From Selaginella moellendorffii (taxonomy: Eukaryota; Plantae; Lycopodiophyta): DNA of 64,000 nt. Shown in pieces: positions 1-64,000 of this stretch. The number at the start of each line of letters is the position of its first letter. Positions within the stretch are counted from its first letter, which is position 1. Position numbers and translations under genes: made by a program. Under the pieces are notes generated by a model. It was not told where the DNA came from. It searched no databases and saw only the letters and a list, made by a program, of their open reading frames with translations. Where the stretch lies: positions 5,358,360-5,422,359 of the forward strand of contig NW_003314261.1 of assembly GCF_000143415.4 (NCBI RefSeq). The letters are read 5' to 3'.

Positions 1-1965
1 ACTAGTGTGGAGGATCCAGAAACTGGCTTGCACATACGAGTTGGGAAACTAAACCTGGTATGCACGTTGAAGATTTCGTTTTCTCATCTTTAGGATTAAC
101 AACGCTCATTCAGGTCGATCTTGCTGGTAGTGAAAGAATGAGCAAAACTGGAGCTACTGGGGATAGATTGAAAGAGCTCACCAACATAAATTGGTCTCTT
201 ACAGCTCTTGGAAATGTCATCTCGGCCCTGGTTGATGGAAGGAGTACGCACATTCCCTACCGTGATTCGAAGCTGACCAGGCTCTTGCAAGACTCACTCG
301 GTGGGAATACAAGGACTGTCATGGTGGCAAACATTGGACCTGCTGATTATAACTATGAAGAGTCCGTCAGCACACTACGGTATGCCAATCGTGCAAAGAG
401 CATTAAGAACAAACCGCGTATCAACGAGGATCCAAAGGACGCGTTGCTGCGGGAGTTCCAGGCTGAAATTATCAGGTTCATTGGCTTGATATATGTTCTC
501 AAGCTTATGAACTCTGAAAATTGCGTTAACAGGTTAAAAGCGCAGCTTAGTGGCGATGCTGTTAACGATTTGACCAAGGAAATCTGTACGCTAAAGAACG
601 AGAAAGAAATGGTGGAAAAGAACTTGAGAAACTTGAGGCAGCAAGCTGGAGTTGATCCTTACCTGTGCCAGTCATTCAGTGAACAAGCCATTGCATACAT
701 TAAAGCGGATTTAGAGAAAAAGGTAAGCCTCGTCAAAAAACACGCAATGTTGGTCTGAAAGGTCCGTCTTTTGCAGGCGCATTTCGAAATTGAGTGCTTG
801 CGAGCAGAAAAGGAGCGTTCAGACGAAGAGAAGCAGAAACTGACGGAGCAGCTGCTCAAGCAGTTGAAGGACATGCAACCCCATTATGAGGTATGTGGAA
901 TGAAACATGGTTGTTTTTATTAAGCTATTGTTTCTCTTGTGCAGTCGTTTGCCAAGGAAAAAGAAGACCGTGATTTCCTAACTAATAAGCTGAGAGCTTT
1001 GGAGGACAAAGTTTTGCATGGTTCCAACAACGATAACGAGAAGCTGGTGGAGAAAGCAAAGCAGCAGGAGGAAGAGCTTGCTCTTTACCAGCATCATATC
1101 CAAGAACGGCAGCAACTGGATGAAGAGCGCCAGCGGAAGATAGCAGAGCTTGAGGTAAAAAAGGAAACACGCTTTTGCATTTTCCACTCACTTACGTCGC
1201 GTGTGACAGGACGCACAACTGATGGCCGAGGTGAAGTGCAGCACAATGGAGGAAGAGTTGGAAATGAAAACTACCAAATTTCGAAAGCTGATGGCGTGTT
1301 ACCAGCAGAGCAAAGCCGACTTAGCCTCGTTGCGGACGGAGCTGCAGGACACAATCCACGAGTTTCATCGGGAGCGCACCGATTTGCTTCTCAGTTTGCG
1401 CTCGCTGGAGCAGCAACATCAGCTCAAGTCTTTAGTGATCGAGGTAAAAAGACAATGAGCTCAAACGATTCTGATTCTTGTTTCTCTTTTTCTTTATACA
1501 GAAGTTTATTCCGTCCGAGGAGCTGGCTAAGATCATGAAGAGAGTGGAGTGGGACGACGAGACGGAAAGATGGGTGTTCCAGAGCATGGTGGCTAATTTC
1601 CAGTCGGGTATAAGTCCGTTCATCGTGGATCCAGCTAACAAGCAGCCACTTCAAAGGCCGGCATCAGCCGTGGGAAGGAGTAGACCGCCAGGATCCAGAT
1701 ACCAGTAAGCTTCTAAGCAACTTTGTTCTTGCAAAGTTCTTACACGCTCTCTCTTCCCAGGATGGACAACGTGCTCAAGATTGGCTTGGACATTCCAAAG
1801 CACACTCTCTACGATTACGAGAATCACCTCGACCGCGCACAGGCTCAAGCTCACATCATGCAAGCTTTCTCCCCGAACTTTGGCGAAGACGACGACCCAT
1901 ACCTGTCATACGAGCAAAAGACAGGAGCGGCAAAGCCTCTTCGCCCAAGAACAGCAAACAGATAA
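1..1965 (+). CDS. Kinesin-2 (KIF3/FLA10/FLA8-like heterotrimeric kinesin motor subunit), 5'-partial, multi-exon
   Basis: Spliced motor motif HIRVGKLNL|[72 protein letters not shown] (kinesin-2 neck), a coiled-coil stalk, and a tail ending ...RPRTANR* at 1965. Short GT-AG introns. Confidence 0.9.
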
Positions 1966-1985
1966 GGGATAAAAAGAAGAAGCGT

Positions 1986-2121
1986 CAAAACTCTGGGACG
2001 AGATTACAAAATTTCTGGCCGAGGAACTAGCAAACAGATGAAGGATAGAAAGAAGCTTTCGCTCGTTCAAAACTCTGGGACGAGTTCACAAAATTTCTCA
2101 ACGATCGGCCGAGTAACTAGC
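1986..2121. repeat. Imperfect direct duplication (~82-bp period) between the convergent kinesin and stomatin-like genes
   Basis: caaaactctgggacgag(at/tt)(t/c)acaaaatttct at ~1986 and ~2068, each followed by ggccgag(g/t)aactagc. Confidence 0.8.
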
Positions 2122-2149
2122 TGCACTACTTACTCTCGAAGTGGAGCAC

Positions 2150-3863
2150 TCACGGCTTACTTTGCAAGCTGAAGCCACCGGGCTCTCCATCGCTCATCTC
2201 GGCAAAGCGGCTCGGTCCTTCGCTGATTCTCGGGGAGCTTACTTTCTCTTTGGATGCGCTCTTGCTCTTGAGGAGGCCGGCTGGAGTGGCCTGGTAGTTG
2301 TTCACGATGCCTTTGTAGAGACTGAACGCGGTCGCCAGCATGCTCGACGGGTCACCGACATTGTTTGGCAAAAGCATGGTTGTCCCCTGTGACAAAGTAT
2401 AGATAAACAAGCTATCAAATGAAAACGAGATCGTTTTACCTCTTTGGCGATCTTCCCAAACTCTCTCAAGTAGTGCTCGGCAACTCGGAGTGACACGGCC
2501 TGCAATAGCATCGCGAGTTTGGTAGGAGAACACGAAGGATAAAAAGAGAGAAGAAACTGGATGGTTTTACCTCAGCGCCGCCAGCGGCGGTGATAGCAGC
2601 AGCAAGCGTTTGAATGGCTGCAGCCTCTCCTTGGGACTCTAGAATCTTGGCATTCCTCACACCATCGGCTCTGTTGATATTGGATTGCATTTCACCTGCA
2701 TGAGGAAAGAAAAGAGAGAGGAAGTTAAGTTCTTGGTTGTGAGTGCTTCGTACCTTCAGACTCCAGAATTTGCGCCCTCTTCCTACGCTCGGCCTCGGCT
2801 TGCATTTCCATTGCCGCTTTTATGCCGGGAGGAGGTGAGATGTCCCCTACAAAAGCCAGGATGGAAATAAAATCACTGGGATGCTCTCAAACTCACTGAT
2901 CTCGTAGCGAAGACACTCCAGGCCCCAGTCGTTAGCAGCGAGATTGATCGATTTCTGCAATGGAAAACAAAACAATAAAAAGTGGTAACTTGAAAGCATG
3001 TTCATTCACTCACCACAATATTTTCATTCAGCGCGGCTCGCTCTTCGAAGGTCTTGTCCAGTGTCAGCTTCCCGAGCTCGCTCCTCATTGTCGTCTGCGC
3101 AAGCTGGACGACCGTGGAGACAACGTTCCCGACGCCATACGACGCCTTCTTCGGGTCCACGATCTGCCAATCCAAAGCGCCAAACCATTAGAACAATAGA
3201 CAATCTTAAAACACTGAAAACTCTCAAAAGCAGAACGAAAGAAAGAAATAGCCATTGTCCATACACATGGCAAAGGAAAACCAGGAAAAGAAGAGCTTAA
3301 CTCTCCAAAGAACGACGAAAGCTCTAAAAAAGAAAACAAAATCGAAGAGAAGACTCATGCTACAAGAAGAAAGAAGAACGAGAAGTACTTGCCTTGATGT
3401 AGAGCACTCCATCCACACTGATGCTCACATTGTCACGGGTCACCGCGGTCTGGTGGTAGATCGGGATGGCCTCCTCTTTGAGCGAGTGGACGTACGCAAT
3501 GCGATCCACCAGAGGTATCATGATGTGAAACCCAGACTCCAGTGTCTTCAAGTATCTCCCAAATCGCTCCACAACGTAGGCTTTCTTCTCTGGAACGATC
3601 CGGATGCCCCAGTTCGTCGGAGGCCTGCTCGCAAACCTTTTGCATTATAGTAGAAGAGATGATCTTCCAAGAAAGCAATGCGGGGAAAATACCTCATATC
3701 ATCGGAGTACCTCTCATTGCTCAAATTCCTGCGCGACAGAGAGAGCTAAGCGCAAGAAACGATCCAGCGGGACGACAGGATCTTACCTGACAGAGATGGC
3801 GCGCGGGGTGACTTTGCGGAGCTCGCCCAGGCGCATCAGCGACCGTCTTGCCGCCATAGCCAT
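2150..3863 (-). CDS. Stomatin-like protein (SLP-2 type, SPFH/Band 7), probably mitochondrial, multi-exon
   Basis: Exons encode [70 protein letters not shown] and [15 protein letters not shown]. Arg-rich N-terminus [12 protein letters not shown]. Confidence 0.9.
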
Positions 3864-3941
3864 GCCCTAAGTGTGTGTAAGTCGCATTACATGCTAGCCT
3901 CCTTAAGTACTCTTTAAAATTTTCTTTGCCGCGAAGACAGC

Positions 3942-4804
3942 CTACTGAGGCCTGCCGAGAGGAATTCCTTCGATGTAAAGCCATCGCTTGGTTCCTTCCG
4001 GATCCTCGCTGCGAACAAAGCGGCTCCTCTCCAGCAAAAACTTATTGATGCGATCGTTCGCGCGGCTTCCTCTGGCAAGAGTGTATGTCACCTTGAATGA
4101 AACGAGTGCCTGCAAATTGGATTGGAGAGCCATTCTTCTTTTTAGAGACTCTGCTTACCTCGTCCTCGCTCTCGGTTTGGAAATCCAGGATCTCCAAGCG
4201 CTTGAACTTGAGCTTTCGACAGGTTGCTTCTACGTCCGCTAGAAGCCTGGCCTCTCCACCTGAAAGAAAGAAAGAACATCACGAGCTACGATCTTTCTTT
4301 CTCGAGAATGGTCTATCGTCAAACCTTGAAAGCATGCGTTTTCCTTGTGGGTTGTCTTCACGACGTAGTCGGAGTTTCCTCGTGCATAAGCACTGAATCT
4401 CGCCTCTGGAAAAACTAGTAAAACCACTGGAAAAACAAAGTGAAGACGAACTTACTCATCACAGCCAGCGCATCCGGTTCCGCTCCTCCTTCGTGAAGAA
4501 CACCACAGCAGGACTCGTAGCTCTTCCTCAGTTCTCCTCCACCGCACGGGCAAACACTTTGGTTTTCCTTCTCGTCTTCGACTTGAGCGCCGCCCTCTTC
4601 TTTCTCTGCCGCAGCCTGTTCGTCCGTTTTACCCCTCCGGCTTCTCTGGAGAAGCTCCTTGAACCCCCTGCTCGCTCTTGCCTCAAAACTTGGACGTGGC
4701 CTCGTCTTCCAGCTGAATTGCAAAGAATCTCGAGTGGATAAGCAGACACCATTTGCGGGAACCGGGGAACTCTTCAGCATTGCTCGAGGTAAGCTCAATG
4801 CCAT
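3942..4804 (-). CDS. SEC-C motif / YchJ (UPF0225)-like protein with probable transit peptide
   Basis: CPCGGG...YESCC zinc motif, then ARFSAYARGNSDYVVKTTH and ERSRFVR...WLYIEG, which are typical YchJ motifs. Ser/Arg-rich N-terminus. Confidence 0.8.
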
Positions 4805-5001
4805 TCAGTGACAATGGCCTCCCTTAGGAGAAAAACTCAATGCTCGAGAAGAAAGTTCTTGCCTCGGATTTGAGCGAAATCTTTCTCTCGGGTCTGCTCA
4901 GGCACCCAAGTTAGTACAAATGGAAAAGCAAAACTCGGGAGGATTACCTCTCAATAAAACTTCTGCGAGGAGTCGACTTTGGACGTGAGAGCGTAGCGCT
5001 C

Positions 5002-5925
5002 TCACGTCACAGATCCCGTAGCCGCGGCTTTTGCTGCTTTCATCTTTCGCAATCTCTCTTGCCACGAATCTTTTTGCATTGCAATGACCTACATTATGCG
5101 TGAGCACAGGAATAGGCAATGAAAAACACAAACCTCTTCACTCAGAAGATCACTCGCCTTCTTCTCGTGATTCTTCTCGACGTGAGAACTTGGGGCTTGT
5201 TGTTCCTCCTCTTTTGGAACCGATCCGGAGCCAAACATAGCAGCGTCGTGAGCAGCCTCGGTCCGCTTCTCCCTTGTGAGCTGTGGCGAATTCACGAGTA
5301 AACACTTCTGGCTCGATAAACTCTCGTCCATACCTGGCTAGAGTATGAAAGATACGATCCAGCAGTGTTCCTTAGCGAAGAAGTATCGTCCGGACCAGCA
5401 CCTACATGAAGCAAAAACATTTTCTAGCGAGTATAGCATCACAAGAGAGAGTGCTTACTGCTACTTCTGGGATTGGAGTCTTCTTCCTCCTCGTCCAAAG
5501 GAGCACTCTTATCAAAATCAAAGCGCTCCCAGTTCTTGGTGTCTTTGTCTTTGGCCGCTAAAAAACGAAAGAACTCTCTTTAGAGAGTTTTTATCAAAGA
5601 TGAAACTAGAAAGCACGAGAAGCACACCTGTTTGGGAGAGCTGGAAGTTCATCCTTGCCTTCACTCTTTCAGCTGGAGTCTAGACAAACAAACAAAAAAA
5701 AAACAAAAAACGAAGGAATTCATCCAAAACATTTTAATACCGTCAACATACCATTCGATCGTAGTCTGGAATGAGCTCTTCGCTTCTCGAGGCTTTCCCA
5801 GATCTGGAACGCTTGGCATTCTCCGGGGGGCTCTTGCTCCTCCTGCTGGACTTCTTGCCGCCGCGATCTGGTTTGCCAGCGCCGGCAAATCCCACTCCCG
5901 CCCTGGACGATCGTCCGCGCTCCAT
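5002..5925 (-). CDS. Conserved plant protein of unknown function with an Arg/Ser/Lys-rich N-terminus, multi-exon
   Basis: Spliced reading MERGRSS...IPDYDRM / TPAERVKARMNFQLSQT / WERFDFDKSAPLDEEE / EAAHDAAMFG / VIAMQKDSWQERLRKMK...VT*. Exons are flanked by GT-AG. Confidence 0.65.
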
Positions 5926-5932
5926 AGGGTTT
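5925..5932. promoter_or_regulatory. Telo-box (TAGGGTTT/AAACCCTA) in the 40-bp divergent spacer
   Basis: Exact TAGGGTTT abutting the minus-strand ATG; second near-copy TTAGGGTT at ~5947. Confidence 0.45.
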
Positions 5933-5965
5933 CTCCTCTCGCAGATTTAGGGTTCCTGGTCTGTG

Positions 5966-7627
5966 ATGTGCTGCTTGAAGAAGCAGCAAAGGAAGGCATT
6001 CTCCAATCTCCTCAAAGCGTGCATCGATTCCCGGGATTTCTCCCGGGGCCGCAAGCTCCACGGGCAGATCCTCGCCAGCGGCTGCTCCGGCGACACCCAC
6101 CTCGCCAATCTCCTCCTCACAATGTACCGCCGCTGCCGCAGCCTCGACGACGCGCGCGCCGTCTTTGATTCCATCCCGGAGCCCTCGACATGTCACTGGA
6201 ACATCATCATCGCGGCGTGCATCGAGAGTGGCGACCTGGATCTCGCGGGCAGCCTCTACGAGCGGATGCCCTACCGGGATCTTGTCACGCAAAACACGCT
6301 GCTTCAGGCATTTGCCCACATGGGGGATCTGGATCGTACGAAGAGGTTCTTCGATCGAGGCCACAACAAGGACGTGATCTCCTGGAACATCATGATCAAG
6401 GCCTTTGGCCAAAGAGGGCAGTGTCTCTCCGCCAGAGAGTTCTTTCAACGCATGCCCCAGAGGAGCGTAGTGTCCTGGACGACGCTCCTCGCAGCAAATG
6501 CCGCTTTTGGGCATTTGGAAAATGCCGAAAGAATCTTTGATTCCATGCCGGAGCGAGACGCCATCACTTGCAATGCGATGCTCCACACGCGCGCGGACAG
6601 GATCGATCTTTGCCGGGAGTTCTTCCGCCACAAGATGACCCACAGGGATCCAATCAGCTGGAACACGCTCATCGCGGTGCTGGCGAGTGCGGGGCACTTC
6701 CTCGAGGCCCGGGGCGCGTTCGATCGGATGCCGCGCACCAACCTGGGCGCCTGGAACGAGATGATATCGATCTTCTCCAGGAACTCGCAGCTCCAGGAGG
6801 CGATTCAAGCCTTCGCCAAGATGCCGGAGAGGGACGTTCTCTCGTGGAACTCCATCGTCCAGGCCTACGCGCTCAATGGGCACCTGGATGAGATCGGTGG
6901 CGCGCTGGAGAGAATGCCACAGTGGGGTGCCGCGAGCTGGAATTCCTTGCTCCAGGCACTGGTGGAGCACCGGCAATTCGATCTCGCCACCATGCTCTTC
7001 CACGGGATGACGCACAAGAGCGTCGTGTCGTGGACGTGTATGATCCCAGCACAGGAAGGACAAGAAAAGAGAGGCTCTCTTCCGGAAAATCGCCAAGAAC
7101 ACGACGATCCAAGCGCAAGCTCACCGGACAAGGAGAAGATCTTCTTCGACAAGATGCCGGCTTGGAACTCGGTGTCTTGGAACACACTCATGAAAACCTA
7201 CGCTGAGTCTTCGAATTTGGATAGAGCAAGAGAGTGTTTCTATCTCATGCCAGATCCAAACTTGGTAACATGGAACCTCATGACGGCAGCATATGCCCAG
7301 TCTGGGCATTTGCGGGAGATGGAAGAGTTCTTCCGGCTCATGAATCTCAATGGGGTTCCTCCAAACGAGAAAACGTTCACAAGCATGATTGGTGGGTGCG
7401 GCAGCTGCGGGAAAATCAAGGACGCCCAGCAGTTTTTCATCGCAATGACAATGGACTTCGGTCTCTCGCCGGATCCAATCGAGTATCGCTGCATGGTGGA
7501 CGTGCTTGGCCGCCGGAGTTTCTTGAAGGAGATGGAGGATCTCGTCCGAAATATGCCATTCCATCCGCCAACCGAGGCTTTGCTTGCGGCGGAGAGCTAC
7601 TGCCGGATTCATGCTGTGAATTCGTAG
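5966..7627 (+). CDS. PLS-class pentatricopeptide repeat protein, intronless, truncated E domain, no DYW
   Basis: ~31-aa repeats of type FDRMPxRDxxSWNxxI and a C-terminal YRCMVDVLGRR...MPFHP (S2/E1 region). Confidence 0.9.
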   Translation: MCCLKKQQRKAFSNLLKACIDSRDFSRGRKLHGQILASGCSGDTHLANLLLTMYRRCRSLDDARAVFDSIPEPSTCHWNIIIAACIESGDLDLAGSLYERMPYRDLVTQNTLLQAFAHMGDLDRTKRFFDRGHNKDVISWNIMIKAFGQRGQCLSAREFFQRMPQRSVVSWTTLLAANAAFGHLENAERIFDSMPERDAITCNAMLHTRADRIDLCREFFRHKMTHRDPISWNTLIAVLASAGHFLEARGAFDRMPRTNLGAWNEMISIFSRNSQLQEAIQAFAKMPERDVLSWNSIVQAYALNGHLDEIGGALERMPQWGAASWNSLLQALVEHRQFDLATMLFHGMTHKSVVSWTCMIPAQEGQEKRGSLPENRQEHDDPSASSPDKEKIFFDKMPAWNSVSWNTLMKTYAESSNLDRARECFYLMPDPNLVTWNLMTAAYAQSGHLREMEEFFRLMNLNGVPPNEKTFTSMIGGCGSCGKIKDAQQFFIAMTMDFGLSPDPIEYRCMVDVLGRRSFLKEMEDLVRNMPFHPPTEALLAAESYCRIHAVNS

Positions 7628-7753
7628 CGGGCTCTTCTATCGAAGGAAAATCAAGAGAATTGTCTCTCGAATTCCAGCGAAGATTCAAATTCCGAGATAA
7701 CGGTTTTTACATGAACAGCAAATGCCCATATACTACGCATCTCTGCTGGAACT

Positions 7754-8825
7754 CTAGTTCTTGACAAGCTTGACCTTGTCAATCTTGAGAAGTTTCACGA
7801 AGAACCAGTCTCTCACCCATGCCGGCGCGTAGAACATCGACCAGAGCAACGGGACGAAGTGGCCATAACCGAAGTAGCTCGGGGGCTTGCCATCCAGGAT
7901 CTTGCTCGCCACGGCTCTCGCAAACTCGGGCGCTGGAGTGGACTTGGGGCCCTGCGAGAGCATCCCGCGGTACTCGATGGATTCCTGGAATGGCTTGTAG
8001 ATCTTGAGGTCGTAACTCAGGCCTGTGGAGAGCGCAGCCTTGCCGATGTTCGAAACGATCGCTCCGGGAGTGACGAGGATCACGTCGATGTTGAATGGTC
8101 GCAGCTCCACTCTAGAAGAAGAAGGAAAGTTCCAAGCGATCACAGCTATGCGTGATCATAGCTCTCCAAACAGTTTGGAGAGCTATGATCTTCGAGAGAG
8201 ACTTGGAAGAAAGCCCACCTTAGAGAGTCAGTTAATGCGTGGAGGGCTGCTTTGGAGGAAGTGTAGCCAGCCATCCAAGGGCCAGAAGCGTACGCACCGA
8301 TGCTACCGACGTTCACGATCCTTCCTCTTCCTTGTTTCACCATGAAAGGAACCACCTTTTGGATCAAAGACACAGTTCCTGGGAAAAAATTTGCTCAAAA
8401 CCGAGTCTCTCGATCGATCTCTAGGCCTCGCTCGAAAGGAATTTCGATCCAGAGAGGAACTTACCAAAGACATTGGTTCTATACGCTCTCTCCAGCATCT
8501 CCAAGGGGATCTCCGCGATCGGCCCCAGGCAAGGAACGCCCGCATTGTTGATGAGCACATCGATCTTCCCAAATCTCTGGATCGTCGACTCCACCGCCCG
8601 GGACATGGAGTCCTCGTCCAGCACATCCAGCGTAATGCAGCTGATGGAGCTGGGCTGCTGCTGCTCCAGCCCCCGGATCGATGCGAGCGAACGCGCCGAC
8701 GCCACAACCGTGCACCCCCGGCTGCCCAATTCCGCTGCCAGCGCGTGCCCGATCCCTCCCTCGGAGCATCCGGTGATCAGGACTACCAGATCCTTAGGCG
8801 CTAGGCGGGATCCGCCCAAACCCAT
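7754..8825 (-). CDS. Classical short-chain dehydrogenase/reductase (AYR1-like), 3 exons
   Basis: VLITGCSEGGIG Rossmann motif, INNAG, IVNVGS, catalytic YTSSK, VTPGAI. Introns at ~8378-8464 and ~8112-8218. Confidence 0.9.
8154..8190. repeat. Perfect 18-bp inverted repeat with a 1-nt spacer inside SDR intron 2
   Basis: gatcatagctctccaaac-a-gtttggagagctatgatc. Confidence 0.95.
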
Positions 8826-8886
8826 CGCGATCCTCGTGCCCAAGAACCCTAAAACAGGACGAAAAACCCTAATAACAGGAAGAGCC

Positions 8887-10353
8887 CTAAAACAGGGCCA
8901 GCACATACGGCGACGATTTCTCCGGCCGGAGCGCTCGCATTTGCTTCGCGGCATCCCTGGCGCGCTCTCGGTCGCTATCGCTCCGACAGGCATCCAGAAG
9001 CCCCGTCCAGGAGACGTAATCCGGCTCGAATGGCATGCTCTGGACGAGCTCCTCCGCCTCGGCGACGCGGCCTCCGCGGCCCAGGAGATCCGCGACGCAG
9101 GCGAAGTGCTCCACGCCCTGGGTGATCTCAAAATCGGCGCCCATACCGACGAATTCCATCCACGCCTCGCGCAGCAGCCCCGCGTGGCCACACGCCCACA
9201 GGATCGACGTGAAGCTCGCGGAATCGGGCGCGATCCCTTCGATCCTCATCTCGCGCGCAAAGAAGAGTGCGTCGAGCGATCGCCCATTCTGCGCGTGGCC
9301 CGCGATCATGGCATTGAAGGAGATGGTGTCGCGGGTGGGCATCGCGCGGAATACCGATTGCGCGAGCTCCAGATCCCCGAGCTTGGAGTAGAAGCTCAAG
9401 ATCGCATTGCCCACGAGGAGCGATTGTGGGAACTCCGCCGCCATTGCCGCAACCATTCCCGCGCTGGAATTCCTGGAGATGGAGGAGATAGATTGGAGGA
9501 GAGTGACGACTGTCACCTCGTTTGGCCGCTCGCCCTCCAGATTCATGGATCGAAACGCGCGCACCGCCTCTTTGGAATGCCCATTCCGGGCATACGCCGC
9601 CATGAGCGCCGTCCACGACACCACATTTTTTCTCGGCATCGCCAAGAAGATGCTTTCCACTCGATCGATCTGCGAGAATCGGCCGAGAGCGACGATCAAC
9701 GCGTTCCCAATCTTGGGCGATTCATCGCCATCGCCATAGTCTCTCTCCCAATCTCCCAGACGCGATTGGATCATTCTCACGTCCCTGCCGCTGGAGCAAA
9801 CATCCAGAACTGTGACGAAGGAGACCTCGTTTGGAGCGATGCCGTCGAGCTCCATGGATTGAAACGTATAACGTGCTCTAGCAGGATGCCCTGTCTGGGC
9901 ATATCCAGACACCATAGTGTTCCAGCTAGTCACGTCTCTAGCTTCCATTTTCTGGAACAATCCTTCCGCGCTAGCCATTTTCTTAAACCTCGTGTAAGCA
10001 GCGAGCATAGCATTGTAGCAAATCACGCTGGGATTTTGTATCATATCAAAGAAACCTCTCGCTTGAAAAATATGCCCATTCTCGGCATATGCTACAAGCA
10101 TCATTGTAAAGGAGAAGGCATTTGGGGTCGCGATGGTATCAAACACAAGCCGTGCGTCTTGGGCAGAGCCACATTTCCCGTACATTTGGAGCAGGGTATT
10201 GGCCATGAAACGGTCCTCTTCGTAGCCCGTACGGGCAATGGATCCATGGGCTTGCCTTCCTCGCGGCAAATGGCTTTGTGTGCCAGCCTTGTCGAGCGTG
10301 GCTGCCCATTGTCGCTTGAAGCTCTGGGGGGCAGTCCGGGAGAATCCATGCAT
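8887..10353 (-). CDS. PLS-class PPR protein with E domain, intronless, no DYW
   Basis: NTLLQMYGKCGS, repeated MPxKNVVSWT motifs, EHFACVADLLGRGG...MPFEPDYVSWTGLLDAC, ends PYVLALF*. Confidence 0.9.
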   Translation of the reverse strand: MHGFSRTAPQSFKRQWAATLDKAGTQSHLPRGRQAHGSIARTGYEEDRFMANTLLQMYGKCGSAQDARLVFDTIATPNAFSFTMMLVAYAENGHIFQARGFFDMIQNPSVICYNAMLAAYTRFKKMASAEGLFQKMEARDVTSWNTMVSGYAQTGHPARARYTFQSMELDGIAPNEVSFVTVLDVCSSGRDVRMIQSRLGDWERDYGDGDESPKIGNALIVALGRFSQIDRVESIFLAMPRKNVVSWTALMAAYARNGHSKEAVRAFRSMNLEGERPNEVTVVTLLQSISSISRNSSAGMVAAMAAEFPQSLLVGNAILSFYSKLGDLELAQSVFRAMPTRDTISFNAMIAGHAQNGRSLDALFFAREMRIEGIAPDSASFTSILWACGHAGLLREAWMEFVGMGADFEITQGVEHFACVADLLGRGGRVAEAEELVQSMPFEPDYVSWTGLLDACRSDSDRERARDAAKQMRALRPEKSSPYVLALF

Positions 10354-10576
10354 CCAACCTGACCTAAATATTGGGGTGGTTCCTTTTCAAATTTCGCAGC
10401 ATATGCCGAGAGTGGGCATCTTTCTAGGTTTTGAATATAGAATATATTTGTTTTGATGGTATATTCTTAGAGTATAAGGCATATCCTAAAAAGCTTGACG
10501 TTTTCTTCGAGGACTTGTCGGTGGGACACATAAAATAGTGCTGTTCTCCTCACTCTCTAGTCTCGCACTTCCGGCC

Positions 10577-11931
10577 ATGGCGAGCTTTGAAGTGCAAGAG
10601 CGCCAAGTCTCAATGATCTCTCCCGAGAAGAAACTGGAAGATGCCCACTACTCCAAGCTTCCATTCACGACTTTCGACATAATGCAAAAGAGAAGCAGCA
10701 TGCCTTACCTCCAGCGCGTTTGCTTCTTCGAATCCAAAGGCGGTAGCAGTAGCAGTAACGAGAGCTTGATTGAGAGGATGAAGGCGAGCTTGGCCAAAGT
10801 CCTGGTAGATTTCTATCCCTTAGCTGGAAGGCTAGAGATAAAAAACGAGGGAGACAGACCTGTGATCTCTTGCAGCGGAGCCGGCGTTGAGTTCTGCGTC
10901 GCTGATGCAAACGTCTCCCTGGAGGAGCTCGATTACTCCCAGCCCCGGCCGTGGTTCTCCAAGCTGATCAAAAGAGGAAACTATGAGTTTAGTGGCTTGT
11001 CGACCAACATACCTTTCATCACTATCCAGGTAAAGATCCCGCAAAAAGACTTTTTTCTCGCGTTTGATCTCGTGAAGAACAGGTGACCGAGTTTCGCTGC
11101 GGAGGCGTGTGTGTTGCTTGGTCGTATGATCATCTCGTCATGGACGGCAGCTCGCAGTGGCAATTCATGTGTTCCTGGTCCGAGATCTGTCGAGGCCTTC
11201 CCATCTCCAGGCCTCCAACTCACGACCGGTTTTTCGAGCAGCAGCACGAGCAGTTCTCCAGCATAACCCCGACCAGTTCCCTTTCATGTGTCTTCGAGGA
11301 CGTTTCCACTGGCATGGAGGCCAAGATCTTCGAGTTCGATGACGAGACTATCGAGAGGCTTAAGTTCTTGGCGTCGGGTCGTTTCTCAGCGTTCGAGGTC
11401 GTGGCGTCACAGGTCTGGATAGCACTTTGCAAGGCTCGCGATCTTCCAGCGTCTCAGAAAACCAGCCATCAGCTTCCACTCAACTGTAGAAGCCGGCTGA
11501 GCACTCCTCTCCCGGCGGGCTACTTTGGAAACTGTGTGCTCTGTGCGTTGGCCGAGTCCACAGCCGGGGAACTTGTGACTGGAGGGCTTCCATTCACGGC
11601 AGCTGTTGTCCACGAGGCAATCACGAGTTTCAAGAAGGATGAGATCCGCTCGGCAATTGCCATCTACAACGAAGACACCAAAGGGACTAGCCCGTTCAGC
11701 AAAGGCGTGACAGATGGTGTGGATACCTGGGGTGGCAGCTCTCCAAGATTTCCAATGTATAGTCTGGACTTTGGATGGGGGAAACCAGCCGCTGTTCGAC
11801 ACGCTACGAAGCTGTGGAACGGCTTCTGCTTCTACGACCCGTCACCGAGAGGTGGTAAAGCCATTGAAGCCACGGTGTACCTTTCTCCTGAAACAATGGC
11901 GAAGTTCAGTGAGGAAGTCAAGACGAATTAA
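10577..11931 (+). CDS. BAHD acyltransferase (DCR-like), copy 1; intron 11030-11082
   Basis: LAKVLVDFYPLAGRL, HxxxD (HLVMD), GYFGN, GSSPRFPMYSLDFGWGKP, conserved Q|V intron. Confidence 0.93.
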
Positions 11932-12116
11932 TCCTGTGTACCACCTTACGTGTTATATCCAAAGTCCGTCGTCTCGTCTGCTTGTGTGACATGACTTGAC
12001 TCCAATCAATCCGTGCCTGCTGTTTAGAATATAATATCCCCGAGCCTCTAGGAGTCCGTGCTGTTTCTGTGCTGCTTTGCTTGTCACTGCGAGTTCGGGC
12101 TTGGATCTCCGACGGG

Positions 12117-13537
12117 ATGAAGATGAAAATGGACGACTTTCAAGTGAAAATCACCGAGGTACATCTTGTCTCGCCTGCAGATCCCACAGAGAGGTGTCAG
12201 CTCCCCTTCACAACATTCGATCTAATGCAAAAGAGGGACTCCATGCCATACCTTCAAAGAGTAGCGTTCTATGAATCCACAGGTAAAGACGCAGATCTCC
12301 TCGTCCGCCACATGAAGGAGGGCCTCGCCAAAGTTTTGGTGGACTTCTATCCCTTTGCCGGAAGGATAAGTTTCTCAGGAGGTGGCATGCCGGAGCTGGA
12401 TTGCAACGACCATGGCGTCGAGCTGAGCGTGGCCGAGGCCAATGCGTCACTGGAAGAGCTGGACACCTCTCAGTACTCACCGCTGTTTAAGAAGCTCATA
12501 CTGCGTGGGAACTACGAAGAGACCACCATGACCGGCACAGCACCACTCTTCGCTGCTCAGGTACCGTAGAGTTTTCCTTCTTTTTCCTGGGCACAGCTCT
12601 CAAGTATTCTTGGTGGATCTGTTCTTGGTGGACCTCCCAGGTGACTAAGTTCAAGTGTGGAGCTGTGTCAGTCGCTTGGTCCTTCGATCACCTGGCAGTC
12701 GATGGCATCGCGATGATGCACTTCATCACCTCCTGGGCCGAGGCAAGCAGCGGCAAGCCGATCTCCAAGCCTCCAGTCCACGACCGCTACTTTGAGCGGA
12801 GGAACAAAGATCTGGCAGCCAAAGTTGATGATTCCGCTCCATTCCAGTACACCTTCGTGGATCCAACAGCTGGAGTGGAGTCCAGGATCTTCTCCTTCGA
12901 CGAAGACGAGGTGGAGAAGATGAAAAAACTCGTGCTCGAAGGAAACTCCGACCAGCAAGAGAACGGAGAACACGAGAGCTTCACCACCTACGAGGCCGCT
13001 GCGGCACACTTTTGGGTGGAGCTCTGCCGTGCTCGAGATCTTCCAAAGTCGCAGACGACGAGAGCCCAGATTGCCGTCAACTGCCGTCCAAAGATCGTGC
13101 CGCCGTTGCCACAGGAATACTTCGGCAACGTTGTTCTCCCCGGATTGGCGGTGTCCACCATCGGCGAGCTCACGGTACCCGGCAGCAAGGCGGTGGCGGC
13201 CAGGCTGCTCAAGAAATCCATCAGGAGCTTTGGAATGGAGGAGATCCGGTCGCAAATCCAGAGCTACCACGAAAACTACCGCAACAAAAATCCAATGGCG
13301 CAGGGGCTGACCGATGGAGTGGACATCTTCTTTGGGAGCTCGTTGCGGCACCCTCTGTACGAGGTGGATTTCGGATGGGACAAACCTGTGGCGGTGCGCC
13401 ATGGACGATTCCTATGGGACGGCTTCTGCTTCTTCGATCCAAGCCCTAGGGGCGGGAGGAGCATGGACATCACCGTACATTTGCTGCCTCCAATCATGGC
13501 CAAATTCGCTACCACAATCAAAATGCTAGAACCCTAA
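12117..13537 (+). CDS. BAHD acyltransferase, tandem copy 2; intron 12561-12640
   Basis: LAKVLVDFYPFAGR, HLAVD, EYFGN, DFGWD. Same intron position as copy 1. Confidence 0.93.
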
Positions 13538-13825
13538 AATGGTACTTTTATAATTTCACGTTTTATTTTTTAAGAGTGAGTACATATAATATAGAAATGT
13601 GCTTAAAAACCCTAGTTTATATACAAGAGTGAGTAATTCAAATTGAAACTAATCTAATGGTTATTAAAATCTTATTATACTAATATTAGTATACGACATT
13701 GTACTATAAGCAACTAAATGGAACGACTTGAGAGATATCCATGGGATTCAAATATAGAAGGAAAGGGCCCATGAACAAAAGTGCACCCCTTTTTTTAATT
13801 GGTTAAGGGTCTTGGGATACTTGGG

Positions 13826-13880
13826 GTTAAGCGTCTTTGGGTTTGAATAGTACTGGGCTGGGTGACATCCCGAGAAGTCC
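13826..13880 (+). promoter_or_regulatory. 5S-derived Pol III internal promoter (A-box to C-box) in the Cassandra 5' LTR; second copy at 23194-23248
   Basis: GTTAAGCGTCTTTGGGTTTGAATAGTACTGGGCTGGGTGACATCCCGAGAAGTCC versus the recalled plant 5S GTTAAGCGTGCTTGGGCGAGAGTAGTACTAGGATGGGTGACCTCCTGGGAAGTCC, 44/55 identical by hand count. Confidence 0.8.
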
Positions 13881-13979
13881 AAACTCAGGAGTTTACATTT
13901 GGTATCAGAGGGGTCTCAGGTCCAACTCTATTGGTTGGATAAGGGAATCACACCATATGTTGATTGACATTTGGCTGGT

Positions 13980-14155
13980 CCAGTTTGCTCCAACTGGGCT
14001 CGACCCAAGGGGTAGTGTCGCGAATGTGACTTCAGGTATCGAAAGTTACTTGTCGGCCAGTCCTTAAGCCAGTTTGCTCCAACTGGGCTCGACCCGAGGG
14101 GTAGTGTCGCGAATGTGACTTCAGGTATCGAAAGTTACTTGTCGGCTAGTCTTTA
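13980..14155. repeat. 89-bp tandem duplication spanning the Cassandra/LARD junction
   Basis: ccagtttgctccaactgggctcgaccc(a/g)agg-ggtag-tgtcgcgaatgtgacttcagg... occurs twice, with LTR starts at 14016 and 14105. Confidence 0.92.
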
Positions 14156-16354
14156 TGAACACTCTTACCTTACTGCCACGATGGCAGAAGGTCGGTATTG
14201 CTAGACTTGTTATTAGTCTCCACCTAAGCTAGTTGAGAAACTGGTCATCACATGTGCACTTAGACCGGAAGGGCACTAAGGAAGAAAATCCTAAGTTGTC
14301 ATTTAGTCAAGCAGACTTGACACGGTGATGAGAAACTCATGATGTTGGCTTGCACTTGCTAGTGTTGGGAATCCCCGCGATATTGAGCTTGGTCCCTCAA
14401 TATCGCTAGATGATAGCTTACCGTGTCTGCCAAACACCCTCGCTATCATGCCCTTTGAGTTGGTCTCATTTCGGTCTCAAATGTTATTTATAGAAAGTGT
14501 CCAGATTTGCTCATTTGGCATATCTACGGAATGTAGAGATCGGCTTGAACACAATGGTGTTTGTCCCGTGTCCAAATTCACAATCTAGGGACATTCCATA
14601 TTTATTAAGTTTTAAACTTATCCCAGAGACTAACTCCTGATACTAAGGGAGGTTTGGGGTGAAAGCCCAAAGCATGTGTTCCTCAAAGGGGGGGGGGGGG
14701 GGGGTATAGGAGGTTCTAAATGTATAATAGGGATAGTGGGTAGGTTGGGCATGGCCGACCAACTTGAGGCGTAGTCTAGCTCCTACTTATGTGCCTGTCT
14801 TTGTTCTGTGTTTGGTTTGGGTCTAAGCCCAAGTTCCATTCCATGCTAGCTGGTGGAGTACCCATGTCCTCACGTTAGGCCACCGATATGCCAAAATAGT
14901 GCCAGACTCCATTTAGCTCCGTTTTGCGTGCTGGTCCTGGCATTAGGATGCTGGTTGCTCTAGGACTGTTCCAAGTTGCTCCGGGCTCCTGTCCCTTCAC
15001 TCCTTGGGCTATATGCTCGGGAGTTGCTCCGTGGTTTGGTTCCATCACTCCTTGGCTCCATGCTTGGGAGTTTTGCACTGTTCCTTCGTTCAAGTGGCCC
15101 AAGGCCCTGAACCTCGGGTTCCACACCACGTTCCTTTGGACACGTGGCATATGACACGTGGCATCTGTCACGTGGCACAAAGAGGGTTTAGGTTCTGCTT
15201 CGTGGTGTTATCCTATGGTAAATCACCATAGGATAAAACCACGTGCGCTACAGTTGGTATCAGAGAATGAGTCTCGGCGAGAACTATCCAATGAGATTGG
15301 GCAACTAGTCTCGTTGCATACGCAGAGATGAAAACGATGATCCGAGTGGATACACGTTTGGGTGCAAAGGGTTCGCAATTAGTTCCTTGGGTATGGATAT
15401 TGTTACTTTGTTGTACCTTATGATGTGAGCTTGCGCTTGGGCTCATAGGATGGTTTGGAGATGTTTCGTTTGCACGAGTTTGAGCTTGGGCTCGTGAGTG
15501 AGGCACATTAGCAACTCGAGGTTACACTTTGAGTTGGCAGGATTAATGTTAGCTTATCGATGGTTCCGTTGATTCCATGAGTTGTTCCATGTACCATGGG
15601 TGAAAGTAAACTTTCCCTAGGTTTGCTATGAGTGGCAAATAGGTTGGTCCGTAGCTGTTTAGCACAGTATTAGTGGATCCTTCCTAGGCATGAATACAAG
15701 TGGATCAATCAAAACTATAGGGATTAGTCTATTGATTCAGGTAATCATTGCCGTGCTCTCTCATAAACCTTTCTTGGATTGGACTGAAGGCAGTGCGAAA
15801 GCAAGCTTGAGGTTTGGTCAAAGATAAGACCGAAAAGAGAGTTGTCAGAGACGAAGGATTAAACACGTAAATCATTTTCTCTTCTTGGAGAGATGATTTG
15901 CAACGAGGTGTGATTCATTGCTTGTGTTCATGGTTGTGAGACACAAAATCCCTAGGCCCCAAAGTGGAGCCGGAAAGGGTGCCACGTGGTAGTGGCTGAA
16001 GCGAGAGCCAAACGAGCGTAACACGTTTGGACCAAAAGCTCCGACTTGAAAAGTCAAGAGTGGGAGTGGAACTCCCAAAGAAGTGCTCGAGGAACGAGCA
16101 CGGAGCGAGCAAAAAGTGAGGCTCCAAAAAGGGACCCAAAAGGACCAACACATGACACGTGGAAGTGTCCGAGATGGACTCGAGTTGGAGTCCGAAGTGG
16201 AGTCCGAGATGGACTCGAGTTGGAGTCCGAAGTGGAGTCCGAGATGGACCCGAGTTGGAGTCCGAAGTGGAGTCCGAGATGGACCCGAGATGGAGCCCGA
16301 GATGGAGTCCGAGATGGAGTCCGAGATGGAGTCCGAAGTCGAGACCGAGACCGG

Positions 16355-16386
<32 letters not shown>

Positions 16387-19300
16387 TCGGGACCGAGAAC
16401 GAGACCGAGGCCGAGGCCGAGGCCGAGACCGAGCCCGAGCCCGAGCCCGAGTCCGAGTTCGAGTCCGAGTCCGAGTCCGAGTCCGAGTCCGAGTCCGAGT
16501 TCAAGTCTGAGAGGGTGAAAGCCCAAAGCGTTCATCTCCCAGACCCTGGGGGGTTTGGTGAGCTCCAAAAGTATAGTAGGGGGAGGACTGCAGTGGAGCC
16601 AGTTTGGCCAGGAAAGGCCAGTTTGGCCCAGGAAGGCCGGACCCAGTGTTGGGTGATGAGCTGCCCACTGGGAAGTCCAAGACTAGAGTGAACACGGACC
16701 GACAAGCGGGGTAGCTTGGTGAAGTGTTCAAGAGCCGGCTCTAGTTCCCCCGGGAGATCGACTGGCTGATGCTCCCAGTCCAAGTGTGGGTGGCACTACC
16801 TACTTGGATACTTGGTGTGGCTCACCGGAACCCGCTCTAAGCCCATGGCTAGAGCACCCAAGGGCAGAAGGCGAGGAGAGTACCCAGGTGGCTCGCGTAA
16901 GGCCACGGTGTCCCGAAATGTTGTCCCAAAGGCCCAGACTGTGGAAAGGAAGAGGAGCAGTCCTCTGGGGTAGTGACCAAGGACACAGTCGTGTGGTGAG
17001 GAAGTCCCAGAGGACTGTGGGACTTAGTGGTCGGGCCTATGGGTCTCGATCCAGTGGCAGTGTTGGCAAACACGACCAGGGGCAGAAAGGGACTTAGTGG
17101 GGACTGACAGAGGGATATTGGGGAAGGCTATTCCCCTTGTCGGTGGGCATCCTAAGGATGCTAAGGAGTGGATCTGAGATGACCACTCACGGATGGTTTG
17201 CCTAGTCTTGGAGAGCCAAGACTGTGATGCAAGTGGTATTGGACTACCAATGTGGCAAAGGTGATTGGGCATGGCCTTAGCGTAACGGGCTGCTATGTCG
17301 GTGGTACCTTTGAGTGTTGGTCATGGGATCGGACACGTGGAGCACTTGGACCAAGTGCAAATGTTGAGTGGCATGGATGCCATTCTCGGGGCTAGCAAGT
17401 CCCAAGTCCTGGATTGGACTTATGGAGGTTGTGAATGAGACTCCTCCAAGTGGTCAGAAGTGTGGTTAAGTGACTAAAGTAGAATGGAAAATTTAGTCGC
17501 TTACAACGGTATGCAATCAAGAGTCCCTATCTTGATGCATATTGGACGTGATAGTCTTACAAGTGGTGAGTCGTGGGATGGATAGTAGTGAAGTGCTATA
17601 CCATTTTATCGAGGCTTACTATTGTAAGACTTGGGTTGCAATGCTCAATTCTTTTCCGGGGAAGCTTGCTATTGCTCCTTGAGTAGCTTGGTGTTGGATT
17701 GGTTTTGAGTTTGGTCGGAAAGAGAGTGGCATGAGCTTGTCCATGTTGTAAACAAAAGTTAGTGGTGTTAGGTGTTGTAAATCTCTATTGATGGGGTGTG
17801 GCATTTATGTTGCATTTTGTCGAATCGAGTTGGCACTTGATATTCACTTAAACCTTTGCAGTAGTGACATGGGCATTGCTCATAGTGTTGCTTGATTGAT
17901 GATCAAGTCATTGTGATTCATATCATATCCATGTGATAATGAGCAATGTGTTTACGAAGTAGTTTGGGTAAATGATGATCAATCCCAAAGTGGTTGATGG
18001 AGAAGCTAGTCTACTTGCACGAAGTAACATTGTAGTAGCTTTGACTGGATTCTCAATGGTGGTCTATTATGCTAAGCTTAAGTTAGTACCTTGCTTACTT
18101 GAGTTTGCCCATAAAGGTGTTGGAAAAGGGTTATAGCATTCACTTGCTATGACTTGTCAGTTGATTCGTTAGCACTTGGAGTAAATTGTTGGATGGAGAA
18201 GATGTGTAGTTGGGGCATTGACATCACTAGCACTTGTGTTAGTGGAAGTGGCATTGTTATTTTAAGTGATGAGGAATTTTCCTTGGACCTTGATTTTCCA
18301 TGTCATTTTTCTTATTAGTGTTTTGGTTTCACATTTGATCTTGAAGGTGATTGAAGAAGAGTGTTAGTGCAATGTGGATATCTGAAGATGTGGTCTTCGT
18401 GATCAAGCCTTGGATGTTCCATTTTGCACTTTGCGGATGTCGGTGTTGGATATCGGTTAGATGGGCAAAAATGTTCGATGCTTAAACATGCTATTGGGTC
18501 ATAAGAATTTGTGTTGAGGTGAACCTATGTGAAGTTGTGTTGAGGTGAACCTATGTGAAGTTGTAGTAAAAGGAAGTTGGTTGAGTTTTGAAAGTTTGCA
18601 TTCCTGGACTAAGAGTCATTCTTTCTCTAGGATGGAAAATTTTCCACAAATTTTCTTAGACTTTTCCAATGGTTGATCTATTAATCACTTTGATCAAAAA
18701 CCATTTTGTTTTCATAAGCCAATACAAACTAGTGAAGGGGTTGGAGTTGACTTCAGTTGGCTTAAACTTTAGTAGATAGTTTGTATGATGCGGCCCAAAA
18801 GGGATGCTAACTTTTGGGGCTAAGGCAATTGAGTTGGATAGAGTCTGGAGTTGGTATAGAAAAGTGGCTGTTGCACTTTTCTAAAAAGGGTGATCCTTGT
18901 GCCTTTTTTATAGCATTTTTCTTGGTGGCAGGTTGCACCTTGCATTTCGTTAGACTCTATGAGAGTAGTGAGCTCTCACTGATCTTGACTTGGTCTTGGT
19001 GGCCCTACGCCTTGGTTAAGGATGGTGATGTCCAATTTGGTTGTTTAAGGTTAAGATGTTAGTACCCGTACTATAGCTTTGTCTATGAGGAGGTTGTGTA
19101 CCGATATGAGTCCATCTCATGATCTTCATTTTAGTTTTGACTGAGTGTTGATCACATAACTAGCCTCTTCAAGGCATGCTCAGAGCTATTGACTAAATGC
19201 ATTAGTGAGCTTATTGCGGTTGAGTTGGATTCGAGTGGTCATTTAGTTTATGCTTGTCTATGAACTTTTATCTCATACTTAGGGTATTGTGTTCATGTTG

Positions 19301-22300
19301 GACAAGTATGTAACTCGATGATATGAGTTAGTGTTTGAGTCTAGTGAAGGCAAATTGAAGGGTGATTGTTAGTTGATTTGCGACTAGTGATTACTTGTAG
19401 ACTTTATCAAAAGACGGTTGATACTTGTTTCGCTTGATGATGATTTAGCAGTGATGGGCTTGCTTTACCGGATAATGTTGTGGAGGATTGTGTCGTTAGA
19501 CTTACATGGTTTTTTCCATGTTGACATGTCGACTCTACCTCTGTCAATATCATTTGGTTACATCTAGTCCGTAGTGTTGGATTTCATTGAGTCTTGGACG
19601 TAGTGAATCACTCCATGATGATCTGTTCTCTATTACTAAGTATTGTTGGAGGATTGGTCTCGGGTACTAAGTAAAGTATATTTGACTTAGGTTAGCTTAG
19701 TTGCTAGGAAGTTTTGAGTGGTGACTCACTCGTGCTTTCTTCTAGCTTTGTTATGGTGTTGATGGCATTGAAGTGATGCTTTGTCATTGACATAGTTGAT
19801 ATTGAGATTCAAATGAAATGAAATGTCTCTCCGTAGGATTGATAATGAGTTTCATTAGTCTCGATGCAAATAGTGTTGATGATTTGGTTATGGCTTTGTG
19901 TTATTGGCATTCATGCATTTGCTAGTTAGCAACTATGTTGATGTTCAAATGCACTAAGTGGCAAGTTTGAGTTAGTTGTGTTTTAGACGAGATTATTTAG
20001 TAGAGGTTGAGCTTTAGCTCTTCCTTGAAAAGTGATTTAGTCGTAGACTATGCTAACTCTACAAGCGGAGGAGTTAGTGATCGATGTTAGAATGTTTGAA
20101 TCCTTATTGGATTTGAGTTGGAATATATTGATCATTGATGATTCTTCTTGTGCTTGTTATGAAGTGAGTTACGTCTTACTATAGATGGATTCAGGAGGAT
20201 CGTTTAATGATCACTTGTTGAGCATAACTCCATGATGTTTAGCTTTTGGATTGATGCAGAAATGCTCTTCATTAGCTTTGGCATTATGAAGTTTAGCTTA
20301 TGGATGTGTTGAGGAGGATATTATGGGTTATACCATGATTTCTTCTTTAGCATTGAAGTTAGTTCATGCAAGACTTATGATCATTATAGACAAAGACTTA
20401 GCTATAGGCTTCTTCAAGCTTTTGGTTCTCTGCGTTTTTATGCTCAATGTTCCATTTGTTAGAAGTTGTTGGGGGAAGGCATTTTGGCTTGTTAGTTTCG
20501 ATGTTGAAGTTGGCTTTTGCATCTAGCAGTCATTGGTGATGATTGACTATCATCTAAGCTAGTTGATTATCCTTGTCAAAGGTTTTGCTTGATTATCATT
20601 GATTTAGAATGATTTGCCATTTTTCGGGATGGTGGATTCCTTCTTCGATAATGATTATGCATTTCTCTATTGATGGGTTGATTGATGATCGTTCCTGATG
20701 ATTAGTTGTTTTTTTTGATGGCTTATAGCTTTTCGCAATACCACATGTTCTTTGTGGTTTGCTCTGGATTGATCTCTTGGGTTTGAGCCATCAGTAGGAC
20801 GTTGTTGACACTTGCTTAGACAACTTGAGTTCCTTGGTATTGTTGACTGGGATCTATTCAGATTGGTTGGTGCAATGGTTGGCATGACTAAGTGTTTGTT
20901 GGTTTTACCACATTCATTATGTTTTGTTGATTGTTGCTCGAGTTAGTTCTGATAGATTAGGATGTTATCTCCTTTAGGTGATACATTCGCGAGCTTTGTG
21001 CTTGTCAATCAATGATACTTAGTGTTCTTTGAGTTATCTTTCGTAAGTTGTTTAGTATACTATCTACAATCTTCGATAGTTAAGTTTTCTCATTGAGTGT
21101 ACTTGATGATACTTGCTATTGAATTTTGTTGGATGGTGATTCCTATGTTTATAAAAATAATGATCTTGGTGGTTCTTATACTGTAATACTAGTTTATCAG
21201 ATGATAACTTACTTGGAATACTTTTGTGTTCTAATCTAAGCTTTATTTACTGATAATTAAATCTCTAAGATATCATTGTCTATGACTTTGATATAGTCCA
21301 TATATTAATCTTTGAGTTTGGGCCAGTATAGGCAGACTGGCTTTGGCACTTCGTGTGCATGTTGAAATCTCTAGTCATGGGGTAACTACTGTCGACTGGT
21401 CATATAACCCGCCTCTCTGTCGATGTTCCTTATTTTATTGAAAGGGCATGATCATGTAAACAACTCTTCTTGCCTGTTTACAGTAGTCTATCTAAACCTT
21501 ACCGACAGGTTTGGTTTCTTTGCTTAGGAGGGTTGGGGCCTTTGGCTTCTCTCTCTATGTCCCTACGGGTAGGGCATATCACACTTTTGTAGCTAGGTGA
21601 CACCCAGAGCAGCAAGGGTGGCTGACTCCGTTGGTCATTTCCTTGTTGGCGATGGCCGGAAGGTGTTTGAGATGGTAGCGCATCCGCGTTAGACAAAGAG
21701 GTTACCCCTAACTCATTTAAGTTGGTGCATTTCTTACATAGTGTGAGTACCGTGAACTTTTTCTGGAGTTGTTTCCTTGGCGGTATTCTAGACTCGAGTA
21801 TGCATCGATGAGGACGTCGATCCCTAGGGGGGGAGAGTGTCGCGAATGTGACTTCAGGTATCGAAAGTTACTTGTCGGCCAGTCCTTACAAACACTCTTA
21901 CCTTACTGCCACGATGGCAGAAGGTCGGTATTGCTGGACTCGTTATTAGTCTCCACCTAAGCTAGTTGAGAAACTGGTCATCACATGTGCACTTAGACCG
22001 GAAGGGCACTAAGGAAGAAAATCCTAAGTTGTCATTTAGTCAAGTAGACTTGACACGGTGATGAGAAACTCATGATGTTGGCTTGCACTTGCTAGTGTTG
22101 GGAATCCCCGCGATATTGAGCTTGGTCCCTCAATATCGCTAGATGATAGCTTACCGTGTCTGCCAAACACCCTCGCTATCATGCCCTTTGAGTTGGTCTC
22201 ATTTCGGTCTCAAATGTTATTTATAGAAAGTGTCCAGATTTGCTCATTTGGCATATCTACGGAATGTAGAGATCGGCTTGAACACAATGGTGTTCGTCCC

Positions 22301-22979
22301 GTGTCCAAATTCACAATTTAGGGACATTCCATATTTAGTAAGTTTTAAACTTATCCCAGAGACTAACTCCTGATACTAAGGGAGGCTTGGGGTGAAAGCC
22401 CAAAGCGTGTGTTCCTCAAGGGGGTATAGGGGGTTCCAAATGTATAATAGGGATAGTGGGTAGGTCAGGCATGGCCGACCAACCTGAGGCATAGTCTAGC
22501 TCCCGCTTGCGTGCCTGTCTTTGTTCTGCGTCCGGCTTGGGTCTAAGCCCAAGTTCCATTCCATGCTAGCTGGTGGAGTACCCATGTCCTCACATTAGGC
22601 CACCGGTATGCCGAAATAGCACCAGACTCCATTTGGCTCCGTTTTGCGTGCTGGTCCTGGCATTAGGATGCTGGTTGCTCCAGGACTGTTCCAGTCGCTC
22701 GGGGCTCCTGTCCCTTCGCTCCTTGGGCTGTATGCTCGAGAGTTGCTCCGTGGTTTGGTTCCATCACTCCTTGGCTCCATGCTTGGGAGTTTGGCACCGT
22801 TCTTTCGTTCAAGTGGCCCAAGGCCCTAAACCTCGAATTCCACACCACGTTCCTTTGGACACGTGGCATATGACATGTGGCATCTGTCACGTGGCACAAA
22901 GAGGGTTTAGGTTCCGCTTCGTGGTGTTATCCTATGGTAAATCACCATAGGATAAAGGGTCAAAACCACGTGCGCTACA
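14105..22979 (+). mobile_element. Large non-autonomous LTR retrotransposon (LARD-like), ~8.9 kb
   Basis: Highly similar LTRs 14105-15252 and 21838-22979 (TG...CA). PBS tggtatcagag at ~15255. PPT agggggggagag directly before the 3' LTR. Perfect 5-bp TSD GGTAG (14100-14104, 22980-22984). No gag/pol ORF in 6.6 kb. Confidence 0.93.
16167..16506. repeat. Hierarchical tandem array: 3x35-bp units, then 12-mers, then (CCGAGN)n hexamers
   Basis: gtccgagatggac(t/c)cgagttggagtccgaagtgga at 16167, 16202 and 16237, followed by ccgaga/ccgagg/ccgagc/ccgagt runs. Confidence 0.95.
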
Positions 22980-24422
22980 GGTAGGGTGTCAAGAGAGTGG
23001 GGCTCTCGGGAGAGCTACGGCTCTCAGCTTCTGTTCACAAGGGTGTGAACTTGCAGGGAAGCGTGGTAGATTGTAAACAACCAAAGGGAACGACTTGAAA
23101 GATGATCCATGGGGTTCAAATATAGAGGGAAAGGGCCCATGAACAAGAGTGCACCCCCTTTTCCAATTAGTCAAGGGTCTTGGGATATTTGGGGTTAAGT
23201 GTCTTTGAGTTTGAATAGTACTGGGCTAGGTGACCTCCTAGGAAGTCCAAACTCAGAAGCTTACATATACATCATCCCCTACTCTCGAAATGATGGAAAA
23301 CCATTGTGGATTGGTCGGAATTTAAAAAAACATCAAGAAGAGGCATTAGTAGATTTATAGATGGTGTTAGTTGTTTTTTATTTCTTTGTACGATGCATTT
23401 TAGCCGTTACACATGTATAATTTCTAGAGGATTAACCTATTAGATATTATGCCGAACCTTATAACTTGCAGTCCTATTTGCCACAACACCCAATACAATC
23501 CTTTTCACTCAATAAGGAGCTTTTTAGATAAACAATGTACTATAAAATTAAAAAACAAACTAACATCAAGTTATCCACTTTGTACTTTTGTAAGTGGACA
23601 ATGATGGGAATTGTAATGTTATTATTATCCCACTTGTAAGTAGCCTAGGTTTTTGGTAGACTTTACTTAGATAAGTGGAAAAATGCTCATCAAATATTAA
23701 TCCTATAACTTAACATTAGCAACTTATGGCAATTGCAAAAATAAATCTAACTTCATTGGTAGTATTAGATCATGACCATATAAGAGTTTATATGGTGAAG
23801 AACCAATAGAATCTTACACCCCTGTAACATATGCATATAAAAAAGATGGCAAATAACCATCTTAATCCAAATGTTAAAAGTTCATATACTTCATGATCAT
23901 CCCTTTGAAGGAAAGTCTAAATGAGCTATTCCACCAAAGTGTCTAATTGTGGATGATAAACATTTGTGAAAGTGTGGTTTATCCCCAACAGAGATGTCAA
24001 AACATGAAATGCCTTAACCATAAATATAAAACTATTATCTGACAAAATCCACTCCAGAAACACCACTCAATGAAGGAGGAAGTATCCAATATCAATTGTA
24101 GACGCGCTAGCAAGAGCACCAACTTCCACCTAACAAATCAAGTAATCAAAAACAATAATGACATACTCATTACTAGCAATCCTTCGTGGAAAAGGTTTTA
24201 TTAGATCAAATGTCACTAACTCAAACGGATAGGAAACTATAATTAATTCCAACTGTCCTTCTGCAGCATAAAGGGGACTATTGCAAGCTTGGCACCAAAT
24301 GCAATTACGCACATACCAGATAATATTATATTGCATCTCCAGCCAATAAAAAGACCTATGTAACTTTTTGGTTACACGACAATGTCCTATATATCCACCT
24401 AAAATAGGAGAATTATAGTAGG

Positions 24423-24962
24423 TGTAGCGCATGTGATCATGGGATGAGATTTGGATATACTGTCACCGTGGATCCTTGGAACCTTGAGGGATAAATGGGG
24501 ATAAAATAGCCACTAAGAGCTCTCTCATCAAGCAATTGCCCCTTTTCTAGTTGGTTTAAGGGGAGAGAGATAAGGTGTGTTACAGTTGGTATCGGAGCAA
24601 ATAGCACAGGTTTGATTCCCATTGATACTTAAAAGTATAATATACCCTTGAGCAAGGTATATTCCTACCCCTAAATTTGAAATCGTACGTATTGGGCATC
24701 CATGTGGACGTCCTTCCTCTTGTGTGGAGTATCCACGGACGAATGTATCCATCGTGGGACTGCGGTACGGGTGGATGACTAGTTGCCTCACATGGAATAG
24801 CTAGTCTACACAATAGAAAGATTGGTAGATTGAGTGTGGAAATGGAGGTGTTGGTTCCCCTTGGATTAGTAGGGGTTGTTAGTCAATAGCCACTAAGCTC
24901 TCTCATCAAGCAATTGCCCCTTTTCCAATTGGCTTAAGGGGAGAGAGATAAGGTGCGCTACA
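24423..24962 (+). mobile_element. 540-bp TRIM-like element inserted in the integrase of the decayed gypsy
   Basis: TSD GTAGG on both sides. Termini tgtagcgca...tgcgctaca (9-bp inverted). PBS tggtatcggagc at ~24587. An ~80-bp direct repeat (aatagccactaag...ctaca) at ~24504-24584 and ~24885-24962. Confidence 0.82.
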
Positions 24963-27900
24963 GTAGGTGTGGAGAAAGTATGGAATAAAGATTGAAGGCA
25001 TCACCAGTCATAAATAATCATCAAGATTTGTTCCCACAAAATAAAAAAGACCGTCCTCAAAGTAATATTGTGAATATAAATGCCAAAATGGCAAATCATT
25101 AGCAAGTGATGTAGAATTCTCAAACCCATAATGAAGCCTTCAAATCCACAACTCAATCTTTTAAGCTTTACAAACCTCGTCAAAAGAAGGTAAATCATGT
25201 TTTGCACCTTGTGAATATTAAATATTAAGTACAGCTGCTACCAATGGCATAGAATCCTTGTCTAAAAAATCACAAATGTTAGAATAATAAGCTCATAAAA
25301 AAACATAAGAAAAGAGTAAAGAAGGAAGAGGAGCTCGAAAAAGGGCATTAACATTAGCCATAAAACTCCCTAAGGGATGAACAACATCAAAATTATATAT
25401 TTTAAGGTTTAAAGCCTATCGAGTAGTAAGACCAATAAAGTTTTTCTACTTCAATAATGAAGTAATTACAATATAATCCCCTTTTAGTAATGTCCAATAT
25501 GTATGAAATTTCTCGAAACCCCAAGTTGTTGCTAAACACTCCTTCTCTATCGTGGAGTAATTCACCTTTGTTGGTTGTAATGTACATTTGATATATGCAA
25601 TGGGATGGCATTGACTAAACACACTTGCATCAACACACCTCCAAGACTGATATCAAAAGCATCCATAAGTAAAATGAAAGCTCAAGTGTAATCTAGATAT
25701 ACCAAAACATAAGGAGTTGTCAATACCTTTTTGACATGCATAAACACCCACTCACAGTCCACAGACTAGATGAAAAATGACATTAACGACTTCATTAATG
25801 TCTGAATTGGTGTAATGCGATCAAAAAAATGATCAACAAAATGATCAAAATATTGCACCTTGCCCAAAAAGTACTGCATATTATTCACACATTTCATAGT
25901 AGGGAACTTTAGAACATACATAAGCTTATCATGATCAACTTACAAGCCCTTATAAGAAATACAGTATCTAGTTATATTGTGTCCTTGGACCCAAATATGC
26001 ACTTTGACCACTTCAACTTTAAACCAACTTCTCATAACTAATCTAACACCTTATGAATATTACAGATGTATTCTCCTATGTCCCCTTTGAGTGGATCAAG
26101 ACATTATAGATGAAGTTAGCAATCATCTCTGGCATGTTATAAAAAACCTCATCTAACATTCATTAGAAAGTCACTAGAACATTATTCAAACCAAACGACA
26201 TCACCAAGAACTTGTACAAACTAAATGATATAAAAAGTAGTGTTAGGAATATCTTTTTTGGCCATTAACACTTGCCAATACCTAGAAACAAGATCTAACT
26301 TAGTGAACTAATGACTTCTCTCCAAACGATCCAAGAGATCAGCAATATGAGGAAGAGGGTACACATCCAAGATCATCACTTTATTTAATGGATGATATTC
26401 AATGTAAAAATAAATACTCCTATTAGGCTTTATCACAAGATGAGGTTCACATGCCCAAAGATTTTACAACTTTTGAATAACACCCTTTTTTAACATCTCC
26501 TTGACATTTATATGTAAAATTTTGACTTCTTTTGGTAACCAATGATGAATAGGAACATTGATTGAACTAGCATCCCCAATTGGAATAGGATGATATGTTG
26601 CATTCTTAGACCCAGATGAAAATCAAATTATAAGAGATTGATATACTCTTTCATAAACTAGTCAACCGTTATAACACAAAGACCGTCGGAAGGATTAGAA
26701 GAGGGAATGGAGGAACAAAATGGAAATATAAAACGAAATAATGGGGAAACAAAAGTGATGGAAGTAGAGGTAAAAACAAAGGGATAGAGAAGAACAAAAG
26801 TGAAAAGTATGGAGAAAATATAAAAAAGTATAAGACAAGGGGAAAAAGCCTCAAAGTTATATTTGGCATAATTGCGTTGCAATCAATCCATACCAAGGAT
26901 GAAGTCAAAAGTATTGCTCACAATGACTAAAGCTCAAACTTGAAATCGCCCATACACACAACTAAGTGTACTTCATCCACTTTTTTTATTTCACACATTT
27001 TTTAAAAATGCTATGGTTATGTAGTTATATATATAATTTCTTCCTCTTGTACCATCTTGTGAAAGCATTGTGTGATTAAGCATGGATACTTAGATCCAAA
27101 AAGAATTCTCAAATTAGAGTTTTACAAAAAAGGAAAAGAGTGTGGAGTATACATTGCTCTTTAGAAGTTTTGTTTAACTAATAAATCTTTCAACAATGTT
27201 TATTATTCCACAATAAATACTATAGAGCTCTTTATTTTTGGAAAGGATTAGCATATGTTTGCATTGTCTAGAGCTCTCATTAAGAAGATAAAAAGAAATG
27301 CCCTTAAGATCTAGAAAGCAAGTTGAGCTTAAAGGTCTATTTCTTCTTACCATTTGTTCTCTTTTGATTGATTTTTAATCTTGGTTTCCTTTTAGAGCAT
27401 AAGCTCAAATTCATGATAATATGTGGATTATAAAGTTTGATTTAAATATCTTATACCAAGGCTATTTATCCTTCATATTAAGAAATAATCTAAGGGTTTT
27501 TAGGGCACTAGACGACGATTAAAGATTGTAGCGATGAGAAGATTATGAACTAATTATGTATAAGGTAGTTTTATCTGCACCTAATTTGGAGTTTCTATGC
27601 CATTCAAGTTGTGAAAAGATGTAAAACCATATGGTTTTATTTATAATTTTTAGAAAACTTTTTTTATTATATATGAAACTCTTTTTTTTTAAGAAACTTT
27701 ATACACCACCACCTAGTGAACAAGAGGGATTTATTGAATAAAATATAGAGATTGAAAGTGAATTTGGGGAAGTTTCACCATTTTGGAGTGGTTATGAGAG
27801 GTTTATTGCTTAGAGCTGTTATAAAAGTATGGAATATTGAGGTGGAAAACTATATATAGTTTTATGCGGTTTTCAGTATAATTTTTATTTTTAAAAAGTT

Positions 27901-29039
27901 TGGTTTTCCATGTGTGTCATCAGGCTGTGGGGGTTTTTCAATTTGATCAATATTTTGTCATAATATAGTAAAGGTGAAGAAATTCAAGTGCTAAATCTAA
28001 CGATCCAAGTAATTCTTACAATTACAACTACCAAGAAAAGGGAAAAATAGTTTTTCTTCCACCATTTTTTCCATTTTCTTTCATATTTTTCTTCTTTTCT
28101 TTTTGGGTTTCCAAGAATGCTTGATTCAAAGCTAAGAAATTACATTTATGAGCTATATGTTGTTGGTGTTCTAACAATTTTTCTTGAACAGATTGTAGCC
28201 AATGTTACATTGATAATTTTATAGAGTTGTGTCAATTCTATAGTTGCTAGATGACTTTCTTGCATCCTTTTGAAAGAAAAACAAAAATAGAAAACTTGCT
28301 TTGACAAGTATCTAGAATTCAATAGACAAGATGGGGGTAATCAAGATTTGTAGAGCAATGAAGAATCTTATATAGTTTTTTTTCTTGGTTAAATTATATG
28401 GTTTTCCATTTTACTCTTAATTCTATAGTATAGAGAGTAGACTCTTGCTTGACACAATTGCAAAGCAAGAGACATAGAAGTATTTTAGACAAAGAATCTT
28501 TATTGAATAAAAGGTGATTGTCCACTAGTGTGAATTGTTGTGGTGCTCCTAACCGAGCATAGAAATGTCATGCAACACCAAGCACAATAATAAGAAATGA
28601 AATTGCAAAGACCTTCCACTAGCAATCAATGGAATGAATTTATAACATGAGTTATTGCAAGCATTCTTGAACTATAATGACATATACAATTGAAATATTC
28701 AACATTGAAAGTATATATGGTCACAAATTTAATGATTATATCTACTATATTATTGAGCAAAAGTCCTAGTGGAAGAAAAACCAAAACAGAAGAAGTTTTA
28801 AAGTATGTCATTACTTTGGTGGTATCTCCAGAAGCATGGGTGACAAATATTTAGGACAACAATACTTCAACTATTCAAGAGGGTGAAGGATTTTATAAGT
28901 TATCAGAATGCATGTAAAAACTATATAGTTTTTACAAGTCATAAATACATATAATACTGTAAAAAACTATGTCTCTAATTTTAAACTGCATGAAAAACTA
29001 TATTTCAAATGTTATAACTGACTATATAATACAATTATC

Positions 29040-29333
<294 letters not shown>

Positions 29334-29357
29334 ATTTTATATTTATATATATTTTTT

Positions 29358-29457
29358 NNNNNNNNNNNNNNNNNNNNNNNNNNNNNNNNNNNNNNNNNNN
29401 NNNNNNNNNNNNNNNNNNNNNNNNNNNNNNNNNNNNNNNNNNNNNNNNNNNNNNNNN
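29358..29457. other. Assembly gap (100 N)
   Basis: Run of N. Confidence 0.99.
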
Positions 29458-30439
29458 TATATTATTTATATTAAAAACCACAAAGAACACTATAATGGTA
29501 TCATATTATACAATGAAACAATACACAAAACTAGATCAAGCAATATTTAAAAAACTATTACATAACCATTTGAAACCCTATACAAAGAAACTATATACAT
29601 AACTAGATCATATAGTTTAATCCTATATAGTGTAAAGTGTTATGTATGTTCTTTATTTTTTTATGAATAGCCATATGTTGTGGAGCACCAATATGATTAA
29701 GCCTCAGATATAATAGTAAAAATAGTGTTTCTGGATAAAGATAATAGAGGAACATATGCAACTTCAAACAATACACTCTTTAATCTACAAGAGTGTGATA
29801 TTTAAAAGGAAGTGAATGTAATGAAAAGAGCAAATATAAACACAGTGATAACAAAAAATTTAGATTTAACAAAAATCTACAATAAATTTAGATCTAAAGA
29901 AGAACAAAATAACTAAAACAAAAAGTACAATCTCAAACACTAGAGTAATACATTACTAGAAAACTTTGTCTTCTAAGGATAATATATAATACTCTTCACC
30001 TCTTTGAGATTTGGGAATAGGTATTTTAATTGGTTATATAAAAAAATGGATGAACTAAATTAAGTTTCAATTAGACAGTTAACTACTATAATTAATATAT
30101 TTTCTTTGTAGTATTATGTATGTTCCAAACCTTACTATATAATAATATTAAATAAATAGGTTTACTTAATTTCTTATAATAATATAACACAAATTTAACT
30201 GGGTTATGATTGAGACTTTAAGAATTTATATACTGTGAGTGCATGGAATATGGAAAGGGAATACAGAAATGTGCATATCAATTAACCCAAAAACCCTAGC
30301 TTATATACAGGAGCGAGTGGTCCGGATTGAAACCAATCCGACGGCTACCAAAATCCACTACGCTAATATTAGTATACGGCATCGTAGCCGTACACTTGGC
30401 CCTCACATCATCCCCTCCTCTCGGAATAATGGAAGGCCG

Positions 30440-33400
30440 TCAGGGTTCTCTTGTAGATGGGCCGGGATCTGGAGGAACGTCAGGAGGAGGCATCGGTGGA
30501 TCTGTAGACGGTATTAACTGCTCCTGATCCCTCTGTATGAAGCATTTTAACCGCTGCACATGCACAATCTCTGGAGGATCGGCCTGCTGAACGTCATGCC
30601 GAACCTCATAAACTTGTGGTCCAACTTGCCGCAACACCCGATACGGTCCTTTCCACTGCGCAAGGAGCCCCTTAGATAAACCACGTACCGTAAGATGGGG
30701 AAAACGGACTAACACCAAATCATCCACTTTGTACTCCGCTGGTGGACGATGATGGGAATTGTAGCGCCGTTGTTGTCCCACTTGTACGCGGCCTAAGTGT
30801 TCAGCAGACTCTGCTCGGACAAGTGGAAGAATGCTTGTCAAATATTGATCCCATGACCTAGCATCAGGAGCTCGTGGCAATCGCGAAGGTAAACCTAGCT
30901 CTGTTGGTAATATTGGATCATGACCATATAGAAGTTTATATGGTGAAGCACCAACAGAACTCTGCACCCCTGTGACATAAGCATACCGAAGAGACGGCAA
31001 ATAACCATCCCAATCCGAATGTTGAAAGTTCATATACTTCGCAATCATCCCTTTGAATGTCCGAACGAGCCGTTCCACCAGACTGTCTGATTGTGGATGA
31101 TAAGCACTCGTAAAAGTGTGGCGTATCCCCAACTGAGATGTCAAAACATGAAATACCTCAGCCATAAATGCAGGACCATTATCCGAAAGAATCCGTTCTG
31201 GACAAGAATGCTGGAACACCACTCGATTGAGGAGGAAGTATCCAACAGCAGTTGCAGAGGCACTAGCAAGAGCACCAAGTTCCACCCAATGAGTCAAGTA
31301 GTCAGAAGCAATAATAACATACTCATTACCAGCAGTCGATCGCAGAAAAGGTCCCATAAGATCAAATGCCACCAACTCAAACGGACGAGAAACTGCAATT
31401 GACTCCAACCGTCCTTCCGCAGCACAAGGGGGAGTATTACGAGCTTGGCACCAAACGCAGCTACGCACATACCGGATAATATCACGTCGCATCTCTGGCC
31501 AATAGAAAGATCTGCGCAACTTCTCGGTGACACGACGGTGTCCCATATGCCCACCTAGAATAGGAGAATCATGGTAGGCATGGAGAAACCGCGGAATAAA
31601 CACCGAAGGCACCACCAGCCGTAAATGAGCATCAGGATCCGTCCCCACAAAATAAAGAAGGCCATCTTCAAGGCGATATTGAGAATGTAAATGCCGAAAA
31701 GGCAAGTCATCAGCAAGTGATGCAAGATTCTCAAACCCATCTCGAAGCCTTCGAATCCACGGCTCAATCTTTTGAGCCTCATGAACCTCATCCAGAGAAG
31801 GTAGATTTTGCTCTACGCCCTGTGGACACTGAACGTCAAGGACAGCAACCGCCGACGGCACAAAATCCTCATCTAGAAAATCCACAGATGCTGGAACAAC
31901 AGGTTCGTCAGAAACATGAGAAGTGAGTGGAGAAGGAAGAGGAGCTCGAGAAAGGGCATCAGCATCAGCCATAGAACTCCCTGGGCGATGAACAACATCG
32001 AAATCATATATCTGAAGCTTCAAAGCCCATCGAGCCGTACGACCAACCAGGTTCTTCCGCTTCAATAATGAAGTAACAGCAGCATGGTCACCTTCAAGTA
32101 ACGTCCGAGAACCATGTAGATAGGCATGAAGTTTCTCGAAACCCCAGACTGCTGCTAAACACTCCTTCTCCGTCGTGGAGTAGTTCATCTCCGCTGGTTG
32201 TAATGTACGGCTTATGTATGCAATGGGATGGCGCTGACCAGGCACACTCGAGCTCTCTTGCATCAACACACCTCCAAGACCAATGTCAGAAGCATCCACG
32301 TGCAAAATAAAAGGTCGAGTGTAGTCAGGATATGCCAAAACCGGAGGAGTCGTCAATAGCTCTTTGAGATTCACGAACGCCCGCTCACAATCGGGAGACC
32401 AGATGAAAGATGACGTTGATGACTTTAGCAACGCTCGCAATGGTAAAGTGCGATCGGAAAGATGATCCACAAAACGACCGAGATACTGCACCTTACCCAA
32501 AAAGCGCTGCACATCATTCACACACTTCGGAGTAGGGAACTTTAGAACAGCCACAAGTTTTTCAGGATCAACTTGCAAACCCTCACGAGAAATACGGTAC
32601 CCAAGATAAGTTGTGTCCTTGGACCCAAACACGCACTTCGACCGCTTCAGCTTTAAACCAACGTCGCGTAGCCGATCCAACACTTTACAAACATCATGAA
32701 CATGCTCCTCCCACGTCCCCTCCGAGTGGATCAAGACATCATCAATGAAGTCAGCCGTCACCTCCGGCATATCGCAAAGAACCTCGTCCATCATTCGCTG
32801 AAAAGTTGCTGGAGCATTGTTCAAACCAAACGGCATCACCAAAAACTCGTACAAACCAAATGGTGTACGAAAAGTAGTCTTAAGAATATCATCTTCAGCC
32901 ATCGGTACTTGCCAATACCCAGAAGCAAGATCTAGTTTGGTGAACCAACGACTTCGCCCCAGACGATCCAAGAGATCAGCAGTGTGAGGAAGAGGGTACA
33001 CGTCTGAGATCGTCACTTCATTTAACGGACGATAATCGATGCAGAAATGAATACTCCCATCAGGCTTCGTCACAAGACGAGGTTCACATGCCAAAGGACT
33101 CCGTGACTTCCGAATAACACCCTTCTCCAACATCTCCTTGACGTTTGCACGTAAAATCTTGATCTCTTTGGGTGACCGACGACGAACAGGAACCTTGATT
33201 GGACGAGCATCCCCGGTTGGAATGGGATGACGTGTGGCAATCTTGGCCCCAGACGATAGGTCAAATTCAAAGAGATCAGAATACTCCTTCATGAGCTGGT
33301 CAATAGCTGCAACACAAAGATCATCGGAGGGATCGGAAAAGGGAAGAGCAGAACAAGATGGAAACACAAGAGGAAATAATAGGGGAACAAAAGTAATGGA

Positions 33401-33928
33401 AACAGAGGTAGAAGTAGAGGGACGAAGAGGTACGGAAGTGAGAGGAATGGATGAAACATAAGGAAGTATGAGACAAGGGGGAAAAGCCTCAAAGTCACAC
33501 TTGGCATGATTGTGCTGCAACTAATCCATACCAAGAATGAGGTCAAAAGCTTGACTCGGCATCACCCGCAACGACTGCAACTCAAGCTCGAGATCGCCCA
33601 CACGCACAACCAGGTCCGCCTCATCTCGTGCACATGCATGTGTACGGCCGTTGCCATAAAGAATGAAAACTGGATCCGCCGCACGACGCAAGTGTAGACG
33701 ACAACGTGTGGCAACAGGTCGAGCAATAGAAGATAAACTCGAACATGTATCAACCAACACGGAGAGAAGAATAGGAGACCTCTTGTTATAAAAACGAGCT
33801 TGGAAAGTAAACACTGGATGAACCGGTGCCGAGTGAACCCCTTGATGATACTCCCGAAAGAAAGATGGAGGGGTCACTAACTTATTCGCGCAAGGTCCCT
33901 CCATTACTCGCGCGACTCCTCGTTTCCC
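30440..33928 (-). pseudogene. pol: Pol (PR-RT-RNase H-IN) in the -1 frame relative to gag, with one premature TAG at 33521-33523
   Basis: LVDTCSS (protease), LILGMD*L, FCIDYRPLN, LDLASGYWQ, MPFGLNNAPATFQ, FIDD, VDASDIGLG, HHCC, FDLMGP/SDNG/LVER, WKGPYRV. Confidence 0.92.
33865..33928 (-). other. Programmed -1 ribosomal frameshift signal: slippery heptamer plus H-type pseudoknot
   Basis: Minus strand reads G GGA AAC gaggag TCGCGCGAG ta ATGGAGGG ac CTTGCGCGA ataagttagtgac CCCTCCAT. Confidence 0.85.
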
Positions 33929-34836
33929 GAATGCACCTCGGTATCTAAACCTTCCACCGCAGCAGCACCAACGGGACGTTGCTGACGCCAAGGTCTCCAC
34001 CCAGGAAATGGAGGTCGCCAATCCGGAAAGCGCCGACAACGCCGATAAGTATGACCAACTTCATCACACGCCCAGCAACGAATGTCACGGCCACGACCAC
34101 GTCCTCGCCCTTGTCCTTGGACTCGAGTAACAGCAGCATCAACCTCCATGGGAACAGGACCATCACTCATAGGAAGTGGAGCTGAAGGACGTGTAGCAAG
34201 AAGTGGAAGAGGCGACATCTCATAACGTTGTGCCAAGCGAAGAGCATCGTCAAGAGTGGCAGGAGCAAGTGCATGCACAAGTCCGACAAGATCTTGACGA
34301 AGTGCTGGCCACAGCATTCTTAGCTTGATCCGCTCCGACATATTTGGCTCCGCACGAAGCAAAAGACTTTGGAAACGAACGCCAAATTGCATCACCGACT
34401 CAGATGGCCCTTGGCGAAGACGATGCAATTGTTGGAAGGCATCATCACAATCGTCGGCGTGTCCAAAGGCGCGTTTGAAGACGTCCGGAAGAACACTCCA
34501 ATCGCCACGAGTAGCTGCGCTCAATCCATTGTACCACTGCAATGCCGTCCCTTGAAGACATGTGGGGAACTCACGCAAATGTCGAGCATCATCCCAAGAA
34601 TGATATGTGGCAATCACCGTGAAGTGATCGAACCAATGGTACACATCATCCCCAGGATTCCCACGAAAGAACTCCGGCCGAACGCAAGGATTGGCACCAA
34701 AAGCAGGAGGAGTTGTACCATGTGCCGTGAACGCCGCCATCAACTGAGTTTGGTTGTTCAATTGCAGGCGCATAGCATCAAGCAATTGAACCACCTGCTG
34801 CTCTAGAGTCAAAGGAGGAGATTGCAGATCAGCCAT
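33904..34836 (-). CDS. gag: Retrotransposon Gag (capsid plus CCHC zinc knuckle)
   Basis: PEFFRG...WFDHF, LQGTALQWY, LRQGPSESVMQF, CWACDEVGHTYRRC. Confidence 0.93.
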   Translation of the reverse strand: MADLQSPPLTLEQQVVQLLDAMRLQLNNQTQLMAAFTAHGTTPPAFGANPCVRPEFFRGNPGDDVYHWFDHFTVIATYHSWDDARHLREFPTCLQGTALQWYNGLSAATRGDWSVLPDVFKRAFGHADDCDDAFQQLHRLRQGPSESVMQFGVRFQSLLLRAEPNMSERIKLRMLWPALRQDLVGLVHALAPATLDDALRLAQRYEMSPLPLLATRPSAPLPMSDGPVPMEVDAAVTRVQGQGRGRGRGRDIRCWACDEVGHTYRRCRRFPDWRPPFPGWRPWRQQRPVGAAAVEGLDTEVHSGNEESRE

Positions 34837-35240
34837 GAAAATGAATGAGAAAGAAAGAGCAAAAGAAGAGAAATGACAAAAAGCTGGAAAGAAATGGTAG
34901 ATCTAGACAATGCAAAAAGCTAGATCTAAACCAAAATCCTGAAAGGAAAGAACAAAAGAAAGGAAATGGAAAAAGCTAGATCTAGACAATGCAAAAGCTA
35001 GATCTAAACCGAAATCCCAAATCCAAGCACTCCCCAAGGACAATCAAAGGTGCCCCTCAACTCCACCAATGTGAGTGCATGGAATATGGAAAGGGAATAC
35101 AGAAATGTGCATATCAATTAACCCAAAAACCCTAGTTTATATACAGGAGCGAGTGGTCCGGATTGAAACCAATCCAATGGCTACCAAAATCCACTACGCT
35201 AATATTAGTATACGGCATCGTAGCCGTACACTTGGCCCTC

Positions 35241-35274
<34 letters not shown>

Positions 35275-35749
35275 TTGAATAGTTAAATATTTTTCAATTT
35301 TTATTTTATATAAATTTTATCGAGGTATGATTTAAAGTTATGGAATATATTATATAGATATTACAATAAATGACTCCTTATAAGTAATTTATTAATTAAG
35401 TTGTGAAAATACTTTATAAAAAATATATAAATTTGAATGTGTGAGTGCTTGGAATATAAAAATAAGTATATTAATTAGGGTTTAGACCTCTGAAAATGAA
35501 TGGACCAGATTCAATCCTAAATGGACAATCCATATATGTAAGTAAATAAATTTTCCATTATATTTTAGTTATTTAAGCATATCTTTAATCACTTGGAGGA
35601 GTCTTATTCATAATCTCCATAAGTTTTATTCCTGATTTAAAGGCATCTTAGCCTTGTGAATGGTATTTATGTTACTCAGCCTTTGCACTTAGTCTAAATG
35701 CTTCATGTGTTCTATCTTACGACAAACACTCAAAGGTATTACTGATATA

Positions 35750-37560
35750 TCAGCTTATTATATTAAAATTATGTCCATCCTTTGGCTCGTGAGTAATACA
35801 AGACCACCTGTACCATAATTTCATTTCTCAAAGATTAGGCCATTCATTTAAGAGTGGTCATCCCATGATTACACCTTACCATCTTTGGGATACCCAAAGA
35901 CATACAAAACACCCTTCTTTAATATCCCTTCTTTAATCCCCACTAAATCCCTTTCAATCCACGTTCATTCTTGTTAACACCACCATTGGGTCAAGGCCCA
36001 AAGGCCCAACTATTAAGTCATGTGTTAGATTGCGAATTTGGATATGGGATGAACCCTATTGTGTTTAAGACAATCTTTACATTTCATAAATATACCAAAT
36101 TAGCAAATCTAGACACTTTCCATAAATAGCAATTAGGACTGAACAAAACCAACACAAAAGGTATGATAGCGAAGGTATTTAGTAAACACAGTAAGTTATT
36201 ATTTGGTGATATTGAAGAACTAGTCTCAATATATGAGGGTTCTTGTTAAGTTAATGCAAGATAGAGCAAAAGAGAACTAAAAGCCAAACTGAGTAAACTC
36301 AATAAAAAACACATAGGAGTTTCTACTTTATATTTATCTAGTTAAGTACAGATGCTAAGTCTAGTTTGAACAAGAGGCGCTGAAAAAGAGAATTAGCAAC
36401 ACCGACTTCCTGCCGTCATAGCAATAAAGAAAGAATATCTGAAAGGATTAGCTGATAGGTAATTTTCAATACTCGCAATCATATTCGTGACACCAAGGCT
36501 GAAACTAAGATTGAGTCTAAGTTCAAGTTCAAATTCAAATCTAAATCCAAGTCCAAGTATAAGTCCGAGTCCAAGTCTATATCCAAATCCAAGTTTAAGT
36601 CTAAGGGTGAAAGCCCAAAACAATCATCTCCCAAACCCTAAGGGGTTTGGTGAGCTCTAAAAGTATAGTAAAGGGAAGACTTTAATAGAACTAATTTGGC
36701 CAGAAAAAGTTAAGGTTATATTTATATAGTAGGTGATGATATAACCATTGAAGAGTCCAAAGTTAAAGTGAATATAAATGAAGAAGTGTTCAAGAGCCAA
36801 CTCTAGCTCTCTCAGGCATGACTATATCCTTGATCACTATACAAAAGGATTGTTCCTTTTCTTTTCCACAGTTTGGGACTTTAAGATGATATTTCAAATA
36901 TTGTAACCCAATATGAGCCTCATGAGTACTCTCCCCATCTTTCACCTCTAAGTGCCCTAACCATGTGGCTAGAGCAAGGTTCTAATAAACCACGCTAGAT
37001 ATCCAAGTAAATAATGCCACCCACATTTGAATTGGGAGCATTAACTATTTGATCTCCCGAGGGAGCTAAAGCTAGTTCTTAAATATTTCATCAAGTTACC
37101 CTACTTGTCCATCCGTATTCACTTTTTATATCATCACCCACCATGTAGATATAACCTTCTTTAGTCACATTAGCTTTTCTTAACCAAATTGATTCCATTG
37201 GAATCCTCCCCTTTATTATACTCTTGGAGCTTACTAAACCTCTTAGGGTTTAGGAGATGATTGCTTTGAGCTTTCACCTTTAGATTTGGATTTGGACTCG
37301 GATTTGGACTTAGACTTAAACTTGGACTCGAACTTGCACTCAAACTTAGACTTGGACTCAGACTCGGACTCAGACTTATTCTCGGTCTCGGTCCCGGTTT
37401 TGGTCCCATTTTAAACTCCTTTTTAGACTCCATCTCAAACTCTTTCTTGGACTCCATTTTAAATTCTTTTTTAAACTTCATCTGAAACTCTTTCTTGGAC
37501 TCTATCTCAAACTTTTTTTTATACTCCATCTTAGACTCTTTTTAAGACTCCATCTCGGAT
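35750..37560. mobile_element. Scrambled, C>T-decayed fragments of the LARD family: reverse LTR start ~36020-36492 and internal pieces in both orientations
   Basis: 36395-36492 is the reverse complement of the LTR start. 36500-36815 and 37055-37560 match 16300-16760 in opposite orientations. Confidence 0.8.
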
Positions 37561-38263
37561 GTATAATAATATTATCTTAATAATTTTTAACATAATATAA
37601 AATAAAATCTATAATATTTATTTAAATAATAACAAAACTACATTAATAGTTAATTAACTTATAGGATGACATATTTAAAATTAATATTAATAATGAAAAT
37701 AAAGTTTCTAATTTATAAAAAACCTTATAACTTAGTTTAGTTTTTGCTGCTCTATTGGCTAAAAGTGTTTTAGTCTAATAAATGGTAAGACTATCAGCTT
37801 TTTTTATCCTAAGTATTCATAAATTCATTTTCATTTGATAGTAATTTCCCCAAAAAAATTAATATATTTAATTTTTAGTTTGAAAAGCTTAAATGATTGC
37901 AATCGTATTAACACTTAAAATATATTTAAAATTATTAACCCAATTTTAAAATGGTATTTTATTCACAAATATAAAATAATATTTTTTATATGTATTCTAA
38001 AAAACAATGAATAGATTCTCAGTAGTGGAGAAGGATGATACGTCTCTGTCAATGGACATGAATCATATGATCAATCAATAGAGCTCCACTGCCACGATCG
38101 ACAATGAAGAGAGAACAAGCTGGCATGAGGTCCATGTCCTTTTCTCGGTCGTTCTCCATGTGGATCGACTTTCCTTTGCTGAATCCTCTGTCTCCACCGC
38201 GTTCTTAAATAGTGATCGCTCCCTGCACGATCGTTCCACCACGATCTTAAATGAGCGAGAGGA

Positions 38264-41200
38264 TCACTCGGGCGAATTGCAAATCGAGGAGTGTTGTTGT
38301 TGTTGTTGTTGTTGCTGGCAGCACGAGGTCTCCTTCCTGCGGGGCATCGCCTCGGACAGCATTGTCACCACGTCGCGCATGGAGGGTCTCTCGCGGGGGA
38401 GTTTGCTCGTGCACAGCAGCGCAATCCGAAGCACCAAAACCATCTCTTCCTCCACCGATGACCCCGGGGCCGCGATGCTCGGGTCCAAGACGCTGTTCGA
38501 GACCTTGTGACTAGCCGGATTGTTGCTGGTGGTGTTGCACTGGAGGATCTTGTGACGAACCCACTCGACAATGTTGACGTTGTCTCCAAACTCGGGCTCC
38601 ACGGGACGCTTGCCCGTGAGGAGCTCGAGGAGAACCACGCCGAAGCTGTAGACGTCGCCCCTCTCGTCCACTCGCATCGTGTACGCATACTCTAGAAAAG
38701 GAGAGAACCAAAGGTTAGATTTCAGAAAACAATGCCTTGTTTAGGCATTTGCTGCAAACATAGCAGTTCTCCAGTAAAACATTCAACAGGAGCAAACATC
38801 TTTACAACCAGAAAATATTTCAACAACACAAACATCTTTTACATGTATCCAACGCATGAATCTGGAAACGTCACAAACAAAACAATGTCCCGCTAGCAAA
38901 CAATCATAGCAATCCATATACCCAAAGAGGGCATAGCAAGAAAACGAAGCATTTCTCCTTACCTGGAGGAATGTAGCCATACGATCCGGCAACGACGGAC
39001 ATGGGCTGATCGCTACACTCGACAAGCTTGGCTACCCCAAAGTCCGCCACCCGAGCCTCCATATCTGCATCGAGCAAGATGTTACTCGACTTCACGTCCC
39101 GGTGGACGATCTGCGGGAAGCAGTCATGGTGGAGGTAGCACAGCCCCTGTGCGATGCCCACCGCCACCTTGTACCGCGCGACCCAGTCCGCCAGCACGCT
39201 CCCGGCCTTCCCATGCAGCGCGTCACTCAGGCTCCCATTGGGCATGTACTCGTAGATGAGGAGGCTCGTGTCCCCGTTGGAGCAGTAGCCGAGCAGCCGG
39301 ACGATGTTGCGGTGCCGGATGCCGCCCAGGAGGTTCACCTCGGCCAGGAAGCCGCGCTGTACGTGGCCGGCGGTATCCTTCCTCGCGCTCGTGTTGAGCT
39401 TCTTTACCGCCAGGACCTCGCCGTTCTTCATCTCGGCCTTGTACACGGTCCCGGCGGCGCCCTTGCCGACGACGTTGCTGTCCGTGAGGCACTCGAGCAC
39501 GTCGAAGGAAGTGTAGCCCAGCCGTTGGAACGCCGTGAGCTTCCACTCCAAGAGATTGAGATGGAGGTCGTGATCGCCTCCTTGCTTCTGCTGCTGCTGC
39601 TGCTTGATCGTGGCGATGGTGCCGCAGATCCACCGCCAGGAGATCGCCAAGACGCCCACGCTCGTCGCCACCACCAGCGCGATGATCCAGCCCAGCGTCT
39701 TCCCGTTGAGCCGGCTGTCCGGCCCCGGGGCGGCGGAGTCCGAGAAGAAGTCCGAGCCGCCGGCAGTACATGGCCGTTTCTCGGACAGTATACCGCCGCA
39801 CAGCCCCGGGTTGCCCGAGAAGGAGCTCGGGTTCTCCGTCCGGAAGATGCCCAGCGTGGGCATCTGGCCTGAGAGCTCGTTCTGGGACACATTGAAGCTC
39901 TCCAGAGTGTCCGATTCCTCGAGCACGCGAGGGATCGCGCCCGTTAGCTGATTCCGCGAGAGATCCACCGTAGCCAGCACTGGAAGCTCTGCTATGGCAC
40001 GCGGTATCTCCCCTGACAGCCGGTTACCGCTTAGGTCCACCGCAATCATCCTCTTGCAACCCGCGATCTCCTCCGGGATCGTCCCGGATAGGGCGTTGTC
40101 CGAGAGATCGAGCTTCTGCAAGCTCATGGCCTCGCCGATACCGCGCGGTATGACGCCGGACAGCCCGTTGCCGGCGAGGAAGAGCTCCTGGAGCTGCGGT
40201 ACTGTGAAGAGCCGCGGCGGTATACCGCCCGAGAGCCGGTTACCCGAGAGGTCGATCGAGGAGAGCTGCGGCGCGTCGGCGAGGGCGTCTGGGATCTCAC
40301 CCGAGAGGAGATTGTCCGCGAGCTCGAGCTTGTTGAGGCCGCGCATGGATCCAAACTCGCGCGGCACGGGGCCGGAGAGGCGGTTCTCGTGGAGCCGGAC
40401 GCGCACGAGCTGCGAGCAATTGGAGAGATCCGGGATGGAGCCCGTGAGGCGATTCGCGAAGAACTCGAGCTTGACGAGCGATCCGCCGCGGCAGATCCAG
40501 TCGGGGATGGGGCCGGAGAGGCGATTGGAGGAAGCATCGATCCAGACGAGGCCTGGCGAGGATCCCAGCCCCGGCGGCAGCGATCCCGTGAAAGAGTTCG
40601 TGAAGATCTTGAGCACCTGGAGGCTGGGGAGCTCGCCGATGAATCGCGGCAGTGGGCCGGAGAGATCGTTGATCATGAGGTTGAGCAGCGTGAGGCGGTG
40701 GAGCGCCGCGAAGGAATCGGGGATTGGCCCGGAGAGGCTGTTGTTGCTAAGATCCAGGGACATGAGCTCGCCCATGGCGCCCATGGAGGAGGGCAAAGGT
40801 CCCGAGAGCCTGTTCTGGAAGAGGAAGGTCGTGTTGCAACGCGAGAGATTGCCGATGCTGGGAGGGATCGCGCCGGAGAGATTGCATCGTTCCAGGCTGA
40901 GGTAGCGGAGCTCGCCAAGATCGCCGATGGAGTCCGGGATCCTGCCCGAGAGGAAGGGATTGTAGCTCAGCTGGAGTACCTGGAGCGCCGAGAGCTTGCC
41001 GATGGAGGCCGGGATCTCGCCCGTGAGGACATTGCCCGAGAGGCGGAGCAATCGCAGGGATTGCAAGGCCGTGAGCTCGCTAGGGATCGCGCCATCGAAG
41101 TAGCTCCCGCCGAGATCCAGGTGCTCCAGCGCGCTCGCGCCGCCGAGATCCGGGGGGATCGCGCCCGAGAAATTGTTGTTGTAGGCGCGGAGGAATCGCA

Positions 41201-41660
41201 GGCGCGGCAGCGATCCAAGCCCTGGCGGGAGCTCGCCCGAGAAGAGATTGACGGCGATGTCCAGCACGGTGAGATTGGAGAGCTCGGCGATGGCGGGGGG
41301 CAAGGGACCCGAGAGGGCGTTGTCCGAGAGATTGAGGAAGGAGAGGGAGGAGAGGCGGCCGAGGTGGGAGGAGAGCGATCCGGAGAGGTTCTTGGAGTGG
41401 AGATCGAGCGAGGTCACGGGGCCGGCGGCGGTGGAGCAAGTGACGCCGCTCCATTGGCAGTGGCTGGCGGCGGCGCCGCTAGAGGGATCCGACCACCAGT
41501 CTTGGAGGAGCTTGGCCGGGTCCATGGATTCCGCCAGGGACTTGAGGATGGAGGCCTCGTCGGTTGGATCGTCCGCGCGCGCTGCCAGGAGGAGGATCGA
41601 GAATGCCATCGCCAAGAGCACATTGCCTGGGATGTCATTCTTCTTCTTCTTCTTCTCCAT
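38264..41660 (-). CDS. LRR receptor-like kinase subfamily XI, PXY/TDR-like; intron 38692-38962
   Basis: Signal peptide, HCQWSGVTC cap, ~20 plant LRRs including DLGGSYFDG, GNPGLCG, TM helix, WKLTAFQRL, GTVYKAEMKNGEVLAVKKL, HRDVKSSN, DFG, GSYGYIPP|EY. Confidence 0.9.
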
Positions 41661-44172
41661 AGCTATGATGTTGTTTCCTTGCTCTAAGATCACTTGCTAG
41701 AAATTCTTGGAGTGGAAGATCTCTTCTCTAGCTATAAGCTGCTAGCTATAGCTCATGCTCTTCTCCTTGATTTCATAGATCACTAGGGAACTTTTGGAAG
41801 AGATTTCCTTAGAATCTATGAACATCTGTGAGGTGATGTTGTGAGGATTTATTCTTGCACTCAACTTGGTGGATCTTCCAGCAGCTGCATTTCAAGAGAT
41901 TTTGAGAAGGCTATTCCAACTTTGCTGGGAGCAGAAGTTTAATCTATCTATTATGCCTGCCTATCCTGTTCTTGTGGATCATGAGCCAAAAATTCTCTTT
42001 AGGCTACCTAGCTCATGCTGCTGCTACACTACTTCTTCCATTCTATACTATGTTCTTCCTTTCCAAATAAAACTATTACTTTGTTTGGTAGCCTTGGGCC
42101 AGCAAGTTGCTAGGCTCAGTTCTTTTCAATTTTAAAAATTTGGATTACTTGTTTCTGTAATCTGGAATCCAAGTGTCTGAAAAAACACTTCTTGATCAAC
42201 TCAAGAACTCAATATTTCAGATATGAACATTTGCTGATCCACTCAAGAACTTCAGATTTCTAATTGGAAATCAAGTCTTGTAAAGCCTCTTCTCTCTCTT
42301 CACAGCACAATCTCCCAGATGCCATGACAAGTCATTCGAATAAAATCTAAACAATTATTTGTACTAATCACCACACAGTCAACCTGGGAAGTGAGACTAT
42401 GGGTTAAACAAATGTAAAGCCATTGCCTCGTTAATCCCGTATGATCCCACACGAGCGCACGAGGACAAACAAAAAGAATCGCAGGCCAGCGTAGTTTAAT
42501 CGTATTACAAAACAATTGGCTTGATCTCGCCATTTATTCTAGAAAATTGAGAGGTTCCGTATACCATGTAACGATGATCTTCTTCTTGGCTTATAGAAAA
42601 CTCGTTTTATGCTTCCCTTTGGTGTTTGCGATGGAGGAATGAGAGCTCCAGAAATCTTGGCATGATCTCCGTTAAGATATTCCATTCGGTCCCTGCTTCC
42701 CGTTTGTTTTGAGCTTTCACTCCGAATAGAGCCCACCGTCGCTTTGGATTGGGCTTTGTTTTGGCTGATCGATACACAGGAGCGCAGCGCACAGATCAGA
42801 TCGCAAACTTCGACGAGAAAAGGAGAGCGATGTGGCTGGCTAGCTGGCGAGCTGTTCAGGCTCATCACACCACTGCTGGCCATTATCATCGCACCTCTCT
42901 ACTGCCTTTCGCTGAAATCGAGAGCAAAGAATGGGAGCAGAGTGAGAGAGTGTGCGTTGAAATAAGAAAGAAAAACAAAGAAACCATACCTTTGAACACT
43001 CCCCGAAATCACCAAAGCGCCTGAGTACAACACAATCAATGTCTTTGTCTCGAATCGATAATTGACTTTACTTTGTTGATCGATCACACCTGAAAACAAC
43101 GGCTTAGTGCCGGTGGTCCTGCCTGTGTTAGACAACTTAAATCGGGCCAGCACTTACTTCCTGTTTTCTATCTTTTGTTAGCGATGAATAGTCACAGCAG
43201 CTCACAGCAGCAGCAGCAGCAGAAGCAGTGTTGTTTGCATCGCCACCATTTGTTTATTGTTTCTCTTGGTACTTTGTCATTCTTCGGAAATGGACGAAAC
43301 GACTTGGCAGCGAGCGCCGAGAGAGAGGCCCCTCCATTTCTTTAATGTTGGAGATGAAATGCATGAATCATTCGCGGTGAGGTAGCTGTCGCATTCCCCA
43401 CCACCTTCGGATGGTTTTATCTTGTCCCATATTTGCGAGGATTCGCCCGCAACGGCATCCGGATGGCTGGCATGGCATCTCAAGCTCATAGCTTTTTCGT
43501 TGTTTCGTAGCTCGCTCGCTCCACCCAAAAGATGAATTGCCTGCGCGGTAGAAGAGTGTCAGACCACAAGGATGACAGCAAACGCGACACAAGCATGCGA
43601 TGGAACTCATCTCTGTCTCGTTGTAAGTTAGCGCTGTCCTGCGGCGAAGATTCGACCAATCAAGCGCGAGCTACTTACTGCCTCGGCCTTTACCGAATCC
43701 GCCAAGTAGTCCGCTGGGAGTGAAACTCCTCTCCGTCGTCACTCACTCATGAGAAGGCAGTGAGCTTAGAACAAAGAGAAAAGATAGAAAGTGCTACTTA
43801 CTTGACAGCTGCGTTAATAGCTTGTATAGCCACGGAATCGAAGATCTTTCTGACACAAAAGAGGGCGCAAAAAAAAAAAAGAAAAAAAAATCAGAAAGAG
43901 AGGAGCGAAAAGACTCGTGAAAACAAAAGATGCACTGGAAAAAGCAACACGGATGGATGGCTCAAGTCGGTGGTGCTGGTAGCTCTCCTCACTCTGCGAG
44001 GGTTTCTATCTTAAATTCGTGCAAGCCAGGCTAGTAGAGATCCAAGAGAGCTGCCAAAGTAGCTTTCAGTCAGTGGAATACGACGTAAAGATAAGGATAC
44101 ACCGTGCGCATCGCAGCTAGGCCAGGCCACTGTAACTTGTAAGTATAAGGCCATTAGCTTAGCGTTGCCACG

Positions 44173-44969
44173 CTACCAAACTTTGTTTGCAATGACGAGC
44201 CTGATGATCTCTTTTAACGTTTCCTGCACAGAATGAAATAAATACCAGTGTCCAAGAAGTAGTAGAGCATAGATGTACCTGGGAGTGATCTTTCAATCCA
44301 AGAGACAAAACCAATGACCGCGAAGAGCCAGAGTTGCTGCCAAGAGGATTAAGATTGCTAGCATTAACACAGACTGCACAGGGAACTATGGAGATCGTTA
44401 TGTACCTTATGAGCTCTATAAGCTGTCGAGCACATGCAACCAGTAGAGGCTGCAAGCAATGCAGAAGCTGAGTTCTAGAAAGAATTATGAGCTTCTGTAC
44501 CTCATCTCGCCGGCCCATGAGAACGTTCACGCTGTAAGAGAGCTCCCCGCATTCGCCTTCCTCCTTCCTGCGTGGAAATATGAGAATATCAGACTGCGTG
44601 CACTGAAAGATCCAGAAAGCATGTCGGACGCTGTAGAAGCATCAGTAATTGAATCCTAGAATATAAGGCACGGCCAGAGAGGAACACGTACCTGGCTTGT
44701 AAGATCGTGCCCATTCTTCCAATTTGCGTCGCAAGGACCTGAGCAAGAAGGTTTATATCTTTCTTTTCTCCAGAGCCAAAGTTTAATGGTCGAGCTTACC
44801 ATGATATGGTCGTCATAGCCACTTAGCACGAAATGCGTCTCGCAACCCTGTCAAGCACAAAGACTCTCAGTAGAAGAAAGAACTGGAAAAAAACCAAGCT
44901 GGGCAGCGAGAGATTTACCTGGACAGTGGAAGAGAACTGTGCCGTCGAGACAGGGAAGCGACTCGCCAT
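44173..44969 (-). CDS. PAC3: Proteasome assembly chaperone 3 (PAC3/PSMG3), multi-exon
   Basis: Spliced MASRFPVSTAQFSSTVQ / GCETHFVLSGYDDHIM / VLATQIGRMGTILQAR / VNVLMGRRDE / PLLVACARQLIELI / RSLVLSLGLKDHSQ / ETLKEIIRLVIANKVW*. Confidence 0.82.
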
Positions 44970-45005
44970 TGTCGAAAATGTAGAACCCTAGACCCCCGCT
45001 GTGAC

Positions 45006-46868
45006 TTACTTCGTATACATGTTGGCCAGCAACACGTATCCAGCAGTGTTCGTGGGACTTCCACGGAAAAGTTCCTGGACAGCACCAGGAGCCCTCGCCA
45101 AGTCGCTGTGAATCCCACACGACGCGAGGAACGCTGTAGCATCCGGCACGAACGGCATACTCCCAACCAGTTCTTCCGCGTCTCCGAGCTTCCCGACTCG
45201 GCCAAGTATGTCGATCATGCAGCTGAAGTGATCCTTGCTGGGTTTCACGCCGTGATCTACCACCATGGATTCGAAGCAAGCGTAGGCTTTCTCCAAGCTT
45301 CCGGCGTGGCTGAATCCCAGGAGGATGCATATGAAGCAGATCTTGTCCAGTGTCATGCCTTCCACTTGCATCGCTCGGAAGATCTCGAGAGCTCGATCGA
45401 CGTGCCCGTTGCGAGCGAATGCCACGAGAAGAGCGGTCCATGAGACGTCGTCCTGGAGCGGCATCTCGGCGAAGAGAGAGCTCGCTTCGTCCATATGCCC
45501 GTTGTGAGCGAGCACTCCCAGCATGGTCGTCCAGGAGATCTCGTCCCGGAGAGGCATCACGAAGAACAAGCTCCGGCACTCCTCCAGACTCCCAGTCGAC
45601 GCCAGCGCCGCGAGCATTGCAGTCCAGGACACGACGTCCCTCACTCCTATCCGATCAAAGAGAGCTTTTGCTTCCTCCGGTTGCCCGTTCTGGCCAAAGG
45701 CGAGCAGCATCGTGTTCCATGACACCAAGTTCTGCGAGGGCATCGCGTCGAAGATCTCCCTGGCCTGTTCCAAGAGTCCCTGCTCTGCGAACGCTCTCAG
45801 CATCGAGTTCCACGATATCAAGTTCCTGGCTTCCATCCTGTCGAACACCTCCTTGGTCTTCTCCAGATGCCCGTTCTGGGCGTAGCAGCCGAGAAGAGTG
45901 TTCCACGAGACGAGGTTCCTCCACGGCATCTGGTCGAAGATCTCCTGTGCTTGCTCCACCAAACCATTCTGGGCATAGCCCAGGAGCATTGCGTTCCTGG
46001 CAGCGATGTCCTGGACGGGCATAGCATCGAACAAGCTCCTGGCTTTCTCGATCAATCCCGCCGCTGCATAGGCCCCCAGCATCGTCGTCCACGAGACGAC
46101 GTCCTGGAAGGGCATTCGATCGAACAAGAACACCGCGTCTTCCAAGCTTCCAGCCTCGGAGAATGCCCCCAAGAGCGTCGTCCACGAGACAACGTCCCGC
46201 TCTGGCATCCAGGAGAACACCCTCTGGGCATCCTCGAGCAGCCCATTTTGCGCGAAAATCCCCAGCATCGCGTTCCAGGTGACGAGATTGTGCATCGGCA
46301 TTGCGTAGAACACGTTCTTGGCACGAGAGAGATCGCCGCTTTGGGCAAATGCCGCGATCATGGCGTTCCAGGAGATGATATCCGGATCCGGCATCCTGTC
46401 GAAGATGGCCTTGGCGGAATCGAGAAGGCCGTGCTTGGCGAAGGCGCTGCACATCGCATTCCAGGAGATGGAATTGGGGCTTGGCATCCTGTCAAACGCC
46501 GCCTTGGCCTGGGGAAGATTGCCGCTCTCGGAGAAGGCGCCGATCATGGCCGTGCACGCCACCACATCCGGCTCCGGCATCTGCTCGAAGAATCGCGCGG
46601 CGTCGGCCAGGGATCTGTTGCGGATGCATGCCAGGATCACGAGACGCCAGGAGAAATCGTTCTTGCCTGGGGTTGCGAAGAACACCGCCTTGGCCTCCTC
46701 CAGGCATCCGCAGCTCCCATATTTCTCGACCAAAAGATTGCAGAGGTAGACGCTAGATGATCGCAGCGATTCCGCCACAGAGATCACCCGGGGATGGATG
46801 ATTCTCAGCTCGGCCGCGCTCCGGCACGCCTTGATCAGCCCCACGCATTCCTCCAGCGCGGAGGCCAT
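45006..46868 (-). CDS. PLS-class PPR protein with a long run of 31-aa S-type repeats and an E domain, intronless, no DYW
   Basis: ~14 repeats of FDxMPxxNLVSWNxMLxAFAxxG, DHFSCMIDILGRVG...MPFVPD, ends YVLLANMYTK*. Confidence 0.93.
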   Translation of the reverse strand: MASALEECVGLIKACRSAAELRIIHPRVISVAESLRSSSVYLCNLLVEKYGSCGCLEEAKAVFFATPGKNDFSWRLVILACIRNRSLADAARFFEQMPEPDVVACTAMIGAFSESGNLPQAKAAFDRMPSPNSISWNAMCSAFAKHGLLDSAKAIFDRMPDPDIISWNAMIAAFAQSGDLSRAKNVFYAMPMHNLVTWNAMLGIFAQNGLLEDAQRVFSWMPERDVVSWTTLLGAFSEAGSLEDAVFLFDRMPFQDVVSWTTMLGAYAAAGLIEKARSLFDAMPVQDIAARNAMLLGYAQNGLVEQAQEIFDQMPWRNLVSWNTLLGCYAQNGHLEKTKEVFDRMEARNLISWNSMLRAFAEQGLLEQAREIFDAMPSQNLVSWNTMLLAFGQNGQPEEAKALFDRIGVRDVVSWTAMLAALASTGSLEECRSLFFVMPLRDEISWTTMLGVLAHNGHMDEASSLFAEMPLQDDVSWTALLVAFARNGHVDRALEIFRAMQVEGMTLDKICFICILLGFSHAGSLEKAYACFESMVVDHGVKPSKDHFSCMIDILGRVGKLGDAEELVGSMPFVPDATAFLASCGIHSDLARAPGAVQELFRGSPTNTAGYVLLANMYTK

Positions 46869-46989
46869 CCGCAGAGCCCTAAACCTAGGTGCGCTACTCG
46901 CCCGCCAAAATTCCGAATATCCTCACAGTTTAAAAAGACCGCCAAATTAAAAAAACCGAATATCCTCGCGATTTAAAATTTTGTGACTT

Positions 46990-49900
46990 TTACACGGCCT
47001 TCTTCCTCTCTTGTAGAGTCCTAAAGGTGAGCGCCTCTCCTATGGGCGGCAATACGTTGGGAACGTCGGCGCACTTCCCCAAATTGCTAAGCTTTAGGTG
47101 GCTCTTGACGACACTGGTGGAGTTTTGCTTGGATTGCTTGAAAGATCTGTGAGGAGTTTCGGAGCTCTTCATCGATCTACAAGGAAGAAGTAGAGAAAAG
47201 GGAAAGATCGATTCGGGAGTGTAAAAATCTCACGACTAGAATCCCTGCGTACCTTCTCTTACTCGTGTCCTGATTGGAAGGCTGTAAAGGAAGCCTGTTT
47301 GCGGACGTTGGTACCTAGAGATTCTTCTCACTGTTAGAGACGGATGCTAGAGAAAAGCACGACACTCTACCTCAAGAATCCATGCGTGTTGTAGGAGATC
47401 GTCCGGAGTCATTCGCTGGTTTCTATCCCAACGCAGGCAGCATTCCAAAAAGTTGATAAAGAGTGGGTTGTTGCACCGAAGTGCCGTCGAGAGGTTCTTG
47501 GTTCCAGGCCAGTACTTCTTTCCCCAAGAGTTGGGAACTATCCTCGGGTGATTGCTGCTATCTGGTGTTGAAGTTGATTACCAAACTTGTCTGACGAAAG
47601 TTGCGTGAGCTTACCGAAAAACATTTTTTTTCGCGTCGCATTCTCCAATAAAAAGTCTGGTGGTGTCCCAAGAATCTCCATCATACAAGCTAGCTGCTCC
47701 ACTTCGTTTTCTCCCGGAAATAATGGACATCCTGCGAACAGCGGATCAATCAATATCAGACACTTGAACACGGATGTATGGTGCGACTCACCAGAGCATA
47801 GTTCAGCTAGGATGCAACCAAAGCTCCAAACGTCAATCATGACATCGTAAGGTAGGCCTGCATAACATTTCCATCGCGGTGGAATCAAATTATTGGGGAA
47901 TTTCTTTTCTTGAGAACGTACCGAGGATGACTTCTGGGGACCGATAGAAACGGCTCTGGATGTATGTATAAACTGCAAGCGAAGGTTTGGGTTGGATGAG
48001 ATTCCACCGGAAATCTTAAAAGGATCTTACTCTTCTCATGTTCGAAGCAACTGGATCCAAAGTCGATCACTTTGATCTTTGAGGACGAAGGATGGTGTAG
48101 GAGAATGTTCTCGGGCTTCAAGTCACAATGGATAACGTGCAGCTTCCGCAAGAACTTGAGTGCCTGTAGAACCTGGATGGCAATGTCCCTGATCACCGCC
48201 ATGCTTATCCCCTGGAAGTTGTTCTTCTTGATCAAGTCGTACAAGCTGATATCGTGAAGCTCGAAGGTGATGCACAAATGACCTCGAAAGTAGAAGCTCT
48301 CATGGATGGTTACGATGTTATAGTTGGCAGATTCTTCTGTAGCCTGCAAAGACCTTTCATAAACAATTACATTTCAGACAGTACTTTTCCTTGTGATGAA
48401 TATGAAATTAAGTTCCAGCCTGTGCAATAAAGAATTAGTTTCAAAATGGAAGCAGGTTTTCCAAGTACCTTGTCGCGGAGGTGCTCCAGAATCTTGACTT
48501 CAATCAACGCTTGCTGATGAAACCTTTTCTTGTTGCGAATGACTTTCACGGCTCTCAGTGATTTGAGCTTGTGATCAATGCACTTCAACACTTGACCAAA
48601 GCTACCCTTCCCCAAAATACCCACTATTTCATACCGATAAGCTAGATGATCGCGTTCAACAATAAGGTAATCTCCTCTGTCATCGTCATATCCTAGAATT
48701 GCAGGACATGATCAGATCAGAAGTGTAAAACTATCTGCAATAACACTCACCGTAGTTACAATTGCCAGGCGTGCTCGACGTTTGTATTTTGTGTGAGTTG
48801 GCCCCGATAAAAAAGACTTCTTGGTACGGAAGAATCTCTTGGTGCTCATACTCGCTCATATGACTAGAGCATTGCTTCAGCACAACTGTCGTGATCGCCG
48901 ACGTGAGTATCGTGTCAAAGATATAAAGCTTTCACTCACTTTCTGGTGTTGCAAGTACACCAGGTGGAAGAGACGGGAAAGTTGGAGCATCTGTCTTCTG
49001 GCAGAACATATGGTAGAGTCGGATCAGAAGCTTATCTTTTAGCATCGTCCCGGAAAAGGAAAATCCAGTTTTGGCTTACCTTTCTTCTCTGATAGCTACT
49101 TAAGGTTCTGCGGCTCCTATCTGCAACGGCTAGTCTTGGATTTTGCTCGGAAGATATCTGAAACAGCGAAGCGACGGAAAACGTGAGCACGCTCAAAACA
49201 AGGCGTCTGGGAAGAAGAAAGACTTACAGCGTTCGCAAGCCTGGCTGTCTGAACGCATTCAACAGGATTGCCACCAAAGCCTGCACGGTGTCACTGTAAC
49301 TCTGTCAGCTCGAAGAGAACAATCTCCGGCCTGGAAAACGTACCAAGAGGAACAGCACTTGAATGCTTGTCCACCGGCAGCTTCAAAGACTTCACTTTGA
49401 CGCAATCTGCCCGATCCTTTGAAACAGCTCCATGACTTCCCTGTGAATTATAGTCCTCGTGAAGCCTGCATGCCTTCTAAACTTGAAGCCATGAGGCCAT
49501 TAGAAAACGAAAAGGAAATTACCTGTAACTATCGCTCATCTTGGCCGCATCCTCTTGAGAATGTTTCTCATCTTTCAAGTTGAGGTAGTGGAGGTTCCCG
49601 TGGAACTTAGCCGCCACGGAAGGATAGCTATCCTGGTTCGTCCTCGCCGTGACGGAGAACGGATCCTTCGTCAAATGCAGCGAGAGCTTTCTGGCTTCCC
49701 AATCCGGCTTGCTCACCTTGGCCAGTGCCTCCTCCAGAGAACTCACCAAGCGCAGCGACAGCTTCTTAGCTTGCAAAGTCGACTCCGACTTCTTAGTTTT
49801 GGCATTGTCCACCTCCGAGTTTAATCCACCGCTCAACCTCGACTCGGATGGCTCCCTGTCATTGTTGTTCTGAAAGTTCCTGGTCGTCATACTCCCGTTC

Positions 49901-50460
49901 TTCACCGCGTAGCTATCCCCATTAAACTTCCTATCGCTGGAAGACATGAGCTGCGTCACCGAGTAAGGATACGAGTACTTCGCAAGCTTTTCTCTGTTCT
50001 CCGTGAACCTCGCGGTCTCGGCGTGATACCCCTTGTTTGTGGCGTGATCGCCACCATAGTCCCCAGCAAGTGCATTGAACAGCGGGCTCTCTTTGGCGCT
50101 TCTCTTGAGTAGATAATTCCTTCGATCCCCTCTAGAACTAGCTGGAGTGGACTGCGTTCCAGTCGGCTCAAACGATTCATCCTTTCCCAAATCCTGGCTC
50201 GACGAGGCCGATTCTTCCTGCTGCTGCTGCTGCTGCTGCTGCTCCAGATTTTGCTTGATCTTGGCCAGATTGAGCGTCGGGAGGGCCTGCGACCGGAATT
50301 CGTTGCTCCTCTTGAGACCGCCAGACTTTGGAGCCGCAGGCAGCCCTACCTTGGACGATCCCAGCGACGGCCTCCTCATCCCACGCCGAGGAGTGCCAAG
50401 AACATCGTGCTGCGACCAGGAAGAGAAGTAATCCAGCTTCGTGCCGTTGTCGGTCCTCAT
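46990..50460 (-). CDS. Class 2 DYRK (DYRK2/4-like) kinase with a long N-terminal extension, multi-exon; start uncertain
   Basis: DH-box [87 protein letters not shown]. Confidence 0.88.
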
Positions 50461-51173
50461 TCTAGCGCTCACATTTCCCGGGAAGGAGCCAAGGATCGCG
50501 TTGGCACTCACCAGAACAGCGCAATCGCGAGCAGCGACGTGCGCGCATTGGATTCCATCCGAAAATCTCTCGCATTCCTCGATCGGTGAGATCGTTCGCC
50601 CTAAGCTCGTTGTCAGTTAGGGCAACTGATCGAGGGGTGACACGTAACAAACGAACAGCATATTCTCCGTTATTATGTGAAGATTCCATTTACAAACTAT
50701 TTAGAAGCCATGCTCCTGAATCCAAATCTCTCGAAGACAACGAATTCCAACTCCCACGATCAAAGCTATCATCAAACTGTCCCAAAATGAGATTGCGTAA
50801 TAGCAAAGAACAAGAATTCCAAAACTATACGATACAAACAAAATAGACCGACAGCGTACGCGATATTGGAGCACTCATAAATACAAAGCACAAAGATACA
50901 GTATAGAAAACGTAGAACTTTAGTAGCAGTAACAAACAAAACTAATATACAGCCACAAGTACCTTTCCAAGTTTCTTCTTCTCCAAACTCGAGAGAGAGA
51001 GAGCTGGAAAGGTCAGGAGCTTGCGTGCCATAAGAACAACAAACATGAAGAAAACAAAGAAAGAGAAGCAAAGAAAGCACGAACATAGAAGCGACAGTAC
51101 CAAAATTAAGATATGCGTCGTCGTCTCATCTCTTTCGCTTTGTCCCGGTTCCTTGCGAGCCACTTTTCGTGCT

Positions 51174-53799
51174 TCACCACGACTGCGCGGAGCGCGACTC
51201 GGTGCTGCTGCTTGGCACCGCCAGGATCGTCAGCCGCCTCACGGATTTCACAAAGTTCCTGCGTAAGCAACCACGTCAAGAACTTGAAAGATCCAGGAGC
51301 TCAATCCAGGAAAACGTACCCGTATGGCTCGCCACCGATGTAGATAGTGGATCCCTCGAGGTCCCTGTAGACCACTCGGCCGGAGAGCTTGGACTTGTCC
51401 ATGGTAAACATGGAGGCCAGCCGGTCGTAGAGCTCCTCGTAGTTCCCAAACAGAGACAAGTCCAGTGTCCGGCCGACCTCTTCTTTCTCGAAGAAGATCT
51501 TGCAGTGGATGACGCCGTCATCGTCCGGGTCCGCGCCGGAGTGCTCTTTCATCCACTTGGAGCTGCCCGATTCATTGGTGACGCCTGAGTCCGGGCTCTC
51601 CCCCTGGCACAGGCGCAAGCTTGTGCTGGTTACGTTGGTGAACAGCTTGTGAGTCATGTCCGTCGTGTTGTTGGTGACGTTGCCACTGCTGGCGTTTTTG
51701 TTGCCGAGATTATTGTTGATGATGTTGTTGTCAGCCTGACCGTCTTCGAAAGACGAGTTCGAGCTGGGTTGAGCCTGAGAGGTACTCTCCTTGTACTGGT
51801 GAGAAGTCCCCTCTGATGAGCATCCACCACTCACACCCGAGTTCTGTTGCTGCTGCAGCTGCTGCTCTTCCGGATTGTAGTTCGGATCAATCGACTTCCC
51901 AAAGAGAAGAAACGTTGCAGTTCGTTTCGTCCCGGACTTCGGTGCAACCGAAGGTGGTGCGGTGGACTCGCTTTGAGTTGCTGCTGCTGGAGTTCCATAA
52001 GCCGAACGACCAGTGTTGGTGGCGTTGATGATGTTTGCCTGCTGCAACTGGAAATAGTCGTGCGGAGTAGTGGTAGTAGTAGCGAAGTTGTTTAGCCTCA
52101 AGTCGGTGGTGGCACCACGGCTAGTCATGGAATGATCTAGCGGGTAAGCTCCATCCAAAAACAACCCAGCTACACGCTGCTTAGGCTGAAACTCCGACAA
52201 TGTCAGCCCGTAAAATCTCTCTTGCCTGGCTCCCTGCATGCCTGCAGGAACTTCCTCTGAAAGACTTTGCCATGGATTCATCTGCCCCAAGACGTTGTTA
52301 GCAAGTGCGGCCATTGGCAGCCCCATGAAGCCGCCTTGGCTTTCTCCAAACTGAAGGTCAAGGGGACGGATCTTCTTCCGCGGTAGTGAAAATGGCGGTA
52401 ACTGCATCGGCAGTGTTGAAACGAGCTCGACTTGCCAAGGACTCACTCGGTTCACCCCTTGCAACAAGTCCGGCTCATCCCAAGACACCTGTAAAGAACA
52501 GTAATATCGTAAGTATATCGAAAGGATAAGCGCTAGTAAGCTTACCTGCAGTATACGCCATGGAGAAGACGGCCAGCGAATGGGATCAGCGGGCTGCACA
52601 GCAGATATGGTTCCCATAAACCAACTGATTCGTGACGAGTCTTCGGTCTCGAAGGCCATCTTGAATCTCATGCCCGGGTACCAGCTATGCTCCAGAGATG
52701 CCTTCACCACACTGGCCCTCACGCAAAACTCCGCTGTGCTAGCCCGAGGATAGTACACAACTTCAAACGCCTGACCAGCAGCAGCCAGTGAAGCAGCTTC
52801 CAAAACGGACTTTGACGTCACCCTTGCTCGGTTCCTCGCAAAACTGGCACCACTAGTACCAGATCCATTTCCAGACAGGAGCTCAGAGTATCCACTCTCC
52901 GACTTGATTTCCCAGCGTGACGAATTCTGCGGAAGTGACCTCTGACCAGGCGAAGAGTGCCATGAAATCCCTGAGTCGCCATTCCCAGGCCCGCGCATGG
53001 ACCTTCGAACACCGACACAGAGTTCCCCGCTGGCGCTCCGGAGGAAAACTATAGCATCCCCAGCAACAAGCTTCTTCTGATTCACAAAAGTGCTCCAACC
53101 CGTTGTCAGCAAGTGCCGGCGAGGAGTGCCCCTGTAGATATGGCGGAACTTCCAGATTTCACCGTGCACGTCCTTGGCAAGAACAGTCTGGACTGGCGGA
53201 TCGATGGAGTAGTCCAGGCGTGGAAAGATGGTCTCCGCACAGTACCGGGGAACAGAAAAGCCCCCACCGTTGTTGGCATCGCTCTGAGTGAGCGTCTTCG
53301 CGAAAGAGGCCGGCTTCTCCACAACAGTCGGGCTGGACACAAGCTCCTCGTCGTCACCCATCCTCGTACCAAACAGCGGAGCCGGGGCAACTTCCGGCTG
53401 GAGCTTCATCTTTGCGTACACCTCGTCGGTCTCGGCGTCGGCCAAGAAGTCCACGGATATGACCCGGCACAGAATTGTCCCCCCAGATCGTGGAAAGTCG
53501 GGAATTGCCGCGGCCTGTTCACCATGTCCCTGTGGGAAGTAAATCACCTTCGCTCCAACTGGAGGTAGCTGTACCATTCCACCGGCACAGGCATGCCACA
53601 GCTGAGAGTCGAGTCCCTTCTTGGGCTGATCCGAGTGAGCCTTGTTGGCGCTGTTGCTGGGGTCGGACGAAGCCATGTGAGACCTCATCATGTTGAGCGC
53701 AGTCGCGGCAGCTAGTGACTTGTGTTGAGCGGGCAGTCCCCGCTGCAAGGCAGGAGCATGCAGAGGGGGAGCAATTTTGGCCGTTTGTACGCAAACCAT
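51174..53799 (-). CDS. Auxin response factor, class C (ARF10/16/17-like)
   Basis: LWHACAG, B3 domain FAKTLTQSDANNGGGFSVPRYCAETIFP, GMRFKMAFETEDSSRISWFMG, PAGMQGARQ, LLFGKSI, PB1 (CKIFFE...GRTLDL...GGEPY|GNFVKSVRRLTIL). Confidence 0.95.
52223..52243 (-). promoter_or_regulatory. miR160 target site in the ARF CDS
   Basis: Plus strand tgcctggctccctgcatgcct versus miR160 UGCCUGGCUCCCUGUAUGCCA. Confidence 0.92.
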
Positions 53800-56415
53800 A
53801 AGAATGCCACCACCGCCCCGGCTCTGCCAAAATGCAGACAAAAGAAGATCTGTGAGATAAAAACACCATCAAGGTCCACCTAATTCATGAAGACGAAGGA
53901 AGTTTAGAAAGAAGGGGGGAAAAAAACCACCAAGACAGGCAAGCCAAAGCAAAGAAAGCAAGAAGAAGTATGAAGAACTCATGACTCGTACCAAGAGCGA
54001 GAGGCAAGAGCACTGACCTTTACAAGTGAAAAAGAGGCTCGCTGTGAATGTAGACCGCAACTTGACCCTTTACAAAGAGCCCTTTCAATGAATGCGAGCA
54101 CCACTAGCGATCAGACACGAGCACGAGGAAGAGGCCGTTGTTGGGCTGCCTCTCGGGAATAATCTCGTCCGACCCACAAAGCTGTGACGCTGCTCGCTGG
54201 CCAAACTTTCCTTCTTTTGCTACTTGGAGCTCTCGCTCACGGGCCCTCACCGATGACCCAGCTGGGAGCCATCCGTGAGCTCGCAATGGGAAAATGTTTC
54301 AATCCATGTATCTTGGAATAAAACGTCCGATTCTACTGCAGACCAGACCAACAACAACAAAAAAACATGAGAAGGGAAAGAAAAAAAAAACCTTTAAAAA
54401 CTAAAGAAAAAGAACAAAGGAATCAAAGCACGAATCACTCGGTAGCTAGAGTTAGATAAACCAGCCTCGAGGAAGAAAAGGGGGAGAAGTTTTAACACGA
54501 AGAAGAGAGGGCTTCCACTGGAAATCCAAGCAAAGCAACCACTAAACCTAGAAGATTGGGACCACACAAAAACAATAACGCCACAAGAACACGCACACAG
54601 CTTTTCCCGGATGCATGCATCTCAACAAACGGTCATCAATCCATCCATTCCTCCATTCCACTCACACAGGACGAATGATCTGGACAGAAATTTCAGAGTG
54701 AACCTGATGCATCCGGCCGCCGATGCGTGTGATTTTCCTCCCAATTCCTCCGGCGCCGCCGCCGCCGCTGCTGCCGATGGATCGAAATATCGGTCCTGCG
54801 CCGATCTTTCACCTCTCGCCCGCGAATGTGGCAGCGCCGCAGCTCAGATCGATCCAAAAGAGGGAAGAACAGGAGAAGAAAAGAGGGGGAAAGAAAAAAG
54901 AGGAAAAAAACTGGCCCCGACAGACCGCCTCGCGCTTCACATCTCCGACACGGACACACGCACCACACCCAAACTCGCGAAATGCAAACCCTTAACTGCC
55001 ACTAAGTTAGGGCACGTTGCTTAAGCCGGAGCGCCAGCTATGGCGGAGGCCCCTCTCTCCCATCTCCACATCTCCTCCCCCCAGAGGGGGAGCGCGTTTT
55101 TGGTGCGGCACGAGTTTCGGCCATGGCCCAAGACCGCAGGGACCGAGCTGTCGTACACCAAATGTTGGGCCGGGCAGTAATGCCTGCCCGCTGCCCGCCC
55201 TGCCCGTGCCGGCCACCCAGTCGGTATTGACCGGCGCGTGTCGGTAAGAATTGTTCCGCGATTAATGAAAGAGCGTTATTAAAAGAAGATGATCGTATGT
55301 ATGTATCCGCGAATCACTACCCGGTCTTTGTTAGGAGCGGATATAAAACCCTAAAAACGAGAGAAAGAATGTGCAACATTTCTTTTCGATGGTGGCGAGA
55401 CACAATGTGTGCGCGTGGGGTGTGCGGTGCCTTGAATGACAGACCTAACAATTCGCTCCAGATGATAATTTAGTCCCACCGATGAGATCACACTCATTTG
55501 TTTGAGAGGTTTTATATCATTGTCTTGTGCCTCCACTCCTTTTGATGCACAATTTCAAAGTCTATACTACAGCGCATGTGGTCATCCGCCCCTCTTATGA
55601 TTAGCATAAGGCACCGAGTAAACAATACTAGTTTAATCTAATCTGTTGGCCGGTCCTCCGCCGATTAGACAAGGCAACACGCCAGGCCCTTTGATAGAAA
55701 ACGAACATATACTTCCGGGCTTGGGTGGACAGCGGTTACACAAAAGGTCACTTCTATATTACGCCAAAGTTCCCTCACGTTGATAATGATAGGACTTTGT
55801 ATGATAGTAAAAATTAAAATAAAGGCAAAGAACAAGATCGGCTGTTTCAAACGTGTGGTTCCGGGTTCGAGCCCACATCACGACAGTATACCCCACGAAG
55901 AATATTCGCACGTCAGTTTGCCGCCCCCAACCTTTCATCCCTTGGACGAAGATGCGGCAATTTTTTAAACTTGAAAGTCTGGGTATATGCAAGTTTATGC
56001 TCTTCTTGCGTGCCCGAAAAGAGTGGGCTCGTCATCCGACAGGGGCTGCCCGTCGACCGACCGGGCAGCAATAGACAACTCAAATGGGGCTAGTGTTTGA
56101 GCCTTTCACATTCTGTTGCGGGCGATCCATGCCGTTGGTGGGGCACTGGTGACTGGGCGCGATCGATATCGTCCATTTCCATGTGCTGCGCGGTCCGGTG
56201 CTCGATTCCCGTGGGCCCGCTGTGGAGAGCCTAACTAGGCCTATCATTTCTTTTCGCCATGTTCGGAACAACAGACATCCACTCCACTGTCTTTTTACAT
56301 GTTGCTAACGTGTTGTTGTTGTGCTACGAAAAGAAAGATGCGCGATGGAAGAGGTGCACTGAGAGGATTCGAACTGCAGACCTCTAGAAGAATCCGGGAG
56401 CATATTTCGGGCCTT

Positions 56416-56423
56416 AAACCCTA
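56416..56423 (+). promoter_or_regulatory. Telo-box upstream of EFL1
   Basis: AAACCCTA ~23 nt before the ATG; typical of plant ribosome-biogenesis genes. Confidence 0.55.
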
Positions 56424-56446
56424 GACCGCATTCGCATTCTAGGGCA

Positions 56447-59400
56447 ATGGAGAGGGAGACGGCGAGGACGCGAAATATTTGCATTCTCGCGCACGTCGAT
56501 CACGGCAAGACCACCCTCGCGGATCATCTCATCGCCGGCGCTGGAGGCGGTGTCTTGCATCCCAAGCAAGCTGGTAAGCTGCGGTACCTGGATTACAGGG
56601 ACGATGAGCAGCAGCGCGCCATCACGATGAAGAGCGCCTCGATTGCGCTTAGATTCCAGGGACATTCCGTCAATCTCATCGATTCTCCCGGCCACATTGA
56701 TTTCTGCAGCGAGGTTTCCACCGCCGTGAGGCTGAGCGATGGGGCGCTGGTCCTTGTGGATGTTTGCGAGGGTGTCCACATTCAAACACACGCGGTTCTT
56801 CGCCAGGCCTGGATGGAACAAGTGAAGCCGTGCTTGGTTCTCAACAAAATGGATCGTCTCATCACCGAGCTCAAATTGACGCCTTTGGAGGCCTACACTC
56901 GAATGAAGGTATTTTTTTTCTTTTCCTTCCTCACTGCCTCGCAGCATCGATCCTTGCATTAACTTCTGGAAGTTAATTTTTTGTTTTTCCGTTCTCATTG
57001 CCACTCTCAGGGAATTATCTCCGAAGTGAACAGCATAATGAGTGGATTTCGATCTGAGAAGTATTTATCGGATGTGGATTCCATTCTTGCAGGAGCTGAG
57101 GAGAAGGCCAACGGACGCGAGCAAGAAGATGGTGATTCTTTTGACGACTACGACGATAGTGAATCCGAGAAGGATGTTTTCTCTCCGCAGCAGGGAAACG
57201 TAGCCTTCTCCAGCGCCGTCGATGGGTGGGCTTTTAGAACGTACCAGTTCGCGGAGTTATACCGGGCAAAGCGGGGTTTTAGCCTTGCGTCGCTGAGGAA
57301 GTCTCTGTGGGGTGACTTCTACTTCTTACCAAAGGAGGAGAAAATCGTGGGGAAGAAGGCCGCTGGGAAGCACAAGCCGATGTTCGTCCAGTTCATATTG
57401 GAGCCGCTATGGCAAGTTTACAAGGCCTGCATGGAAGGGAAGCAAGGGATCGAAATGCTTAACAAGGTGGTGGAGAAAATGAAGCTCACCATATCGGTTC
57501 GTGAGCTTCAGAACAGGGATCCAAAGATAGTTCTGCAGGCGGTCATGAGCAAGTGGCTTCCTCTCCACGACAACATCTTGTCAATGGTGCTGGAAGTTCT
57601 ACCAGATCCGGCCACAGCTCAAGCATACCGCACAACAACAATGTACCCCAGAAGGCTTGTTGCTTCTAATACCAGCCAGGACGTAGAAGCTGAGCTTGAA
57701 GCCGTGAGAAGGGCCGTGGAGAGTTGTGACGATCGACCAGAGGCTCCATGCGTGACGTTTGTTTCGAAGATGTTTGCGGTTCCAGTTGAGATGATGCCTC
57801 GCGGAGAGGATCTTTTCAAAACAGACTGGAATGCAGGTGACATGGATGCATCACACAGGGAATGTTTCTTAGCTTTCGCCAGGGTCTTCAGCGGAGTGAT
57901 ATCAGTGGGACAGCACGTGTTTGTTCTCTCGGCTCTCTACGATCCAACTGAGGCGCAGCAAGAAAAAAAGAACCTCCAGGTAGCGAGAGTGGAAGCGCTT
58001 TACAGTATGATGGGACGAGGCCTGGAGCCTTGTGACAAAGCCACTGCCGGCAACGTGGTGGCCATCCGAGGACTCGGCCAGTATATCTTGAAGTCGGCAA
58101 CACTGTCGTCTACTCAGAACTGTTGGCCTTTCGCTGGCTTGAACTTCCAGGCTGCTCCAATCGTCCGTGTGGCAGTGGAATCATCGGATCCAGCGAACAT
58201 GGCTGCGCTCTCGAGAGGCTTAAGACTACTTAACAGAGCCGATCCTTTCGTGGAAGTGAGCCTCTCCAGCACTGGCGAGCACGTCATCTCCGCGGCTGGG
58301 GAAGTTCATTTGGAGCTGTGCATCAAGGATTTGAAAGAGCGGTTCGCCTGCGTGGAGCTGGAAGTATCTCCGCCTCTAGTGGCATTTCGAGAAACCATAG
58401 ACGAGAACGCGACCGAGGTTAAGACCGACTATGTGGAAGTGACTACACCCAACGGCCGATGCACCATACGTGTTCACGTCGCAAGGATGCCGAACGCACT
58501 GACTCAGCTGCTGGACGAGAGCTCGGAGCTGCTCAAAAACTTGGTGTCCGGCAAGAAGAAGCCGCAGACAGCCATCGAAGGCAAAGCCGATCCGGTTGAA
58601 GCACTGAAAGCACGGCTACTAGCAGCTGCGTCCGGTGATTCCGAGAAGAAGAAAGGTGACGGAAGTTTTGAGAAGGAACTGAAACGAATCTGGGCTCTTG
58701 GCCCGCGAGGAGTGGGACCGAACATCCTTCTCGTCCCGGACTACGACCGCCTAGGACGGCCTAAAGGCGGTACATCCATCGACGGTAGCACGTCTACAGC
58801 AGAGATACGAGGCTCTCCATACGTGTCGGAGCTACTGGGCTTCGCTGTAGCTCACAAGCAGAGCACTGATCCAGAGAGCTCGGGTTTACTCTCTGCCGAG
58901 GCCGATGGACTGGAAGGCAACATAGTTGCGGGGTTTCAACTAGCTACAGGAGCCGGGCCACTGTGCGAGGAGCCTCTATGGGGACTGGTTTTCACGGTAG
59001 AAGCTTTCATCTCCGAGGCAAGCACGGCCGAGAGCGCGGAGAGCCAAAACCAGCCGGGCACTTCGACGTCCTACGGGGTCTTCTCTGGCCAAGTTATCAC
59101 GGCGGTGAAGGAAGCTTGCCGGGCAGCGGTGCTACACAGGTACCCGAGGCTCGTGGAAGCGATGTATCTGTGCGAGGTGAGCACCACCTCGCAGTACCTG
59201 GGACAGATGTATGGCGTGCTGGCCAAGAGGCGAGCTCGGGTGCTCAAGGAGGAGATGCGCGAGGGGACGGACATGTTCACGGTGCACGCCTTCATGCCGG
59301 TGGCCGAGAGCTTTGGATTCGCGGACGAGCTGAGGAGGAAGACGTCCGGCGCCGCGAGCCCGCAGCTGATGCTGAGCCACTGGGAGGCGCTGGCGGAGGA

Positions 59401-59578
59401 CCCCTTCTTCGTGCCAAAGACCGAGGAGGAGCTGGAGGAGTTTGGGGATGGATCCAGCGTGCCGCAGAACACGGCCAGGAAGCTCATCGATGCGGTGAGG
59501 AGGAGGAAAGGGCTGCACGTCGAGGAGAAAGTAGTGCGCCACGCTACCAAGCAGAGGACGCTGGCCAGGAAAGTTTGA
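56447..59578 (+). CDS. EFL1: Elongation factor-like GTPase 1 (EFL1/RIA1, 60S maturation); intron 56909-57010
   Basis: [95 protein letters not shown]. Confidence 0.95.
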
Positions 59579-61618
59579 TTGATAGTCACGAGATGCGAGA
59601 GAAGAGAGGCTTTTCAAAAGATGGAACCAGATATATTCACAATGTTTCCATGCAATCGACGTTAAAATTGTTCTAACTATTTCTTTTCTTTTTTAACTGT
59701 CCTGAGGTTATAAACCTCACACTGTTATCCCTCTCTGTACGGCCGTAGTAGTTGAGCAAGTGAGCAAAATTCAAGCTTTATCAATATTTCTACATATTTT
59801 CCAAAAACTCCATTTCATGGTTACTTGCCTTGCAACAATTCTGGTAATGTTTCTATTTCCTAAAATATATTGAAAATAATAGTAATGGTTGTTCTTGTTC
59901 AATTAAGTTAAATTTTTCAAAAATAAAATAGAATATTATGTGTTAACATAGTATTATGTGGAGCTATATATGTGGTTGATTTATTATAGTGATCATGCTT
60001 TTACTACATTATTATTTTAGACATACTTACGATTTTGATTACATATTACGAACTATTTATTACAAACACTTTTGTGAAAGACTTCAATATTATTACTTAA
60101 ATTTCACTTTTTAATTTTAATAGTTTGTTTTTTGTATGTTAAGTAAAAGATCAAAAGTTTAATACATCATATGAATTTATTATTTCTAATGAGAATAATA
60201 AATTTGTTGATTGATCTTTGTATTTAAAAAAGATTAATTAAAATAAATCAAAGGCAAAAATTCACCTATTTTCTATTTATTTTTCAAGTCTAAAGAAGAA
60301 TATTATATATTTTAGAAAAGTAGAATTGATGTAAAACTTGTATAATATATAATGTTATATATTTAAGAATTAAGTTTATTACAAGAAAAAAAAGACAATT
60401 CAGTTTATCCATAAATTTTTATATTTTTAAATATATTGAAATAGTCAAAATTAAAACTATATAGGTTTAGTTCTTGCTGAATAATTTTTAATTTATAAAA
60501 TATTTTCATAACCAAAATATGTATCAAGATAACATTTAATAACAACAAAATAAGTATTTAAAGTCTAAAAACGTCTTTTATTGTTTAAATAATATTAAAA
60601 AAATTATCTTATTTTTTATAACCTCTAACTTTATAAATATAATGATTTTCTTAATTAATTAAGCACTTTAATTTTATAATTATCACTATAAACATTTTTA
60701 TGTTTTTAAAAATTTTAAGGAACTAAAACTATTTTGAAGGAAATATAAATATATCATAGTTATTTTTCTTATTTTTATTTTAATATAATTATATTATCAA
60801 TCTTTAAATGTTAAATCCCCCTCTTCCTTTGCACAAAAATGCTTAGTTTTTTCTTCGAATACAGCTAAAAATATTTAAAATCAAAATTTATATTTCATCC
60901 ACCAAATGTAAAAAAAAATAAACAATAATTATAAATAAATACTCTATTAAAAAAATTAAAAATTTTAAAAGAAAAAGTTTGGCATCAGTGGGGACTTGAT
61001 CGCGAAAAAGATTCCAGCAAAATAGTTGTGAAAGCAAGAAATCTGGTAAATATGTCATTTTTTTTCAAATTTTCCAGAACAGTCGACACTAACTTATTTT
61101 TTTAGTTTGATTTTTCCAAAAATCAATATTGTTAGTAAGGACTGAAAATAATGATTCTGGAAACATATGTGAACAGCATATAAAGAATAAAAGAAAAAGT
61201 TTATAATAGAACAAACAAACTCAAACTTTAACTATGTGAAAAAATCTTTAATGATATTCATAACCTCCTATTGATTAATTTGTGTTTTTAATGAGGGTAA
61301 AGAGAAAAACTTTTTTTAAAAAAATGACTTTTTTCTCCAACAAATTCTTGCAACAACAACATCATCAGTACTAGCTACTGCACAGAGTTGGCAGACAGCA
61401 CACTAACAATGGCTTTTCCTTGCTTGAACAGTGTTAGGGAAAGTTTGGACTAAAGTGTTGTTACAGATGTCATGAAGTTGGAGACGAGGCAAAGGCCATT
61501 TGTCAATCAGCACATAAAGCAAGAAAATTGTCCTTAAGCAAACGTTGTTAAATTTGAGGATGGTGAATCACATGAATACAAAGGTCTTTATTTTCTTTAT
61601 ATAACATCATATAACACC

Positions 61619-61864
61619 ATGAACTGGTGGATTGTAACACACATTTTGTCAGCAAATAAACTTGCTTCCTCAAGCCTTAATTTTGCTAAGTTTGATCAAA
61701 GTGTTCATATAGTTTGTGGTTCATCAATCCAAATTTGTGGGATTGAATCGGTTCTCAATAAAACATTATACTATATTCTCTATGTTCCTCAAGTTTCAAT
61801 GAATCTTTTTTCAATATCAAAACTCTCCCATGATAGGATTTGTGTACAATTTCACTACCAATGA
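61619..61864 (+). pseudogene. Degenerate Ty1/copia pol (protease region) fragment
   Basis: WWIV...ILYVPQVSMNLFSISKL...VQF resembles the copia VLYVPxLxxNLLSVSKL motif; catalytic DSG absent. Confidence 0.6.
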
Positions 61865-62018
61865 TAAAGGTAGCAGTCTCAAAATGAATTTATATTATCT
61901 ATTAGGAGCTTGTCATCATGAGAAGGGAAGATGACAAAGCTACTAATAAAATGCTAAATAAATTGAGAATAAAAAATGAATTTGTGTTGAATATTCAAAG
62001 TTCATAAAACACTTTTTA

Positions 62019-62074
<56 letters not shown>

Positions 62075-62181
62075 CATTTTAAGTAAATTTAAATTTATAT
62101 ATAATTCCAAATGCCACATCTGGATAGAATTACTAACTGCTCTTAATAAAATATATTTGACCTGGTTAAAGAAACTCATTC

Positions 62182-62892
62182 ATTGGCTTACACTTGCTAG
62201 TGTTAAGAATTTTTGCAATATTAAGCCTAAGATAGTTTACCAAGACATGTTAGTCTTATTTTGGTTCTATTATTTATTTATGGAAAGTGTTTAGATTTGT
62301 TAGTGAGGCATATTTACAAAATGTAAAGATTGTGTTAAACATGATAATATTATTCTTATGCTTAGATTCACAATTTAACACCATTTCATATTTATAAAGT
62401 TTTAAAGTTTTTCCTAAAAGCCAACTCTAGAGAGATTAGGGTGAAAGCTCAAAATGTGTTTTTATATAGGTTTTTATATAAGGGTGTTGTTTGTTTTTGT
62501 TTCTATGTCCACCATGGGTTTAAGTCTAAAATCCATACTATATTAATTGATGGAATATTCATATCCTTATGTTAAGGCTACCAATATGTTAAAGTAGCAT
62601 TAAACTTCATTTGCCTTTGTTTTGCATATTGATCTTAATATAGATATTGAAAAATTTAGAACTATTTTAGTGGTATTGCTTTGTGTTGTAATGCCTCTAC
62701 ATCTTGGCTGTACATTCATGCTCTATGCTCTTGTTCCTTAAGAGTTTAGTTTCATCCCTTTATTTCAGTGGCTCAAGGTTTTGAATCTTGGATTCCACTT
62801 TGTTGCCCTTGGCATATGTATTCAATAGTTGCCTCATAGTTATCATATAGTAAATTACTATAAGGTATATAGTCAAAACTGTGTGTCCTACA
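62182..62892 (+). mobile_element. Heavily decayed partial LTR of the LARD family
   Basis: ttggcttacacttgctagtgtt, ggtgaaagctcaaa and ...gtcaaaactgtgtgtcctaca are colinear with LTR 22078-22979. Confidence 0.75.
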
Positions 62893-63171
62893 TATATAGA
62901 GTTAAGCATTCTTATAGTTGAATAATATTAGAAATCCAAATTCAAGAACTTACATTAATCTTGAGTTCAAATCTCATATATAGAGGTTTAAGGTTTGACT
63001 CCCATTGTGACTAGAAATCATAAATATGCTCACAAAGAGATAGTAAATACATGACATCCCATCCCCCCCTCCCCCTATAATGCCAAGCACCAAATTGCAA
63101 TTAAAGTGGTGTAAGATTAAACTTAAAGTTGATATTACTGATAGAAATTTATAACTAATTAACTAACTAAC

Positions 63172-63219
<48 letters not shown>

Positions 63220-64000
63220 AGGCTTTTAAGTACAATCACTAGAAGAATACCTAAGCTAACTAACTAAATAATATAATCTATGATATTGGTACTTTGAGTC
63301 AAGGTTGGTAGCAACCTTAAACTCCTTAAGTATAAACAATGAGAAAGAAGCTTATAAATATGATTTTTAGGAAAATACCCAAATCAGTCAAACAAATAAT
63401 ACAATTTATGGTATTAACACTTTGAGTAAAGGATGGTACCAATCTTAAACTTGAAGAGTTTGTGATTTTCCAATGTTAACAAAGTTGCCAAACCTTTGAT
63501 CCAATTGGAATAGAAGGTGAGAATAATCAACCACACAATAATGAGAAAAGTAATGGTACATGAACAAAATTTAAAGCAATAGCATGAATAACAATGGAAT
63601 CATTTGTAAGATTAAGTGTTGGAAGAAATAAATATAACCAATAAAAATGAAGGTCATAGTTGATGAAAAATGAAAAGTGATATGTTAAATAGTATTGAAA
63701 ACTATTAAAAAAAACCTCAGCAAAATGAAGGAGATCAATTTAATCATTCTGTTGATGAGAAATAAAGTATCAAAAATACTATTCAAGAGTTTTTGATACT
63801 TTTTCATTAGTTAGAGGATGTAAGAAGTGGATAGTATGTGAAAGAAGAAAATAAAGCAACCCTAAAAGGTGGAAAAAAACTGAAATGATCACTTATAGAT
63901 AATATCATTTAGCAATTCATGAAGACAGAAAATTTCTTTATAAATAAGCTCAAATAATTGCTTTCCATCAATATGGAAAAAAGTGCTAATTTGATAAATC

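What the first reader, a model, noticed from the sequence alone, without database searches (positions are those of the whole stretch)
33865..33928. Complete retrovirus-style -1 frameshift cassette (slippery site plus pseudoknot) in a plant Ty3/gypsy element
Seen: gag ends ...VHSGNEESRE* and pol overlaps it in the -1 frame. The heptamer G_GGA_AAC (33928-33922) sits in the correct X_XXY_YYZ phase. A 6-nt spacer follows, then stem 1 (UCGCGCGAG/CUUGCGCGA, 9 bp with one G-U). Its loop AUGGAGGG pairs perfectly with the downstream CCCUCCAU (stem 2, 8 bp), giving an H-type pseudoknot. A -1 slip yields ...SGNRGV or ...SGKRGVARVMEGP into protease. Known: this architecture drives -1 frameshifting in retroviruses and many RNA viruses, whereas many plant gypsy elements use one gag-pol ORF or splicing. 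Inference: this is a functional recoding signal that sets the Gag:Pol ratio in this lineage, and I am not aware of it being described.
Basis: partly seen in the sequence, partly recalled or inferred. Interest (0 to 1): 0.85.

Follow-up and report, generated by a model that had tools for sequence, protein, structure and literature searches.

The report
Viral-style frameshift signal in spikemoss retrotransposon
A high-copy jumping gene of the spikemoss Selaginella has, where its two overlapping genes meet, the same slippery sequence and predicted RNA knot that retroviruses use, so its ribosomes likely slip back one base to make the enzyme polyprotein, a mechanism well known in animal and viral elements but little documented in plant retrotransposons.

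Summary
On the minus strand G_GGA_AAC (33928-33922) is in gag phase. A 6-nt spacer and a 9-bp plus 8-bp H-type pseudoknot follow. It is the only such heptamer in the 157-nt gag/pol overlap, and 5 of 3000 shuffles match the stems. The host is Selaginella moellendorffii. The 5,010-bp element fits the Selgy lineage, whose gag/pol overlap REXdb already lists (17 elements, 65%) without direction or signal. In thousands of contig pieces of family copies, no listed indel fuses the frames. Stem 1 varies only at CpG sites, and covariation could not be shown. A published element of a second lineage in the same plant (SM-Tcn1) carries G_GGA_AAC, a 6-nt spacer and an 11+7-bp pseudoknot (read by eye), unremarked in its paper. 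The best explanation is programmed -1 frameshifting (0.85). This copy's pol is broken. The architecture is textbook (retroviruses, PEG10). The plant-retrotransposon setting was not found in ten literature searches. Nothing was assayed.

The parts
35070..35243 (-). 5' LTR, 174 bp, TG...CA
   Evidence: 3 differences from the 3' LTR
35058..35068 (-). primer-binding site, resembles tRNA-Ala 3' end
   Evidence: tRNA end recalled, not tested against a tRNA sequence
33904..34836 (-). gag ORF, 310 aa, with CCHC-like knuckle; stop UAA 33906-33904
   Evidence: (PF03732, E 1.3e-11)
33922..33928 (-). slippery heptamer G_GGA_AAC in gag phase
33916..33921 (-). 6-nt spacer
33907..33915 (-). pseudoknot stem 1, 5' arm
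   Evidence: hairpin z -2.33
33902..33906 (-). UAAUG: gag stop (loop 1) overlapping a pol-frame AUG (start of stem 2)
   Evidence: position 33903 varies in 18% (X1) and 8% (X2) of depth
33897..33904 (-). pseudoknot stem 2, 5' arm
   Evidence: z -3.09
33886..33894 (-). pseudoknot stem 1, 3' arm
33873..33885 (-). loop 3, 13 nt, holds the commonest non-CpG variants of the cassette
33865..33872 (-). pseudoknot stem 2, 3' arm
30440..33928 (-). pol in the -1 frame: protease, RT, RNase H, integrase, no chromodomain; broken in this copy by a stop at 33523-33521, with an atypical protease active-site motif near 33745
30408..30422 (-). polypurine tract
30234..30407 (-). 3' LTR, 174 bp

Best explanation
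The gag and pol genes of this Selaginella Ty3/gypsy element overlap in the -1 frame, and the in-phase G_GGA_AAC with the predicted pseudoknot 6 nt downstream likely makes a minority of ribosomes slip back one base and produce Gag-Pol. Shown: frames, phase, spacer, complementary stems. Inferred: a ribosome decoding GGA-AAC meets stem 1 at the mRNA entry channel and pauses. Both tRNAs re-pair one base back, and translation continues as ...SGN-RGVARVMEGP into protease, RT, RNase H and integrase. Ribosomes that do not slip melt the knot and stop five codons later at the UAA in loop 1, giving the 310-aa Gag. This would set the excess of Gag over Pol and tie Pol to Gag for packaging. This copy cannot make full Pol because of a stop in the protease region, so the signal would matter in intact relatives or did so in the past.
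For: It is the only heptamer in the overlap and is in phase. G_GGA_AAC is among the most shift-prone heptamers, and 5-9 nt is the usual spacer (PMC5009743 passages). 5 of 3000 shuffles reach the stem score. A rough pseudoknot estimate is about -24 kcal/mol against -16.9 nested, using recalled penalty terms. Family copies: 11,781, 11,321 and 5,557 contig pieces laid (X1, X2, X6; one sample). The 6 listed indels are all one-base losses, at most 0.11% of depth in X1, and none fuses gag to pol. Within 33877-33914 the gag stop and all 7 non-CpG stem-1 bases assessed stay under 3% variation, while loop 3 holds 35% and 20% variants in X1. REXdb finds overlapping GAG:o:PROT in 17 Selgy elements, 65%. 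SM-Tcn1, another lineage in the same species, has in-phase G_GGA_AAC, a 6-nt spacer, 11-bp and 7-bp stems and no overlapping AUG (by eye). 31 of 93 Gag-length homologues end in Asn (KN, EN, GN, LN) against a 7% background, which suits a shift site just before the gag stop in the wider clade (inference, no DNA). IMG/VR locus L127 has GGGAAAA with 9+6-bp stems at a -1 junction.
Against: There is no assay. No compensatory base change was seen. One stem-2 base (33903) changes in 18% (X1) and 8% (X2) of depth, and its partner 33866 could not be assessed, so the outer two pairs may be lost in a subfamily. A 6-bp core would remain (about -21 kcal/mol). All 10 CpG bases of stem 1 vary by 3-17%; I read this as methylation decay after insertion, but it does weaken the stem in those copies. 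The heptamer, spacer and stem-2 3' arm were checked only among the 40 of 212 variant rows shown. The region also codes for protein, so low variation is not specific to structure. The copy data come essentially from one sample.
Confidence: 0.85

Rival explanations
1. Termination-reinitiation: ribosomes stop at the gag UAA and restart at the overlapping AUG (UAAUG), making Pol as a separate protein, as in the non-LTR element SART1 and some viruses.
For: UAAUG lies exactly at 33906-33902. The AUG is in the pol frame about 51 codons before the protease motif, with G at -3 and +4. UAAUG coupling with a downstream structure is reported for SART1 (PMC10275272 passages). The variant at 33903 gives ACG, a near-cognate start (own knowledge).
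Against: It leaves the in-phase heptamer and the 6-nt spacer unexplained. The stop and AUG sit inside the knot, which a terminating ribosome would already have melted (inference). There is no UGGGA motif in the 106 nt upstream; the only near match, CGGGA, overlaps the heptamer. The AUG is lost in 8-18% of depth. SM-Tcn1 has the same cassette without an overlapping AUG.
Confidence: 0.07
2. Splicing or a separate transcript joins or frees pol, as in Ogre, BARE1 or EVD, and the knot has another role such as packaging.
For: Splicing is the documented route in several plant elements.
Against: There is no non-coding spacer between gag and pol of the Ogre or Bianca kind, because the frames overlap. 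The heptamer and spacer would be coincidence.
Confidence: 0.04
3. The frame break is decay in one copy and the stems are chance.
For: This copy is defective elsewhere. Two other places in the element reach a similar stem count.
Against: No frame-fusing indel appears among thousands of family pieces. The gag stop is under 3% variable. The overlap is the prevailing Selgy organisation. 5 of 3000 shuffles match.
Confidence: 0.04

Closest known systems
Selgy lineage of REXdb (non-chromovirus Ty3/gypsy of Selaginella moellendorffii; PMC6317226)
   Same: Host, length (5,010 bp against a mean of 5,044), no chromodomain or extra ORF, tRNA-Ala-like PBS, about 4-bp TSD, gag overlapping PROT-RT-RH-INT in another frame.
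   Different: In the parts I could read, REXdb records only 'different but overlapping frames', with no direction, slippery site or pseudoknot. No Selgy reference sequence was available for a tree.
PEG10/Edr -1 frameshift signal (mammalian gene derived from a Ty3/gypsy element)
   Same: The same heptamer GGGAAAC followed by a compact H-type pseudoknot between gag and pol.
   Different: A domesticated, experimentally proven animal gene. Here it is a multicopy plant transposon, with no Rfam match to any frameshift family.
Retroviral, coronaviral and polerovirus -1 frameshift signals
   Same: X_XXY_YYZ heptamer, 5-9-nt spacer, pseudoknot. Plant ribosomes perform such shifts on plant virus RNA.
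   Different: Those are viruses; this lies in a nuclear LTR retrotransposon, with the gag stop inside loop 1.
SM-Tcn1 (Tcn1 chromovirus of S. moellendorffii; PMC2864245)
   Same: In-phase G_GGA_AAC, 6-nt spacer, H-type knot, gag stop in the loop (by eye).
   Different: A different lineage with a chromodomain. Its stems are 11 and 7 bp with a 33-nt loop 3 and unrelated sequence, and there is no overlapping AUG. Its paper has 0 hits for frameshift or pseudoknot in the main text.
SART1 UAAUG translational coupling
   Same: UAAUG stop/start overlap near an RNA structure.
   Different: SART1 is a non-LTR element with its structure downstream of the stop. Here the stop lies inside the structure and a shift site precedes it.

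Membership tests
Pseudoknot-stimulated -1 ribosomal frameshift signal | X_XXY_YYZ heptamer in the zero frame inside an overlap with a -1 ORF | tested here: met
Pseudoknot-stimulated -1 ribosomal frameshift signal | spacer of 5-9 nt | tested here: met
   6 nt; range
Pseudoknot-stimulated -1 ribosomal frameshift signal | two stems able to form an H-type pseudoknot | tested here: met
   9+8 bp, loops 2/2/13, 5 of 3000 shuffles; predicted, not probed
Pseudoknot-stimulated -1 ribosomal frameshift signal | compensatory covariation of the stems among relatives | tested here: inconclusive
   no compensatory change seen; copies too close and dominated by CpG decay; partner of the one stem-2 variant not assessable
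Pseudoknot-stimulated -1 ribosomal frameshift signal | measured frameshifting that depends on heptamer and stems | not testable with these tools
   needs a reporter assay
Ty3/gypsy LTR retrotransposon | LTRs, PBS, PPT and domain order GAG-PROT-RT-RH-INT | tested here: met
Selgy lineage | host Selaginella moellendorffii | tested here: met
   neighbouring receptor kinase 99% identical to an S. moellendorffii protein, next hit 51%
Selgy lineage | about 5 kb, no chromodomain, no archaeal RNase H, no extra ORF, overlapping gag and pol | tested here: met
Selgy lineage | tRNA-Ala PBS and 4-bp TSD | tested here: inconclusive
   PBS resembles a recalled tRNA-Ala end; flanks match at 3 of 4 bases beside a TA run
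Selgy lineage | RT-RH-INT phylogeny groups with Selgy references | not testable with these tools
   REXdb FASTA too large to read; the tree of 48 RTs only places it apart from the named plant and algal RTs included
TURBS-type termination-reinitiation | overlapping stop and start codons | tested here: met
   UAAUG
TURBS-type termination-reinitiation | upstream motif complementary to 18S rRNA (UGGGA, recalled) | tested here: not met
   none in 106 nt upstream

The most novel reading that the evidence does not exclude
Both Ty3/gypsy lineages that REXdb lists with overlapping gag and pol, Selgy and Tcn1, use classical pseudoknot-driven -1 frameshifting at the same G_GGA_AAC site with unrelated knots. 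This would be an undescribed, lineage-wide expression strategy of non-seed-plant retrotransposons, and the first defined -1 frameshift signals in plant nuclear retrotransposons.
Probability: 0.55. Interest if true: 0.58.

Novelty: new member of a known kind. Interest (0 to 1): 0.46.

Why it matters
How plant LTR retrotransposons keep Gag in excess of Pol is only partly known. A 2016 review reports a 2003 survey that found just two plant element types with separate frames, both +1, and later papers stress single ORFs and splicing. This gives a 64-nt, directly testable candidate for -1 frameshifting in a high-copy plant element, plus a second in another lineage. It explains an overlap that REXdb recorded without a mechanism. 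The mechanism itself is textbook, so the gain is in distribution and evolution, not in kind.

Tried and rejected
No whole genome was held, so intact copies could not be aligned. A pattern scan of metagenome contigs returned 119 stretches that I took for chance matches and did not examine one by one. A longer pattern gave 1 hit in a bacterial MAG, not examined, and 0 in viral contigs. The word-based Gag search found nothing; the exhaustive one found no protein above 40% identity among the 150 listed. A single-sequence RT search of viral contigs found nothing. An alignment search gave 72 loci, 9 of them Ty3/gypsy-like: 4 single-frame, 2 with a -1 overlap (L127 with a cassette, L124 without a canonical heptamer) and 3 with an unresolved junction. 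An integrase search added only a longer stretch of one of the same contigs. Rfam gave 2 chance matches, E 6.4 and 8.7. No RNA holder was listed. One RNA run gave 2 reads of 9.2 million, neither on the cassette, and a guessed RNA run gave none; this says nothing about splicing or expression. The second lay lost the heptamer and stem-2 3' arm to an apparent end filter: rows span only 33877-33914, and the 69% variant at 33930 is missing. A test for Gly-Asn near Gag C-termini gave 20 of 93 against 68 of 1312 background windows, but these overlap the terminal-Asn signal. Supplements of a Selaginella repeat paper held none of six short motifs. The 2003 survey was not held. Three look-ups of earlier findings returned nothing. 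The decayed second copy in the window lacks the junction.

Full report
Observation. The cassette is as described. On the minus strand gag (34836-33904, 310 aa) ends VHSGNEESRE*, and pol is open in the -1 frame from 34060. G_GGA_AAC at 33928-33922 is in gag phase and is the only XXXYYYZ heptamer in the 157-nt overlap. After 6 nt come stem 1 (9 bp, one G-U), a 2-nt loop, stem 2 (8 bp), a 2-nt link and a 13-nt loop 3. It ranks first among 499 heptamers on both strands of the window in my stem-count scan, and 5 of 3000 dinucleotide shuffles reach its score. Each stem alone is a good hairpin (z -2.33 and -3.09). The two compete in a nested model (pair probabilities about 0.35 and 0.6), so the nested fold is ordinary (z -0.11). 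Summing stacks with recalled pseudoknot penalties gives about -24 kcal/mol against -16.9 nested (rough). Two other sites in the element reach similar stem counts without a heptamer, so the weight rests on position and phase as much as on the stems.

The element. It spans 35243-30234 (5,010 bp), with 174-bp LTRs differing at 3 positions, a PBS, a PPT and flanks matching at 3 of 4 bases. Pfam gives Gag, aspartyl protease, RT, RNase H and integrase, with no chromodomain. A neighbouring receptor kinase is 99% identical to a Selaginella moellendorffii protein, and the next hit is 51%. REXdb (PMC6317226; passages, section 13 and Additional file 5 read; files 1 and 3 too large to read) describes Selgy as 114 elements with a mean of 5,044 bp, 4-bp TSD, tRNA-Ala PBS and 'GAG:o:PROT-RT-RH-INT 17 (65%)', where :o: means different but overlapping frames. 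Tcn1 has the same arrangement in 149 (60%). The element fits Selgy on these features. I could not test it against Selgy references. In a tree of 48 RT domains it pairs with one unnamed Pol of 61% identity (100/98). The pair sits in a poorly resolved group of animal and unnamed elements, apart from the Closterium, Chara, Vitis and Gossypium rows; no Athila, Tat, Phygy or Selgy reference was in the tree. This copy is defective: pol has a stop at 33523-33521, and the protease motif is atypical.

Family copies. No assembly was held, so I laid public contigs. Three runs of one sample gave 11,781, 11,321 and 5,557 pieces on 33600-34200. The 6 indels listed are one-base losses, at most 0.11% of depth in X1 and up to about 6% in X2. 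None is the one-base gain that would fuse gag and pol. Of 212 variant rows 40 were shown. None lies in the heptamer, spacer, stem 1 or the stem-2 3' arm, while five frequent variants (38-93% in X1) lie in the 30 nt just upstream. A narrower lay assessed 33877-33914 at 3%. The gag stop, both short loops and all 7 non-CpG stem-1 bases there are below threshold. The 10 CpG bases of stem 1 vary by 3-17%, which I read as methylation decay. Loop 3 varies at 33879 (35% in X1) and 33881 (20%). Against my reading, 33903 in stem 2 varies in 18% (X1) and 8% (X2), and its partner could not be seen. A 6-bp stem 2 would remain. No compensatory change was observed, and the data are essentially one sample; a second sample gave 3 pieces, one identical to the window.

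A second lineage. The supplement of PMC2864245 (read whole) gives SM-Tcn1, a chromovirus of the same species, with gag at 595-1563 and pol at 1473-5186, which is the -1 frame. By eye, G_GGA_AAC lies at 1539-1545 in gag phase. After 6 nt a perfect 11-bp stem follows (1552-1562 with 1573-1583), whose loop pairs over 7 bp with 1617-1623; loops are 2, 1 and 33 nt, and the gag stop lies in the loop. This was not checked by computation. The paper's main text has no occurrence of frameshift or pseudoknot. Outside plants, 31 of 93 Gag homologues of 250-460 aa (from 150 listed) end in Asn, against 5-11 of 93 at the preceding seven positions. I infer shift sites ending in AAC just before the stop, without DNA to confirm. 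One of nine Ty3/gypsy loci from IMG/VR shows a heptamer and knot at a -1 junction.

Mechanism. Programmed -1 frameshifting (0.85): the knot would hold the ribosome on GGA-AAC, a minority would slip back and read into protease, and the rest would stop five codons on. I give it 0.07. It does not explain the heptamer, the structure encloses the stop, the AUG is lost in part of the family, and SM-Tcn1 has none. Splicing and chance get 0.04 each; RNA data were too thin to test splicing.

What is known. G_GGA_AAC with an H-type knot is proven for PEG10, itself derived from Ty3/gypsy (PMC13622457 passages; PMC5009743 passages). The same review reports that 28 of 51 animal retroelements had pol in -1, while the two plant types with separate frames were +1 (the 2003 original was not held). 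Passages of PMC12786077, PMC5580714 and PMC3350952 describe no -1 signal in a plant element. Ten full-text searches listed no paper that describes this signal in Selgy or another plant retrotransposon; most hits were seen only as listings. Subscription papers and the unread REXdb files may hold a mention.

Verdict. Real, most likely functional in intact relatives, textbook in mechanism, and apparently undescribed in this setting. New member of a known kind; interest 0.46.

Noticed in passing
window 34658-34591 (-): A long hairpin inside gag, -30.8 kcal/mol, z -3.5, 0 of 200 shuffles (the stretch was picked after a scan). It could be a packaging or other RNA signal.
   Followed up: partly
PMC2864245 supplement, SM-Tcn1 1539-1623: In-phase G_GGA_AAC, 6-nt spacer and an 11+7-bp pseudoknot at the gag/pol overlap of a published Selaginella chromovirus, unremarked in the paper's main text (by eye).
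   Followed up: partly
window 23269-26962 (-): A decayed relative of the element, 76% identical, lacking gag and the junction.
   Followed up: partly
window 13570-23266: The 3' LTR of the decayed copy seems split by nested inserts. One has long direct repeats (about 14030-15237 and 21800-22956, 92-97% identical), an internal tandem array at 16132-16341, and no match to this element's Gag or Pol. Possibly a non-autonomous element.
   Followed up: no
window 41660-38264 (-): Two-exon LRR receptor kinase gene, 99% identical to S. moellendorffii MDIS1-interacting receptor-like kinase 1.
   Followed up: partly
proteins P0124-P0273: A third of Gag-length homologues (31 of 93) end in Asn, suggesting a widespread shift-site-then-stop design in this part of Ty3/gypsy.
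   Followed up: partly
L127:2435-2510: IMG/VR Ty3/gypsy locus with GGGAAAA, a 10-nt spacer and 9+6-bp stems at a -1 gag/pol overlap.
   Followed up: partly
window 12491-13537 (+): A 348-codon open frame that looks like an acyltransferase fragment (by eye), directly beside the transposon cluster.
   Followed up: no
window 29040-29460: A long TA microsatellite beside an assembly gap of N; the element's 5' end also abuts a TA run at 35244.
   Followed up: no
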